Shown: positions 1 through 32,000 of the stretch, piece after piece
How positions within the stretch are numbered: the stretch's first letter is position 1
Layout: each line of letters begins with the position of its first letter
Source of the DNA: Candidatus Hermodarchaeota archaeon
GTDB lineage: Archaea > Asgardarchaeota > Heimdallarchaeia > Hodarchaeales > Hodarchaeaceae
Length of the DNA: 32,000 nucleotides
Direction: 5' to 3'
Assembly: GCA_048886185.1 (NCBI GenBank)
Contig: JBHLKY010000005.1
Location: forward strand, 30,001-62,000
The notes under the pieces: generated by a model
What the model was told of the DNA's origin: nothing
Databases searched by the model: none
The model's input: only the letters and a program-made list of their open reading frames with translations
Translations under genes and position numbers: made by a program

Positions 1-231
1 AATTTACAAAAAACCAAATAAAAAATGATTTTCTACGAACAATATTAATCTAATAAATCTTAAACACCTTTATACAGTTTACTATAAATCACTAAAGAAT
101 CTTTCAATGATTTGGATATCTATTTAATTTTTCTTTTTATGATAGCATCTATCAATTTATACAGTCCAGTATTAAGTTTATTAAACTACACTGACTGTAT
201 GTATAAATTTAATTAAGGTGTGATAAATATT

Positions 232-1956
232 ATGGTTCAAATGACTGGTGGGGAGATTATAATAGATTGCCTGAAACAAGAGGGAGTGAAATATGTATTT
301 GGAATCCCTGGTGATCAGTTATATCCAATTTTGGATGCAATTTACAAAGAAGATTCAATTGACTTTATTACTTTTAGACATGAACAATCATGTGCAAATG
401 CAGCTGATGCCTGGGCTCGAGTTACTAATAAACCCACTGTGTGCTTAGGAACTGTTGGTCCAGGTGCGGCGGACTTGGTGCCTGGTGTTTATACTGCTTA
501 TGCCGACAGTATTCCTATGGTAGTAATAACAGCTCAGAATCAAACGTGGAATATATATCCAGATCATGGTATGACACAAGGTTTAGATCAACTTAATCTG
601 TTTAAACCGATTACTAAATGGCAAGCTGTAGTTTCTCATTGGAAAAGAATACAGGAGTTAGTTCATTGGGCATTTCGTGCTGCTGTGTCAGGAAAACCAG
701 GTCCTGTATTTCTTGATGTTCCCTCCGATGTTCTCTTCCATTCAGATGATATATCTGAATTAACAAGACCCATTGGTTTAAAACCTCAAAATTATCGTAG
801 TATTATGAATCCTGTCGCACCAACAGATTTAATTGAAAAAGCTGTCGATTTACTACTTAAAGCAGAGTATCCATTAATTCACGTTGGAGGAGGTACAATT
901 CGTTCAAACGCCAGTAGAGAAATAAAAGATTTAGCTGAATATTTACAATGTCCAGTGACTAGTTCAGTTTTTGCTCGAGGAATCATTCCAGATGATCATC
1001 CATTACTGTTATTACCTGCAGGATATGGTGCAATAGCAGCTCAATCTGGTGCAGATCTTATTTTATTAATAGGCGGCCGACTTGGAGATTTAGAAAATTG
1101 GGGACGTCCTCCTTTTTGGGGAGAACAGGAATCTCAGTCTATTATTCAAGTGGATATTGATCCTGAAGTCATTGGATTGAATAGGCCAGTGGAATTAGGA
1201 ATTGTTGGAGATGCAAAATCGACAACAAATCAATTATTAAAAATCATCAAGTCACGAATTTCCCAACGAAAGCCATCATCATGGGTTGAAGAATGCCGTG
1301 GTGCCCAAAATGAATGGCTTAAAGAGTTTCTGGAACAAGGGAGCTCTGATCAAGTACCGATTCACCCACTTAGGGTTATTAAAGAAGTTCGAGATTTTTT
1401 TCCTCGAGATGCAATCTCCATTGTTGATGGAGGAAATACTGGTGTATGGGCTCATTATTTAAATCGAATTTATGAACCTAATACTTTTTTGTGGCCAAGT
1501 GATTCTGGTCATCTAGGTGTTGGAATTGGTTATGCAATCGGAGCTCAGCTAGCAAAACCTGAAAGGAAAGTATACGCTATAATGGGTGATGGTTCTTTTA
1601 TGTTCAATGTCCAAGAACTAGAAACTGCTCGTCGTTTGAAACTACCAATTATTATTGTTATTTTGAATGATCGAGCATATGGTATGATTAAAGCTGGTCA
1701 GAAGATTGCCTATAAAAAAAGGTATATTGGAGTTGATTTCTTCGATGTACGTTATGATAAGTTAGCTGAGGCGATAGACTGTTTTGGTATTCGTGTGACT
1801 GAACCTAAAGCCATTAAGTCAGCTTTAGAGAAAGCTAATGATTCTAGAGTCCCTGCTATTCTTGATATTGTAGTTGATAGAGAAATTAATCTTGAACCTC
1901 CAGATTTTGAAACCCTTGCAGGAATATGGTTAGAGGGGTGCAATTTACCAGAATAA
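232..1956 (+). CDS. Thiamine pyrophosphate-dependent enzyme (acetolactate synthase-like / 2-hydroxyacyl-CoA lyase-like; substrate uncertain)
   Basis: VFGIPGD, catalytic Glu in FRHEQ, VGPGAAD, GKPGPVFLD, and TPP-binding motif GDGSFMF...ILND. The ORF track opens at GTG 220; ATG 232 is preferred because AAGGTG (215-220) and a TATA-like TATAAA (202-207) lie upstream. Confidence 0.9.
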   Translation: MVQMTGGEIIIDCLKQEGVKYVFGIPGDQLYPILDAIYKEDSIDFITFRHEQSCANAADAWARVTNKPTVCLGTVGPGAADLVPGVYTAYADSIPMVVITAQNQTWNIYPDHGMTQGLDQLNLFKPITKWQAVVSHWKRIQELVHWAFRAAVSGKPGPVFLDVPSDVLFHSDDISELTRPIGLKPQNYRSIMNPVAPTDLIEKAVDLLLKAEYPLIHVGGGTIRSNASREIKDLAEYLQCPVTSSVFARGIIPDDHPLLLLPAGYGAIAAQSGADLILLIGGRLGDLENWGRPPFWGEQESQSIIQVDIDPEVIGLNRPVELGIVGDAKSTTNQLLKIIKSRISQRKPSSWVEECRGAQNEWLKEFLEQGSSDQVPIHPLRVIKEVRDFFPRDAISIVDGGNTGVWAHYLNRIYEPNTFLWPSDSGHLGVGIGYAIGAQLAKPERKVYAIMGDGSFMFNVQELETARRLKLPIIIVILNDRAYGMIKAGQKIAYKKRYIGVDFFDVRYDKLAEAIDCFGIRVTEPKAIKSALEKANDSRVPAILDIVVDREINLEPPDFETLAGIWLEGCNLPE

Positions 1957-2085
1957 ATTCCACCTACAAGATTCTTTGCAATATTTTGACCTAAATCCAT
2001 AATAATAAGAAGTAGAGAACTTGAATATCTTTGAAACTAAGAAGCCTAGTGTTTATTCTTTTAATGAAATAGTTTCTTTCTCAAT

Positions 2086-3333
2086 TTAGCTTGGAAAGCG
2101 TTCTTTGTCAAAGATGAAAATCACTTTTATAGCGTTATATTTCTCTTTATTCATGGAGTATTTAAACGCTTTCTTGTATTCCTCAGGAAATCTAAATTTG
2201 TGAGTAATCATCCATGAAAAATCAACTTTTCCTGAATTCATTAAATCTAGTGCGATATTGAAGGCATGTTTTCTTTGACCAGATATATATTCTTCCATAG
2301 AGGAAGCAAAGGATCCTAAAACTTGTATTTCTCTAGCCCACACTAATGACCAATCAACAGTGATCTTATTGGGATTTCCTATTAATATCATCTTTCCTCC
2401 TGCTTTAGTAAATCTTAAAGCGTCTTCAATAGAAGCTGGTAATCCAACACACTCATAAACTACCTCGGCACCTCCACCTACAAGTAATCCTTTTTTTTCT
2501 AAGATTGGTTTGTATACTCTAGCGTTGAACAGCTTTGCGATTTCCTGATAATAGCCTCTCTTAACTTGTATAAAAATATCGGCTCCACCTTTTTCTATAG
2601 CAAGTCTACCTTGATATTCGCTTTTATCTATAGCAACTATCATTGCTTTACTACCAAATGATCTAAGGGCCATAATAACCATTAAACCAATGATTCCAAC
2701 ACCAATGACTATAATTGTGTCACTGTCCTTCGGAAAATTTTGTAATACTGCATGAATTCCGATTGTAAAAGGTTCAACAAAGACTGCATTTTCATTGGGA
2801 ATATTACGAGGGATTTTGTAAATCTGAGTTTTATGGGCAAGATAATACTGACTAAAGGCTCCACCTGTATCATGGCACCATCCTGTGTCAAAAGCAGGGC
2901 TAATACTACCACGATCAAAATTTTCACATCGCATAGTATATCCCTTCTCACAATTTTGACAAATAGGTGTTATATTCCGTGTTTTACAGCTTAGAATCGG
3001 ATCCAACACAATACGATCTCCAATTTCAACATTTGTTACATCTGGACCAATTTTCGTAACTTCCCCAACATTTTCATGGCCAAGAACTGCAGGAAAAGAG
3101 CACAATGGTTCTAAGAGAGGACTTTCACGCAATAACACCGTATTTACATCGGAACCACATATCCCAGCGTATATAGGTCTAATTTTAATCCAACCTTTTC
3201 TAACATCTGGTTCTGAAATATCATCTAATCTTGTTGGAGGAAAAAAATTCAAATAAGCTAATTTAGTAATCTTTCCAAGAATTTTGGTTATGATATATCT
3301 GGGAATACTTGCATGAAATCGAAGAGCTTTCAT
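2086..3333 (-). CDS. Zinc-dependent medium-chain dehydrogenase/reductase (sorbitol/threonine dehydrogenase-like)
   Basis: Catalytic Zn motifs GICGSD, LGHE and VEP; structural Zn cluster C-x8-C-x2-C-x7-C; Rossmann IIGVGIIG. The ORF track starts at 3423, but the family-typical N-terminus MKALRF begins at ATG 3333. Confidence 0.9.
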   Translation of the reverse strand: MKALRFHASIPRYIITKILGKITKLAYLNFFPPTRLDDISEPDVRKGWIKIRPIYAGICGSDVNTVLLRESPLLEPLCSFPAVLGHENVGEVTKIGPDVTNVEIGDRIVLDPILSCKTRNITPICQNCEKGYTMRCENFDRGSISPAFDTGWCHDTGGAFSQYYLAHKTQIYKIPRNIPNENAVFVEPFTIGIHAVLQNFPKDSDTIIVIGVGIIGLMVIMALRSFGSKAMIVAIDKSEYQGRLAIEKGGADIFIQVKRGYYQEIAKLFNARVYKPILEKKGLLVGGGAEVVYECVGLPASIEDALRFTKAGGKMILIGNPNKITVDWSLVWAREIQVLGSFASSMEEYISGQRKHAFNIALDLMNSGKVDFSWMITHKFRFPEEYKKAFKYSMNKEKYNAIKVIFIFDKERFPS

Positions 3334-3451
3334 ACATAATAATTCTAATAGAGTCTTAATTAAGCTATTCCTTGAACTTTTGTAAGAAGATTTATGACAA
3401 TTCAATTTTTCTAGACATTTCAAGTCAACTATACAATTAGAGGTAAATAAT

Positions 3452-3919
3452 GTGAAAACAAACTTCCATCATATTGGTATTGTAGTTAATGAGTTAGATT
3501 TAGCTATTTCCAAGTATTGTAAAGCATTTGGATTAAAGAATCATGACATTAAGATTCATAGACAATTTTATGTTACAGGAAAAGGTGAAGTGGAGGAATT
3601 TGATTATGCTTTCATACCTCTAGGAAATAATTGTTATATCGAACTTGTCTCTCCCCTTACGGAAGGCCCTACTAAGAGGTATTTAGATAAGAAAGGTGAA
3701 GGTTTATTTCATCTGGCATTCGAATCTGATGATATAATTCAAACAATTGAGGATTTTGAAAAGGCTGGATTTCCTATTGCTGGACAAACACCCACGGAGG
3801 AAGTTCTCTCTGTTTTTTTTCATCCAAAATCTGCTCATGGTGTGCTTATCCAACTTTTAAAGAAAAATATCCTCTTACCTGATGGTTCCCCCAATATTGA
3901 AGCATTAAACCAACCTTGA
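3452..3919 (+). CDS. VOC (glyoxalase) family protein, methylmalonyl-CoA epimerase-like
   Basis: HHIGIVV, IELVSP, GEGLFHLAF and FHPKSAHGVLIQL motifs; GTG start preceded by GAGGT. Confidence 0.8.
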   Translation: MKTNFHHIGIVVNELDLAISKYCKAFGLKNHDIKIHRQFYVTGKGEVEEFDYAFIPLGNNCYIELVSPLTEGPTKRYLDKKGEGLFHLAFESDDIIQTIEDFEKAGFPIAGQTPTEEVLSVFFHPKSAHGVLIQLLKKNILLPDGSPNIEALNQP

Positions 3920-3982
3920 TGCAATACTAGACTAGAAGAAGTGCCACACATCAATCAAAATAACTTTTGAGGAAGAGATTGT

Positions 3983-6373
3983 ATGAAAGGATATGATTGG
4001 GAGTATTTTAGAAAACAAATGGAACAGTCCTCTCTTGAATCTCTAAATCTAGAACCTTTTTTTAGGCTGTGTATTAGCTATTTGTTTTTATTTCCTTATT
4101 TATTTCAGGAAACATTCAAGAATAAGCTAGGTTTCTTAGATCATATAAATCATGAGTCCAAATTTTGGGAAATTGAATGGATTAAAGATTTTTACCATTT
4201 TCAATTAAGTCCTAATACATTTGACTATTTGCTTCAAGAAGATTGGTGGTGGAATTCTTTTTTTAATCTTGGTATAATTAATACTCCTATTGATTCTTAT
4301 GCCTTATCCAATCTTCATATGGCATTGAGAAAAATAAATAAGCAAAAAACTTTAGGAATGTTCTTCACCCCTATAAATCAAGTTAAATTAATATGTAATA
4401 ACGCTTTATTTTTCTTTCTACGTAATAGAAGAATATTGAAAGATGAAACTCTTTATAATCTTATATTTCAGGAAGAATATCCATTAAGTCTGCCAAAGAA
4501 GGTAGGAGATCAGCTTCTTAAAGTTCTAAAAACAATCAAGGTTCTAGATCCTTGTTGTGGAACTGGATTTTTTCTTTTGGAGATGAGTCGTCTTATTTTG
4601 TCACTGATATTTAAGAATCCTTTTTTTGATAGAATGTCTGAAGAAAAAGAAAGAAAAATTATTGAGGACGTTTTTTTAAATCTTAATGGATATGATATTG
4701 ACTCTGATAATGTTAGACTTACCAAAATCATACTTACAAAACAATATTTCATGATGGTTCAAAATCAGAAGCCTGATGAAAAGGAATTCAGAAATTTTCT
4801 TCATTTAAATCTTCAAGTGTTTGAAAAGGATTTCCTCATTGAAAATGATACCTACCAAAAGAGTTTTGATCTTATCATCGGAAATCCTCCTTATATTCGA
4901 CATCATGAATTAGATTCTAACTATTTAAAGAAGTTGGAAGAAAAAACTATTTTTTTCAATGAAATAAAAGCCCTTTTTCACCAGAGATCTTTTACGTGGG
5001 ATAGAAAAGCAGATTTATATATTTACTTCTGGTTGAAAGCAATTATTCTTTTAGATGAGGGGAGTATATTGTCGTTTGTACTTTCTCGTGCATGGCTTTC
5101 CGCTCGTTATGCTCTCCCTTTAAAAACAGTTTTGCTGACTAATTTCCATTTAGATCTTATTATAGAGTTACCTTTTGAGGTATGGAAGAGTGTAGAAATC
5201 CGAACTCACATTATCATTGGTCATAAAACCACCAACAGAATTAGTCATAAGGTAAATTTCCTTGTATGGAAAGAATCAGTTAAATCACTACTTAATTTTC
5301 AGGCATTTATTCTAAACACTCGTAATATGAATACTTTGTTTCTGTCTAGCGATTCTAAACTAGTAATCAAGTCACAGGAGAATAATTACTATCGTTTCAG
5401 CCAAATATCAGATATATCACCACTATTAAAGAATTCGGAAACTTTATTCCCTTTTTTAAGATTAGATTATTTAGAAATGTCTTCTTTCTTATTAAATTTA
5501 CTCATCACCAAGAGAACCCGCTTTTGTTTATTAAAAGATCTTGGAAAATTAGAAATGGGATCAACCACAGGATTTAATCAATTTTTTTATCTAACAAATG
5601 AAACTATAAAAAAACTAGGAATTCCAAAGAAGAATTTGCATCCAATGACAAAATCACCTAAAGAATGGTCCACAATTTTCGTATTAAATGAGAAAAAGAT
5701 GAAATACATTCTCCATATTCCTAGGAAGTTGTCAAAAAACAGTCCTAAGGAATTAAAAAAATACATTTATGATCTGCAAGATATAATATTAAAACGCCCA
5801 TTCTTTAGAAATAAAACGAAGGAAAATTGGTATCAAGTTCCTCTAATTCAACCAGACCTATTACTCCCCAATATGATTTTTAAGAGATCATTTGTAGCAT
5901 ATAATCATAATAAGCTCCACATTGACAAGCAGTGGATTGGTTTCTGGACAAATGATAAGAGTTGGATTTTTCCTCTCTTGGCTTTCTTGAATTCAAGCTT
6001 GGGAGTATTACTCAGAGAAGTACAGGGAACTAAAACTCTTGGTCTTGGATCATTAAAACTATCTTTACAAGAGTGTCAAAGCTTACTTGTTCTAGATCCT
6101 AGAATGATTTCTCCAGAACTAATAGTTCTATTCCAAAATCTTGTAAAAAAACTCGGAGAATTACAAATAGATACAATTCAACAAGGAAAAGAGACTGAAT
6201 TTACAAAAGTTCAGAAGCAATTAGATCATTTAATTCTTGTGAAGTGTTTGGAAATGGACTCCAGTGAAATTAAAAAAATTCGAGAAATACTAAATTTTGA
6301 GATATGTTGGCGATTGGCAAGAGAAAAAAAAATCATAAAGGACAGAAGATTACAGAGATTGTATGACGATTAA
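3983..6373 (+). CDS. N6-adenine DNA methyltransferase (gamma class, Eco57I/TaqI-like) with C-terminal target-recognition region; no nuclease domain seen (MTase-1)
   Basis: Motif X GMFFTP, motif I VLDPCCGTGFF, motif IV DLIIGNPPY, ADLYIYF, and TRD-type GSTTGFNQFF and FLNSS motifs. Confidence 0.85.
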   Translation: MKGYDWEYFRKQMEQSSLESLNLEPFFRLCISYLFLFPYLFQETFKNKLGFLDHINHESKFWEIEWIKDFYHFQLSPNTFDYLLQEDWWWNSFFNLGIINTPIDSYALSNLHMALRKINKQKTLGMFFTPINQVKLICNNALFFFLRNRRILKDETLYNLIFQEEYPLSLPKKVGDQLLKVLKTIKVLDPCCGTGFFLLEMSRLILSLIFKNPFFDRMSEEKERKIIEDVFLNLNGYDIDSDNVRLTKIILTKQYFMMVQNQKPDEKEFRNFLHLNLQVFEKDFLIENDTYQKSFDLIIGNPPYIRHHELDSNYLKKLEEKTIFFNEIKALFHQRSFTWDRKADLYIYFWLKAIILLDEGSILSFVLSRAWLSARYALPLKTVLLTNFHLDLIIELPFEVWKSVEIRTHIIIGHKTTNRISHKVNFLVWKESVKSLLNFQAFILNTRNMNTLFLSSDSKLVIKSQENNYYRFSQISDISPLLKNSETLFPFLRLDYLEMSSFLLNLLITKRTRFCLLKDLGKLEMGSTTGFNQFFYLTNETIKKLGIPKKNLHPMTKSPKEWSTIFVLNEKKMKYILHIPRKLSKNSPKELKKYIYDLQDIILKRPFFRNKTKENWYQVPLIQPDLLLPNMIFKRSFVAYNHNKLHIDKQWIGFWTNDKSWIFPLLAFLNSSLGVLLREVQGTKTLGLGSLKLSLQECQSLLVLDPRMISPELIVLFQNLVKKLGELQIDTIQQGKETEFTKVQKQLDHLILVKCLEMDSSEIKKIREILNFEICWRLAREKKIIKDRRLQRLYDD

Positions 6374-6415
6374 ATTTTAATTGAGAATTAAAAAAACCTA
6401 AAGAAGGATTTTACG

Positions 6416-7174
6416 ATGAAAAAAAGCATTATTTTTCATAACAATTATTACAATGTCTACACATCGGACCCTGCAGCTGATTCTGGTCGCATGGAAGCTA
6501 TTATCAAGGAATTATCAGATTATAGCATTATTAAGCCTGAATTAGCTACAGATAAAGATATTTTGTTAGTTCACACTATAAATCATCTATTACGTGTAAA
6601 AGGCTTAAAAGAAATCTATCCCATAGCCCTACTCGCAGTTGGGGGAGCAATACTTGCTAGTGAATATGCTTGTGAAAATAATGAACCTAAATTTGCCCTT
6701 ATTAGACCACCTGGGCATCATGCGAGTCCTGAAGGATTTTGGGGTTTCTGTTATTTTAATAACATTGCTATAGCAGTAAAAAAGCTCATAATTGCCAAAA
6801 AAATTGATCAAGCAGTCATCATTGATTTTGACCTTCATTTTGGTGATGGAACGAATAATACCTTTTCTTCAGTTAAAAATGTGATTTATTATCATGTTGA
6901 GGGACGAACACGAAATCAGTTCCTTCAAAACATAAACAAATTTTTTGAGGAAATTGATAGTTTTGACATAATTGGAGTATCTGCTGGTTTCGATAGACAT
7001 GAAAAGGACTGGGGAATGTTATTAAAAACAGAAGACTATCGATCAATTGGTGAAATCCTTAAAAAATTCTCCGAAGAAAAATGCCCTGGTAGACGATTTG
7101 CAGTATTAGAAGGTGGATATAACCATAAAGTCCTTGGAGAGAATGTTCGAGCTTTTGTTGAGGGATTTTACTAA
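6416..7174 (+). CDS. Zn-dependent histone deacetylase (HDAC/AcuC) family protein, compact form
   Basis: RPPGHHA, GFCYFNN, IDFDLHFGDGT, SAGFD and LEGGY are all intact. Confidence 0.92.
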   Translation: MKKSIIFHNNYYNVYTSDPAADSGRMEAIIKELSDYSIIKPELATDKDILLVHTINHLLRVKGLKEIYPIALLAVGGAILASEYACENNEPKFALIRPPGHHASPEGFWGFCYFNNIAIAVKKLIIAKKIDQAVIIDFDLHFGDGTNNTFSSVKNVIYYHVEGRTRNQFLQNINKFFEEIDSFDIIGVSAGFDRHEKDWGMLLKTEDYRSIGEILKKFSEEKCPGRRFAVLEGGYNHKVLGENVRAFVEGFY

Positions 7175-7523
7175 GCATTCATCTAGATAAAAATAAAGAA
7201 AATGAGGATTCTTGAACGAAAATTACCTTCTTTTTCCTTAATTAGATTGAGTTTAATATTTGGATATAACTTGAACTTTAATCTTAATTGAATTATATTT
7301 ATGAATGAGGTATTAAACATATGAGAATGAAGTATTCTCTCAAAATTTAACTAATTAAATTTTTCTATCTTTTATAAATGTACTAACATTAATACAGAGA
7401 TATAGGGCTAGTATAAGAATCGAGTAAGTCAGCTTACAAAGAGCTCCTCCCTCAATATTACAAAAAAAGTCACTTGTACATGATGAATACTTAGTTATTT
7501 TAACTTTTGTAGAGAAAATGTAA

Positions 7524-8501
7524 TTAAGTCGTGATTTGGTTCCTTAAAAAAGCAAAGAAGTAAGTAAAATCAATATTACCACCTGAAAGTATCACTCCTA
7601 TTCGCTTTCCCCCAATGGATTTATTATTAACCCCCCTCATCTTTAATAAACCAGCTAATGCTACCGCTCCAGAGGGTTCAATAACAAGTTTCATTCGTTC
7701 CCAAATGTATCTCAGAGAATTTAAAATCTCAGGTTCGGTCACAGTTATGATCTCTGAAACATTTCGTTTAATGATATTATATGTGATATCTCCTAAGGAT
7801 GTTCTGAGTCCATCCGCTATTGTATCTGGATTGATTGATGGATAAATCTTATTATCATTAAAAGAACGAAATGCATCGTCAGCATTTTTTGGTTCGACTC
7901 CAAGGATGGTAGCTTCAGGACATAATCCCTTTGTAGCAATTGACGTTCCACTAATTAGTCCTCCACCTCCGATAGACGCGAGAATAACGTCAAGTTCCCC
8001 AATTTCATTAATTAATTCATAAGCTGCTGTTCCTGCTCCATAAATAGTAGGTAAATAGTTATATGGATGAATCAAAGTTAATCCTCTTTCTCTGATGAGT
8101 TGATCTGTTGTTTCTTGTCTGTCAGTTGGAGAATTTCCACACTCAACAATTGTAGCTCCATATCCATATGTTGCTTCCTTTTTTATTAAGGAAGCATTTT
8201 CTGGCATCACTATAGTAGCTTTAATTCCTAGTTCTTTTGATGCTAACGCAACAGCTTGAGCATGATTTCCAGATGAGTGAGCAATTACACCCCTCTCCTT
8301 TTCGCTAGATTGAAGCTGCAGTAAGGAATTAAATGCACCCCGGGATTTAAATGCTCCACCTCTTTGAAAATTTTCGCATTTAAAGTAAATTTTAGCCCCA
8401 ATAAGCTTATTTAAAGTTCGGGATGTCATAACGGGAGTTTTGTTAATATATGATTGAATTCTTGAATAAGCTGATTCGACTTCTTCGAACATTTCACTCA
8501 C
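7524..8501 (-). CDS. PLP-dependent serine/threonine dehydratase / serine racemase family (catalytic domain only, no ACT domain)
   Basis: FKCENFQRGGAFKSRG (PLP lysine), SSGNHAQA, IGGGGLISG, TIADGL, EPSGA and SGGN. GTG start at 8501 with an alternative ATG at 8492. Confidence 0.9.
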   Translation of the reverse strand: MSEMFEEVESAYSRIQSYINKTPVMTSRTLNKLIGAKIYFKCENFQRGGAFKSRGAFNSLLQLQSSEKERGVIAHSSGNHAQAVALASKELGIKATIVMPENASLIKKEATYGYGATIVECGNSPTDRQETTDQLIRERGLTLIHPYNYLPTIYGAGTAAYELINEIGELDVILASIGGGGLISGTSIATKGLCPEATILGVEPKNADDAFRSFNDNKIYPSINPDTIADGLRTSLGDITYNIIKRNVSEIITVTEPEILNSLRYIWERMKLVIEPSGAVALAGLLKMRGVNNKSIGGKRIGVILSGGNIDFTYFFAFLRNQITT

Positions 8502-8518
8502 TTAGCAAAGCGAAGCAA

Positions 8519-11128
8519 TTAAAGGTTTTTAAAAATACTTCTTACTATTTCATGATTAAATATAATTTTTTTATATTGATGGATTTCTTCATCTTTTCTC
8601 AAGCGATTAGTGACTTGACGTATAGTTTTCCAATTCGTTTCAATTACTTGCGTTAAACGTTCCTGATCGGTTTTGGAATCTTGAAAAAGAATTAAATCGA
8701 TAAATGAATCCATATTAATCGGTTTTAAATAACTACCCATGCAAACAGCTAAATTTGACGAAATTCCTAAGATTTCTGGGAAGTATAAATCATATACTAG
8801 GTAATTAGCTAGATTGAGAAGATAATCCATTCTTTTATCCAGAGACAACCTCCCACATAAATGAGCTTGATTAATAAACACGAGGTAACTGGCAAGAACC
8901 GAAAATTCCTTTTCAAAATCGTGGGGGTATTTAATGGGGATAAGTTTTGTATAATATTTATGGAGATAAACAGTTAAGTGACTGAAATTGAGAATGTATC
9001 TCTTTAAAAGATAATTAATAAGATCAGAGTTTAAAAGAATTAACATCGCAAAGAAATTGTATGACTTGTCTATCTCTAATATTGAAACATTGGTGCCAGG
9101 TATAATTTTTTCAGGTTTATAGGCTACTCTTAATCGATTACCAATGGCGGTATTTACAAGACGAGGTTCCCGAAAATAAGTTGTAAATCTCTCGTTTGTA
9201 GGATGAGGTTTTGACCATTGAAAATATTTAGGATTTAATGCATATTTTGAGACGCTTCGTCCTGAATGTAGATAGCAAATAGGATATTTTTGAGAATATT
9301 CTGAATTCAGATCTTTTTTTAATATTCTGTGATCAATACCATAGTCTCCCTTTACTACATTATCAACAACTAATCCTTGACTAACTGCTTTGTCCCACAA
9401 GTTGTTGTAGTAAATCATAAATCGCTTGTATTTCTTAAAAATACTAATATGAACTGTTGGTTCTGCATATATTTTTGGACGAGGATTGATAGTAACATTA
9501 TAATCAGGTTCAATTCGTTTATTTAAGTAAATTGAGCACATTTCTAGTGTAACATCAGTAAAAGCTGCTGATTCATCATCAATTCTCCAGATCACTGTCC
9601 TCTCTAACATGAACTTACGTAAAGATTCAAATTCTTCAACTCTAAGTATAGAAAATGGTACGATTAAACCTAATGTTCCGTTTTGTTTCAAAAGAGTAAT
9701 AGATCTTTCAATAAAAGCGCTAGCAGCATTTAAGCTGTATTTTTTTGGATTTTTACCAGAACATGATTTATAGACCAATTTTAATATCGATTTTTCCGTT
9801 TTAGATAAAATTGACCTTCCGTATGGAGGATTTCCTATTACAATATCAAATCCTCCATTAAGTAACACTTCTGGAAAAGCAATACCCCAATGGAACGAAA
9901 TGACTGAATCGATATCATTTCTTTTTAATTGTAAAGAATGTGCAGAACTATGTAATTGATTTTTAATCCAATTTTTGTAGAAAGTATCTACAAGAGAAAG
10001 AAGTGCTTTCTCGGCTTTTTGGATCGATTTTTGATGTACATTAGAGGGTAAAAGGTTTTTATTCGCCTCTTTTATATGAAAACTTGTTACAAGCCAATTT
10101 TCTGCTTCACCTTTATTAATGAATCTCTGATTCCCATAATGTGATTCTAAGTATGTGCTAATTCTTGAAATAGTTGTGGTATAATCTAGGGGATATTGAA
10201 TCCTTTCTTTACAAAGTCCAAATAGACTATTCCCAGTGTAGATATTCCGAAATAACCAAGAAGGAAGTAAACTAAGGTCAATAGGGGTTAAATTGAGAAT
10301 CCAAAATAATAATCTAAATTTAGCCACTGTTAAGCTACTTGGTGAAAGATCAATTCCATAAATACAGCTTTCAACAATTTTTTGAGGAAAAGAGTTTCCT
10401 TTAATCTGTTTTTTAAATAAGCGGTTAAAAAGACTTTCAGCAGTATAAACAAGAAAAGAACCCGTTCCACAACTCGTATCTAGGATTTTTACTTCCAGAG
10501 TTTTATTATTAAGATAATCAGGGTTTTTAGAAAGATGATAGTTGAGACAGCTGTCAGTTATTGCACGTATAATACGCCAAGGAGTAAAGTAAACGCCCTT
10601 ATGTTTACGTTTGGAAACTTTAGGAGTTAATCGAAAGAGATTTTCAAAATCATTGAGAATGTTTTCATAAAAATATGATAAGAATTCTGGGGAAATTTTG
10701 TTTTCATTTTTTGAAATGCTGGAAAAATCTTCGACTAGAGTCCATTCTTGCGCTTGAAGTAATTTCAAAAGACTATCCCAATCTTCTGATGATAATGAAT
10801 CCTTGAATTGAATCTCTTGATAGGATAATCTTAGTAAATCATTAAGGATTGGAGGCTTACCTTCTGGAAAAATGGTTAAATTATGGGAATCTTCTTGAAA
10901 AAGGATTTCATGAATAATTATTCTAATATTTCGTGGTTCAAATTCAAGGATTGGATTTTCATCGTTCCAATTATACCAAGGTTTGAGAATAATTAACCCT
11001 AAAAGCTTAATAAATAGATTTAAGGCCATTTCATGAATTTCATGAGGTGATAATCCATAGGATTTTCCTCTCTGAAGAAATTTCTCATAATATGGCTTTA
11101 AATCAGAATATAATCGGAACATAATCAA
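8519..11128 (-). CDS. N6-adenine DNA methyltransferase, Eco57I-like (type IIG-like architecture lacking a recognisable nuclease) (MTase-2)
   Basis: PEFLSYFYE, motif X GVYFTP, motif I ILDTSCGTGSFL, IYGIDL, FHWGIAFPEV...GGFDIVIGNPPY, FIERSITLLK, and TaqI_C-like LLNSDLINY. Confidence 0.85.
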   Translation of the reverse strand: MIMFRLYSDLKPYYEKFLQRGKSYGLSPHEIHEMALNLFIKLLGLIILKPWYNWNDENPILEFEPRNIRIIIHEILFQEDSHNLTIFPEGKPPILNDLLRLSYQEIQFKDSLSSEDWDSLLKLLQAQEWTLVEDFSSISKNENKISPEFLSYFYENILNDFENLFRLTPKVSKRKHKGVYFTPWRIIRAITDSCLNYHLSKNPDYLNNKTLEVKILDTSCGTGSFLVYTAESLFNRLFKKQIKGNSFPQKIVESCIYGIDLSPSSLTVAKFRLLFWILNLTPIDLSLLPSWLFRNIYTGNSLFGLCKERIQYPLDYTTTISRISTYLESHYGNQRFINKGEAENWLVTSFHIKEANKNLLPSNVHQKSIQKAEKALLSLVDTFYKNWIKNQLHSSAHSLQLKRNDIDSVISFHWGIAFPEVLLNGGFDIVIGNPPYGRSILSKTEKSILKLVYKSCSGKNPKKYSLNAASAFIERSITLLKQNGTLGLIVPFSILRVEEFESLRKFMLERTVIWRIDDESAAFTDVTLEMCSIYLNKRIEPDYNVTINPRPKIYAEPTVHISIFKKYKRFMIYYNNLWDKAVSQGLVVDNVVKGDYGIDHRILKKDLNSEYSQKYPICYLHSGRSVSKYALNPKYFQWSKPHPTNERFTTYFREPRLVNTAIGNRLRVAYKPEKIIPGTNVSILEIDKSYNFFAMLILLNSDLINYLLKRYILNFSHLTVYLHKYYTKLIPIKYPHDFEKEFSVLASYLVFINQAHLCGRLSLDKRMDYLLNLANYLVYDLYFPEILGISSNLAVCMGSYLKPINMDSFIDLILFQDSKTDQERLTQVIETNWKTIRQVTNRLRKDEEIHQYKKIIFNHEIVRSIFKNL

Positions 11129-11275
11129 TGACTCATGTCAATAATCAATAGATGATTTTATAATCAGCATTTACTTTTAAGATAATTAGTTCTTCTTGTT
11201 AATTGTTAAAAAGTTTATATGTAAATCACAAAAAACACATTATATTGTAAGAATCCTGGTTGTGACTGCAACAAC

Positions 11276-13237
11276 ATGTTGGCGAAGGATCGATTTCCTA
11301 CTGAAATAATCGATGTTTGTTTACTATTATCAAACCATGGATTTCAAGCGTTTGTAGTTGGTGGATCTATACGAGACATCATCCAAGGAAATTTTTTACC
11401 ACAGGATTGGGATATCGCAACTGATGCAAAACCTTCTGAAGTAATAGGAGTCTTTAATAAGAGATTTCGTGTTATTCCAACTGGAATTAAGCATGGCACG
11501 GTTACCATTCTCTTTAATGGTCTATCAATAGAAATAACAACATTTAGAGTTGAGGGAGACTATATCGATGGTCGAAGACCACTTGAGGTTCATTTTGTTA
11601 AAAAAATTACTGACGATTTATCTCGTCGCGACCTCACAATCAATGCTATAGCATATGATCCCATTCATGACATTCTTTCAGATCCTTTCAACGGGATTAA
11701 AGACATTGAGGCAGGAATCATCAGGATGGTCGGGGATCCGAATAAACGCCTGAAAGAGGATGGATTACGCCTGATTCGAATTTTTCGATTTGTTTCGCAG
11801 TTAGGATTTAATATTGACCCCCCAACTTCAATTGCAGTTACTAATAATTTAACTATTTTTAATAAAGTTGCTAAGGAACGTATACACACAGAGTTTCAAA
11901 AATTATTACAGGGAGCTTTTTTTCAGAAATCTATTCTCTTATTAGAAGACTGTGGTCTGTTATATCACCTCATACCAGAATTTAATGATGCAGTTTTATC
12001 GAAAAATGTTTCTGAAATTAATTTGAACAGAATTGAGCTGACCTTGAAAATCGTGTCAAGCCTCCCTAGTTCTTCTTCTCAAAATCTTCGTTTTGCAACA
12101 TTGATTCACCAATTGTCTGCAATCCCATCAAAATCATCAATGATATTTCCTCCTTTCCAAGAAAATTTCATTCAAAAAATTCTAAAAAGCATGAAATGTT
12201 CTAATAAACAGATAACAACTGTATCTCACATTTTATCAATCCATTTATTGCGTCTTCCATATTCTATGCAAGAAGAAGATGATACAAAAGACTATTTAAT
12301 AAGAAAATTTCAGTATAAGATTCAACCTGAATATTTAACTGATTATTTAAATTTCTATTATGCGAAAGAGAACATTTTACGAAAAGAAAAACTCCTCACA
12401 GAACTTCTGAAAGACGATATAACGAAAAGAGCGAGAACCCAACAACCTATTGAATTGAAAGATCTTGCGCTAAATGGTGATGATATAATTCAGTTTTTTC
12501 TAATAAATAAAAAATACTCATCACAGCGAGAATTTATAGGTTTATGTCTTCAAATTATCCGGGAACGAGTGGAACTAAACCCCCAGATCAATCTAAAAGG
12601 TAAACTTTTTACCATTCTTGAAAATCTAAATAAAATCTTAACCCAGTGTACAACACAAATTACACGACGAGTTCATATTGTCTCAACGGATCATATCAGA
12701 AAGCTTTATTGTAATGGCGTCCCTAAATATGTTCAATGGGAAAATGAACACACTTATTTACTATCTAAATGGCTTATTCGTTGTCAACTTCGTAAGGATA
12801 CAAAATCGATAGTAATATTTGATGGAACTAATTTTAATTTTCCAACACATCCTACTCATCGAGAAAAACTATGTATTAGATTTAAACAGTACAATCCCAT
12901 ATTTATAAACACTAGTGCCTCTGAAGAAGAAGTTAAACTAAATTTAGAAACTAGAAATAAGGAGCCATCTTCTATAAAAAAGAGTGATGCTGATCTTAGT
13001 ATATTCAGACGTTATCAGGATTTACTTAGAACTTATCCAAAAGCTCTTAACATACTGGACGGTTATGACTTCATACAGCTATCAACACGTCACCCAGAAT
13101 TCTTATCCCTGATTCAAGATATCACAAAAAGAATTCTCAAAAATAAGAATCGTTTGGTAGTTATGAGTGGTAATGTCCTTACTGGAAAGACTTATACAGC
13201 TTATATTCTTCAAAAATATTTAGAGGGAAACAAATAA
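11276..13237 (+). CDS. cca: Class II tRNA nucleotidyltransferase (CCA-adding enzyme / poly(A) polymerase family) fused to a C-terminal P-loop kinase-like domain
   Basis: VVGGSIRD...DWDIAT, GIKHGTV, EITTFRVEGDYIDGRRP (flexible loop), DLSRRDLTINA, DPFNG and EDGLRLIR (EDxxR). The C-terminal ~190 aa carry STDHIR, IFDGTN, SDAD and GNVLTGKT. Confidence 0.88.
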   Translation: MLAKDRFPTEIIDVCLLLSNHGFQAFVVGGSIRDIIQGNFLPQDWDIATDAKPSEVIGVFNKRFRVIPTGIKHGTVTILFNGLSIEITTFRVEGDYIDGRRPLEVHFVKKITDDLSRRDLTINAIAYDPIHDILSDPFNGIKDIEAGIIRMVGDPNKRLKEDGLRLIRIFRFVSQLGFNIDPPTSIAVTNNLTIFNKVAKERIHTEFQKLLQGAFFQKSILLLEDCGLLYHLIPEFNDAVLSKNVSEINLNRIELTLKIVSSLPSSSSQNLRFATLIHQLSAIPSKSSMIFPPFQENFIQKILKSMKCSNKQITTVSHILSIHLLRLPYSMQEEDDTKDYLIRKFQYKIQPEYLTDYLNFYYAKENILRKEKLLTELLKDDITKRARTQQPIELKDLALNGDDIIQFFLINKKYSSQREFIGLCLQIIRERVELNPQINLKGKLFTILENLNKILTQCTTQITRRVHIVSTDHIRKLYCNGVPKYVQWENEHTYLLSKWLIRCQLRKDTKSIVIFDGTNFNFPTHPTHREKLCIRFKQYNPIFINTSASEEEVKLNLETRNKEPSSIKKSDADLSIFRRYQDLLRTYPKALNILDGYDFIQLSTRHPEFLSLIQDITKRILKNKNRLVVMSGNVLTGKTYTAYILQKYLEGNK

Positions 13238-13288
13238 CTCAAATATATAGAGGATGGGTAAAGAATCAGAATATTAGATATTAAACAG

Positions 13289-14998
13289 ATGAAAAAAACT
13301 AAAGGCCAGTTCTTTACCCCAGGATTCTTGGTAAAGGCAATCTTAGATAAAGTTACTACTTTTTTTCCAAAAGAGTATGAATCAAGACAGATAACGATTT
13401 TGGATCCAGCTATAGGAAAAGGTGTATTCTTATCAACCTTAATTCCTATAATTTCATCAAAGTTTCACTCGGTTAAACTTTATGGCTTAGATATAGATTC
13501 CTCTATAATCAAAATTGCCAATAAGAATTTGCTTCCCTTAGCTAAAGAATTTAATTATGAAATGGAAGTAAAGCTTGGAGATTTTTTCCTTGAATTTCCT
13601 TTGGACTTTCCAAAAGAGTTTGATGTAATTATTGGGAATCCACCTCACAACGCAAAATATTCTCATTCTGAATGGGAGGAAATAAGAGAAAATTGTTTTT
13701 TTGGTCAAATTTCTAATGTACGGTCTGAAAGTTCTGTTTTCTTCACTTTAAAATCATTAAATCTTCTTAAGCCATGTGGTCTCCTCTGTTTTTTGTTACC
13801 TAAACCAATTATTTATTCAAAAAGATGGGTTGTCTTCAGGGAAATACTATTAACCGATTATACACTTATTGGAGTCTTTGATCTCGGAAATCAATTTACT
13901 GGTCAGCTACAGGAGCAATGTGCATTAATTATCCAAAAAAGGACTCCAATCTCTATAGGGCATCAATATGTAACAGGAATTTGGAACTCCAACCTAAAAA
14001 AATTCCTAAAAGTTGACAGAATCTTTAATAAAGATGCAATAGCTTTAGATAATCTTTTGGTGGGAGTGAGCTCTGCTGAGATGGAGCTGATTCGGCGTTT
14101 TCATAGGAAAAATTATATTGATCTAGATGTTAACGCTTTTCGGGGACTAAGCAGCCGTTATCGAAGCATAGAAGGAGAAATTCCTTTGATCGAAAAAAGT
14201 AATTTTGCTTCTGGTTTTTTATTTCCGACACAGCACTATATAAGTCCAAATACTCCCCAAAAGCTTCTACTTAGACAAAAAGTCCCAAAAATTATTGCAC
14301 AACGAATAATCTCATATCGCACAAAACCAAAATTTAGATTAGATGTAAAAACCTGGTTTGATTCGAAAGGAGCTATTCTCACACATGAAACTGTGATCAA
14401 TATTATTCCAAATTATTCCCAACAAATAATCTCATATTGTGCTATTGCTGGTTTACTAGAGTCATCATTCGTTGAATGGTGGCTTAAATCTACAGTCTAT
14501 ACTCAAGAATTTGTAACAAGTAAAGATTTTGATAAAGCATACATAAATTCAATAAGAATACCGAAAATTGTAGGCCCAATAAATAAGAATTACAGGTTGA
14601 AGCTTTCAAATTTACTTCAAAAGAAGCAGTACGAAGAGATACTGAATGAAGTAAAAAACCAATCGAATATTGATAAATTTTTTACTTTAGGAGAGATATA
14701 TGAATGCTATCAAACTACAGGTCATAAACTAAAGAAGAAGTTATTAGAATCGATCCAGGCTGAAAAGCCTTTCAACGAGAAATTTTCGGAATTTAGAAAG
14801 TGTAAATTATATTATAATCGTCTATTAAAAAGATTTTATTCTCCTTCTGAGGAATCTCATCTTCAAGATCAATGTGAGGAGATATTGGATTTATTCTCAG
14901 AACTTAAAATATTGAAGGAGAATATGAATGAAATTGTTATTTCACTTTATGAAATCAATTCTGAAGAGCGAGAACTTATCAAAAAAGATTTAATCTGA
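13289..14998 (+). CDS. N6-adenine DNA methyltransferase, M.TaqI-like, with NPPH catalytic motif (MTase-3)
   Basis: GQFFTP, ILDPAIGKGVF, LYGLDID, FDVIIGNPPH, LLKPCGLLCFLLP, and C-terminal PKIIAQRI and LLES TRD-type motifs. Confidence 0.8.
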   Translation: MKKTKGQFFTPGFLVKAILDKVTTFFPKEYESRQITILDPAIGKGVFLSTLIPIISSKFHSVKLYGLDIDSSIIKIANKNLLPLAKEFNYEMEVKLGDFFLEFPLDFPKEFDVIIGNPPHNAKYSHSEWEEIRENCFFGQISNVRSESSVFFTLKSLNLLKPCGLLCFLLPKPIIYSKRWVVFREILLTDYTLIGVFDLGNQFTGQLQEQCALIIQKRTPISIGHQYVTGIWNSNLKKFLKVDRIFNKDAIALDNLLVGVSSAEMELIRRFHRKNYIDLDVNAFRGLSSRYRSIEGEIPLIEKSNFASGFLFPTQHYISPNTPQKLLLRQKVPKIIAQRIISYRTKPKFRLDVKTWFDSKGAILTHETVINIIPNYSQQIISYCAIAGLLESSFVEWWLKSTVYTQEFVTSKDFDKAYINSIRIPKIVGPINKNYRLKLSNLLQKKQYEEILNEVKNQSNIDKFFTLGEIYECYQTTGHKLKKKLLESIQAEKPFNEKFSEFRKCKLYYNRLLKRFYSPSEESHLQDQCEEILDLFSELKILKENMNEIVISLYEINSEERELIKKDLI

Positions 14999-15062
14999 AT
15001 TTATATATGAAATGATATCTAACTTCTACATTTATTTCATTGAAGTAGGTGGAATATTAAAT

Positions 15063-15977
15063 ATGTTGCAAGAAAAAGAGGGTGTATCCATAGATTTACC
15101 TGAAGAATGGGGAGGAATTATTCCTCTTAATGTCTTTATTGAGGAAGCAAATAAGTTAGTTTCTAAAGCTGAAGAATCTGGTATTCATTTCCGATTAGTT
15201 GGAGGATTAGCAATTCGTCTTCATGTACAATCCCATGGATTGGAGGATTTATATAAAAGATTAAAGCGGTTAGGTGATAAAGCAGAAATCACAGATATTG
15301 ATGGTGCAATTTCTTACAAACACATGAAAAAAATGGATAAATTCATGAATAATATGGGTTATGCTAAGAGACAACCAACCTTATCCACAGCCGCTAGTCA
15401 GCGAAGAATCTATATTCACCCGAAGAATTGGTGGTTTGTAGATTGTTTTTATGGAAAAATAAAATTCAATCATGACATTGATTTAGATCACAAACGTTTG
15501 GGATTGGATTCCCCCACTCTTCCTTTAGCAGAACTACTTCTGGGAAAAACTCAGATAGTATTTATGAACTATAAAGACGTTGCTGACTCTATAATGTTAA
15601 TACTAGCTCATAAGATTAGTTATGATGACAGCCCAGAGACAATAAACATTAAACATATAGGTGAAAATTATTTTAAAAAGGGAGGATATGCATGGGGTTT
15701 CTATCACACAGTAACGACGAATCTTGTTAATATTAAAAATGTTTTACCAGAATTTACAGAGCTTTCAGATGAACAAAGAGAAGATGTCAGCGTAAAAGTT
15801 GACGAAATGATCAAATATTTCGATGAAGTCCCCAAAAACCGTGCTTGGCGAGCGAGGGCAAAAATTGGTCCTTCCAAAAAATGGTATCGTCCAGTAGAAA
15901 CATCAAAAACAGTTGGAGAGTTTGGCATATTCAGTGGGAAACATTTACTTGACAAACCAACACAGAAAGATCATTAA
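15063..15977 (+). CDS. Uncharacterised Pol-beta-superfamily nucleotidyltransferase (NTase-A)
   Basis: LVGGLAIRLH...ITDID (GG + DxD signature), third acidic residue in FVDCF, and LPLAELLLGKTQI...KDVAD helical motif. The ORF track opens at 15012; ATG 15063 is preferred (AGGTGG upstream, TTTATATA at 15000-15007). Confidence 0.7.
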   Translation: MLQEKEGVSIDLPEEWGGIIPLNVFIEEANKLVSKAEESGIHFRLVGGLAIRLHVQSHGLEDLYKRLKRLGDKAEITDIDGAISYKHMKKMDKFMNNMGYAKRQPTLSTAASQRRIYIHPKNWWFVDCFYGKIKFNHDIDLDHKRLGLDSPTLPLAELLLGKTQIVFMNYKDVADSIMLILAHKISYDDSPETINIKHIGENYFKKGGYAWGFYHTVTTNLVNIKNVLPEFTELSDEQREDVSVKVDEMIKYFDEVPKNRAWRARAKIGPSKKWYRPVETSKTVGEFGIFSGKHLLDKPTQKDH

Positions 15978-16022
15978 TCTTGAGTGTGAGACCCTAATTT
16001 ACGATCATTGCACTTTTATAAT

Positions 16023-16907
16023 TCAAATATGCCGAGCATCTACTCTTTCAGGTTTTTCCATCTTGACTTTGGACAAGAAACTTGGTTTTTTATCTTCCAT
16101 TGGCTTGATACAATCAATTAATTTTGCCAGTTTAGATTTTCCTTCCACATTACAACATACATCTCCAGAATAGTTAAGTGTTTCTCGGAAATTACGAAGT
16201 ATTGTTGAAGGAAATTCCAATTTTGTTTTTGCTAGGAGTTCAAATATTTTTATGCCTATTGAAAACTCAACAGCTGGATCCAGCTCAGGAGTATCAAAAA
16301 TGGAATCTTCTATTTCAACGTGGCAATTTGAGTTGAATATACTCGAGATATCTTGGATATCTTTCAGATCAAAGTCATCAGGATGGATGGCATTTGCTTT
16401 TAATGCAATCTGGAGGCCAGGAGGACATATTAAAGTCTCAGAGTAACTTGAGGGAAGTTCATCAAACTTAAAAGTCCAACACATTCTGATGCCATCCACA
16501 AAGACTTCTACCTTTTGAAAATCGGCCTCTTCAATATTGTTCATTCGTCCATGTTCAAGTTCTTCTATTTCTGAAGACGAAAGTTCACGATTTGGTTTGT
16601 AATACTCTCTCCTAGGTGTTCTAGACATATTTTGCATCATATTAAACGGTCTATTGGGGTAGAAACCATTTTGCTTAAGAATGGTTTTAATTGGTTTATC
16701 TGCTTTCTTAGGGATAAAAAACTCAAGATCACTCATTTTTCTGTAATCTAACCTTCCTCCAATCAAATGATAGATCGCACCACCCCCCCATAAAAAACAA
16801 GGAATTGATTCGTCTTTACAACTTTGTAGAATTTTATAGCCACTTCTCATCAAGGTATCATTGTGTACTTTATTAGAATTGTCCATGATTTTGCCTTCAT
16901 TGTACAT
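16023..16907 (-). CDS. Uncharacterised nucleotidyltransferase-fold protein (NTase-B), distant paralogue of 15063..15977
   Basis: LWGGGAIYH...MSDLEF, KVEVFVD and ALKANA...KDIQDI align in order with the NTase-A motifs. Confidence 0.6.
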   Translation of the reverse strand: MYNEGKIMDNSNKVHNDTLMRSGYKILQSCKDESIPCFLWGGGAIYHLIGGRLDYRKMSDLEFFIPKKADKPIKTILKQNGFYPNRPFNMMQNMSRTPRREYYKPNRELSSSEIEELEHGRMNNIEEADFQKVEVFVDGIRMCWTFKFDELPSSYSETLICPPGLQIALKANAIHPDDFDLKDIQDISSIFNSNCHVEIEDSIFDTPELDPAVEFSIGIKIFELLAKTKLEFPSTILRNFRETLNYSGDVCCNVEGKSKLAKLIDCIKPMEDKKPSFLSKVKMEKPERVDARHI

Positions 16908-16998
16908 AGATTTTGTGCTAATTAACTATTTATAAGGTTTTTTTAAAATCCTAATTAAATATTATTTTGAAAACAATGATTCCAGATGAATGAATAAT

Positions 16999-18030
16999 TT
17001 AAGATTCGACCCTCTGCATCCGTTTTATTTTACCTTTATCCAATTCTACCAAGAATCCTTTTAAAATAGCTTCAGTATATTCGCTGCCAGGATTAAGACA
17101 ATAAGTTCTACCAATTTTCATACTCCCTGCTGACTCATGGATATGTCCAAATAAACCCAATAGAGGTTGATGCGTTTCTATTGCGTTTCTAACCGCCTTA
17201 CAGCCAACAGATCCTCTTAGTGGTTCTCCTCCACTATAACCGACATATGTTAAATCCTCATTTAAAAGAGGAGCTTCATCAATGATACTATCATAGGGAG
17301 GACAATGGAAACAAAAAACAGCATTCTCCATGGTATTTATCTGTGAAGTTAACTTTTCTATGTTAGCCTCTAATTGTTCTTCACCACATTCTCTATAAGT
17401 ATTCCAGGGAGTAGGATTTGTCCATCCATAACTTATCATCTCATGATTTTTATCAAGATCAACTTTTACTCCTTCACCAAAAATTACGCGAGGATCTTTC
17501 TGGATAATTTCGTCAATAGCAAATTTATCATCATTTCCAGGACAAATAATTATCTTTGTGCCCTCTGGTACACGTTTTGATCCATCGGGCATAATGTCGT
17601 CTATTTGGTCGATCCAAACCTGGAGGCCTTGTGCTTCCACTTCATCAAACAATTTATCAAGAGGACCTCCTTTAATCATCTTTTGATCTTCAGTAACTGA
17701 CTTGGGAGAAGATAATACAGCATCTTCCTCGGGCGTTAACCGATATGGATAACTACCTGCAAATCTCGCTCTTGTTTCAAAATCCTTGATTTCTTCTTCT
17801 GTTTTCATTATCACAGCTTGTTGATCTACACCATAAATCGAACCTTTCCATGTTCCGTCTGGCTGTTGGATAATTGGGACAATTCTCTTTCCTGTAATAT
17901 CTCCTCCCATAATTAAAATATCTGCTTGTAAATATTTAGCCGTATTCAGAAATTTTCTCCAAACAGCTTCAGAACCGTGTATATCTGTACAGAAAAATAG
18001 GGTCACCATTGATTTCACAACCTGATTCAT
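16999..18030 (-). CDS. Calcineurin-like metallophosphoesterase (Icc-related, GNDD variant)
   Basis: TDIHGS, MGGDITGK, PGNDD, FHCPPY, GHIHES and LNPGSEY. Confidence 0.9.
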   Translation of the reverse strand: MNQVVKSMVTLFFCTDIHGSEAVWRKFLNTAKYLQADILIMGGDITGKRIVPIIQQPDGTWKGSIYGVDQQAVIMKTEEEIKDFETRARFAGSYPYRLTPEEDAVLSSPKSVTEDQKMIKGGPLDKLFDEVEAQGLQVWIDQIDDIMPDGSKRVPEGTKIIICPGNDDKFAIDEIIQKDPRVIFGEGVKVDLDKNHEMISYGWTNPTPWNTYRECGEEQLEANIEKLTSQINTMENAVFCFHCPPYDSIIDEAPLLNEDLTYVGYSGGEPLRGSVGCKAVRNAIETHQPLLGLFGHIHESAGSMKIGRTYCLNPGSEYTEAILKGFLVELDKGKIKRMQRVES

Positions 18031-18600
18031 TGACTTAATTTGATTATTTTGTTATTGCCTTGATTTGGGTTTGCGAGACTATTGGAATATTAATTTTTCG
18101 AATTTGATTGTGCTAGAAATATAATATTTCATTTTGGAACTAGATATATTTTTCCTATTTCCATATTTTTACTGAGACATATACTAAGATTGGTGTTACT
18201 GGCAGGATGTAGTATGAAGTAACGGAAAATGAATTTTGAGCACTAAAAAGCTTAATTTTTATCTTTGAGTATTTCAAAACTAGTTCATAATGAATACATT
18301 GAATAGATTAATTTTTCAAGATAGGGGTTATAAAGTTGATTCTACTTACTTCATTCCAATCAATAAGGATGAAAAACTCAAAATTAAAGTTTAATTTTCA
18401 AAACTTAATATCATTTTTCTTCATTTAAAATATAAGCTGGGGAACCGTAACAAATCTCAGTTAAATTAGGGAATTAAAGTTTATTAAAACTTTAATTTAA
18501 CTGATTAGGTTAGAAATACATAATTCCATAAAAATACGAAATCCAATGACTTAAACAGCTTTTTATCATCAACAATAAGTCAGCCAAATCAAGAATTAAA

Positions 18601-18615
18601 GCGAAACTTTTATAA
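18601..18615 (+). promoter_or_regulatory. Candidate archaeal BRE/TATA promoter for the APC permease
   Basis: GCGAAAC-TTTTATAA matches the purine-rich BRE + TATA pattern and lies ~220 nt upstream of ATG 18837. Not verified; the sequence is AT-rich. Confidence 0.45.
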
Positions 18616-18836
18616 TCCCAATATTGGGGAGTAAATCTTTGTGCTAAATGCTTAGTAAATAGGTTAAAATTAATCTATCATAAGCAAAACACATATTGAA
18701 ACGGTGTCATTCGCGGTAGAAAAAGTGATTTCTTAAAGCGAATTGACAAAACAAAAACCAAATGGACATAAAAAAAATAACCTAAAAATCTAAAAGAAAA
18801 AAACAAAATTTGTATCAGATTTCAAAGGTGACATAA

Positions 18837-20702
18837 ATGAGTGAAAGTAAAACTTATGTCCGAGATGCAACTGGGTTAGTGCGAGAAATTGGTGTCATCA
18901 CAGCCACTATTTTCATTCTAAGTAATGTTATTGGTGGTGGTTGGCAGAAGAAAGTCTACCAAGCAGCCGGCGCAGCCCCCCTCAAACCCGAAGATTATCT
19001 ATTACCAATCGAACCTATAGTTATTGCTTTTCTAATAACAGGAGCAGCAGCAATATGCACTGTTTTCGTTTTTGCAGTGATGGCTACAGCCATGCCAAGA
19101 GCTGGTGGAGGATATGTTTACATATCTCGAACTATTAGTCCAGGAATCGGATTTGTTTGTGCATGGGCAGAGTTCATGGGCATAGCATTATCCTATGGGA
19201 TTATCGCAGTTGCAGTCGTAGAGTTTATAGGACTCTTCTTACCTAAAGGTATAACTGGAGATTTCGGTGAATCTTTGCAGGATTTCATTGATACACCTAT
19301 TATTGCAGGAACAAAAACAGCATTCTTTGATCCAGTACCATTAATGTTCTGGGGAATTATATTTATCTTCGCTTTTGGTGCGCTAGCATACTTTGGAGCA
19401 TCAATGACTGGTAAAGTTCTACATATTATGTTCTGGATCCCCGCAGTTATTACTTTGACGATCTATCTTTTCTTAATTCTTGGAGCTCTAGATTCAGCTA
19501 CCATGATAAATGGTATCACAGAATTTAGTGGATATACACCGCAACAATGGATAGAAGAAGCAGTAGCCCAAGGAATTGAAGGCAATGCAGCAGCAGATTA
19601 TGTTTCTGCTGTCAATGAGTCAGTAATGGCCGCATACTGGGCATGGATTGGTTATGCAGCAATTTCTTTTGCAGCAGGCGAAGTAAAAGAAGCCAACAGA
19701 TCATTACCTATTTCTCATCTGGCAGCAGGTTTCATCATCCTCGGTGTCTATGTTACAGTTAGTACATTCATGGCAATGGCTGCCTCAGTTTCATTTGACG
19801 GAAATACAACAGGATGGACATTCTTCCAGGCACAAGCTTACTTAGGTTATGGTGCTGGTTCGGCTACTACTGAATTTCCCAATCTCGCATGGATGCCTTT
19901 TGTAGCCATGATGTCTTCAACGGGCTTTAATCTCTTTAATATGGGTGGTCTTCTAAACATTGCCTTTGCTGTAGCAGCTGTCTTATGGCTTGCCAACGAC
20001 TTACCTCCATTCGTAACTACCTCGTCTCGTATCATCTTTGCCATGTCATTTGATAGAGCTCTTCCAGAGGTATTCGCTAAAGTCGATGAACGCTGGCACT
20101 CGCCTACTTACGCGATTCTCTTTGTCTGTTTTGTCGCTATTCTTGGTGGTTTTGGTGAAGCAGACTTCTTTGGAGTAAATGGTTTCGGTGGCGGTGAAAT
20201 CCCAATTGTGTCAGACATCTTTAATCCTGCAGGCGCAGTAGAAGGAACAGACTTATTAGACGCAGTATTCTTCACCACAGCGTGTATCTCTGCCATCGTT
20301 CTGCCTAGAAAGCTAAAGGACGTCTATGAACGAAGCGGATGGCGTCCGAAGATCGGTAGCAGAGAAGCCGTAGTTGTGATGGGTATCGTTGCATTGATCC
20401 TAAACATCTACATTGATCTACTCATTCTAGGGCCTGCAAGTGCTGGTGTCCTTAAACCCATAGAAGGGCTAACAGATATATCACCATTCCTCGGGTTCTT
20501 CCCACCGTTGATCCCTGATTTGGATGTAGGAGGCGGATTAATTCCCGACTTCGGTGATCTTATCAATACGATTAACTGGTGGTTCTGGTGGTATATTCTG
20601 CTGATCGTTATTGGCGCGATCATATATATCATCATGAAAAGCTACTACAGCAAACGTGGAGTAGACTTTTCAACGATCTACGCATCTATTCCCCCCGAAT
20701 AA
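18837..20702 (+). CDS. APC superfamily (amino acid/polyamine/organocation) permease
   Basis: N-terminal YVRDATGLVRE, MPRAGGGYVYISR, SRIIFAMSFDRALP, many hydrophobic TM segments and a C-terminal IPPE, typical of archaeal APC permeases. AAGGTGA lies upstream of the ATG. Confidence 0.9.
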   Translation: MSESKTYVRDATGLVREIGVITATIFILSNVIGGGWQKKVYQAAGAAPLKPEDYLLPIEPIVIAFLITGAAAICTVFVFAVMATAMPRAGGGYVYISRTISPGIGFVCAWAEFMGIALSYGIIAVAVVEFIGLFLPKGITGDFGESLQDFIDTPIIAGTKTAFFDPVPLMFWGIIFIFAFGALAYFGASMTGKVLHIMFWIPAVITLTIYLFLILGALDSATMINGITEFSGYTPQQWIEEAVAQGIEGNAAADYVSAVNESVMAAYWAWIGYAAISFAAGEVKEANRSLPISHLAAGFIILGVYVTVSTFMAMAASVSFDGNTTGWTFFQAQAYLGYGAGSATTEFPNLAWMPFVAMMSSTGFNLFNMGGLLNIAFAVAAVLWLANDLPPFVTTSSRIIFAMSFDRALPEVFAKVDERWHSPTYAILFVCFVAILGGFGEADFFGVNGFGGGEIPIVSDIFNPAGAVEGTDLLDAVFFTTACISAIVLPRKLKDVYERSGWRPKIGSREAVVVMGIVALILNIYIDLLILGPASAGVLKPIEGLTDISPFLGFFPPLIPDLDVGGGLIPDFGDLINTINWWFWWYILLIVIGAIIYIIMKSYYSKRGVDFSTIYASIPPE

Positions 20703-20723
20703 GATCTTACTCCCTTCTCCCCC

Positions 20724-20732
20724 TTTTTTTTT
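20724..20732 (+). terminator. Oligo-T tract, candidate archaeal intrinsic terminator of the APC permease
   Basis: T9 run preceded by a C-rich pyrimidine stretch, ~20 nt after the stop codon. Confidence 0.45.
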
Positions 20733-20795
20733 ATATTATTTATTTTTCCCATACTTCTTATAAAAGGGTAAAAAAATTAGGGAACCCGAAATCCT

Positions 20796-21377
20796 GTGAC
20801 ATCCCCAGAATTATCCATGAAAGAAAAATACCTTCAATATATAGAAAAGTGCTTATTCTATAAAGGAGGAAGATGGATTGCCAATTTCGATATTGCGATT
20901 AGGGATTTCAATATTAACAGAGTAACAAAGGATAAAAGTTATATTGAACATGCGAAAGATTTTGCTGCTCTTGTTTATGGAGGTGTGAAGGGTAAGGGAT
21001 TTATTTTATCAAGAGCTTTTGCGTTTTTAGCGTCTCCAACTTATGTTGTTGCTTGTGCTGCTATAGATCTCCAAAGGGCTTCTAATGCAAAATGGTCTAC
21101 AATTGTTGATTGGATAAGACAGGTCAGAAACGTTATGGATCTAATGGAGTTTGAATGGGCATGGATAGTTTTTTTTGGAGAAGATAGTCTTCCTGACAAA
21201 GTAAAAAATCATTTTGAAAGATTTAACCAAAGAGAAATCGGACTCGTTTACGCTGATCTTAAGGGTAATCAAGTGATTAATTCAGATGGATTCATAGCGC
21301 GACGCGGAGCAAAACTGTTTCACCCTAAAAATTTAGAAGAACATCCTTTTCGCTTGAAATTTTGGAAAAAGAATTAA
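20796..21377 (+). CDS. Hypothetical soluble alpha/beta protein (193 aa)
   Basis: Long ORF with protein-like composition; TTATAAAA ~30 nt upstream; GTG 20796 or ATG 20817 start; stop directly abuts the next ORF. Confidence 0.75.
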   Translation: MTSPELSMKEKYLQYIEKCLFYKGGRWIANFDIAIRDFNINRVTKDKSYIEHAKDFAALVYGGVKGKGFILSRAFAFLASPTYVVACAAIDLQRASNAKWSTIVDWIRQVRNVMDLMEFEWAWIVFFGEDSLPDKVKNHFERFNQREIGLVYADLKGNQVINSDGFIARRGAKLFHPKNLEEHPFRLKFWKKN

Positions 21378-21908
21378 GTGAAATTTATGACCCAGACAGC
21401 AGATCTCAGCTCTACTATTGAAGAAGATCAAATAACCAGGTTTTCAACTAAAATAGGGATCTCGATTATTCTTTCATTCGGAATTATACTAGCAATAGTT
21501 TCCTTTGGTTTCGTCACTATTGGAATGTTCACTTCCCAAATCACTGGGGTTAGACTTATTCCAATAAATTTAATCACAATATCACTCGCCCTAGGTGGAG
21601 CAGTTCTTGGAACTTATTATTACCATACTAGATATGTACGTAGAGAATTAATCTTAAATCCTGATGGTTTTTGTTTAAAGATAGGGAAACGATCATATGA
21701 ATATTCTTGGAGTGATTTTTCCATTGTAGCACTATCAGTATCTACATCGCATTACGGAGCAAAAGGGTACGTTATTAAATTATTTAAGGAAGATTTAGAA
21801 GGAGATTATGTTGATTTACCAATTTATCACTTTTCAAAATCCTTAGATATTTTTTCTCTAAGACGAGAAATAGATGAAAAAGTCAAATTAGCGCAAAAAC
21901 CAGAATAA
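21378..21908 (+). CDS. Hypothetical membrane protein: two N-terminal TM helices followed by a possible PH-like beta domain
   Basis: Hydrophobic segments IGISIILSFGIILAIVSFGFVTIG and LITISLALGGAVLGTYYY, then ILNPDGFCL...YSWSDF resembling bacterial-PH-domain patterns. Confidence 0.65.
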   Translation: MKFMTQTADLSSTIEEDQITRFSTKIGISIILSFGIILAIVSFGFVTIGMFTSQITGVRLIPINLITISLALGGAVLGTYYYHTRYVRRELILNPDGFCLKIGKRSYEYSWSDFSIVALSVSTSHYGAKGYVIKLFKEDLEGDYVDLPIYHFSKSLDIFSLRREIDEKVKLAQKPE

Positions 21909-21916
21909 TTTCACTT

Positions 21917-22741
21917 TTAGATTTTATATCTGTCATCTAGCTTTTTCTTATCTTTCTCGATTGTTGTGTCTTTAATAACTCGTGGAATTTGTTTTTGTTT
22001 TGAAAAATAACCTTTTTTCGCGAGAGATGTGATACCAGATGTTAGTTCAAATAATATATCAAATAGCAATTTTGGTTTAAGACTCTCATTTATCTCTGCA
22101 GCCAAACGTATCGAAGGACTTTCTAGAGGGTACAGTGAGATTCTAATTATTTGTTCCTTTTGCGCATATATTTTCTTGATTATATCACTTTGTTCTTCCA
22201 ATATTTTCTTAAAAAATTCAAAGTCATTGACTTTAATAATAAAGGTTTCATTAAATTTTGAACTTTGGGTTTCCAGAGTGTGCAAGTGCTTTAACATGTC
22301 ATATAAAGCCTTGATATTTTTCTGTTCTCGATTAGGTAATATTTCAAACTGATACCTATGGACAATTTTATCTGCTGGATCTGCTTCAAGCAGGATAAAA
22401 TCTCGTCTTTTTCGTATCATTGAAGCAATTTTACTTAGAAGTAGATGTCTATGCACTAAAGCAAAATGGATTCTAAAATCTTTTAATGGCAGATCAGGTT
22501 TAGTTTCAACAAAATAAGTCCGTCCCATTGTACTCCTTTCAACTAATTTAAAATTTGTTATCTTCTGTTCAGTTCCTTTATTAATTGAATTATATGTGGA
22601 ATCCATTAATTGAAGATTTTTCTTTTTACCAAAATAATATGTCACAATTCCTATAATTATTGTTAAAGATGCAAAAATAAGACTGCCATTGTACAGAAAA
22701 TAAAAAAAGTATGCGATGACATAATCAATGATTGTAGGCAT
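21917..22741 (-). CDS. CCDC47/DUF1682-like single-pass membrane protein (PAT-complex subunit-like)
   Basis: TM helix followed by YYFGKKKN, and later LVHRHLLLSKIASMIRKRRDFI, which parallel CCDC47 motifs as I recall them ([29 protein letters not shown]). The ORF track opens at TTG 22798; ATG 22741 is preferred (AAGGTTGA upstream). Confidence 0.6.
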   Translation of the reverse strand: MPTIIDYVIAYFFYFLYNGSLIFASLTIIIGIVTYYFGKKKNLQLMDSTYNSINKGTEQKITNFKLVERSTMGRTYFVETKPDLPLKDFRIHFALVHRHLLLSKIASMIRKRRDFILLEADPADKIVHRYQFEILPNREQKNIKALYDMLKHLHTLETQSSKFNETFIIKVNDFEFFKKILEEQSDIIKKIYAQKEQIIRISLYPLESPSIRLAAEINESLKPKLLFDILFELTSGITSLAKKGYFSKQKQIPRVIKDTTIEKDKKKLDDRYKI

Positions 22742-22845
22742 TTTATCAACCTTTAATGTAAAATTATAGCTTAAAATAATGATTTGAGGATGACCCAAAT
22801 AATAAATTTATAATTCTTATTATGGATAAACATTGAGGAACTAGA

Positions 22846-23943
22846 TTATATCAATGATCGAGCAAAGTGAAATAGCTTATCTTCAAATTGTGGAGAATAT
22901 TTTCGAACCAAAGCGATGACCACATTAAGCTCATCTCCCTTTAAGTCACCACGAAATTCAGTAATCTCCTCTCTTCCTATTTGCTCTTTTTCACATAGTT
23001 CCATGAGGTGAGCTGCTTTAGCAAGAAGCTTATCGATATATGTGCTAATGACCGCTTTTTGGGTTTCTTTTGGAGCTATTTGTAATGTGCTTATTAAATC
23101 GTTGATAGATGGGACTCCTCTTATTTTTGAAGTAATTTGACGTTTATCCACATTAATGTGTGTAAGATTTTTGTATTTTTTTAAAAAAATGACATGAGAT
23201 GAACAGATCAGTAGATCCATACCTTTAGGGTCAATATAGGTTGTTAGGTATTGTCGTGTCAAGAGACGATGAGGGACAAGGAATTCAAAGGAAGCAACAA
23301 CTTTTTGCATAATGTCTCTAATGTCACCAACAAGTAATACTGGTTCTTCCAGTAAAAGTGTATATATCACTTTATCAAGATCTTCTGGAAAATACTCAAA
23401 TAGAAACGATAGATCACCAATCTTAAAATCATCGGAAGTTACATCTGTAATTGTATCTTTTGGCATAGTAGCAGTAGCAGGAGAGGTCACTATTTTGATG
23501 GGTTCCTCCCGAATGGGAATTTGTAAAGAATTAATGGACTCAATGATCACACTGCTTAATTTTTGTTCACGATCTGAATAAGTGAAATTTTCCTGAATTA
23601 TTTTCACGATTTTTTGAATATTTTCTTGAATAATAGGTAATGTTCTATAAAAATCGATTGATTTTGTGCTTTCGTTCATATAACCAATTGTAGCCCAAAG
23701 TGGAGGTCCTTCCATAGACTCGCTCTCAACTTTAAACATATAATAGAAGGCAATTTTATTTAATCCTGGAAGAGGTACTACAGCATGCTTGTCGCTGAGA
23801 TCTTGTTTCTCCTCCATTGCTCCGATAGCGATGAAAGATCGAACAGCTACCGTTTTAGCCACGTCTGGAGAATCCAATGAAGAATATAATATTACGGGCC
23901 CTTTTCTACGGTCAAATACTGATAAAATAACATCATTTTGCAA
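22846..23943 (-). CDS. DENN-domain protein (N-terminal longin/uDENN, core DENN, helical dDENN); putative small-GTPase GEF
   Basis: N-terminal ILSVFDRRKGP longin-type start and core LSFLFEYF...VIYTLLLEEPVLLVG typical of DENN, with a helical C-terminus. TTG start is supported by a strong SD. Confidence 0.7.
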   Translation of the reverse strand: MQNDVILSVFDRRKGPVILYSSLDSPDVAKTVAVRSFIAIGAMEEKQDLSDKHAVVPLPGLNKIAFYYMFKVESESMEGPPLWATIGYMNESTKSIDFYRTLPIIQENIQKIVKIIQENFTYSDREQKLSSVIIESINSLQIPIREEPIKIVTSPATATMPKDTITDVTSDDFKIGDLSFLFEYFPEDLDKVIYTLLLEEPVLLVGDIRDIMQKVVASFEFLVPHRLLTRQYLTTYIDPKGMDLLICSSHVIFLKKYKNLTHINVDKRQITSKIRGVPSINDLISTLQIAPKETQKAVISTYIDKLLAKAAHLMELCEKEQIGREEITEFRGDLKGDELNVVIALVRKYSPQFEDKLFHFARSLI

Positions 23944-23950
23944 TTAGTAA

Positions 23951-23959
23951 CACCTCCTT
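23951..23959 (-). promoter_or_regulatory. Shine-Dalgarno site for the DENN gene
   Basis: AAGGAGGTG on the minus strand, 7 nt before TTG 23943. Confidence 0.7.
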
Positions 23960-24362
23960 GTTTTGAGATTTCTTAGTCAAGCTAGTTTATCAAAAATATC
24001 ATTAGGTTCAACTTCTAGTTATATTCTTGACAAATTTCCTTATTAAAAGAAAACCACCTCATGATTTATTAACAGTATAGTTTAACTTGCCATCTTCTTT
24101 TTTCTCTTGTCAAAAATGTTGATGATTGTGTATCAAGCATTTTGTTACATTAATCATCTATAAATAGTTATTGGATTTATCAAGTAGAACTTTAATCACA
24201 ACGCTCTACCTTAAATTTAGAAGAAGTATCTTCATTTTATTTTAATAGAAAGAGTGATAATCAGTTAATAGTTCACAAAGGTAAGTACTTGAGGATAATA
24301 AACATAAGACTTATAGTAAATGCTTAATGATCATTGATTAACAAACTATTAAGGTAATCATA

Positions 24363-25559
24363 ATGAACCATGAGATAAGGGATATCGCTGAGGCTTTGAA
24401 ACAAGACGTGACAGAATTTACACGAGAACTAGTGTCTATTCCCTCAATAACAGGAGAAGAAAGCCAAATAATTGAAATAATATCTCGAAAAATGGAACAG
24501 ATTGGTTATGATGAAATTAAAGTTGATGATATGGGAAATTTATTTGGTAAAATCGGGTTTGGTGAAAAAATACTTGCTATTGATGGACATGTTGATACTG
24601 TTGAAATTGGTAATCCTAATGGATGGAAATACGATCCTTTTGAAGGAAAAATCGAGGATGAGATTATTTATGGTCGGGGAGCATGTGATCAGAAAGGGGG
24701 CTTAGCGTCAGTTATTCTCTCTGGGAAAATCTTGAAAACGATTGGAGTCCCTAAAAATATCACTCTTTATACTGTAGCTTCCGTCCAAGAGGAGATTTAC
24801 GAGGGATTGAATTGGCAATTCATAATTAATGAAGATGAAATAAAACCTGAAGCTGTTATTCTTACTGAACCAACTAATTTGAATATCGCGATCGGGCATC
24901 GTGGTAGAGTTGATATAAAGATTAAAACTACAGGCATTTCAAGCCATGGTGCCACTCCAGAGCTTGGGGAGAATGCTATTTATAAAATAATACCAATAGT
25001 CTCAGATATTCAAAAAATGGACTCTTTACTCAAATATGAACCAATATTTGGGAAAGGAAATATTAGTGTCACAGATATTCAGTCAACATCTCCCTCAATT
25101 AATGCTATTGCAGATAGCTCAACAATACACATCGATAGAAGATTAAATCTAAATGATTCAGAAGAAAGTGTCCTTCGAGAAATAAAATCTCTGGATTCTG
25201 TTAGAAAAGCTAATGCAGAGGTTTATATTCCAGAATATGAATATAAGAGTAAAACCGGTATTGTTTATCCGATAAAATCGTATTATCCTTCCTGGTATAT
25301 GGAAGAGTCTCATAATTTAGTTCAAACTGCTATTAATGCTTATAAAACTCAATTTAAAGAAGAGCCTGTTCTCTATCATTGGCGTTTTTCGACCAATGGC
25401 GCGGCAACAAAAGGGATTTTCAATATCCCTACAATAGGATTTGGGCCTGGTAATGAAAATCTTGCTCATAGCGTAGATGACAGTGTTCCTATAAAACACC
25501 TTGTTAAAGCGATGGAATTTTATGCAGCCTTTGTCAAAGCTTGGGGAGGAAAATTATGA
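24363..25559 (+). CDS. ygeY: M20/ArgE-DapE family metallohydrolase, YgeY subfamily
   Basis: DGHVDTV, GRGACDQKGG, VQEE, GHRGR, SHGATPELGENA, YYPSW, WRFSTNG and GFGPG-E--AH match E. coli YgeY-type motifs. Confidence 0.85.
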   Translation: MNHEIRDIAEALKQDVTEFTRELVSIPSITGEESQIIEIISRKMEQIGYDEIKVDDMGNLFGKIGFGEKILAIDGHVDTVEIGNPNGWKYDPFEGKIEDEIIYGRGACDQKGGLASVILSGKILKTIGVPKNITLYTVASVQEEIYEGLNWQFIINEDEIKPEAVILTEPTNLNIAIGHRGRVDIKIKTTGISSHGATPELGENAIYKIIPIVSDIQKMDSLLKYEPIFGKGNISVTDIQSTSPSINAIADSSTIHIDRRLNLNDSEESVLREIKSLDSVRKANAEVYIPEYEYKSKTGIVYPIKSYYPSWYMEESHNLVQTAINAYKTQFKEEPVLYHWRFSTNGAATKGIFNIPTIGFGPGNENLAHSVDDSVPIKHLVKAMEFYAAFVKAWGGKL

Positions 25560-25573
25560 CTAAATTTAGTAGC

Positions 25574-26947
25574 TTAGGTCATTTTTCTCTCCACTTGTGC
25601 TACAGCCTCTTTAAATATGTCTAGACCAACATTTGCTAATTCTTCTGTTATTATCAGTGGTGGTAAAAACCTTACAACATTATTATAATGTCCTCCAATC
25701 TCAACAAGAATCCCTCTCATAAAACTCTGTTTTCGTATTTCAGCTGCTAACTCATTAGAAGGTCTTTTTGTATCTTTATCATTAACGATTTCGACACCAA
25801 TCATAAGACCCTTACCCCTGACATCACCTATTATTTCAGAATTATGTTTTAACTTATCCAATTTTTTAAGAAAGATTTCTCCAAGATTTAAGGTATATTT
25901 ATCTAGTTTATTTTCTAGCATGAAGTCTATTGAAGCAACTCCTGCTGCCATCGCCGTAACACTACCTCGGAAAGTACCTATATGTGATGCTCGTCTCCAA
26001 CCATCGAATTCTTCATGATAAGCTATAGCAGAGAGAGGGAAACCACCACCTAAGGCTTTTGACATAGTTATAATGTCAGGTCTAGCTCTTGAGTGTTGAA
26101 AAGAGAACATTTTTCCTGTTCTACAAAAACCAGATTGAATCTCATCAAAAATTATTGGTACTTCAAATTTCCGGCTGATTTCTGCTACTTGGCTGATATA
26201 TTCAATAGGTGGTATAATAGATCCACCTTCTCCTTGAACAGGTTCAATAATCGTCGCTGCAGGATGAACAACCCCAGAATGAGGATCTTCAAGTATATGT
26301 TCATAAACCAACGCACAATCGATAACACATTCATTCCTAGCTCGACGCAAAGGACATCTATAACAATAAGCATAAGGAGCAAAGTGAATCTCTGGCAACA
26401 TAGGAACATATTTTTCTTTCCAAAATTTTCCTGAGGTTATAGAACATGCTCCTGCTGTCATACCATGATAACCTCCTTCGAAAGCAATAATCCCGTGACG
26501 CTTTGTTTTATATTTCGCTAATTTTATTGCCATTTCTACGGCGTCAGATCCAGTTGGTCCTCCAAATTGAATTTTTACCTTATTTTTCAATTCATCTGGC
26601 ATAATCTTTCTTATTCTTTCAATTAACTCAAGTCTGATCTCTGTTGGAAAGTCCAATGTATGAGTTATTTTGTTTTGTTGTGTTCTCACTGACTCAAGAA
26701 TAGAAGGATTACAATGACCAAGTGCCAGTACTCCTGCACCGGCAAAAAAGTCTATAAAAATATTACCATCAGCGTCCTTCACTGTGGCACCCCTCCCTTC
26801 TTCCATTACAATAGGGATTCCAAGTGGGTAAGAGACTGCACTTCCCTCAATCCTTCTTTGTAATTGTAAGAGACTTTCTGTTCTTTTTCCTGGAAGTTCA
26901 CCATTTATTTTAGGTGCTTCGGGGAAACTTAATTCTTCAAATTTCAT
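25574..26947 (-). CDS. Class III PLP-dependent aminotransferase (diaminobutyrate--2-oxoglutarate transaminase-like)
   Basis: DFFAGAGVLALGH, GPTGSDAVEMAIK, GYHG, EPVQGEGG, DEIQSGFCRTG, SKALGGG and HIGTFRG. The ORF track opens at 26956; ATG 26947 follows GTGAGG. Confidence 0.88.
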   Translation of the reverse strand: MKFEELSFPEAPKINGELPGKRTESLLQLQRRIEGSAVSYPLGIPIVMEEGRGATVKDADGNIFIDFFAGAGVLALGHCNPSILESVRTQQNKITHTLDFPTEIRLELIERIRKIMPDELKNKVKIQFGGPTGSDAVEMAIKLAKYKTKRHGIIAFEGGYHGMTAGACSITSGKFWKEKYVPMLPEIHFAPYAYCYRCPLRRARNECVIDCALVYEHILEDPHSGVVHPAATIIEPVQGEGGSIIPPIEYISQVAEISRKFEVPIIFDEIQSGFCRTGKMFSFQHSRARPDIITMSKALGGGFPLSAIAYHEEFDGWRRASHIGTFRGSVTAMAAGVASIDFMLENKLDKYTLNLGEIFLKKLDKLKHNSEIIGDVRGKGLMIGVEIVNDKDTKRPSNELAAEIRKQSFMRGILVEIGGHYNNVVRFLPPLIITEELANVGLDIFKEAVAQVERKMT

Positions 26948-27126
26948 ATTCCTCACACTTACTATTAATTGTTCTTTTCCTTTAAATTGAGCTCATGATA
27001 AGCCTCGTACGATTGAATAAGGATCTTTATAAATTTACCAGTATAGCTTCAATAGCGGTTCAAAAAAATTTTTTTGCTCATGAAAACTAATAACCATAAA
27101 AAGGATCTATAATATAGTGAAAAAAA

Positions 27127-28824
27127 ATGGTACATGGATATCCTACATATAGACTAGGTGCTGTCTCAACACCTGAACAAATAGTTAAGTATATTGTCCA
27201 TGTAGTCCTTAAATCTTGGGAAAAGTACCGAGGATCGCCCCAAACTAGTAAAAATTTGAGAATTTTAGACCCAGCGGTTGGAGATGGTCGTTTCTTAATT
27301 CATTTTGCTTTATGTTTTAAGGAATTGTCTGAGAGAAAGGATTGGAATGATAATCTGCAATGTTATGGACTAGATGTTAATCCTAAATCAATTAAATTAG
27401 CACATCGAAATTTTGAAGAGAAAGAAGGTTTAACTTTTGTTGATGTACATCTTAAAATTGGGAACGCATTATTAGGCTTTATATTCAAACCAAAAGGGAG
27501 GGAAGTTACCACTTTAAAAAATAATATTGATGATGACTTTCAATTTCATTATGATCTTATTAAAAAAGACATTCAGAGTGTTAATTACCTATTTCATTGG
27601 TTCCAAGAGTGGCCAGAAGTTTTAATTCATAATGGTTTTGATATTATTCTTGGAAATCCTCCTTACGGAATCCAGTTTTCATATGAAGAGAAAAATCTGT
27701 TTCGTAAGTTATATCAGGCGTTTGACCCCGAGATGGAGAGTTATATTCTTTTTATTGAACGATCCATTTATTTATTGCGGGAAGGCGGTATATTAGTATT
27801 TATTATTCCAAATAATTTATTAAGTAATTACCATTATCAAAACATTAGACAATTTTTGTTAGATAATACAAAAATACTCAAAATTATTAGTTTAAATCGC
27901 CAAATATTTCCAGGATTCCATGTAGAAACCTGTATCTTAATCCTTCAAAGAATTGCAGACAAAAGTGATCGAGACAAAAATAAAATCCTTTTTAGTACAA
28001 TAGATGACCCCTTAAACTTCCCTTTCAAGACTACTGATAATGGAAGTATCACTCAAGAAGAATCCTCTAAAAATCCGTTTAAATTGCTATTACCAAAACC
28101 AGATGTACTAATTAAACGAATTTTAAAAAAAATTCAACATAATAATATAGCATTAAAGAATTTTGTTTCAATCTCACGAGGAATTGAATTAGGATTTAAT
28201 TCACATCTTACGAGCAATAAAAAGCTTGATTCAAACTTTGTACCCCTAATTGCTGGCCGTTCAATTCGAAAATTCCGTCTGGATAAGAATATTCGCTATA
28301 TACGGTTTGATAAAGATAAAAAATCTATTTTCAAGGATTATAGTATATATCAACAACCAAAAATACTGCTTCGACGAATAGGTCATGAATTAACAGCAGT
28401 CTTCGATCCTCATCATCATTTTTGTGTTTGCGATGTGTATATGATAATCCTCAACCCTTCACGACCTATACTCGAATTAAAATATTTAGAAGTGCTACTG
28501 AATTCAAACCTCCTTTCTTTTTACCTAAGACATAATTTTACGAATGTAAAGCAAATTTTCCCTAAAATCCCAATTGGATATTTGAAAAAACTTCCTATTA
28601 AGATTCCTTCCAGTCTATCGAAAATTCAAGAACTAGTAGAAAATCCAATTGATTTACCTTGGAATATCCAAAAAGCCAGTTCTTATCAATTGAAACGAAT
28701 AGATAGGTTAAATCAGGAAATATTTAGGATTTATGATATTACCTCTAAAGAACAAGAGATTATTTTAAAAAAACTGCCTTCTTTATTAGGAAAAAAAATC
28801 AGCTCACGAAATAAGATTACGTAA
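27127..28824 (+). CDS. N6-adenine DNA methyltransferase, Eco57I/TaqI-like (MTase-4)
   Basis: GAVSTP, ILDPAVGDGRF, YGLDVN, FHW...WPEV...GFDIILGNPPY, FIERSIYLLREGG, and TaqI_C-type PKILLRR and LLNSNLL. Confidence 0.85.
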   Translation: MVHGYPTYRLGAVSTPEQIVKYIVHVVLKSWEKYRGSPQTSKNLRILDPAVGDGRFLIHFALCFKELSERKDWNDNLQCYGLDVNPKSIKLAHRNFEEKEGLTFVDVHLKIGNALLGFIFKPKGREVTTLKNNIDDDFQFHYDLIKKDIQSVNYLFHWFQEWPEVLIHNGFDIILGNPPYGIQFSYEEKNLFRKLYQAFDPEMESYILFIERSIYLLREGGILVFIIPNNLLSNYHYQNIRQFLLDNTKILKIISLNRQIFPGFHVETCILILQRIADKSDRDKNKILFSTIDDPLNFPFKTTDNGSITQEESSKNPFKLLLPKPDVLIKRILKKIQHNNIALKNFVSISRGIELGFNSHLTSNKKLDSNFVPLIAGRSIRKFRLDKNIRYIRFDKDKKSIFKDYSIYQQPKILLRRIGHELTAVFDPHHHFCVCDVYMIILNPSRPILELKYLEVLLNSNLLSFYLRHNFTNVKQIFPKIPIGYLKKLPIKIPSSLSKIQELVENPIDLPWNIQKASSYQLKRIDRLNQEIFRIYDITSKEQEIILKKLPSLLGKKISSRNKIT

Positions 28825-28838
28825 TAGAAACTTCTTTA

Positions 28839-29537
28839 TTACCAATCACGTTCAGTTAGCCCTGTTACATTGAAACCACAATTATGAGTTTTATACCGAC
28901 GATTAAGTCCGATGAGGAAGGCAGTAAAAGATTCCACATGTCTTGCAGATAGAGTTCCACCTGAATCTACAGGTCGTAGATTTTTGATCAAAGCTGCTTT
29001 CTCTTTCACAATATGTTTTGCATGTTTTTCACTACCAAAAATAAACACATCCTGATCGAGAACTGGTAATCGTTCAATATCTTGTAAAACTGTATTTGAG
29101 ATGGTTTTAAATGCACCGACAAGGGGTACTTCAGATGGAATTACTTTTCGTAATAATTCAGTAGCACTTTTTGTTCCTTGTGCCAACTCTGGATATACAT
29201 CAACCATTTTTCCTTTTTCAAAAGGTTTTAAGGGCACTGTCACATCTACAATGATTTGATCTGGAGTAAAATGTTTGAGAAAAGGCGTTATTGTATTCAC
29301 TATAGAATAAAAGGGAGTTGTACACAAAATGATTTCTGATTCTTTCACACAATCCTCATTTGTCCGTGGAATGACTAATTCTTCTCCTAATATTTCATTT
29401 ATTTTAGCTGAAATTCTATCAGCCTTCTCTTGCTGTCGTGATCCCATTATTACTGATTCTCCAGCAATTCCCCACCTCAATGCTAAACCTTGACCTTGTG
29501 GGCCTGTTCCACCGATCATTCCAATTATTTTTTCCAT
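28839..29537 (-). CDS. npdG: NADPH-dependent F420 reductase (F420H2:NADP+ oxidoreductase)
   Basis: IGMIGGTGPQGQGLALRW, IMGSR..EKA, VDVTVPL, VGAFKTIS and LRPVDSG. Confidence 0.9.
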   Translation of the reverse strand: MEKIIGMIGGTGPQGQGLALRWGIAGESVIMGSRQQEKADRISAKINEILGEELVIPRTNEDCVKESEIILCTTPFYSIVNTITPFLKHFTPDQIIVDVTVPLKPFEKGKMVDVYPELAQGTKSATELLRKVIPSEVPLVGAFKTISNTVLQDIERLPVLDQDVFIFGSEKHAKHIVKEKAALIKNLRPVDSGGTLSARHVESFTAFLIGLNRRYKTHNCGFNVTGLTERDW

Positions 29538-29563
29538 GATACAACTTTCCTAATTCATTAATT

Positions 29564-31006
29564 TTATAATGTGTCCATAATTTCATTAATTTTAGTTTCT
29601 AAATAATGCTTAAATTTCGGTAATAACTCATTTACTTTTGTATCGGTCTCTGCTTCAACAGTTATACGAATTTTAGGGCCAGTATTACTAGCTCGAATTA
29701 AAACCCAGGATTTATTCCCAATGGGGATCCCAATGCCATCAATAGGATTAATGTTATCATATTGAGATTGCAATGTTCTTAACAAATCTGCAATCACTTT
29801 AAATTTAATTTTATCAGGACAATCGATAGCAATTTTTCTTTTATGAAGAGTAGGAAGTTCATCAACCAGATTTGACAATGGCTGATCGCTTCGCGATAGA
29901 ATCTCTGCAAGCTTTAAGGGGATGATCATGGCATCATCAAATAGATAAACAGTGGGGAAGACCATATGACCGCTAGATTCAATTCCAATTAATGTATCAC
30001 CTTTTTTCTGTGCATCCGCAGTTAGAAATGTGTGACCTACCTTAATGCGGTCAATAACAGCAGGTGGAGAGAGTACATTTTCAAGAATAAGAGAACATTC
30101 AACATTAGCAATTACACGAATTAATTTAGGATATTCATTAAGCATGAATTTAGCTAAAATAACGCCTGTAATATCCGCGAGAAGAATCCTTCCCTTTTCA
30201 TCAACTATTACGGCACGGTCGCCGTCTCCATCGAATCCTACCCCGAAATCAGCATTCTCTGACGTAACCTTCTTTGAGAGGAAACTCAGTGATTCTTGGT
30301 TTGGTTCTGAGCTTCGATTCGGAAATGTTGGATCGACTTCGCAGAATAAAGGAATAACATCCAAACCTATGCCTTGGAGAATTTTAGGCGCAGAAAGACA
30401 TGAAGCTCCATTACCACAATCAACAACAACCTTTAATTTTTTCTCTAAAGCGAATTTGGAAGTAAGGAATTCATGATATTCCTTCTTAAGATTAGTTATT
30501 GTCATTTGGCCTACTTTATTCCACGTAGGTTTGATAAACTCCCCATTAAGAAAAATTTCACAAATTTTCATATTTTCTTCTTCTGAGAAACCTACTCCTG
30601 AACCATAATAAAATTTCACACCATTCCACTCTGGAGGTAAATGAGAGGCTGTAATGAAGGCTGTGGCAAAAGCGTTTCTTTTCCAAGCTGTGAACATACA
30701 CGCACCAAATTGAAGCGGTTCACCTGAAAATTCGATATTAACACCTGTAGCCATCACTCCTGCCGCAAATGCATGGGCTAATAGCGAACTTGTTTGGCGA
30801 ATATCATATGCAACAAAGATAAATTCATCTACTAATTCTTGCTTGAGGTGTAAAAAGGTTCCAAATGCTAAACCAATACGAAAGAGGGTTTGGGGTGTTA
30901 TTTCCTCATTAAAAATACCTCTTACATCATAAGCTCTGAATATATGTTTTATACCTTCATAATTTGTTGGATGGGGCAATTTTTTCACCTTTGGTATTAT
31001 GATCAA
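29564..31006 (-). CDS. Phosphohexomutase (phosphomannomutase/phosphoglucomutase family)
   Basis: FRAYDVRG, phospho-Ser loop TASHLPPEWNGVK, metal loop FDGDGDR, ESSGH and IRASNTGPKIR. TTG start overlaps the profilin stop; SD GGTGAG at 31015-31020. Confidence 0.93.
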   Translation of the reverse strand: MIIIPKVKKLPHPTNYEGIKHIFRAYDVRGIFNEEITPQTLFRIGLAFGTFLHLKQELVDEFIFVAYDIRQTSSLLAHAFAAGVMATGVNIEFSGEPLQFGACMFTAWKRNAFATAFITASHLPPEWNGVKFYYGSGVGFSEEENMKICEIFLNGEFIKPTWNKVGQMTITNLKKEYHEFLTSKFALEKKLKVVVDCGNGASCLSAPKILQGIGLDVIPLFCEVDPTFPNRSSEPNQESLSFLSKKVTSENADFGVGFDGDGDRAVIVDEKGRILLADITGVILAKFMLNEYPKLIRVIANVECSLILENVLSPPAVIDRIKVGHTFLTADAQKKGDTLIGIESSGHMVFPTVYLFDDAMIIPLKLAEILSRSDQPLSNLVDELPTLHKRKIAIDCPDKIKFKVIADLLRTLQSQYDNINPIDGIGIPIGNKSWVLIRASNTGPKIRITVEAETDTKVNELLPKFKHYLETKINEIMDTL

Positions 31007-31377
31007 TAAAAGAGCTCACCCATCTTGGCAATCTCTTTTTGTACCTCTACTGGATCATCGTCTTTCAAATAACAGAGAAAATAGTATTTATTCTTACAGA
31101 TTTGGATCACAAGTGATCCATAACCCTTTGGACTTGATAAACACCAATAGTTCGGATAAGCATTAATAACTGAGTTATATTTGACTCCAGCAACACGAGT
31201 GGAAGGAGGGAATGTAACCCATTCTGATAATAGGTAATATCCATCAACAAGATTTTGCTTTCCTGCTTGAGGGAAAGCCCCTTGATGATAGAATATATTT
31301 CCATAGGGATCAAGAATAATAAAACCAGTAATGATGTGTTTATTAAAAAGTTTATTTAAAATACTACGATAAGGCAT
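31003..31377 (-). CDS. Profilin (Asgard-type actin regulator)
   Basis: 124 aa; GFIILDPYGNIF, RVAGVKY, SPKGYGSLVI, YFLCYL and a C-terminal helix EIAKMGELF follow profilin secondary-structure motifs in order. Confidence 0.75.
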   Translation of the reverse strand: MPYRSILNKLFNKHIITGFIILDPYGNIFYHQGAFPQAGKQNLVDGYYLLSEWVTFPPSTRVAGVKYNSVINAYPNYWCLSSPKGYGSLVIQICKNKYYFLCYLKDDDPVEVQKEIAKMGELFY

Positions 31378-31662
31378 ACCTTCAACTCTTAAATACGTCT
31401 ATTTTGTTCTTTATTTTATTAGAACTGTTCTTTATCTTTCTTTTTGCTTAAGTATATTCCGAATATTATTCTTATTGATATTTGGTTTTAATGATGATGG
31501 AGATAATTTAGAAGAGACTTAATATTGTAATTTCAGAAATCATCTTCTTAATCTTAACATAATTCTTGATTATATTGTTGATCGAAACTTTTTTCTGATA
31601 TCAAAAAAGAAAAATTAATGACATGATTCCTTTTTTATCTGAATTAGGCACAAATTCAGATA

Positions 31663-31670
31663 TTTATATA
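31663..31670 (+). promoter_or_regulatory. Candidate TATA box for the zinc-ribbon gene
   Basis: TTTATATA ending 23 nt before ATG 31694, consistent with a leaderless or short-leader transcript. Confidence 0.4.
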
Positions 31671-31693
31671 GAGATCTAGGATCAATTAAACTC

Positions 31694-32000
31694 ATGAAAC
31701 CCTCTAAGAATAATACAGAAGTTATGGTCGAATGTCCTGGTTGCCAGAAGATGGTTCCTATAACCCAGTTCTGTATCTTATGTGGTTTCAACATGAATGC
31801 TACTAAATTCGAAAATCTTAATCAACAAAGATTGGTATCATGCCCACACTGCAAAAAAAATGTCCCAAATACAGTCTTTTGTATATCTTGCGGAAAAAAA
31901 ATAGATTCTAAATCACAGGCTCAAGAAATAGAGACTTCTGAAACAGAAAAATGTCCATTGTGTCGTAAAGAGGTTCCCTCTGATCACAATTTCTGCCATC
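31694..32000 (+). CDS. Multi zinc-ribbon (double zinc ribbon-like) protein, 3' truncated by the window edge; absent from the ORF track
   Basis: My translation: MKPSKNNTEVMVECPGCQKMVPITQFCILCGFNMNATKFENLNQQRLVSCPHCKKNVPNTVFCISCGKKIDSKSQAQEIETSETEKCPLCRKEVPSDHNFCH... It contains three CxxC-x9/10-CxxC units, the third incomplete. Confidence 0.8.
   Translation, partial: MKPSKNNTEVMVECPGCQKMVPITQFCILCGFNMNATKFENLNQQRLVSCPHCKKNVPNTVFCISCGKKIDSKSQAQEIETSETEKCPLCRKEVPSDHNFCH

What the first reader, a model, noticed from the sequence alone, without database searches (positions are those of the whole stretch)
11276..12660. Bacterial/eukaryotic-type (class II) CCA-adding enzyme in an archaeal context
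Archaea canonically use class I CCA-adding enzymes, whereas class II (GGxxRD, DxD, RRD, EDxxR) is the bacterial and eukaryotic type. All class II motifs and the flexible loop (EGDYIDGRRP) are present, and the HD position is degenerate (LIHQL). The flanking genes carry Asgard signatures, so this may be an acquired or ancestral class II enzyme relevant to the origin of eukaryotic TRNT1/CCA1.
Basis: partly seen in the sequence, partly recalled or inferred. Interest (0 to 1): 0.6.

Follow-up and report, generated by a model that had tools for sequence, protein, structure and literature searches.

The report
Bacterial-type CCA enzyme in Asgard archaeon
This Hodarchaeales (Asgard) archaeon builds the CCA tail of its tRNAs with a bacterial-type (class II) enzyme instead of the usual archaeal one, which is real and inherited across its lineage, but a 2026 preprint already reports it and places this lineage's enzyme among bacteria rather than next to the eukaryotic enzyme.

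Summary
Window 11276-12660 encodes a complete class II CCA-adding enzyme core with motifs A-E, the flexible loop and a degenerate HD motif. The ORF runs on to 13237 (653 aa) and ends in a circularly permuted P-loop kinase domain.

- **Not an artefact.** The genome is 96% complete and has no class I enzyme. It has a second, shorter class II paralogue (392 aa, contig C12). Both paralogues recur in 16 relatives with the same coding, including two single-contig genomes. The gene order around the fusion is conserved and its GC content is ordinary.
- **Distribution.** Among 332 Asgard genomes, class II is confined to three Heimdallarchaeia families, with three stray hits elsewhere.
- **Affinity.** The closest solved relative is the Geobacillus CCA enzyme (175 bits, against 97 for human TRNT1). 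In my trees the fusion clade sits among bacterial sequences.
- **Prior work.** Preprint 10.64898/2026.05.29.728689 (Cassidy et al. 2026) already reports the replacement, the A/B paralogues, in vitro CCA addition, and a non-eukaryote-linked bacterial origin for Hodarchaeales.
- **Earlier scan notes.** The scan had already noted the fusion and the methyltransferase block on this and other genomes.
- **Added here.** Paralogue B has a degenerate flexible loop and motif E. A single origin of the Hodarchaeales-type copies is not excluded.

The parts
11276..12595 (+). Class II CCA-adding enzyme part of the 653-aa protein: head, neck, body and tail. It carries motifs A-E, the flexible loop, and a degenerate HD motif (HQ at residues 278-279).
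   Evidence: Pfam and NCBIfam matches. PDB 1MIV at E 1.5e-50. Invariant catalytic columns. Motif consensus by group. HD comparison.
12596..13237 (+). C-terminal circularly permuted P-loop kinase domain in the same ORF. The order is STDHIRK, then FDGTN, then SDAD, with the Walker A motif GNVLTGKT in the last 25 residues.
   Evidence: Conserved in 17 genomes, always in the same ORF. AlphaFold model pLDDT 86.5. VIA matches: PSTK 3A4L Z 8.3, Kti12 Z 7.7, Pnkp kinase Z 7.6, each starting after the target's P-loop. The native order gives two out-of-order BLASTP pieces against an ordinary AAA_33 kinase; the re-ordered domain gives one end-to-end alignment.
8519..11128 (-). 869-aa Eco57I/TaqI_C-type adenine methyltransferase-like gene, transcribed divergently from the CCA-kinase gene. 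It is a conserved neighbour; a functional link is not shown.
   Evidence: Pfam. Adjacent in 16 of 16 other fusion loci and in 5 of 5 long loci.
13289..14998 (+). 569-aa N6_Mtase/Eco57I-type methyltransferase-like gene, 52 nt downstream and co-oriented. It is a conserved neighbour; a functional link is not shown.
   Evidence: Pfam. Directly downstream in 5 of 5 long loci. Closest solved relative is M.BseCI.

Best explanation
The gene encodes the lineage's bacterial-derived class II tRNA nucleotidyltransferase. It adds or repairs the 3'-terminal CCA of tRNAs, using the protein's own EDxxR template and flexible loop to switch from CTP to ATP. It stands in for the archaeal class I enzyme, which this genome lacks. 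An ancestor of this Hodarchaeales-type group acquired the gene from a bacterium of the Bacillota-like CCA enzyme type, and it has been inherited vertically since.

In this group the enzyme has lost the HD phosphohydrolase motif of its bacterial relatives. It has gained a C-terminal, circularly permuted PSTK/Kti12/PNK-like kinase domain whose substrate is unknown, most plausibly a tRNA or RNA end.

A second, more diverged class II paralogue (392 aa) coexists with it. Catalytic activity is inferred from intact motifs and from the preprint's assay of a Hodarchaeales enzyme. It has not been shown for this protein.
For: - All class II catalytic motifs and the loop are intact and conserved.
- The Geobacillus CCA enzyme is the best PDB match, E 1.5e-50.
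- No PAP signature is present.
- No class I gene is found by the TIGR03671 profile or by tblastn with relatives' class I proteins in a 96%-complete genome.
- By my reading of the 3' flanks, most intron-less tRNA genes lack an encoded CCA.
- The fusion is found in 17 genomes of the group and the short paralogue in 17, including two single-contig genomes.
- Distribution across the class: f7 has class I only; f4 has both, with a diverged class I; f1 and f6 have class II only.
- Outside these three families only 3 of 332 Asgard genomes have a class II hit, and those three look like ordinary bacterial HD-type enzymes.
- GC is 33.0% against a genome mean of 35.2 +/- 2.4%.
- The preprint reports a Hodarchaeales CCA2 enzyme that adds CCA in vitro.
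Against: - No assay exists for this protein or for any fusion form. The preprint does not say which paralogue, or which subgroup, it tested. It never mentions the kinase domain, and it used only 500-nt flanks.
- The NCBIfam score is just under the equivalog cut-off (263 against 290).
- With two paralogues present, the housekeeping role could lie with the other copy or be split between them.
- The bacterial donor is unresolved. The backbone of the tree is weak. The only well-supported sisters (P0246/P0248, 100/100) are unnamed metagenome proteins.
Confidence: 0.8

Rival explanations
1. The two paralogues have split the job, as in Aquifex, Deinococcus and some Bacillus species. The short paralogue B would add CC. 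The fusion protein, which keeps the canonical flexible loop, would add the terminal A or carry out repair.
For: Paralogue B has lost the conserved Y.D.RRP of the flexible loop and the ER of motif E, but keeps GGxxRD, DxD, RRD and EDxxR. Both copies are kept in nearly all genomes of the group. The single-copy sister family f6 keeps the canonical loop.
Against: B's loop is only 1-2 residues shorter, not deleted as in the CC-adding enzymes I recall from the literature. From my own knowledge, loop sequences vary widely among active CCA enzymes. There is no biochemical evidence, and no motif is known that marks A-adding enzymes.
Confidence: 0.15
2. The fusion protein is not the housekeeping enzyme. 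It would be part of a dedicated nucleic-acid repair or modification module, together with the two flanking methyltransferase-like genes, while the short paralogue B does routine CCA addition.
For: The methyltransferase / CCA-kinase / methyltransferase block is conserved: 16 of 16 upstream and 5 of 5 downstream. It is absent next to the f6, B or f4 genes. The kinase resembles tRNA/RNA kinases.
Against: The fusion has the better conserved CCA core: 175 bits against 106 to 1MIV. B sits on a long stem branch. The methyltransferases resemble DNA adenine methyltransferases such as BseCI, TaqI and BsaXI. Synteny among relatives alone does not show a shared function.
Confidence: 0.1
3. The gene is bacterial contamination or a chimeric contig in a metagenome-assembled genome.
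For: The genome is a 75-contig assembly with 4.96% estimated contamination. The enzyme is of bacterial type.
Against: The same fusion with the same neighbours occurs in single-contig genomes of 4.94 Mb and 3.16 Mb and in 14 other relatives. The contig is 233.5 kb with ordinary GC. No bacterial protein is closer than about 38% full-length identity.
Confidence: 0.01

Closest known systems
Hodarchaeales ('Heim02') class II CCA-adding enzymes described in bioRxiv 10.64898/2026.05.29.728689 (Cassidy, Doktor, Betat, Morl, Prohaska, 2026)
   Same: The lineage, the class II-only repertoire, the presence of two paralogues (their A and B), the bacterial affinity, and the replacement of class I all match. 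My counts over 83 class genomes and 332 phylum genomes reproduce their pattern.
   Different: The preprint's text never mentions the C-terminal kinase domain, a fusion or a P-loop (0 occurrences). It extracted 500-nt flanks and trimmed the termini. It does not describe the methyltransferase neighbours or the loop and motif E decay of the short paralogue.
Geobacillus stearothermophilus CCA-adding enzyme (PDB 1MIV) and Planococcus halocryophilus CCA enzyme (6IBP)
   Same: These are the best solved relatives, at E 1.5e-50 and 2.1e-47 over residues 10-231. The alignment shown is clearly conserved across the head and neck, with the same motifs A-E and flexible loop.
   Different: The archaeal protein is 250 residues longer because of a permuted kinase domain, and it sits in an archaeal genome.
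Bacterial HD-domain CCA enzymes (E. coli-type 'multifunctional CCA addition/repair protein'; metagenomic Spirochaetota and Margulisbacteria relatives P0061-P0120)
   Same: These are the best full-length bacterial hits, at 34-38% identity over 68% of the query, with the same head/neck/body layout.
   Different: They carry an intact HD motif (H...HD...H...D, Pfam PF01966). The archaeal protein has HQ and has lost the other metal ligands.
Human TRNT1 (PDB 4X4W, 1OU5) and fungal cca1/cca2 (9NS2, 9NS4)
   Same: Class II head and neck are homologous (E 6.6e-27 to TRNT1).
   Different: They are clearly more distant than the Bacillota enzymes: 97 bits against 175. No specific affinity shows up. I could not place eukaryotes in a tree here.
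Archaeal class I CCA-adding enzyme (NCBIfam TIGR03671, e.g. Archaeoglobus fulgidus)
   Same: The cellular job is the same, and this is the enzyme replaced in this lineage.
   Different: It belongs to a different family and is absent from this genome. It is present in 12 of 12 genomes of family f7, and in diverged form in 28 of 31 of f4.

Membership tests
Class II tRNA nucleotidyltransferase (CCA-adding type) | Motif A: GGxxRD followed by DxD metal carboxylates | tested here: met
   GGSIRD at residues 29-34 and DWD at 44-46. G29, G30, R33, D44 and D46 are invariant in alignment A1. Conserved in all 17 fusion proteins.
Class II tRNA nucleotidyltransferase (CCA-adding type) | Motif B (RRD) and motif D (EDxxR nucleotide template) | tested here: met
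   R117, R118, D119 and E161, D162, R165 are invariant. Group consensus.
Class II tRNA nucleotidyltransferase (CCA-adding type) | Flexible loop between motifs A and B (needed for A addition) | tested here: met
   EGDYIDGRRP matches the bacterial consensus egdY.D.RRP at full length.
Class II tRNA nucleotidyltransferase (CCA-adding type) | Curated family score (NCBIfam PRK13299 equivalog cut-off) | tested here: not met
   263.1 bits against a cut-off of 290. It is the best model by a wide margin. The Pfam head and RNA-binding domains pass their cut-offs.
Class II tRNA nucleotidyltransferase (CCA-adding type) | Adds C, C and A to a tRNA 3' end without a template | not testable with these tools
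   The only evidence is the preprint's assay of one Hodarchaeales CCA2 enzyme. Which paralogue or architecture was tested is not stated.
Bacterial poly(A) polymerase (PcnB) | [quoted passage not shown] | tested here: not met
   Absent from all 51 archaeal class II proteins examined. The pcnB model scores 148 bits against a cut-off of 306.
HD-domain CCA addition/repair enzymes | Intact H...HD...H...D metal-binding motif | tested here: not met
   HD is replaced by HQ and the other ligands are lost across the fusion family. There is no PF01966 match.
CC-adding enzymes (considered for the short paralogue B) | Deletion of the flexible loop | tested here: inconclusive
   B's loop is degenerate in sequence but only 1-2 residues shorter. 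No named CC-adding reference sequence was available for comparison.
Eukaryote-linked CCA2 clade (eukaryotes + Heimdallarchaeaceae + Bacteroidota/Chlorobiota/Rhodothermota, per the preprint) | Groups with eukaryotic and Heimdallarchaeaceae enzymes in a tree | tested here: inconclusive
   In both trees the fusion clade is separate from the Heimdallarchaeaceae (f4) clade. The best PDB relatives also differ: 1MIV for the fusion, 3H37 for f4. No eukaryotic sequences could be included. The preprint places Hodarchaeales outside this clade.

The most novel reading that the evidence does not exclude
In this Hodarchaeales group the two class II paralogues are not redundant. The loop-degenerate short copy and the loop-bearing kinase fusion would divide tRNA 3'-end synthesis or repair between them. 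The fusion's permuted PSTK/Kti12-like kinase would act on the same tRNA, making an archaeal two-activity tRNA end-repair enzyme. It may work with the two methyltransferase genes that always flank it. The published preprint covers none of this.
Probability: 0.15. Interest if true: 0.65.

Novelty: already known. Interest (0 to 1): 0.35.

Why it matters
CCA addition is essential for translation. The split of class I in archaea against class II in bacteria and eukaryotes was long treated as a rule. Its breach in the archaeal group closest to eukaryotes bears on how bacterial parts entered the eukaryotic translation apparatus.

That point is now published as a preprint, and this lineage's enzyme is reported not to be the one linked to eukaryotes. 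What stays open and testable:
- why this group keeps two paralogues;
- what the fused, rearranged kinase phosphorylates;
- whether the preprint's sequences were truncated before the kinase domain.

Tried and rejected
- **Chimeric contig or contamination:** rejected, on the evidence of single-contig genomes, conserved synteny and GC.
- **Poly(A) polymerase:** rejected. There is no PAP signature and the pcnB score is low.
- **Hidden class I gene:** none found by profile or by tblastn.
- **Foldseek on the kinase model:** it gave only noise (best E 0.017), as expected for a permuted fold. VIA-align found the kinases.
- **treekit AU test on the 91-row set:** it did not finish in two 300-s runs. I replaced it with a 51-row IQ-TREE set.
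  - Against the fast free tree, no union was rejected: p 0.094, 0.18 and 0.28.
  - Against the thorough free tree, A+f6 (0.035) and A+B (0.041) are marginally rejected and A+B+f6 is not (0.114).
  - The constrained trees came from fast searches and leave out the unnamed sisters P0246/P0248, so I treat this as inconclusive.
- **Naming the nearest non-fusion relatives:** failed.
  - The listing of cluster members gave no names.
  - The metagenome scan returned a 57%-identical 709-aa CCA+HD protein on a contig with uninformative neighbours.
- **Eukaryotic sequences:** they could not be brought in by reference, so no tree with TRNT1/CCA1 was built.
- **Stray class II hits in other Asgard genomes (G229, G241, G283):** they resemble ordinary bacterial HD-type enzymes, not this family.

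Full report
**What is there.** The finding's coordinates lie inside one ORF, 11276..13237 on the + strand, 653 aa.
- Residues 25-150 and 177-238 match the Pfam head and RNA-binding domains of class II nucleotidyltransferases. Residues 298-409 weakly match the tRNA_NucTran2_2 body domain.
- The best NCBIfam model is the CCA tRNA nucleotidyltransferase equivalog PRK13299. It scores 263 bits, just under the 290 cut-off, and far above the poly(A) polymerase models.
- In an alignment with 16 relatives the catalytic columns are invariant: GG..R (29-33), D44/D46, R117 R118 D119, and E161 D162 R165.
- The flexible loop reads EGDYIDGRRP and matches the bacterial consensus.
- The HD motif of the nearest bacterial relatives (LlHD..KP, plus upstream H and downstream HE and RxAD) is reduced to L.HQ. 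The other ligands are lost in all 17 members of the family.

**The rest of the protein.** Residues from about 440 to 653 are strongly conserved (63% mean column identity), yet no Pfam family matches them.
- The motif order is STDHIRK, then FDGTN, then SDAD, with a Walker A motif (GNVLTGKT) in the last 25 residues.
- An AlphaFold model is confident (pLDDT 86.5).
- Foldseek, which depends on sequence order, finds nothing.
- VIA-align finds P-loop kinases: archaeal PSTK 3A4L (Z 8.3), Kti12 (7.7), Clostridium thermocellum Pnkp kinase (7.6) and T4 Pnk (7.0). Each alignment starts just after the target's P-loop.
- Against an ordinary 185-aa AAA_33 kinase from a relative, the native domain gives two out-of-order BLASTP pieces. 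A version re-ordered inside the script gives one end-to-end alignment.
- The domain is therefore a circularly permuted kinase. It occurs only as this fusion, in 17 genomes of the group.
- Earlier notes of this scan reached the same reading on this and other genomes. I count my checks as independent confirmation, not as a new discovery.

**Is it really archaeal, and is it the only CCA enzyme?**
- The assembly is 4.84 Mb in 75 contigs and 96% complete. It has no match to the archaeal class I model and no tblastn hit with class I proteins of related genomes.
- It has two class II genes: this one and a 392-aa paralogue on contig C12.
- By my reading of the 3' flanks, most intron-less tRNA genes are followed by T-rich sequence rather than CCA, so a CCA-adding activity is needed. 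ARAGORN handles the many intron-bearing tRNAs poorly, so this check is rough.
- The gene sits on a 233.5-kb contig. Its GC is 33.0% against 35.2 +/- 2.4% genome-wide.
- The same fusion, with the same neighbours, is found in 16 other genomes with the same coding. Two of them are single-contig genomes of 4.94 and 3.16 Mb that also carry the short paralogue. A chimeric contig or a binning error is excluded for practical purposes.

**Distribution.** Across the 83 genomes of the class:

| Family code | Class II | Class I |
|---|---|---|
| f1 (this group) | 18 of 21, mostly two copies (650-700 aa and 380-410 aa) | essentially none |
| f6 | 11 of 12, one copy of 440-580 aa without kinase | no real match |
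| f4 | 27 of 31, about 470-495 aa | 28 of 31, diverged and below cut-off |
| f7 | 0 of 12 | 12 of 12 |

- Family f4 includes the 3,326,783-bp genome that the preprint's table lists as Heimdallarchaeota archaeon PR6.
- Across 332 Asgard genomes of at least 80% completeness, only three genomes outside these families have a class II hit. Those three look like ordinary bacterial HD-type enzymes.
- Two genomes of the group (G050, G066) show neither class, and one (G048) shows class I only. I cannot explain these.

**Affinities.**
- The fusion's CCA part is closest to the Geobacillus (1MIV, 175 bits) and Planococcus (6IBP, 165 bits) enzymes. E. coli PAP scores 104 bits and human TRNT1 97.
- Family f6 gives the same picture. 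The short paralogue is more diverged: 106 bits to 1MIV and 87 to TRNT1.
- The f4 enzyme is of another subtype: the Thermotoga enzyme 3H37 is best, with Aquifex A-adding enzymes next.
- An exhaustive HMMER search shows a flat plateau of bacterial relatives at 205-240 bits. Named species representatives at 40-50% identity over the head and neck are Myxococcota, Bacillota, Spirochaetota and Patescibacteria.
- In a 91-row tree the fusion family, the short paralogue, f6 and f4 are each well-supported clades scattered among bacteria, on a weak backbone.
- In a thorough 51-row tree the fusion family is sister, at 100/100, to two unnamed 420-aa metagenome proteins. It lies near the short paralogue with weak support.
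- AU tests do not reject one clade for fusion + short paralogue + f6 (p 0.11-0.28). They reject the pairwise unions only marginally, and only against fast-searched constrained trees.
- One acquisition followed by duplication therefore remains possible, as do two transfers.

**What is already published.** Preprint 10.64898/2026.05.29.728689 (v1 May 2026, latest August 2026) reports the following:
- class II enzymes occur in Asgard, DPANN and Euryarchaeota;
- Hodarchaeales ('Heim02') are class II-only, with A and B paralogues in part of the group;
- Heimdallarchaeaceae carry both classes, with an inactive class I, and Gerdarchaeales carry class I only;
- a Hodarchaeales enzyme adds CCA in vitro;
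- the Hodarchaeales enzymes lie among later-diverging bacteria, outside a clade that joins eukaryotes, Heimdallarchaeaceae and Bacteroidota/Chlorobiota/Rhodothermota.

My genome counts reproduce that distribution independently, so the finding as written is already known. The preprint's text contains no mention of a kinase, a fusion or a P-loop. It predicted genes on tblastn loci with only 500-nt flanks and cut about 545 C-terminal alignment columns. Its Hodarchaeales sequences may therefore be truncated before the kinase domain. I could not check that.

**The eukaryote question.** I could not bring eukaryotic sequences into a tree. Pairwise scores give no consistent link. TRNT1 scores higher with this enzyme (97 bits) than with the Heimdallarchaeaceae one (40 bits), while fission-yeast cca1 and cca2 do the reverse. 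I rely on the preprint for the placement and mark my own test as inconclusive.

**What I add.**
- The short paralogue keeps motifs A, B and D but has lost the conserved Y.D.RRP of the flexible loop and the ER of motif E. Its loop is only 1-2 residues shorter. Subfunctionalisation is a fair hypothesis but not a supported one.
- The fusion gene is always preceded, divergently, by an 869-aa Eco57I/TaqI_C-type methyltransferase-like gene (16 of 16 loci). It is followed by a 569-aa N6_Mtase-type gene (5 of 5 long loci). The f6, short-paralogue and f4 genes have no such neighbours. An earlier scan note describes the same block on another genome.
- Both methyltransferases resemble DNA adenine methyltransferases. 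Nothing shows a functional link.

**Verdict.** This is a real, vertically inherited, bacterial-type CCA-adding enzyme that replaces the archaeal one in a Hodarchaeales-type lineage. The unpublished features are the kinase fusion, the paralogue decay and the methyltransferase block. They are more interesting than the class II call itself, but other reports of this scan have largely covered them.

Noticed in passing
window 8519-11128 (-), 13289-14998 (+); also 3983-6373 (+) and 27127-28824 (+): The window holds four Eco57I/N6_Mtase-type adenine methyltransferase-like genes, and no nuclease domain was detected in them. Two of them flank the CCA-kinase gene in every related genome examined: 16 of 16 upstream and 5 of 5 downstream.
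   Followed up: partly
G000 contig C12:5172-6350 (locus L002:808-1986, - strand): A second class II paralogue of 392 aa. Motifs A, B and D are intact, but the flexible loop is degenerate and motif E is lost. It sits on a long branch and is conserved in 17 genomes of the group. A NUDIX-like ORF lies about 500 nt upstream on the same strand.
   Followed up: partly
genomes G050, G066, G048 (same genus code as the window's genome): G050 (87% complete, 20 contigs) and G066 (93%) show neither a class I nor a class II CCA enzyme, by family profile or by protein search. G048 shows only a class I gene (361 bits).
   Followed up: partly
L154:4512-6641 (metagenome contig Ga0315288_10011930): A 709-aa class II CCA enzyme with a separate C-terminal HD domain (residues 508-588). 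It is 57% identical to the unnamed proteins that are sister to the archaeal fusion family. The organism is unknown.
   Followed up: partly
family f4 genomes (e.g. L054:1616-3004, G007): The Heimdallarchaeaceae class II enzyme is of a different subtype. Its best PDB relative is the Thermotoga maritima enzyme 3H37, followed by Aquifex A-adding enzymes. Human TRNT1 scores only 40 bits against it, less than against the Hodarchaeales enzyme.
   Followed up: partly
G058:C1:4170047-4170604 (L147:348-905, - strand) and similar ORFs in f1 and f4 genomes: Ordinary, non-permuted 185-200-aa AAA_33/KTI12-like kinases exist in the same lineages. They are the nearest sequence relatives of the permuted domain, at 28% identity once the domain is re-ordered.
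   Followed up: yes
window 15012-21908: The block downstream of the second methyltransferase holds a hypothetical gene, a nucleotidyltransferase, a metallophosphoesterase and an APC permease. It is syntenic in three closer relatives (G058, G056, G065) but was not seen in the loci fetched from the more distant G062 and G049.
   Followed up: no

Follow-up and report, generated by a model that had tools for sequence, protein, structure and literature searches.

The window analysed here is a stretch of 32,000 nucleotides, and one gene in it raises the question of what kind of domain has been joined to the C-terminal end of a CCA-adding enzyme and what that domain acts on. A sequence-only reading of the locus had proposed a kinase of the PNK/AAA_33/PSTK type whose motifs occur in permuted order, with the Walker A motif at the end of the protein. 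The gene product is a two-module tRNA enzyme, of which residues 1-440 are the CCA-adding module and residues 460-653 the permuted kinase. The features referred to below are the following, with the basis of each assignment in brackets.

11276..13237 (stop codon included), + strand: whole gene, class II CCA-adding enzyme plus permuted kinase, 653 aa (ORF listing, translation)
11276..12595, + strand: class II CCA-adding (tRNA nucleotidyltransferase) module, residues 1-440 (Pfam, NCBIfam, motif positions)
12596..12652, + strand: long helix, residues 441-459, joining the CCA tail to the kinase domain (secondary structure, full-length model)
12653..13234, + strand: circularly permuted P-loop kinase domain, residues 460-653 (AlphaFold model, VIA-align, hhalign, split-domain co-fold)
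12671..12703, + strand: beta2 and phosphoacceptor motif VHIVSTDHIRK, residues 466-476, with D472 (predicted general base) and R475 (invariance, alignment)
12722..12757, + strand: P-x-Y-x-x-W-E-x-x-H-T-Y segment, with P483, Y485 and E489 invariant (ortholog alignment, hhalign)
12809..12832, + strand: beta3, Walker-B-like IVIFDGTN, residues 512-519, with D516, T518 and N519 invariant (ortholog alignment, hhalign)
12833..12862, + strand: lineage-specific loop FNFPTHPTHR, with P523, H525 and R529 invariant and P526 and H528 nearly so (hhalign template gap)
12896..12964, + strand: beta4 PIFINTS (541-547) and lid helix EEEVKLNLETRNKE (550-563) (ortholog invariance, hhalign)
12977..13015, + strand: KKSDAD...RY motif, residues 568-580, with S570, A572 and R579 invariant (ortholog alignment, hhalign)
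13070..13144, + strand: beta5 FIQLST (599-604) and a helix matching the C-terminal helix of canonical kinases, here leading to beta1 (secondary structure, hhalign)
13151..13225, + strand: beta1-Walker A-alpha1 at the C-terminus (translation, invariance, hhalign, co-fold)

The same architecture does occur elsewhere, as the sequence-only reading had anticipated: uninterrupted fusions of 650-680 aa were found for 34 database proteins from many independent assemblies, single-contig genomes included. The position of the start Met is common to the orthologs and the 653-aa fusion in the ortholog alignment (18 aligned orthologs of the fusion, 43-69% identical), and the full-length model of the fusion reached a pTM of 0.73. 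Downstream of the fusion gene lies a methyltransferase gene.

On in silico evidence, a class II CCA-adding enzyme of the bacterial type is complete within residues 1-440. The motifs GGSIRD (29-34), DWD (44-46), RRD (117-119) and EDGLRLIR (161-168) are invariant in the orthologs, and the flexible loop is EGDYIDGRRP (93-102). Pfam matches were obtained to PolyA_pol (PF01743; E 9.5e-35, 120 bits, cut-off 23) and PolyA_pol_RNAbd (PF12627; E 7.6e-13). The NCBIfam match to NF009814 (E 4.3e-78, 263 bits) lies below the equivalog cut-off of 290, and NF008137, named "multifunctional CCA addition/repair protein," matched the N-terminal module weakly. No HD domain was matched by Pfam in the CCA module, where the HD position is degenerate (LIHQLS, 276-281, with H278-Q279 invariant in the orthologs). 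At least 20 of the 32 predicted tRNA genes in the genome lack a 3' CCA. Given that the long paralog, i.e., the fusion, has retained the canonical flexible loop and that a class I enzyme is lacking, it is probably the housekeeping CCA-adding enzyme of its lineage.

The elements of the kinase domain follow the order beta2, beta3, beta4/lid, beta5, helix, beta1-Walker A-alpha1. All of the motifs previously read in permuted order, from VHIVSTDHIRK through IVIFDGTN, PIFINTS, the lid helix and KKSDAD...RY to FIQLST, were recovered in their places. The Walker A motif GNVLTGKT (residues 632-639, 13169-13192, including K638 and T639) lies 15 residues short of the C-terminus by translation. No other Walker A was present in the domain ahead of the STDHIRK strand, and GNVLTGKT is the sole copy; the claim that this motif ends the protein thus stands. 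T471, D472, R475, K476, D516, T518, N519, N556, R560, S570, A572 and R579 are invariant in the 18 orthologs, as are the Walker A residues G632-N-V-L-x-G-K638-T639. Likewise, all of the 11 positions that are invariant in the canonical relatives are kept in the fusion domain.

D472 and R475 align with the D..R of canonical AAA_33 kinases, which in turn aligns with D38/R41 of CthPnk. IVIFDGTN aligns with the FDATN of canonical kinases, 6PF2K and CthPnk, and it touches the C-terminal strand in the co-fold. The P..Y...E motif is common to the fusion and its canonical relatives (invariant P69, Y71 and E75 of A3), and the segment carrying it probably contributes to the acceptor pocket. KKSDAD...RY has its counterpart in the SDAD..VY of the canonical relatives. 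The loop FNFPTHPTHR holds a 4-residue insertion relative to canonical kinases; the lowest pLDDT of the model falls at domain residues 77-79. In the RxxxR lid, the second Arg (R560) is invariant, and the first position is an Asn (N556) that is itself invariant across the 18 orthologs. These two residues align with the R..R lid of canonical kinases and with R116/R120 of CthPnk. In CthPnk, Asp38 is the general base, Arg41 orients Asp38 and positions the acceptor, and Arg41 and Thr80 anchor the first phosphodiester of the acceptor (PMC3902929). In the lid of the same enzyme, Arg120 goes to the gamma-phosphate and R116 stacks on the nucleobase (PMC3902929). By alignment, the counterparts of every essential CthPnk residue are invariant in the fusion family (K638/T639, D472, R475, T518 and R560).

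Scans of the C-terminal domain of the 653-aa protein with Pfam, NCBIfam and PADLOC returned nothing significant, and Pfam AAA_33 gave no match in its kinase domain at an E value of ≤10. AAA_33 was matched by 9 of the 18 orthologs (best E 9.6e-6); such a result is expected if permutation splits the match. Two stretches of the domain profile aligned with 6PF2K chains, out of order (query 166-206 with 4-44 and query 57-108 with 94-143). The profile search covered 1.84 billion representative proteins, and its non-orthologous matches were proteins of ~200 aa in which query 22-145 aligned with residues 45-170, many of them with a second stretch too. All seven of the non-orthologous matches that were scanned with Pfam are AAA_33 proteins (E 1e-17 to 5e-28).

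For hhalign, the template was built from 30 Pfam-verified AAA_33 proteins, and the query was aligned both in native order and re-permuted, i.e., with its last ~30 residues moved to the front. In native order, a main piece (Q6-161 on T108-249; probability 99.4, E 1.3e-21) and a second piece (Q162-190 on T79-107; probability 95.7, E 9.9e-9) were aligned. The two pieces are non-colinear and abut in the template, the Walker A unit occupying T79-107, directly before the other piece. Re-permuting the query, a check suggested by the sequence-only reading, yielded a single end-to-end AAA_33 match of 166 columns (probability 99.8, E 7.7e-30), with a score of 191 versus 140 in native order. Likewise, hmmsearch reported two domains in native order and one once the sequence had been re-permuted. 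As the canonical element order is absent, with Walker A last and the alignments non-colinear, the domain is classed as a permuted variant rather than an ordinary family member.

The AlphaFold (AF2) model of the kinase domain has a pLDDT of 86.2 and a pTM of 0.86, and its terminal helix-strand-helix has a pLDDT of 90-96. A Foldseek search against the PDB gave no match at an E value of ≤0.001 (best kinase row 2rhm, probability 0.75); this result was set aside in favor of VIA-align, because aligners that depend on sequence order are expected to perform poorly on permuted folds. With VIA-align, the top 40 of 48,161 PDB representatives were all P-loop nucleotide-binding proteins, nearly all of them kinases. 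The Z scores were 8.3 for PSTK (3a4l), 8.1 for Kti12 (6qp0), 7.8 for 2rhm, 7.7 for 6PF2K, 7.4 for CthPnk (4gp6) and 6.9 for T4 Pnk (1ly1), where values near 8 belong to the "middling" range. In nearly all of these matches, model residues 19-180 were placed on the matched chain from residue ~25-30 onward, that is, past the P-loop helix.

The reference fold is a three-layer alpha/beta structure with strand order 2-3-1-4-5, in which the P-loop strand is central. In the predicted models, the terminal strand lies between the Walker-B strand and beta4, so that the packing of the terminal strand and helix into the sheet, on which the earlier proposal depended, is borne out at the level of prediction. 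When the domain was split and co-folded (model residues 1-177 versus 178-209), the ipSAE was 0.82, and the best of 3 controls reached 0.02; of 80 solved complexes, 58 attained the mark applied, as did 2 of 110 mismatched pairs. The co-fold runs had ≥98% of their contacts in common, with a partner pLDDT of ≥84. The tightest contacts are those of the strand at model residues 182-187 with 68-71 (Walker B) and 95-100 (beta4), and the interface takes in D472, D516-T518, R529, N556 and R560. A pass in this assay could also reflect P-loop kinase structures memorized by the model. The beta1-Walker A-alpha1 unit, which normally opens the domain, is here modeled after the last helix and yet at the center of the sheet. 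With the P-loop unit at its usual position in the sheet, the active site is predicted to have the geometry found in ordinary kinases.

With hhalign, AlphaFold/VIA-align and the split-domain co-fold in agreement on a permuted PNK/AAA_33/PSTK-type kinase carried by a CCA enzyme, the domain is almost certainly a circularly permuted P-loop kinase fused to that enzyme. No description of a permutation among Pnk/PSTK/AAA_33 kinases, or of this fusion, was found in the literature searched. Among P-loop NTPases, the known precedent for a fold permuted in nature is that of the GTPases RsgA/YjeQ and YlqF/Lsg1 (PMC1262696). Those permuted GTPases, with the order G4-G5-G1-G2-G3, belong to another class and have another cut point, and they serve as an analogy only. 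No GTPase family was found in the kinase domain in the Pfam or NCBIfam scans, and all of the strong matches were to kinases. With natural P-loop permutations known for GTPases, the domain presents a clean case for the Pnk/PSTK/AAA_33 kinases, and it illustrates how the unit that binds the nucleotide can be relocated from one end of a domain to the other while its place in the sheet is kept.

The nearest characterized relatives of this AAA_33-group domain are PSTK and bacterial/phage Pnk. Among solved structures, its canonical relatives match PSTK best (E 6.5e-20), along with the CthPnk kinase (E 5.6e-16), and in NCBIfam their top families are selen_PSTK and bacter_Pnkp. The closest relatives in sequence are free-standing AAA_33 proteins (PF13671, ~170-215 aa) from metagenomes, with E values down to 5e-8. 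These share with the fusion G..GTGK[ST], [ST]D..RK, P.Y...E, FD[AG]TN, the R-lid and SDAD..Y, but they carry the P-loop first and have no CCA enzyme fused to them. A six-frame scan of the genome with both profiles found the fusion alone and no close canonical parent; the 182-aa AAA_33 kinase encoded in this genome (L015) is more distantly related. P0065, a second permuted member, is a protein that also has PNKP-type HAD phosphatase domains. In a tree of re-permuted and canonical sequences, the Asgard fusion clade had a support of 96/93, and it grouped weakly (38/77, long branches) with two other permuted proteins. Protein-language-model neighbors were all of the AAA_33 type, with scores below 0.9, and are leads only.

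Bacterial and phage Pnk kinases are typically fused to another RNA-end-processing module. The fusion resembles the CthPnkp kinase and T4 Pnk in its P-loop kinase fold and in having counterparts of Lys21/Ser22, Asp38, Arg41, Thr80 and Arg120, but its Walker A comes last and the first lid Arg is replaced by Asn. Its partner is a CCA-adding enzyme, whereas that of CthPnkp and T4 Pnk is a phosphoesterase or ligase, and here there is no associated ligase gene. PSTK and Kti12 are the best structural matches but have the canonical order. In PSTK, as in the fusion, a kinase domain is teamed with a separate tRNA-binding module; the tRNA-binding domain of PSTK and Kti12, in contrast, lies at the C-terminus and has no relationship to CCA enzymes. 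The multifunctional CCA enzyme of the E. coli type, a class II CCA enzyme plus an HD-domain phosphohydrolase, is a precedent for the combination of class II CCA addition with a second RNA-end-healing chemistry in one polypeptide. In the fusion, however, the HD position is degenerate, and a kinase has been added instead of a phosphatase/phosphodiesterase.

The overall explanation toward which we lean is that a CCA enzyme and a permuted kinase together act on an RNA or tRNA end. A function of the domain itself as an RNA-end kinase falls a little short of an even chance. The permuted domain would be an active NTP-dependent kinase whose acceptor would be a hydroxyl on RNA or tRNA, most likely a 5'-OH end. 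The CCA module, which binds tRNA, would hold the substrate for the kinase, and a single polypeptide would thereby serve the 3' end by CCA synthesis or repair and an RNA end by phosphorylation. In the fusion, a kinase of the type that heals RNA ends would be coupled to the maker of every tRNA 3' end.

The RNA repair setting of the genome bears on this proposal. RtcB, a ligase that requires a 5'-OH end, is encoded in the genome. Tpt1 was not found in the genome, nor was a clear 5'-phosphate-dependent RNA ligase, the only candidate being one sub-threshold RNA_ligase match. As RtcB is present and such a ligase is not clearly so, a classic heal-and-seal pathway is not evident, and a 5'-kinase would have no obvious sealing partner. 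The kinase is attached to the tail of the CCA enzyme, which in established structures sits near the tRNA elbow, away from the acceptor end.

A more specific scheme, two-ended tRNA surveillance, is possible but doubtful. The CCA module would rebuild or tag the 3' end, and the kinase would phosphorylate 5'-OH ends generated by the splicing endonuclease or ribotoxins, with tRNA exons, halves and excised introns as candidate substrates. The Trl1 and Clp1 kinases have roles in eukaryotic tRNA intron turnover, and the fusion would be an archaeal counterpart in these roles. Once phosphorylated, such RNAs would no longer suit RtcB, with its requirement for a 5'-OH, and would be destined for decay that depends on a 5'-phosphate or for repair by a different route. 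A new tRNA repair or decay route, in archaea otherwise reliant on RtcB, would come to light if the domain is indeed an RNA 5'-kinase.

Among the alternatives, it is unlikely that the domain phosphorylates no RNA and is an NTP-binding/NTPase regulator, either a Kti12-like tRNA-dependent ATPase or an ATP sensor tuning CCA addition, tRNA binding or release. Such a role would fit the rank of Kti12 as second-best structural match (6qp0, Z 8.1), the weak KTI12 Pfam matches in several orthologs and the tethering of the domain to the tRNA-binding tail of the CCA enzyme. The replacement of the first lid Arg by an invariant Asn and the failure to find a 5'-phosphate-dependent ligase partner in the genome point the same way. 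However, the acceptor-site residues D472, R475 and T518, which would be superfluous in a pure sensor, are invariant, and the 11 positions that do not vary among the canonical kinase relatives are all kept.

That the domain is a small-molecule or nucleotide kinase, sharing its substrate with free-standing AAA_33 proteins and fused for co-regulation or local substrate supply, is quite unlikely. As the closest canonical relatives are uncharacterized, unnamed "predicted kinases," the acceptor of the domain need not be RNA; clusters of the relatives are named only "predicted kinase" or "hypothetical protein." Gluconate, shikimate and APS kinases and 6PF2K are among the structural matches of the domain, and the P..Y...E and SDAD motifs common to the fusion and the canonical relatives suggest one acceptor. 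Furthermore, gene neighborhoods of the canonical relatives, P0070 and P0065 show no RNA repair context; one close relative adjoins a HAD hydrolase, and an APH-like kinase gene accompanies more distant AAA_33 genes in this genome and in a sister family. Against this, the best solved or curated matches of the relatives are the RNA-acting PSTK and Pnkp, and D-x-x-R with D-x-T-N is the polynucleotide/PSTK signature. Moreover, the domain is joined to an enzyme dedicated to tRNA binding, and this fusion persists throughout the clade.

A PSTK analogue, phosphorylating seryl-tRNA held by the CCA module for a selenocysteine or related tRNA-dependent pathway, is highly improbable. PSTK is the top structural match (3a4l, Z 8.3) and, among solved structures, the best match to the canonical family, and both proteins combine a kinase with a separate tRNA-binding module. 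However, the best TIGR03574 match in the genome scores 39 bits versus 290.5 and lies in an unrelated 182-aa kinase, SepSecS gave only partial matches (~85-105 of 389 positions, 16-23 bits), and ARAGORN called no tRNA-Sec. With SepSecS, a proper PSTK and tRNA-Sec lacking in the genome, and with no NCBIfam selen_PSTK match for the domain, identity as PSTK was rejected. Least likely of all, to a negligible degree, is an artefact in which there is no permuted kinase and a chance terminal Walker A or a mis-assembled or frameshifted two-gene join accounts for the missing significant Pfam (C-terminal domain) and Foldseek PDB matches; it is contradicted by the recurrence of the architecture in 34 proteins from independent assemblies (single-contig genomes included), the invariant Walker A, the terminal segment's own hhalign match to the canonical P-loop unit (95.7, E 9.9e-9) and its predicted packing in the center of the sheet.

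The CCA enzyme fused to a putative RNA-end kinase, as we prefer to read it, was found only in one genus-level group of Heimdallarchaeia, labeled Hodarchaeales in public records, which also has a short class II paralog, 392 aa long in this genome. The class I CCA enzyme is absent from the 96%-complete genome and was found in none of nine other members of the genus; among Asgard archaea overall, it is present in 173 of 201 genomes. These searches agree with a recent preprint, according to which Hodarchaeales have class II enzymes only, often as A and B paralogs (Cassidy et al. 2026, bioRxiv 10.64898/2026.05.29.728689). In that study, a recombinant Hodarchaeum class II enzyme added the complete CCA, the text leaving unstated whether it was the long or the short paralog, and protein termini were treated as variable and trimmed. 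Nowhere does its text use the words kinase, P-loop or fusion, and the kinase domain appears to have been overlooked. The host lineage, placed among the closest relatives of eukaryotes and central to debates on eukaryote origin, has swapped the archaeal CCA enzyme for a bacterial-type one. No RNA run was listed among the public sequencing runs that match the sequence; the four with a full match are sediment metagenomes, from which this DNA may come.

The C-terminal part of the fusion protein was proposed, from sequence alone, to be a P-loop kinase with its elements in permuted order. Translation of the window placed the acceptor and Walker A motifs exactly where this sequence-only reading had put them, and the remaining kinase motifs were likewise found at the places it gave.

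11276..13237, forward strand: fusion ORF, 653 aa, the sole long ORF at the locus (ORF listing, translation)
12671-12703, forward strand: VHIVSTDHIRK motif, residues 466-476 (translation)
13169-13192, forward strand: GNVLTGKT Walker A, residues 632-639 (translation)

No Walker A was found upstream of the STDHIRK strand inside the C-terminal domain. Residues 1-440 are, by sequence, a class II (bacterial/eukaryotic-type) CCA-adding enzyme, with Pfam matches to PolyA_pol (E 9.5e-35) and PolyA_pol_RNAbd (E 7.6e-13) and a match to NF009814 (NCBIfam; E 4.3e-78) whose 263 bits fall slightly short of the equivalog cut-off of 290. The module carries GGSIRD, DWD, RRD, EDGLRLIR and the canonical flexible loop EGDYIDGRRP, all invariant among orthologs. 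Pfam gave no HD domain match in the fusion, and the HD position reads H-Q.

Against PDB sequences, a profile of the C-terminal domain (A2; domain residues 1-209) matched 6-phosphofructo-2-kinase chains in two out-of-order stretches, query 166-206 on chain residues 4-44 (the P-loop unit) and query 57-108 on 94-143 (Walker B and beta4). Among 1.84 billion representative proteins, the profile retrieved only 43 at E <= 0.001. Once orthologs and fragments were set aside, these were mostly proteins of ~170-215 aa aligned through query 22-145 to residues 45-170, about half of them with a second matched stretch. Pfam scans of seven of these relatives identified every one as an ordinary AAA_33 kinase with the P-loop first (E 1e-17 to 5e-28).

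The permutation was tested by hhalign of A2 against an alignment of 30 canonical relatives, with the last ~30 columns of A2 either in place or shifted to the front; the E-values are those of a one-template comparison. In native order, two matches were obtained, Q6-161 on T108-249 (probability 99.4, E 1.3e-21) and Q162-190 on T79-107 (probability 95.7, E 9.9e-9), and the two template ranges adjoin exactly. After re-permutation, a single 166-column alignment was recovered (probability 99.8, E 7.7e-30), with a score of 191 versus 140 in native order, and the expected match of the re-permuted sequence to P-loop kinases was thus obtained in full. hmmsearch agrees, returning two out-of-order domains for the native order and one for the re-permuted order.

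The AlphaFold2 model of A2 is a compact domain (pLDDT 86.2, pTM 0.86) with strands at domain residues 22-26, 68-72, 97-102, 154-158 and 183-188 and a terminal helix-strand-helix at pLDDT 90-96. Foldseek returned no significant match for this model, as is expected for a permuted chain. With VIA-align against 48,161 PDB representatives, the best 40 matches were P-loop nucleotide-binding proteins, nearly all kinases. The Z-scores (PSTK 3a4l 8.3, Kti12 8.1, 2rhm 7.8, 6PF2K 7.7, CthPnk 4gp6 7.4, T4 Pnk 6.9) are by themselves middling at ~8, and the weight rests on the uniformity of the matches and on a systematic offset: in nearly all, model residues 19-180 align to the target from ~residue 25-30 on, entirely beyond its P-loop helix.

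The domain was also cut into two chains, 1-177 and 178-209, which were co-folded in three runs with three controls. The split pair reached an ipSAE of 0.82, whereas the best control reached 0.02. Of 80 solved complexes, 58 come up to that mark, as do 2 of 110 mismatched pairs; the model may in part have reproduced P-loop kinase structures that it had learned. The runs shared at least 98% of contacts, with partner pLDDT of at least 84. The terminal strand (182-187) made the tightest contacts, with the Walker-B strand (68-71) as well as with beta4 (95-100), and so takes the canonical central beta1 position of a 2-3-1-4-5 sheet; the proposed packing of the terminal strand and helix into the kinase sheet is thus reproduced in the predicted structure. 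The interface also includes D472, D516-T518, R529, N556/L557 and R560, so that invariant residues would ring the P-loop in the model. Taken with the native and re-permuted alignments and the VIA-align matches, the co-fold supports the structural reading; the observation itself is confirmed, and the protein is almost certainly a circularly permuted P-loop kinase fused to a CCA-adding enzyme.

A search limited to residues 440-653 matched 34 proteins, nearly all of 650-680 aa with the identical two-part architecture, which is thus present in other genomes. Their named sources are MAGs labelled Hodarchaeota/Hodarchaeales, Heimdallarchaeota, Promethearchaeota or Thorarchaeota. In an alignment of 18 orthologs (43-69% identity to the query), T471, D472, R475, K476, P483, Y485, E489, D516, T518, N519, R529, N556, R560, S570, A572, R579 and G632-N-V-L-x-G-K-T639 are invariant. 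A lineage-specific loop, N-x-P-x-H-P-x-H-R (window 12833-12862, residues 520-529), is inserted behind the Walker-B strand; its His and Pro are invariant or near-invariant, and it has the domain's lowest model confidence. Further invariant Cys and His residues of the domain are C458, C503 and H492. The loop and these residues might bind a metal or be specific to the domain's substrate.

Active-site residues were mapped by chaining the A2-to-canonical alignment to a canonical-to-CthPnk (Clostridium thermocellum Pnk) alignment. In the CthPnk Michaelis complex, Asp38 is the general base, Arg41 and Thr80 anchor the first phosphodiester, Arg120 touches the gamma-phosphate and Arg116 stacks on the nucleobase (PMC3902929). 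K638/T639 correspond to Lys21/Ser22, D472 to Asp38, R475 to Arg41, T518 to Thr80 and R560 to Arg120; the single departure is Arg116, which is N556 in the fusion. Since each of the 11 positions that are invariant among the canonical relatives is also retained, the kinase domain looks catalytically competent and probably shares their acceptor. These relatives are unnamed or annotated "predicted kinase"; among solved structures they match PSTK (E 6.5e-20) and the kinase domain of CthPnk (E 5.6e-16) best, which places this uncharacterised family among RNA-acting kinases, and their best NCBIfam matches, selen_PSTK and bacter_Pnkp, are both far under cut-off. Elsewhere in the genome (L015:366-1875, reverse strand, contig C30), the gene for a canonical AAA_33 kinase of 182 aa, only distantly related to the permuted domain, overlaps one of 326 aa whose product has an aminoglycoside-phosphotransferase-like HGDLxxxN motif. 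In a sister Heimdallarchaeia family (loci L011 and L013), such a kinase is again paired with a protein of ~330 aa.

Outside the CCA fusion, the permuted order was seen in two metagenomic proteins, P0070 (L021:1593-2228) and P0065 (L022:1826-6433), in which the body comes first and a GPPLSGKS P-loop last, with two non-colinear hhalign matches each. P0070 is a free-standing protein of 211 aa. In P0065 (1535 aa), HAD_PNKP-type phosphatase and MIB_HERC2 domains are present as well, together with ~10 repeats of an acidic stretch plus an LELLG motif that resemble processing sites.

The permuted domain would be an active kinase whose acceptor is a hydroxyl, most likely a 5'-OH, of an RNA or tRNA that the CCA module holds. 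A role as an RNA-end kinase is plausible, at a little under an even chance. The Pnk/PSTK-type acceptor triad, the stable fusion to a tRNA enzyme and the PNKP-type phosphatase domains within permuted P0065 argue for it. However, the genome encodes RtcB (E 5e-160), the ligase for 5'-OH ends, and Tpt1 was not found in it. As the sole RNA_ligase match is sub-threshold, within a 575-aa frame, classical kinase-plus-ligase repair therefore lacks a partner in this genome. Furthermore, the domain extends from the tail of the CCA enzyme, a part placed close to the tRNA elbow in established structures. Should the domain be a 5'-kinase, heal-and-seal repair, tRNA 5'-end repair and diversion of 5'-OH RNAs from RtcB to 5'-phosphate-dependent decay would be equally plausible. 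A Kti12-like NTPase or regulator is a live alternative to an RNA-end kinase, as is a small-molecule kinase. A PSTK-like role is unlikely, because SepSecS, PSTK and tRNA-Sec were all not found in the genome.

The window's lineage depends on class II CCA enzymes. The class I enzyme was detected in 173 of 201 sampled genomes of the phylum and in none of the 10 of the window's genus-level group; it was not found in the window's own genome (4.84 Mb, 96% complete), which has two class II genes. In the same phylum sample, the permuted domain was limited to this group (seven of nine genomes, plus the window's own). The second class II gene (L002:808-1986, reverse strand, contig C12) encodes a 392-aa paralog without the kinase domain that shares 35% identity with the N-terminal part of the fusion. 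It keeps GGAVRD, DFD, RRD and EDGTRIIR, with a shortened, degenerate flexible loop (NF009814, 168 bits versus 263 for the fusion). In a class-level sample, 16 of the group's 21 genomes carried class II genes of both 650-700 and 373-414 aa. This survey agrees with a 2026 preprint reporting that Hodarchaeales possess class II enzymes only, frequently as paralogs A and B, and that one recombinant enzyme from Hodarchaeum added the whole CCA (10.64898/2026.05.29.728689); the 392-aa protein is probably one of these paralogs. The preprint trims "variable" termini, and the words kinase, P-loop and fusion are absent from its text. Beyond it, no relevant permuted P-loop or polynucleotide kinase, CCA-kinase fusion or Asgard CCA work came up in full-text searches. 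What is new is a known kinase fold with new connectivity, in a new fusion.

ARAGORN predicted 32 tRNA genes in this genome, at least 20 without a 3' CCA and 23 with introns. Three intron-containing calls are labelled tRNA-Pyl (anticodon CTA) and are probably erroneous. For several amino acids no tRNA was called, so many tRNA genes were likely missed or are multiply interrupted.

The fusion gene is flanked by two large N6-adenine methyltransferase-like genes.

8519-11128, reverse strand: 869 aa, Eco57I, N6_Mtase and TaqI_C
13289-14998, forward strand: 569 aa, N6_Mtase/Eco57I, 52 bp downstream of the fusion on the same strand
16023-16907, reverse strand: 293-aa ORF with a weak match to NTP_transf_5, an uncharacterised nucleotidyltransferase family (E 3e-6, below cut-off)

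All three genes of the fusion-methyltransferase cluster are adjacent in six of six same-genus genomes, even at 45-50% fusion identity. PADLOC gave only generic type II/IIG calls for the methyltransferases; restriction-modification genes are not usually so stably syntenic, and these enzymes could be RNA methyltransferases. Genes further downstream are retained just in the three closer genomes of the six, and the 293-aa ORF is conserved in those three only.

What the first reader, a model, noticed from the sequence alone, without database searches (positions are those of the whole stretch)
15063..21908. Uncharacterised module: two nucleotidyltransferases, a metallophosphoesterase, an APC permease and two hypothetical proteins
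Six contiguous genes have no assignable pathway. NTase-A (+) converges on NTase-B (-). NTase-B and the phosphoesterase (-) are divergent from the permease, the 193-aa protein and the 2-TM protein (+) across an 806-bp control region. An NMP-adding fold next to a phosphodiester/monoester-cleaving fold and a transporter suggests two models: (a) import and nucleotide activation or dephosphorylation of an amino or phospho-amino compound, or (b) a reversible NMPylation writer/eraser switch that controls the permease. I recall similar phosphoesterase + NTase + APC neighbourhoods in other archaea and Actinobacteria without functional characterisation; that recollection needs checking. This is the best candidate in the window for an undescribed multi-gene system.
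Basis: partly seen in the sequence, partly recalled or inferred. Interest (0 to 1): 0.8.

Follow-up and report, generated by a model that had tools for sequence, protein, structure and literature searches.

The report
Permease with docked nucleotidyltransferase and phosphoesterase
Six neighbouring genes in this Asgard archaeon form a real, undescribed unit found in hundreds of archaeal and bacterial species: an amino-acid-type membrane transporter that travels with its own nucleotide-adding enzymes, a phosphoesterase and a small membrane-anchored protein pair, most likely to switch the transporter on and off.

Summary
In detail: all six genes are at the stated coordinates. The window comes from a Hodarchaeales (Asgard) genome.

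The block is syntenic in 10 congeneric genomes whose flanks differ. The core trio also recurs well beyond the genus: metallophosphoesterase (MPE), APC permease and a MenT/ANT(2'')-like nucleotidyltransferase (NT). It lies next to 68-82 of 93 MPE-seeded loci from Chloroflexota, Actinomycetota, Bathyarchaeia and Nitrososphaeria. Among 151 genomes of the phylum the three families share one presence/absence pattern (58/57/56).

- Natural NT-MPE fusions exist, and p193-p176 fusions exist in both orders.
- p193 has a nuclease-like (PD-(D/E)XK) fold without the catalytic motif.
- Every module permease carries an N-terminal [FY]xRxA[ST]GLV[RK] motif and a C-terminal ...EIP[PV]E end, while its substrate-site helices vary.
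- A controlled complex prediction places NT-A on the permease's cytoplasmic face at exactly these motifs (score 0.70, best control 0.00).

Best reading (about 0.4): a permease-bound, reversible nucleotidylylation switch. The main rival is transport-coupled processing of the substrate. The chemistry is untested. I found no paper describing it. This scan had already noted the same module on other DNA.

The parts
15063..15977 (+). NT-A: a 304-aa Pol-beta-fold nucleotidyltransferase of the module's own family (the 'long' type), with all family invariants intact
   Evidence: The invariants G47, D78, D80, D127, H137, R145, K162, D175, W211, G212, W262, R265, G269 and W274 are conserved across 57 homologues. 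The model has pLDDT 88.5. The best structural neighbours are MenT1 (Z 11.6), ANT(2'')-Ia (11.3) and LnuA (9.5). Orthologues occur in distant loci at E 2e-73 to 3e-35. It is predicted to dock on the permease.
16023..16907 (-). NT-B: a fast-evolving second nucleotidyltransferase-fold paralogue, seen only in Hodarchaeales. It keeps the metal-binding triad but lacks several family invariants.
   Evidence: PF14907 scores 27.4 bits, below the cut-off of 31.2. It forms a long-branch clade in the NT tree. It keeps G, D..E, E, K162, K171-D172 and D175, but has lost H137, R145, W211-G212, W262 and W274-Y275. It occupies the position next to the MPE that a short NT holds in other loci.
16999..18030 (-). 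MPE: a calcineurin-like metallophosphoesterase with a complete dimetal site (probable start at 18009)
   Evidence: All five catalytic motifs are invariant in A1, and identity between archaeal and bacterial members is 48-53%. More than 7000 homologues were found. At least 584 loci lie in species-representative genomes. It is fused to an NT domain in P0104, P0113 and P0116.
18031..18836 (.). AT-rich divergent intergenic region (26% GC) with one weakly conserved block around 18597-18655 that contains a TATA-like TTTATAAT
   Evidence: Sequence. Alignment with 9 congeneric intergenic regions. No Rfam family reached threshold. Its regulatory role is inferred only.
18837..20702 (+). APC-superfamily permease (621 aa, about 12 TM segments), the centre of the module
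   Evidence: PF00324 and PF13520, E about 6e-22. Hydropathy. It lies next to the MPE in 82 of 93 loci. Its phyletic pattern matches those of the MPE and NT.
18855..18884 (+). Permease N-terminal cytoplasmic motif Y7-V-R-D-A-T12-G-L-V-R16. The family consensus is [FY]xRxA[ST]GLV[RK], with an invariant hydroxyl residue that is a candidate acceptor site.
   Evidence: The motif is present in 71 of 73 module permeases; the position is T in 49 and S in 22. It is also present in 8 of 8 further paralogues. Residues 12-17 lie in the predicted NT-A interface. Modification of this residue is an inference.
20658..20699 (+). Permease C-terminal tail G608-VDFSTIYASIPPE621. The family consensus is G[IV]D...[YFH]x[ES]IP[PV]E at the very C-terminus.
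   Evidence: G at -14 in 71/73, P at -3 in 73/73 and I at -4 in 65/73. The tail is kept in paralogues far from the NT/MPE pair. Residues 604, 609-610, 613-614 and 617-621 lie in the predicted NT-A interface.
20796..21377 (+). p193: a soluble domain with a restriction-endonuclease-like (PD-(D/E)XK) fold but no conserved catalytic D...(D/E)xK motif. The family is confined to this module.
   Evidence: Model pLDDT 83.2. Z 8.2-7.4 to the VC1899 C-domain, NucS, Rpb5, the YqgP N-domain and Can2. The invariants E17, A29, G68, S72, P81, W121 and W123 include no D/ExK. Only 79 clusters were found in 1.84 billion representatives.
21378..21908 (+). p176: a 2-TM membrane anchor with a small C-terminal cytoplasmic domain, and the partner of p193
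   Evidence: Two hydrophobic segments. Homologues follow p193 in all 26 loci of the subclade. It is fused to p193 in both orders in other genomes. Its language-model look-alikes are 2-TM DUF6585-like proteins (a lead only).
21917..22798 (-). p293: a single-TM protein that is a constant neighbour only within the genus. It is probably not part of the wider module.
   Evidence: It is syntenic in 9 of 10 congeneric loci. No homologue was found in distant loci. No Pfam hit.

Best explanation
The six genes form one permease-centred regulatory module.

Shown:
- The APC permease, the metallophosphoesterase (MPE) and a MenT/ANT(2'')-like nucleotidyltransferase (NT) are inherited together across archaea and bacteria.
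- NT and MPE occur as one fused polypeptide in some organisms.
- p193 (nuclease-like fold, no catalytic motif) and p176 (2-TM anchor) occur as one fused polypeptide in others.
- Every module permease carries a family-specific cytoplasmic N-terminal motif with an invariant Thr/Ser, and a fixed C-terminal ...EIP[PV]E end.

Supported by a controlled prediction: NT-A sits on the cytoplasmic face of the permease. It contacts these two motifs and the conserved cytoplasmic loops.

Inferred:
- The docked NT transfers an NMP from an NTP to a hydroxyl of the permease. The best candidate is Thr12. An alternative acceptor is the p193-p176 adaptor.
- This modification, or the docking itself, gates transport.
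- The MPE hydrolyses the phosphodiester and resets the switch.
- p193-p176 is a membrane-tethered adaptor added in one subclade.
- NT-B is a diverged paralogue with an altered or regulatory role.
- The transported substrate is probably an amine or amino acid and probably differs between permease paralogues.
For: 1. Synteny. NT-A, NT-B, MPE, APC, p193 and p176 are syntenic in 10 congeneric genomes at 40-85% protein identity, while the flanks differ.

2. Distant loci. An Anaerolineae locus and two unassigned metagenome contigs hold homologues of five of the six families (NT, MPE, APC, p193, p176); NT-B matches their NT genes only weakly. Among 93 MPE-seeded loci, 82 hold the APC, 68 hold an NT, and 26 hold p193+p176.

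3. Phyletic pattern. In 151 genomes of the phylum, MPE is present in 58, APC in 57 and NT in 56. Per-family tallies are almost identical, and 55 genomes share MPE and APC. One family keeps all three genes on separate contigs.

4. Fusions.
   - NT-MPE: P0104 has its NT part at residues 9-250 (E 9e-51) and its MPE part at residues 267-581 (E 2e-108).
   - Locus L114 reduces the system to [NT-MPE][p193-p176][APC].
   - At least 9 representative clusters are p193-p176 fusions, and several have the reverse order.

5. Permease conservation. Permease subclades are only 19-24% identical, with variable TM1/TM6 substrate regions. Even so, the N-terminal [FY]xRxA[ST]GLV[RK] motif (71/73; T 49, S 22) and the C-terminal tail (P at -3 in 73/73) persist. 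The MPE stays 40-50% identical over the same loci.

6. Paralogues in trans. Genomes with 3-4 permease paralogues have one MPE and only one or two NT genes, and all paralogues keep both terminal motifs.

7. Complex prediction, APC + NT-A.
   - Score 0.70, best of 3 controls 0.00. This mark was reached by 58 of 80 solved complexes and 2 of 110 mismatched pairs. The counts hold only roughly here because my own alignments were used.
   - The runs agree in at least 2% of contacts, and the partner's pLDDT is at least 76.
   - The interface on the permease is made up of residues 12-17, 87, 89, 281-287, 398-407, 414-423 and 604-621. All are cytoplasmic and include both family motifs.
   - The interface on NT-A is made up of residues 104-115, 130, 134-135 (next to catalytic D127 and H137) and 276-295 (after the family-specific W274-Y275..E279).
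   - No solved complex of this kind is known to me, so a pass from memory is unlikely.

8. Precedent (established knowledge). An NT-fold writer is paired with a metal-dependent hydrolase eraser in GlnD, Rel/SpoT and DrrA/SidD.
Against: - No nucleotidyl transfer, hydrolysis, binding or transport has been measured.
- One of the three prediction runs scored 0.00, so the docking pose is not stable across seeds.
- I could not inspect coordinates, so the distance from Thr12 to the NT active site is unknown.
- The closest solved NT relatives act on tRNA (MenT) or on small molecules (ANT(2''), LnuA), not on proteins.
- The conserved cytoplasmic loops at the interface (MPRxGG, GEVK, FDRxLP) are general APC features and would be conserved anyway.
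- MPE binding to the permease was not tested.
- p193 and p176 are absent from most loci, so they cannot be the universal target.
- High MPE conservation fits a constant small-molecule substrate as well as it fits a constant protein target.
Confidence: 0.4

Rival explanations
1. Transport-coupled substrate processing. The permease imports an amine, amino-acid or phospho-amino compound. The NT waits at the cytoplasmic exit and nucleotidylylates it (vectorial trapping or activation, as ANT(2'') and LnuA do with amino-sugar drugs). The MPE then cleaves or recycles the NMP conjugate.
For: The nearest solved NT relatives include the small-molecule O-adenylyltransferases ANT(2'')-Ia (Z 11.3) and LnuA (Z 9.5). 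Docking over the cytoplasmic vestibule is also what a channelling enzyme would do. Bifunctional fusions are common for consecutive metabolic steps. Amine-related neighbours recur in some loci: class-III aminotransferase in 6, MttB-family methyltransferase in 6, and a PotD-like ABC importer in 8. The window itself has an aminotransferase and an M20 peptidase nearby. An earlier scan note (e1-369557) preferred this reading.
Against: The substrate-site helices TM1 and TM6 differ widely between permease subclades and between paralogues within one genome, yet one highly conserved NT/MPE pair serves them all. Forming and then hydrolysing the same phosphodiester has no obvious metabolic yield. The neighbour associations are few and phylogenetically clustered. 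The family-specific termini of the permease have no role in this model unless they only hold the enzyme in place.
Confidence: 0.25
2. Nucleotide-sensing plug, or a local second-messenger loop. The NT binds the permease as a nucleotide-loaded plug, or it makes a signalling nucleotide. The MPE degrades the nucleotide signal. Transport follows the cell's nucleotide or energy state with no covalent modification of the permease.
For: In the predicted pose, the NT-A loop 104-115 reaches the innermost conserved cytoplasmic residues of the permease (R398, F401, E282, A89), like the GlnK T-loop in AmtB (the analogy comes from established knowledge). The weak nearest sequence matches of the MPE in the PDB are nucleotide phosphodiesterases: the SapH entry 3QFM, which I recall as an Ap4A hydrolase, and MPPED2. 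High MPE conservation fits a universal nucleotide substrate.
Against: The NT keeps a full catalytic triad and all invariants, which argues for catalysis rather than mere binding. No MenT/ANT-type NT is known to make a messenger. Similarity to CD-NTases is weak. Several module copies in one genome would cross-talk through a diffusible signal.
Confidence: 0.15
3. Defence or toxin-antitoxin-like system. A MenT/AbiEii-like NT toxin is held in check by the MPE, and the permease acts as sensor or effector.
For: The NT fold is closest to the MenT1 toxin (Z 11.6). The C-terminal half of the MPE matches the PADLOC candidate PDC-S10 (E 1.5e-11). The window is rich in restriction-modification-type methyltransferases. 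The paralogous MPE on contig 19 lies next to a true AbiEii gene (PF08843, 1.3e-23).
Against: No module protein other than the MPE half-match hits PADLOC. NT-A and NT-B do not match PF08843, and there is no AbiEi or MenA partner. The module shows family-level, vertical-looking inheritance in 38% of the phylum's sampled genomes and stable synteny, unlike mobile defence islands. The methyltransferase next to NT-A is absent from 5 of 10 congeneric loci. The AbiEii adjacency of the paralogue is not kept in a relative. An earlier scan note (e1-908127) reached the same rejection.
Confidence: 0.06

Closest known systems
GlnD - GlnK (PII) - AmtB nitrogen control
   Same: A membrane transporter is controlled through reversible nucleotidylylation. 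The writer has a Pol-beta-type NT fold and is paired with a metal-dependent hydrolase eraser (the HD domain of GlnD). A soluble partner inserts a loop into the transporter's cytoplasmic vestibule. The transporter and its accessory gene share an operon.
   Different: None of the proteins are homologous. There is no PII protein (p193 has a PD-(D/E)XK-like fold). The eraser is a calcineurin-like MPE, not an HD domain. The transporter is an APC permease, not an Amt channel. Here the NT itself, not a modified adaptor, is predicted to dock on the transporter. Chemistry is unproven here.
MenT1/MenT3/MenT4 and AbiEii (DUF1814) nucleotidyltransferase toxins
   Same: They are the best structural neighbours of NT-A (Z 11.6, 9.0 and 8.3). 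They share the G[GS]...DxD core plus the K...KD..D helical-domain motif.
   Different: NT-A and NT-B do not match PF08843. They have no antitoxin partner and carry extra family-specific motifs (H137, W211-G212, W262, W274-Y275..E279). They are linked to a permease and an MPE instead of AbiEi or MenA. tRNA as a target is untested.
ANT(2'')-Ia and LnuA small-molecule O-adenylyltransferases
   Same: Same NT sub-fold (Z 11.3 and 9.5). They transfer AMP to hydroxyls of amine-rich small molecules, which is the chemistry assumed in the substrate-processing rival.
   Different: They are stand-alone resistance enzymes of about 160-180 aa, without the C-terminal helical extension and without permease or phosphoesterase partners. 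Sequence similarity is not significant (E 0.26).
Bifunctional writer/eraser enzymes: Rel/SpoT, GlnE, and the DrrA-SidD pair
   Same: An NT-fold synthetase or transferase and an opposing hydrolase are encoded together or fused, as in the NT-MPE fusions found here. SidD shows that a metal-dependent phosphatase fold can remove AMP from a protein.
   Different: The hydrolase folds differ (HD, a second NT domain, or PPM versus calcineurin-like MPE), and so do the substrates. None is tied to a permease.
GkApcT with the small membrane protein MgtS (PDB 5OQT, 6F34)
   Same: It is the closest solved sequence relative of the permease (E 9e-6). It is an APC transporter that carries a small membrane-protein accessory, as p176 may be.
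   Different: Identity is very low. GkApcT lacks the N-terminal [ST]GLVR motif and the EIPPE tail, by my reading of typical APC N-termini (not tested here). MgtS has one TM segment and no soluble partner.

Membership tests
APC superfamily permease (Pfam PF00324 / PF13520) | Profile match above the curated cut-off and about 12 TM helices | tested here: met
   PF00324 78.5 bits (cut-off 24.6) and PF13520 78.4 bits (cut-off 27). About 12 hydrophobic segments. No NCBIfam equivalog is reached, so the substrate is not assigned.
Calcineurin-like metallophosphoesterase superfamily | Five metal-binding/catalytic motifs: DxH, GD, GN[HD][DE], H, GHxH | tested here: met
   D16xH18, G43D44, G165N166D167D168, H242 and G295H296xH298 are invariant in 13 diverse homologues. 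The Pfam PF00149 score of 20.1 is just below the cut-off of 21.5.
Pol-beta-type nucleotidyltransferase fold (clan NTP_transf) | hG[GS] ... DxD/E plus a third carboxylate on the core beta-sheet | tested here: met
   NT-A has G47, D78, D80 and D127 invariant in 57 sequences, and its fold matches MenT1 and ANT(2'') at Z above 11. NT-B has G, D..E and E at the same alignment columns.
Pfam PF14907 (NTP_transf_5, uncharacterised nucleotidyltransferase) | Profile match above the gathering score | tested here: inconclusive
   NT-B scores 27.4 bits against a cut-off of 31.2. NT-A has no hit. The short NT of the Anaerolineae locus has a precomputed PF14907 hit.
AbiEii / MenT toxin-antitoxin systems | PF08843 match and an adjacent AbiEi or MenA antitoxin gene | tested here: not met
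   NT-A and NT-B have no PF08843 hit and no PADLOC hit. The neighbours are the MPE and the permease. Only the fold is shared.
GlnD/PII/AmtB-type control | A PII protein, an HD and ACT-domain uridylyltransferase, and an Amt channel | tested here: not met
   No such domains were found in any of the six proteins. The p193 fold is PD-(D/E)XK-like, not PII. The resemblance is functional only.
PD-(D/E)XK nucleases (for p193) | An alpha-beta-beta-beta-alpha-beta core with the catalytic D...(D/E)xK motif | tested here: not met
   The core fold is present, with Z 8.2-7.4 to several members. However, the invariant residues (E17, A29, G68, S72, P81, W121, W123) include no D...(D/E)xK. It is therefore fold-like and probably not a nuclease.
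PADLOC candidate defence gene PDC-S10 | Full-length profile match | tested here: inconclusive
   The match is partial: MPE residues 159-314 to profile positions 63-198 of 223, E 1.5e-11. This may reflect only the shared MPE fold.

The most novel reading that the evidence does not exclude
A previously unknown way of controlling solute uptake. A MenT-like nucleotidyltransferase docks on the cytoplasmic vestibule of a dedicated class of APC permeases. It recognises their invariant N-terminal [ST]GLVR motif and their C-terminal EIPPE end, and it nucleotidylylates the invariant Thr/Ser. A cognate metallophosphoesterase erases the mark. One writer/eraser pair would govern several permease paralogues. 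The system is shared by Asgard archaea, ammonia-oxidising and Bathyarchaeial archaea, Chloroflexota and Actinomycetota.
Probability: 0.3. Interest if true: 0.85.

Novelty: categorically new. Interest (0 to 1): 0.72.

Why it matters
The module is widespread. At least 584 loci lie in species-representative genomes, and about 38% of the sampled genomes of this phylum carry it. It occurs in ecologically dominant but poorly understood groups: Asgard archaea, Bathyarchaeia, ammonia-oxidising Nitrososphaeria and Anaerolineae. Even so, I found no paper describing it.

If the switch model is right, it adds a new principle to transporter regulation: direct docking of a nucleotidyltransferase with a dedicated phosphoesterase eraser. 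It would also give the large MenT/ANT-like NT family a physiological, non-toxin role.

The work here turns a vague 'unknown operon' into a specific, cheap test. That test involves one residue (Thr12), one tail, one enzyme pair and a predicted interface. It also provides sequence signatures that let these permeases be recognised in any genome, even when the enzymes are encoded elsewhere.

Tried and rejected
- **NT-A as the restriction endonuclease of the upstream Eco57I-like methyltransferase (13289..14998).** Rejected. NT-A is a clear NT-fold protein, and the methyltransferase is missing beside NT-A in 5 of 10 congeneric loci.
- **Defence island.** PADLOC gave only a partial PDC-S10 match to the MPE and type II methyltransferase hits outside the module. 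The one held paper that mentions PDC-S10 is unrelated.
- **Riboswitch or RNA leader that would name the substrate.** No Rfam family at gathering score in the window or in 6 bacterial loci. In 7 further loci the only cis-regulatory hit is an FMN riboswitch on the opposite strand beside one MPE, which I take as coincidence.
- **Sequence search of solved structures.** Nothing significant for NT-A, NT-B or the NT profile. Only weak hits for the MPE.
- **Language-model atlas.** Scores for p193 are under 0.9, so they are leads only. p176 resembles 2-TM DUF6585-like clusters (a lead only).
- **One model of the fused p176-p193 protein.** The joint alignment (A2) misaligned the half-length rows and was dropped. 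p193 was folded alone instead.
- **Search for longer NT fusions.** It found none and even missed the known NT-MPE fusions, so it carries no weight.
- **Expression.** No RNA holder is listed for this stretch.
- **AbiEii gene beside the paralogous MPE on contig 19.** This adjacency is not kept in a relative, so I did not use it.
- **Literature.** Five full-text searches found nothing on this gene combination. The one PF14907 mention concerns a phosphonate cluster.
- **Not run.** Complex predictions of the MPE with the permease, and of p193/p176 with the permease, because the cap was one job.

Full report
**What is in the window.** The window is G000:C5:30001-62000 of a 4.84-Mb, 96%-complete, low-GC (about 33%) genome. 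Source names of near-identical proteins place it in Hodarchaeales, Asgard archaea.
- NT-A at 15063..15977 (+);
- NT-B at 16023..16907 (-);
- a metallophosphoesterase (MPE) at 16999..18030 (-);
- an 806-bp gap with 26% GC;
- an APC permease at 18837..20702 (+);
- p193 at 20796..21377 (+);
- p176 at 21378..21908 (+).

Pfam places the permease firmly in the APC superfamily. NT-B and the MPE give sub-threshold hits. NT-A, p193 and p176 give none. NCBIfam assigns no substrate. PADLOC matches only half of the MPE, to a candidate single-gene system.

**Is the grouping real?** Yes.
- In 10 congeneric genomes the block NT-A/NT-B/MPE/APC/p193/p176 (plus a genus-specific 1-TM gene, p293) is intact at 40-85% protein identity. 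The flanks vary: the methyltransferase and the CCA-enzyme gene upstream are missing in half of these loci.
- The MPE has thousands of homologues at about 48% identity in bacteria and other archaea. The first three distant contigs I opened all carry the same partners. Direct comparison shows homologues of NT-A (E down to 2e-73), the permease (1e-109 to 1e-119), p193 (1e-16 to 1e-21) and p176 (1e-7 to 1e-9) beside them.
- A scan of species-representative genomes found at least 584 loci. The best 80 come from Anaerolineae, Thermomicrobia, Actinomycetota (Rubrobacter, Thermoleophilaceae), Bathyarchaeia, Nitrososphaeria, Methylomirabilota and others.
- Among 93 loci, 82 have the permease and 68 an NT near the MPE. 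The shortfall comes partly from loci on short contigs. The 26 loci closest to the window also have p193 and p176.
- In 151 genomes of the phylum, MPE, permease and NT are present in 58, 57 and 56 genomes, with almost identical per-family tallies. Fifty-five genomes share MPE and permease. One family keeps all three genes although they lie on different contigs. Related genomes are not independent, but this is the pattern expected of parts that depend on one another.

**The enzymes.**
- *MPE.* All five catalytic motifs are invariant, and the MPE is the most conserved component: 48-53% identity between domains of life.
- *NT family.* NT-A belongs to a coherent family with an invariant G47, D78xD80, D127 triad and further invariants: H137, R145, K162, K171-D172, D175, W211-G212, W262, R265, G269, W274-Y275, E279.
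- *NT-A fold.* Its model is confident (pLDDT 88.5). Its nearest solved folds are MenT1 (Z 11.6, rmsd 3.3 A, 171 aligned), ANT(2'')-Ia (Z 11.3), an uncharacterised fungal NT-like protein (Z 11.2), LnuA (9.5), MenT3 (9.0) and JHP933 (8.7).
- *NT-B.* It forms a long-branch, Hodarchaeales-only clade. It keeps the carboxylate triad and the K...KD..D motif, but has lost H137, R145, W211-G212, W262 and the C-terminal W-Y..E segment. It is probably a diverged paralogue of the short NT that sits next to the MPE elsewhere.
- *Fusion.* Three protein clusters of about 581 aa are natural NT-MPE fusions. The two enzymes therefore act together.

**The two 'hypothetical' proteins.**
- p193 folds confidently (pLDDT 83) into an alpha-beta-beta-beta-alpha-beta core. 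The best matches are restriction-endonuclease-like domains at middling Z (8.2-7.4): the VC1899/Can2 nuclease domains, NucS, Rpb5 and the N-domain of the rhomboid YqgP. Its invariant residues contain no D...(D/E)xK, so it is probably a binding domain.
- p176 has two TM segments and a small soluble domain.
- The p193 family is tiny: 79 clusters among 1.84 billion representatives. At least 9 of these clusters are p193-p176 fusions, and several have the reverse order, as in two Bathyarchaeia genomes. p193 is thus a membrane-tethered partner of p176.
- Locus L114 compresses the whole system into three genes: [NT-MPE], [p193-p176] and [permease].

**The permease carries the signature of the module.**
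- Permease subclades are only 19-24% identical, and the TM1 and TM6 regions that bind substrate in APC transporters are not conserved between them.
- Two short cytoplasmic elements are almost invariant. The first is an N-terminal [FY]xRxA[ST]GLV[RK], present in 71 of 73, where the [ST] position is T in 49 and S in 22. The second is a tail that ends the protein: G[IV]D...[YFH]x[ES]IP[PV]E, with P at -3 in 73 of 73.
- Genomes with three or four such permeases have only one MPE and one or two NT genes. All of these paralogues keep both motifs, although they share only 31-64% identity and lie far from the enzymes.
- This is easier to explain if the soluble proteins recognise the permease than if they recognise its cargo.

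- The score was 0.70 (runs 0.00, 0.73, 0.70), and the best of three controls was 0.00. That mark was reached by 58 of 80 solved complexes and 2 of 110 mismatched pairs. These counts hold only roughly here, because my own alignments were used.
- The runs agree in at least 2% of their contacts, and the partner's pLDDT is at least 76.
- Every permease contact is on the cytoplasmic face, as judged from the standard APC topology: residues 12-17 (the TGLVRE motif), 87/89, 281-287, 398-407, 414-423 and 604-621 (the tail).
- On NT-A, the contacts are loop 104-115, residues 130 and 134-135 beside catalytic D127 and H137, and 276-295, which follow the family-specific W-Y..E segment and were disordered in the monomer model.
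- The model supports binding but does not show it. One seed failed, and I could not measure how close Thr12 comes to the active site.

**How it most likely works.**
- *Shown:* co-inheritance of the parts, the NT-MPE and p193-p176 fusions, intact catalytic sites, and family-specific cytoplasmic motifs on the permease.
- *Supported by prediction:* the NT docks on those motifs.
- *Inferred:* the NT transfers an NMP to a hydroxyl of the permease (Thr12 is the best candidate) or of the adaptor. This modification, or the docking itself, gates transport, and the MPE reverses it. I put this at about 0.4.
- *Rivals:* transport-coupled nucleotidylylation of the imported compound (0.25); a nucleotide-loaded plug or local messenger loop (0.15); a defence or toxin-antitoxin-like system (0.06).
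- *Substrate:* weak and phylogenetically clustered neighbours hint at amine-type substrates: class-III aminotransferase, MttB-family methyltransferase and a PotD-like ABC importer. No riboswitch names the substrate.

**Comparison with known systems.** Functionally the nearest analogue is GlnD-GlnK-AmtB, and more generally the NT-fold writer with a metal-hydrolase eraser (GlnD, Rel/SpoT, DrrA/SidD). None of the proteins is homologous to those, and the defining parts (PII, HD, Amt) are absent. Structurally the NT is nearest to the MenT/AbiEii toxins and to the ANT(2'')/LnuA resistance enzymes, but it fails their membership tests: no PF08843 match and no antitoxin. Five literature searches found nothing on this gene combination.

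**Earlier scan notes.** Earlier notes of this scan describe the same module on other DNA and reached similar verdicts. I read them only after my own neighbourhood analysis, and I re-tested their central claims here.

**What is new relative to those notes, as far as their summaries show:**
- the two terminal permease motifs, including the invariant Thr/Ser;
- the NT-MPE fusions and the bidirectional p193-p176 fusions;
- the fold of p193;
- the one-pair-many-permeases pattern;
- the controlled docking prediction.

**Verdict.** This is a real, widespread and undescribed module with a now sharply testable mechanism.

Noticed in passing
window 11276-13237 (+): A 653-aa class II (bacterial/eukaryotic-type) CCA-adding enzyme or poly(A) polymerase homologue: PF01743 at 9.5e-35, and NF009814 at 263 bits against a cut-off of 290. 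The archaeal class I CCA-enzyme domain PF09249 was not found anywhere in this 96%-complete genome, although it rings in 4 archaeal control genomes. An Asgard archaeon that relies on a class II enzyme would be worth a look.
   Followed up: partly
window 3983-6373 (+), 8519-11128 (-), 13289-14998 (+), 27127-28824 (+): Four Eco57I/N6-adenine methyltransferase-type genes lie in 32 kb, interleaved with housekeeping genes. Two carry TaqI_C specificity domains. At least three are syntenic across the genus at 50-70% identity, so they are not recent mobile insertions. No obvious endonuclease partner was identified.
   Followed up: partly
window 22846-23943 (-): A 365-aa protein with no Pfam, NCBIfam or PADLOC hit, conserved at 62-76% identity next to the module in several congeneric genomes. 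Its function is unknown.
   Followed up: no
G000:C19, locus L026 4616-15287: A paralogous MPE (55% identical to the module MPE) lies beside a true AbiEii nucleotidyltransferase (PF08843, 1.3e-23). The neighbourhood also holds a 1204-aa WD40 protein, an LRR protein, a ParA-like ATPase and a Ras/Roc-family small GTPase; a Roadblock/LC7 protein follows these genes in the near-identical locus L111. The AbiEii adjacency is not kept in the relative L112.
   Followed up: partly
P0123 (860 aa) and P0122 (952 aa): There are single-instance fusions of the module MPE. One is to a module-type permease: it keeps the FARKATGLVRG and ...REIPVE motifs but sits on a 2.7-kb contig, so it may be a read-through artefact. 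The other is to a GcvT-type aminomethyltransferase domain.
   Followed up: partly
L113 245-7746: One NT-MPE fusion gene sits divergently from an Opp-type oligopeptide ABC importer instead of an APC permease, with a small AbiEii-like fragment downstream.
   Followed up: no
L086 9688-9820 (-): An FMN riboswitch (85.9 bits) lies immediately upstream of, and divergent from, a module MPE in an Anaerolineaceae genome. It probably serves the gene on the other strand.
   Followed up: no
window 18597-18655: This is the only block of the 806-bp divergent intergenic region that is conserved among congeneric genomes. It contains TTTATAAT about 215 bp upstream of the permease start, which may be the permease promoter followed by a long leader.
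   Followed up: partly
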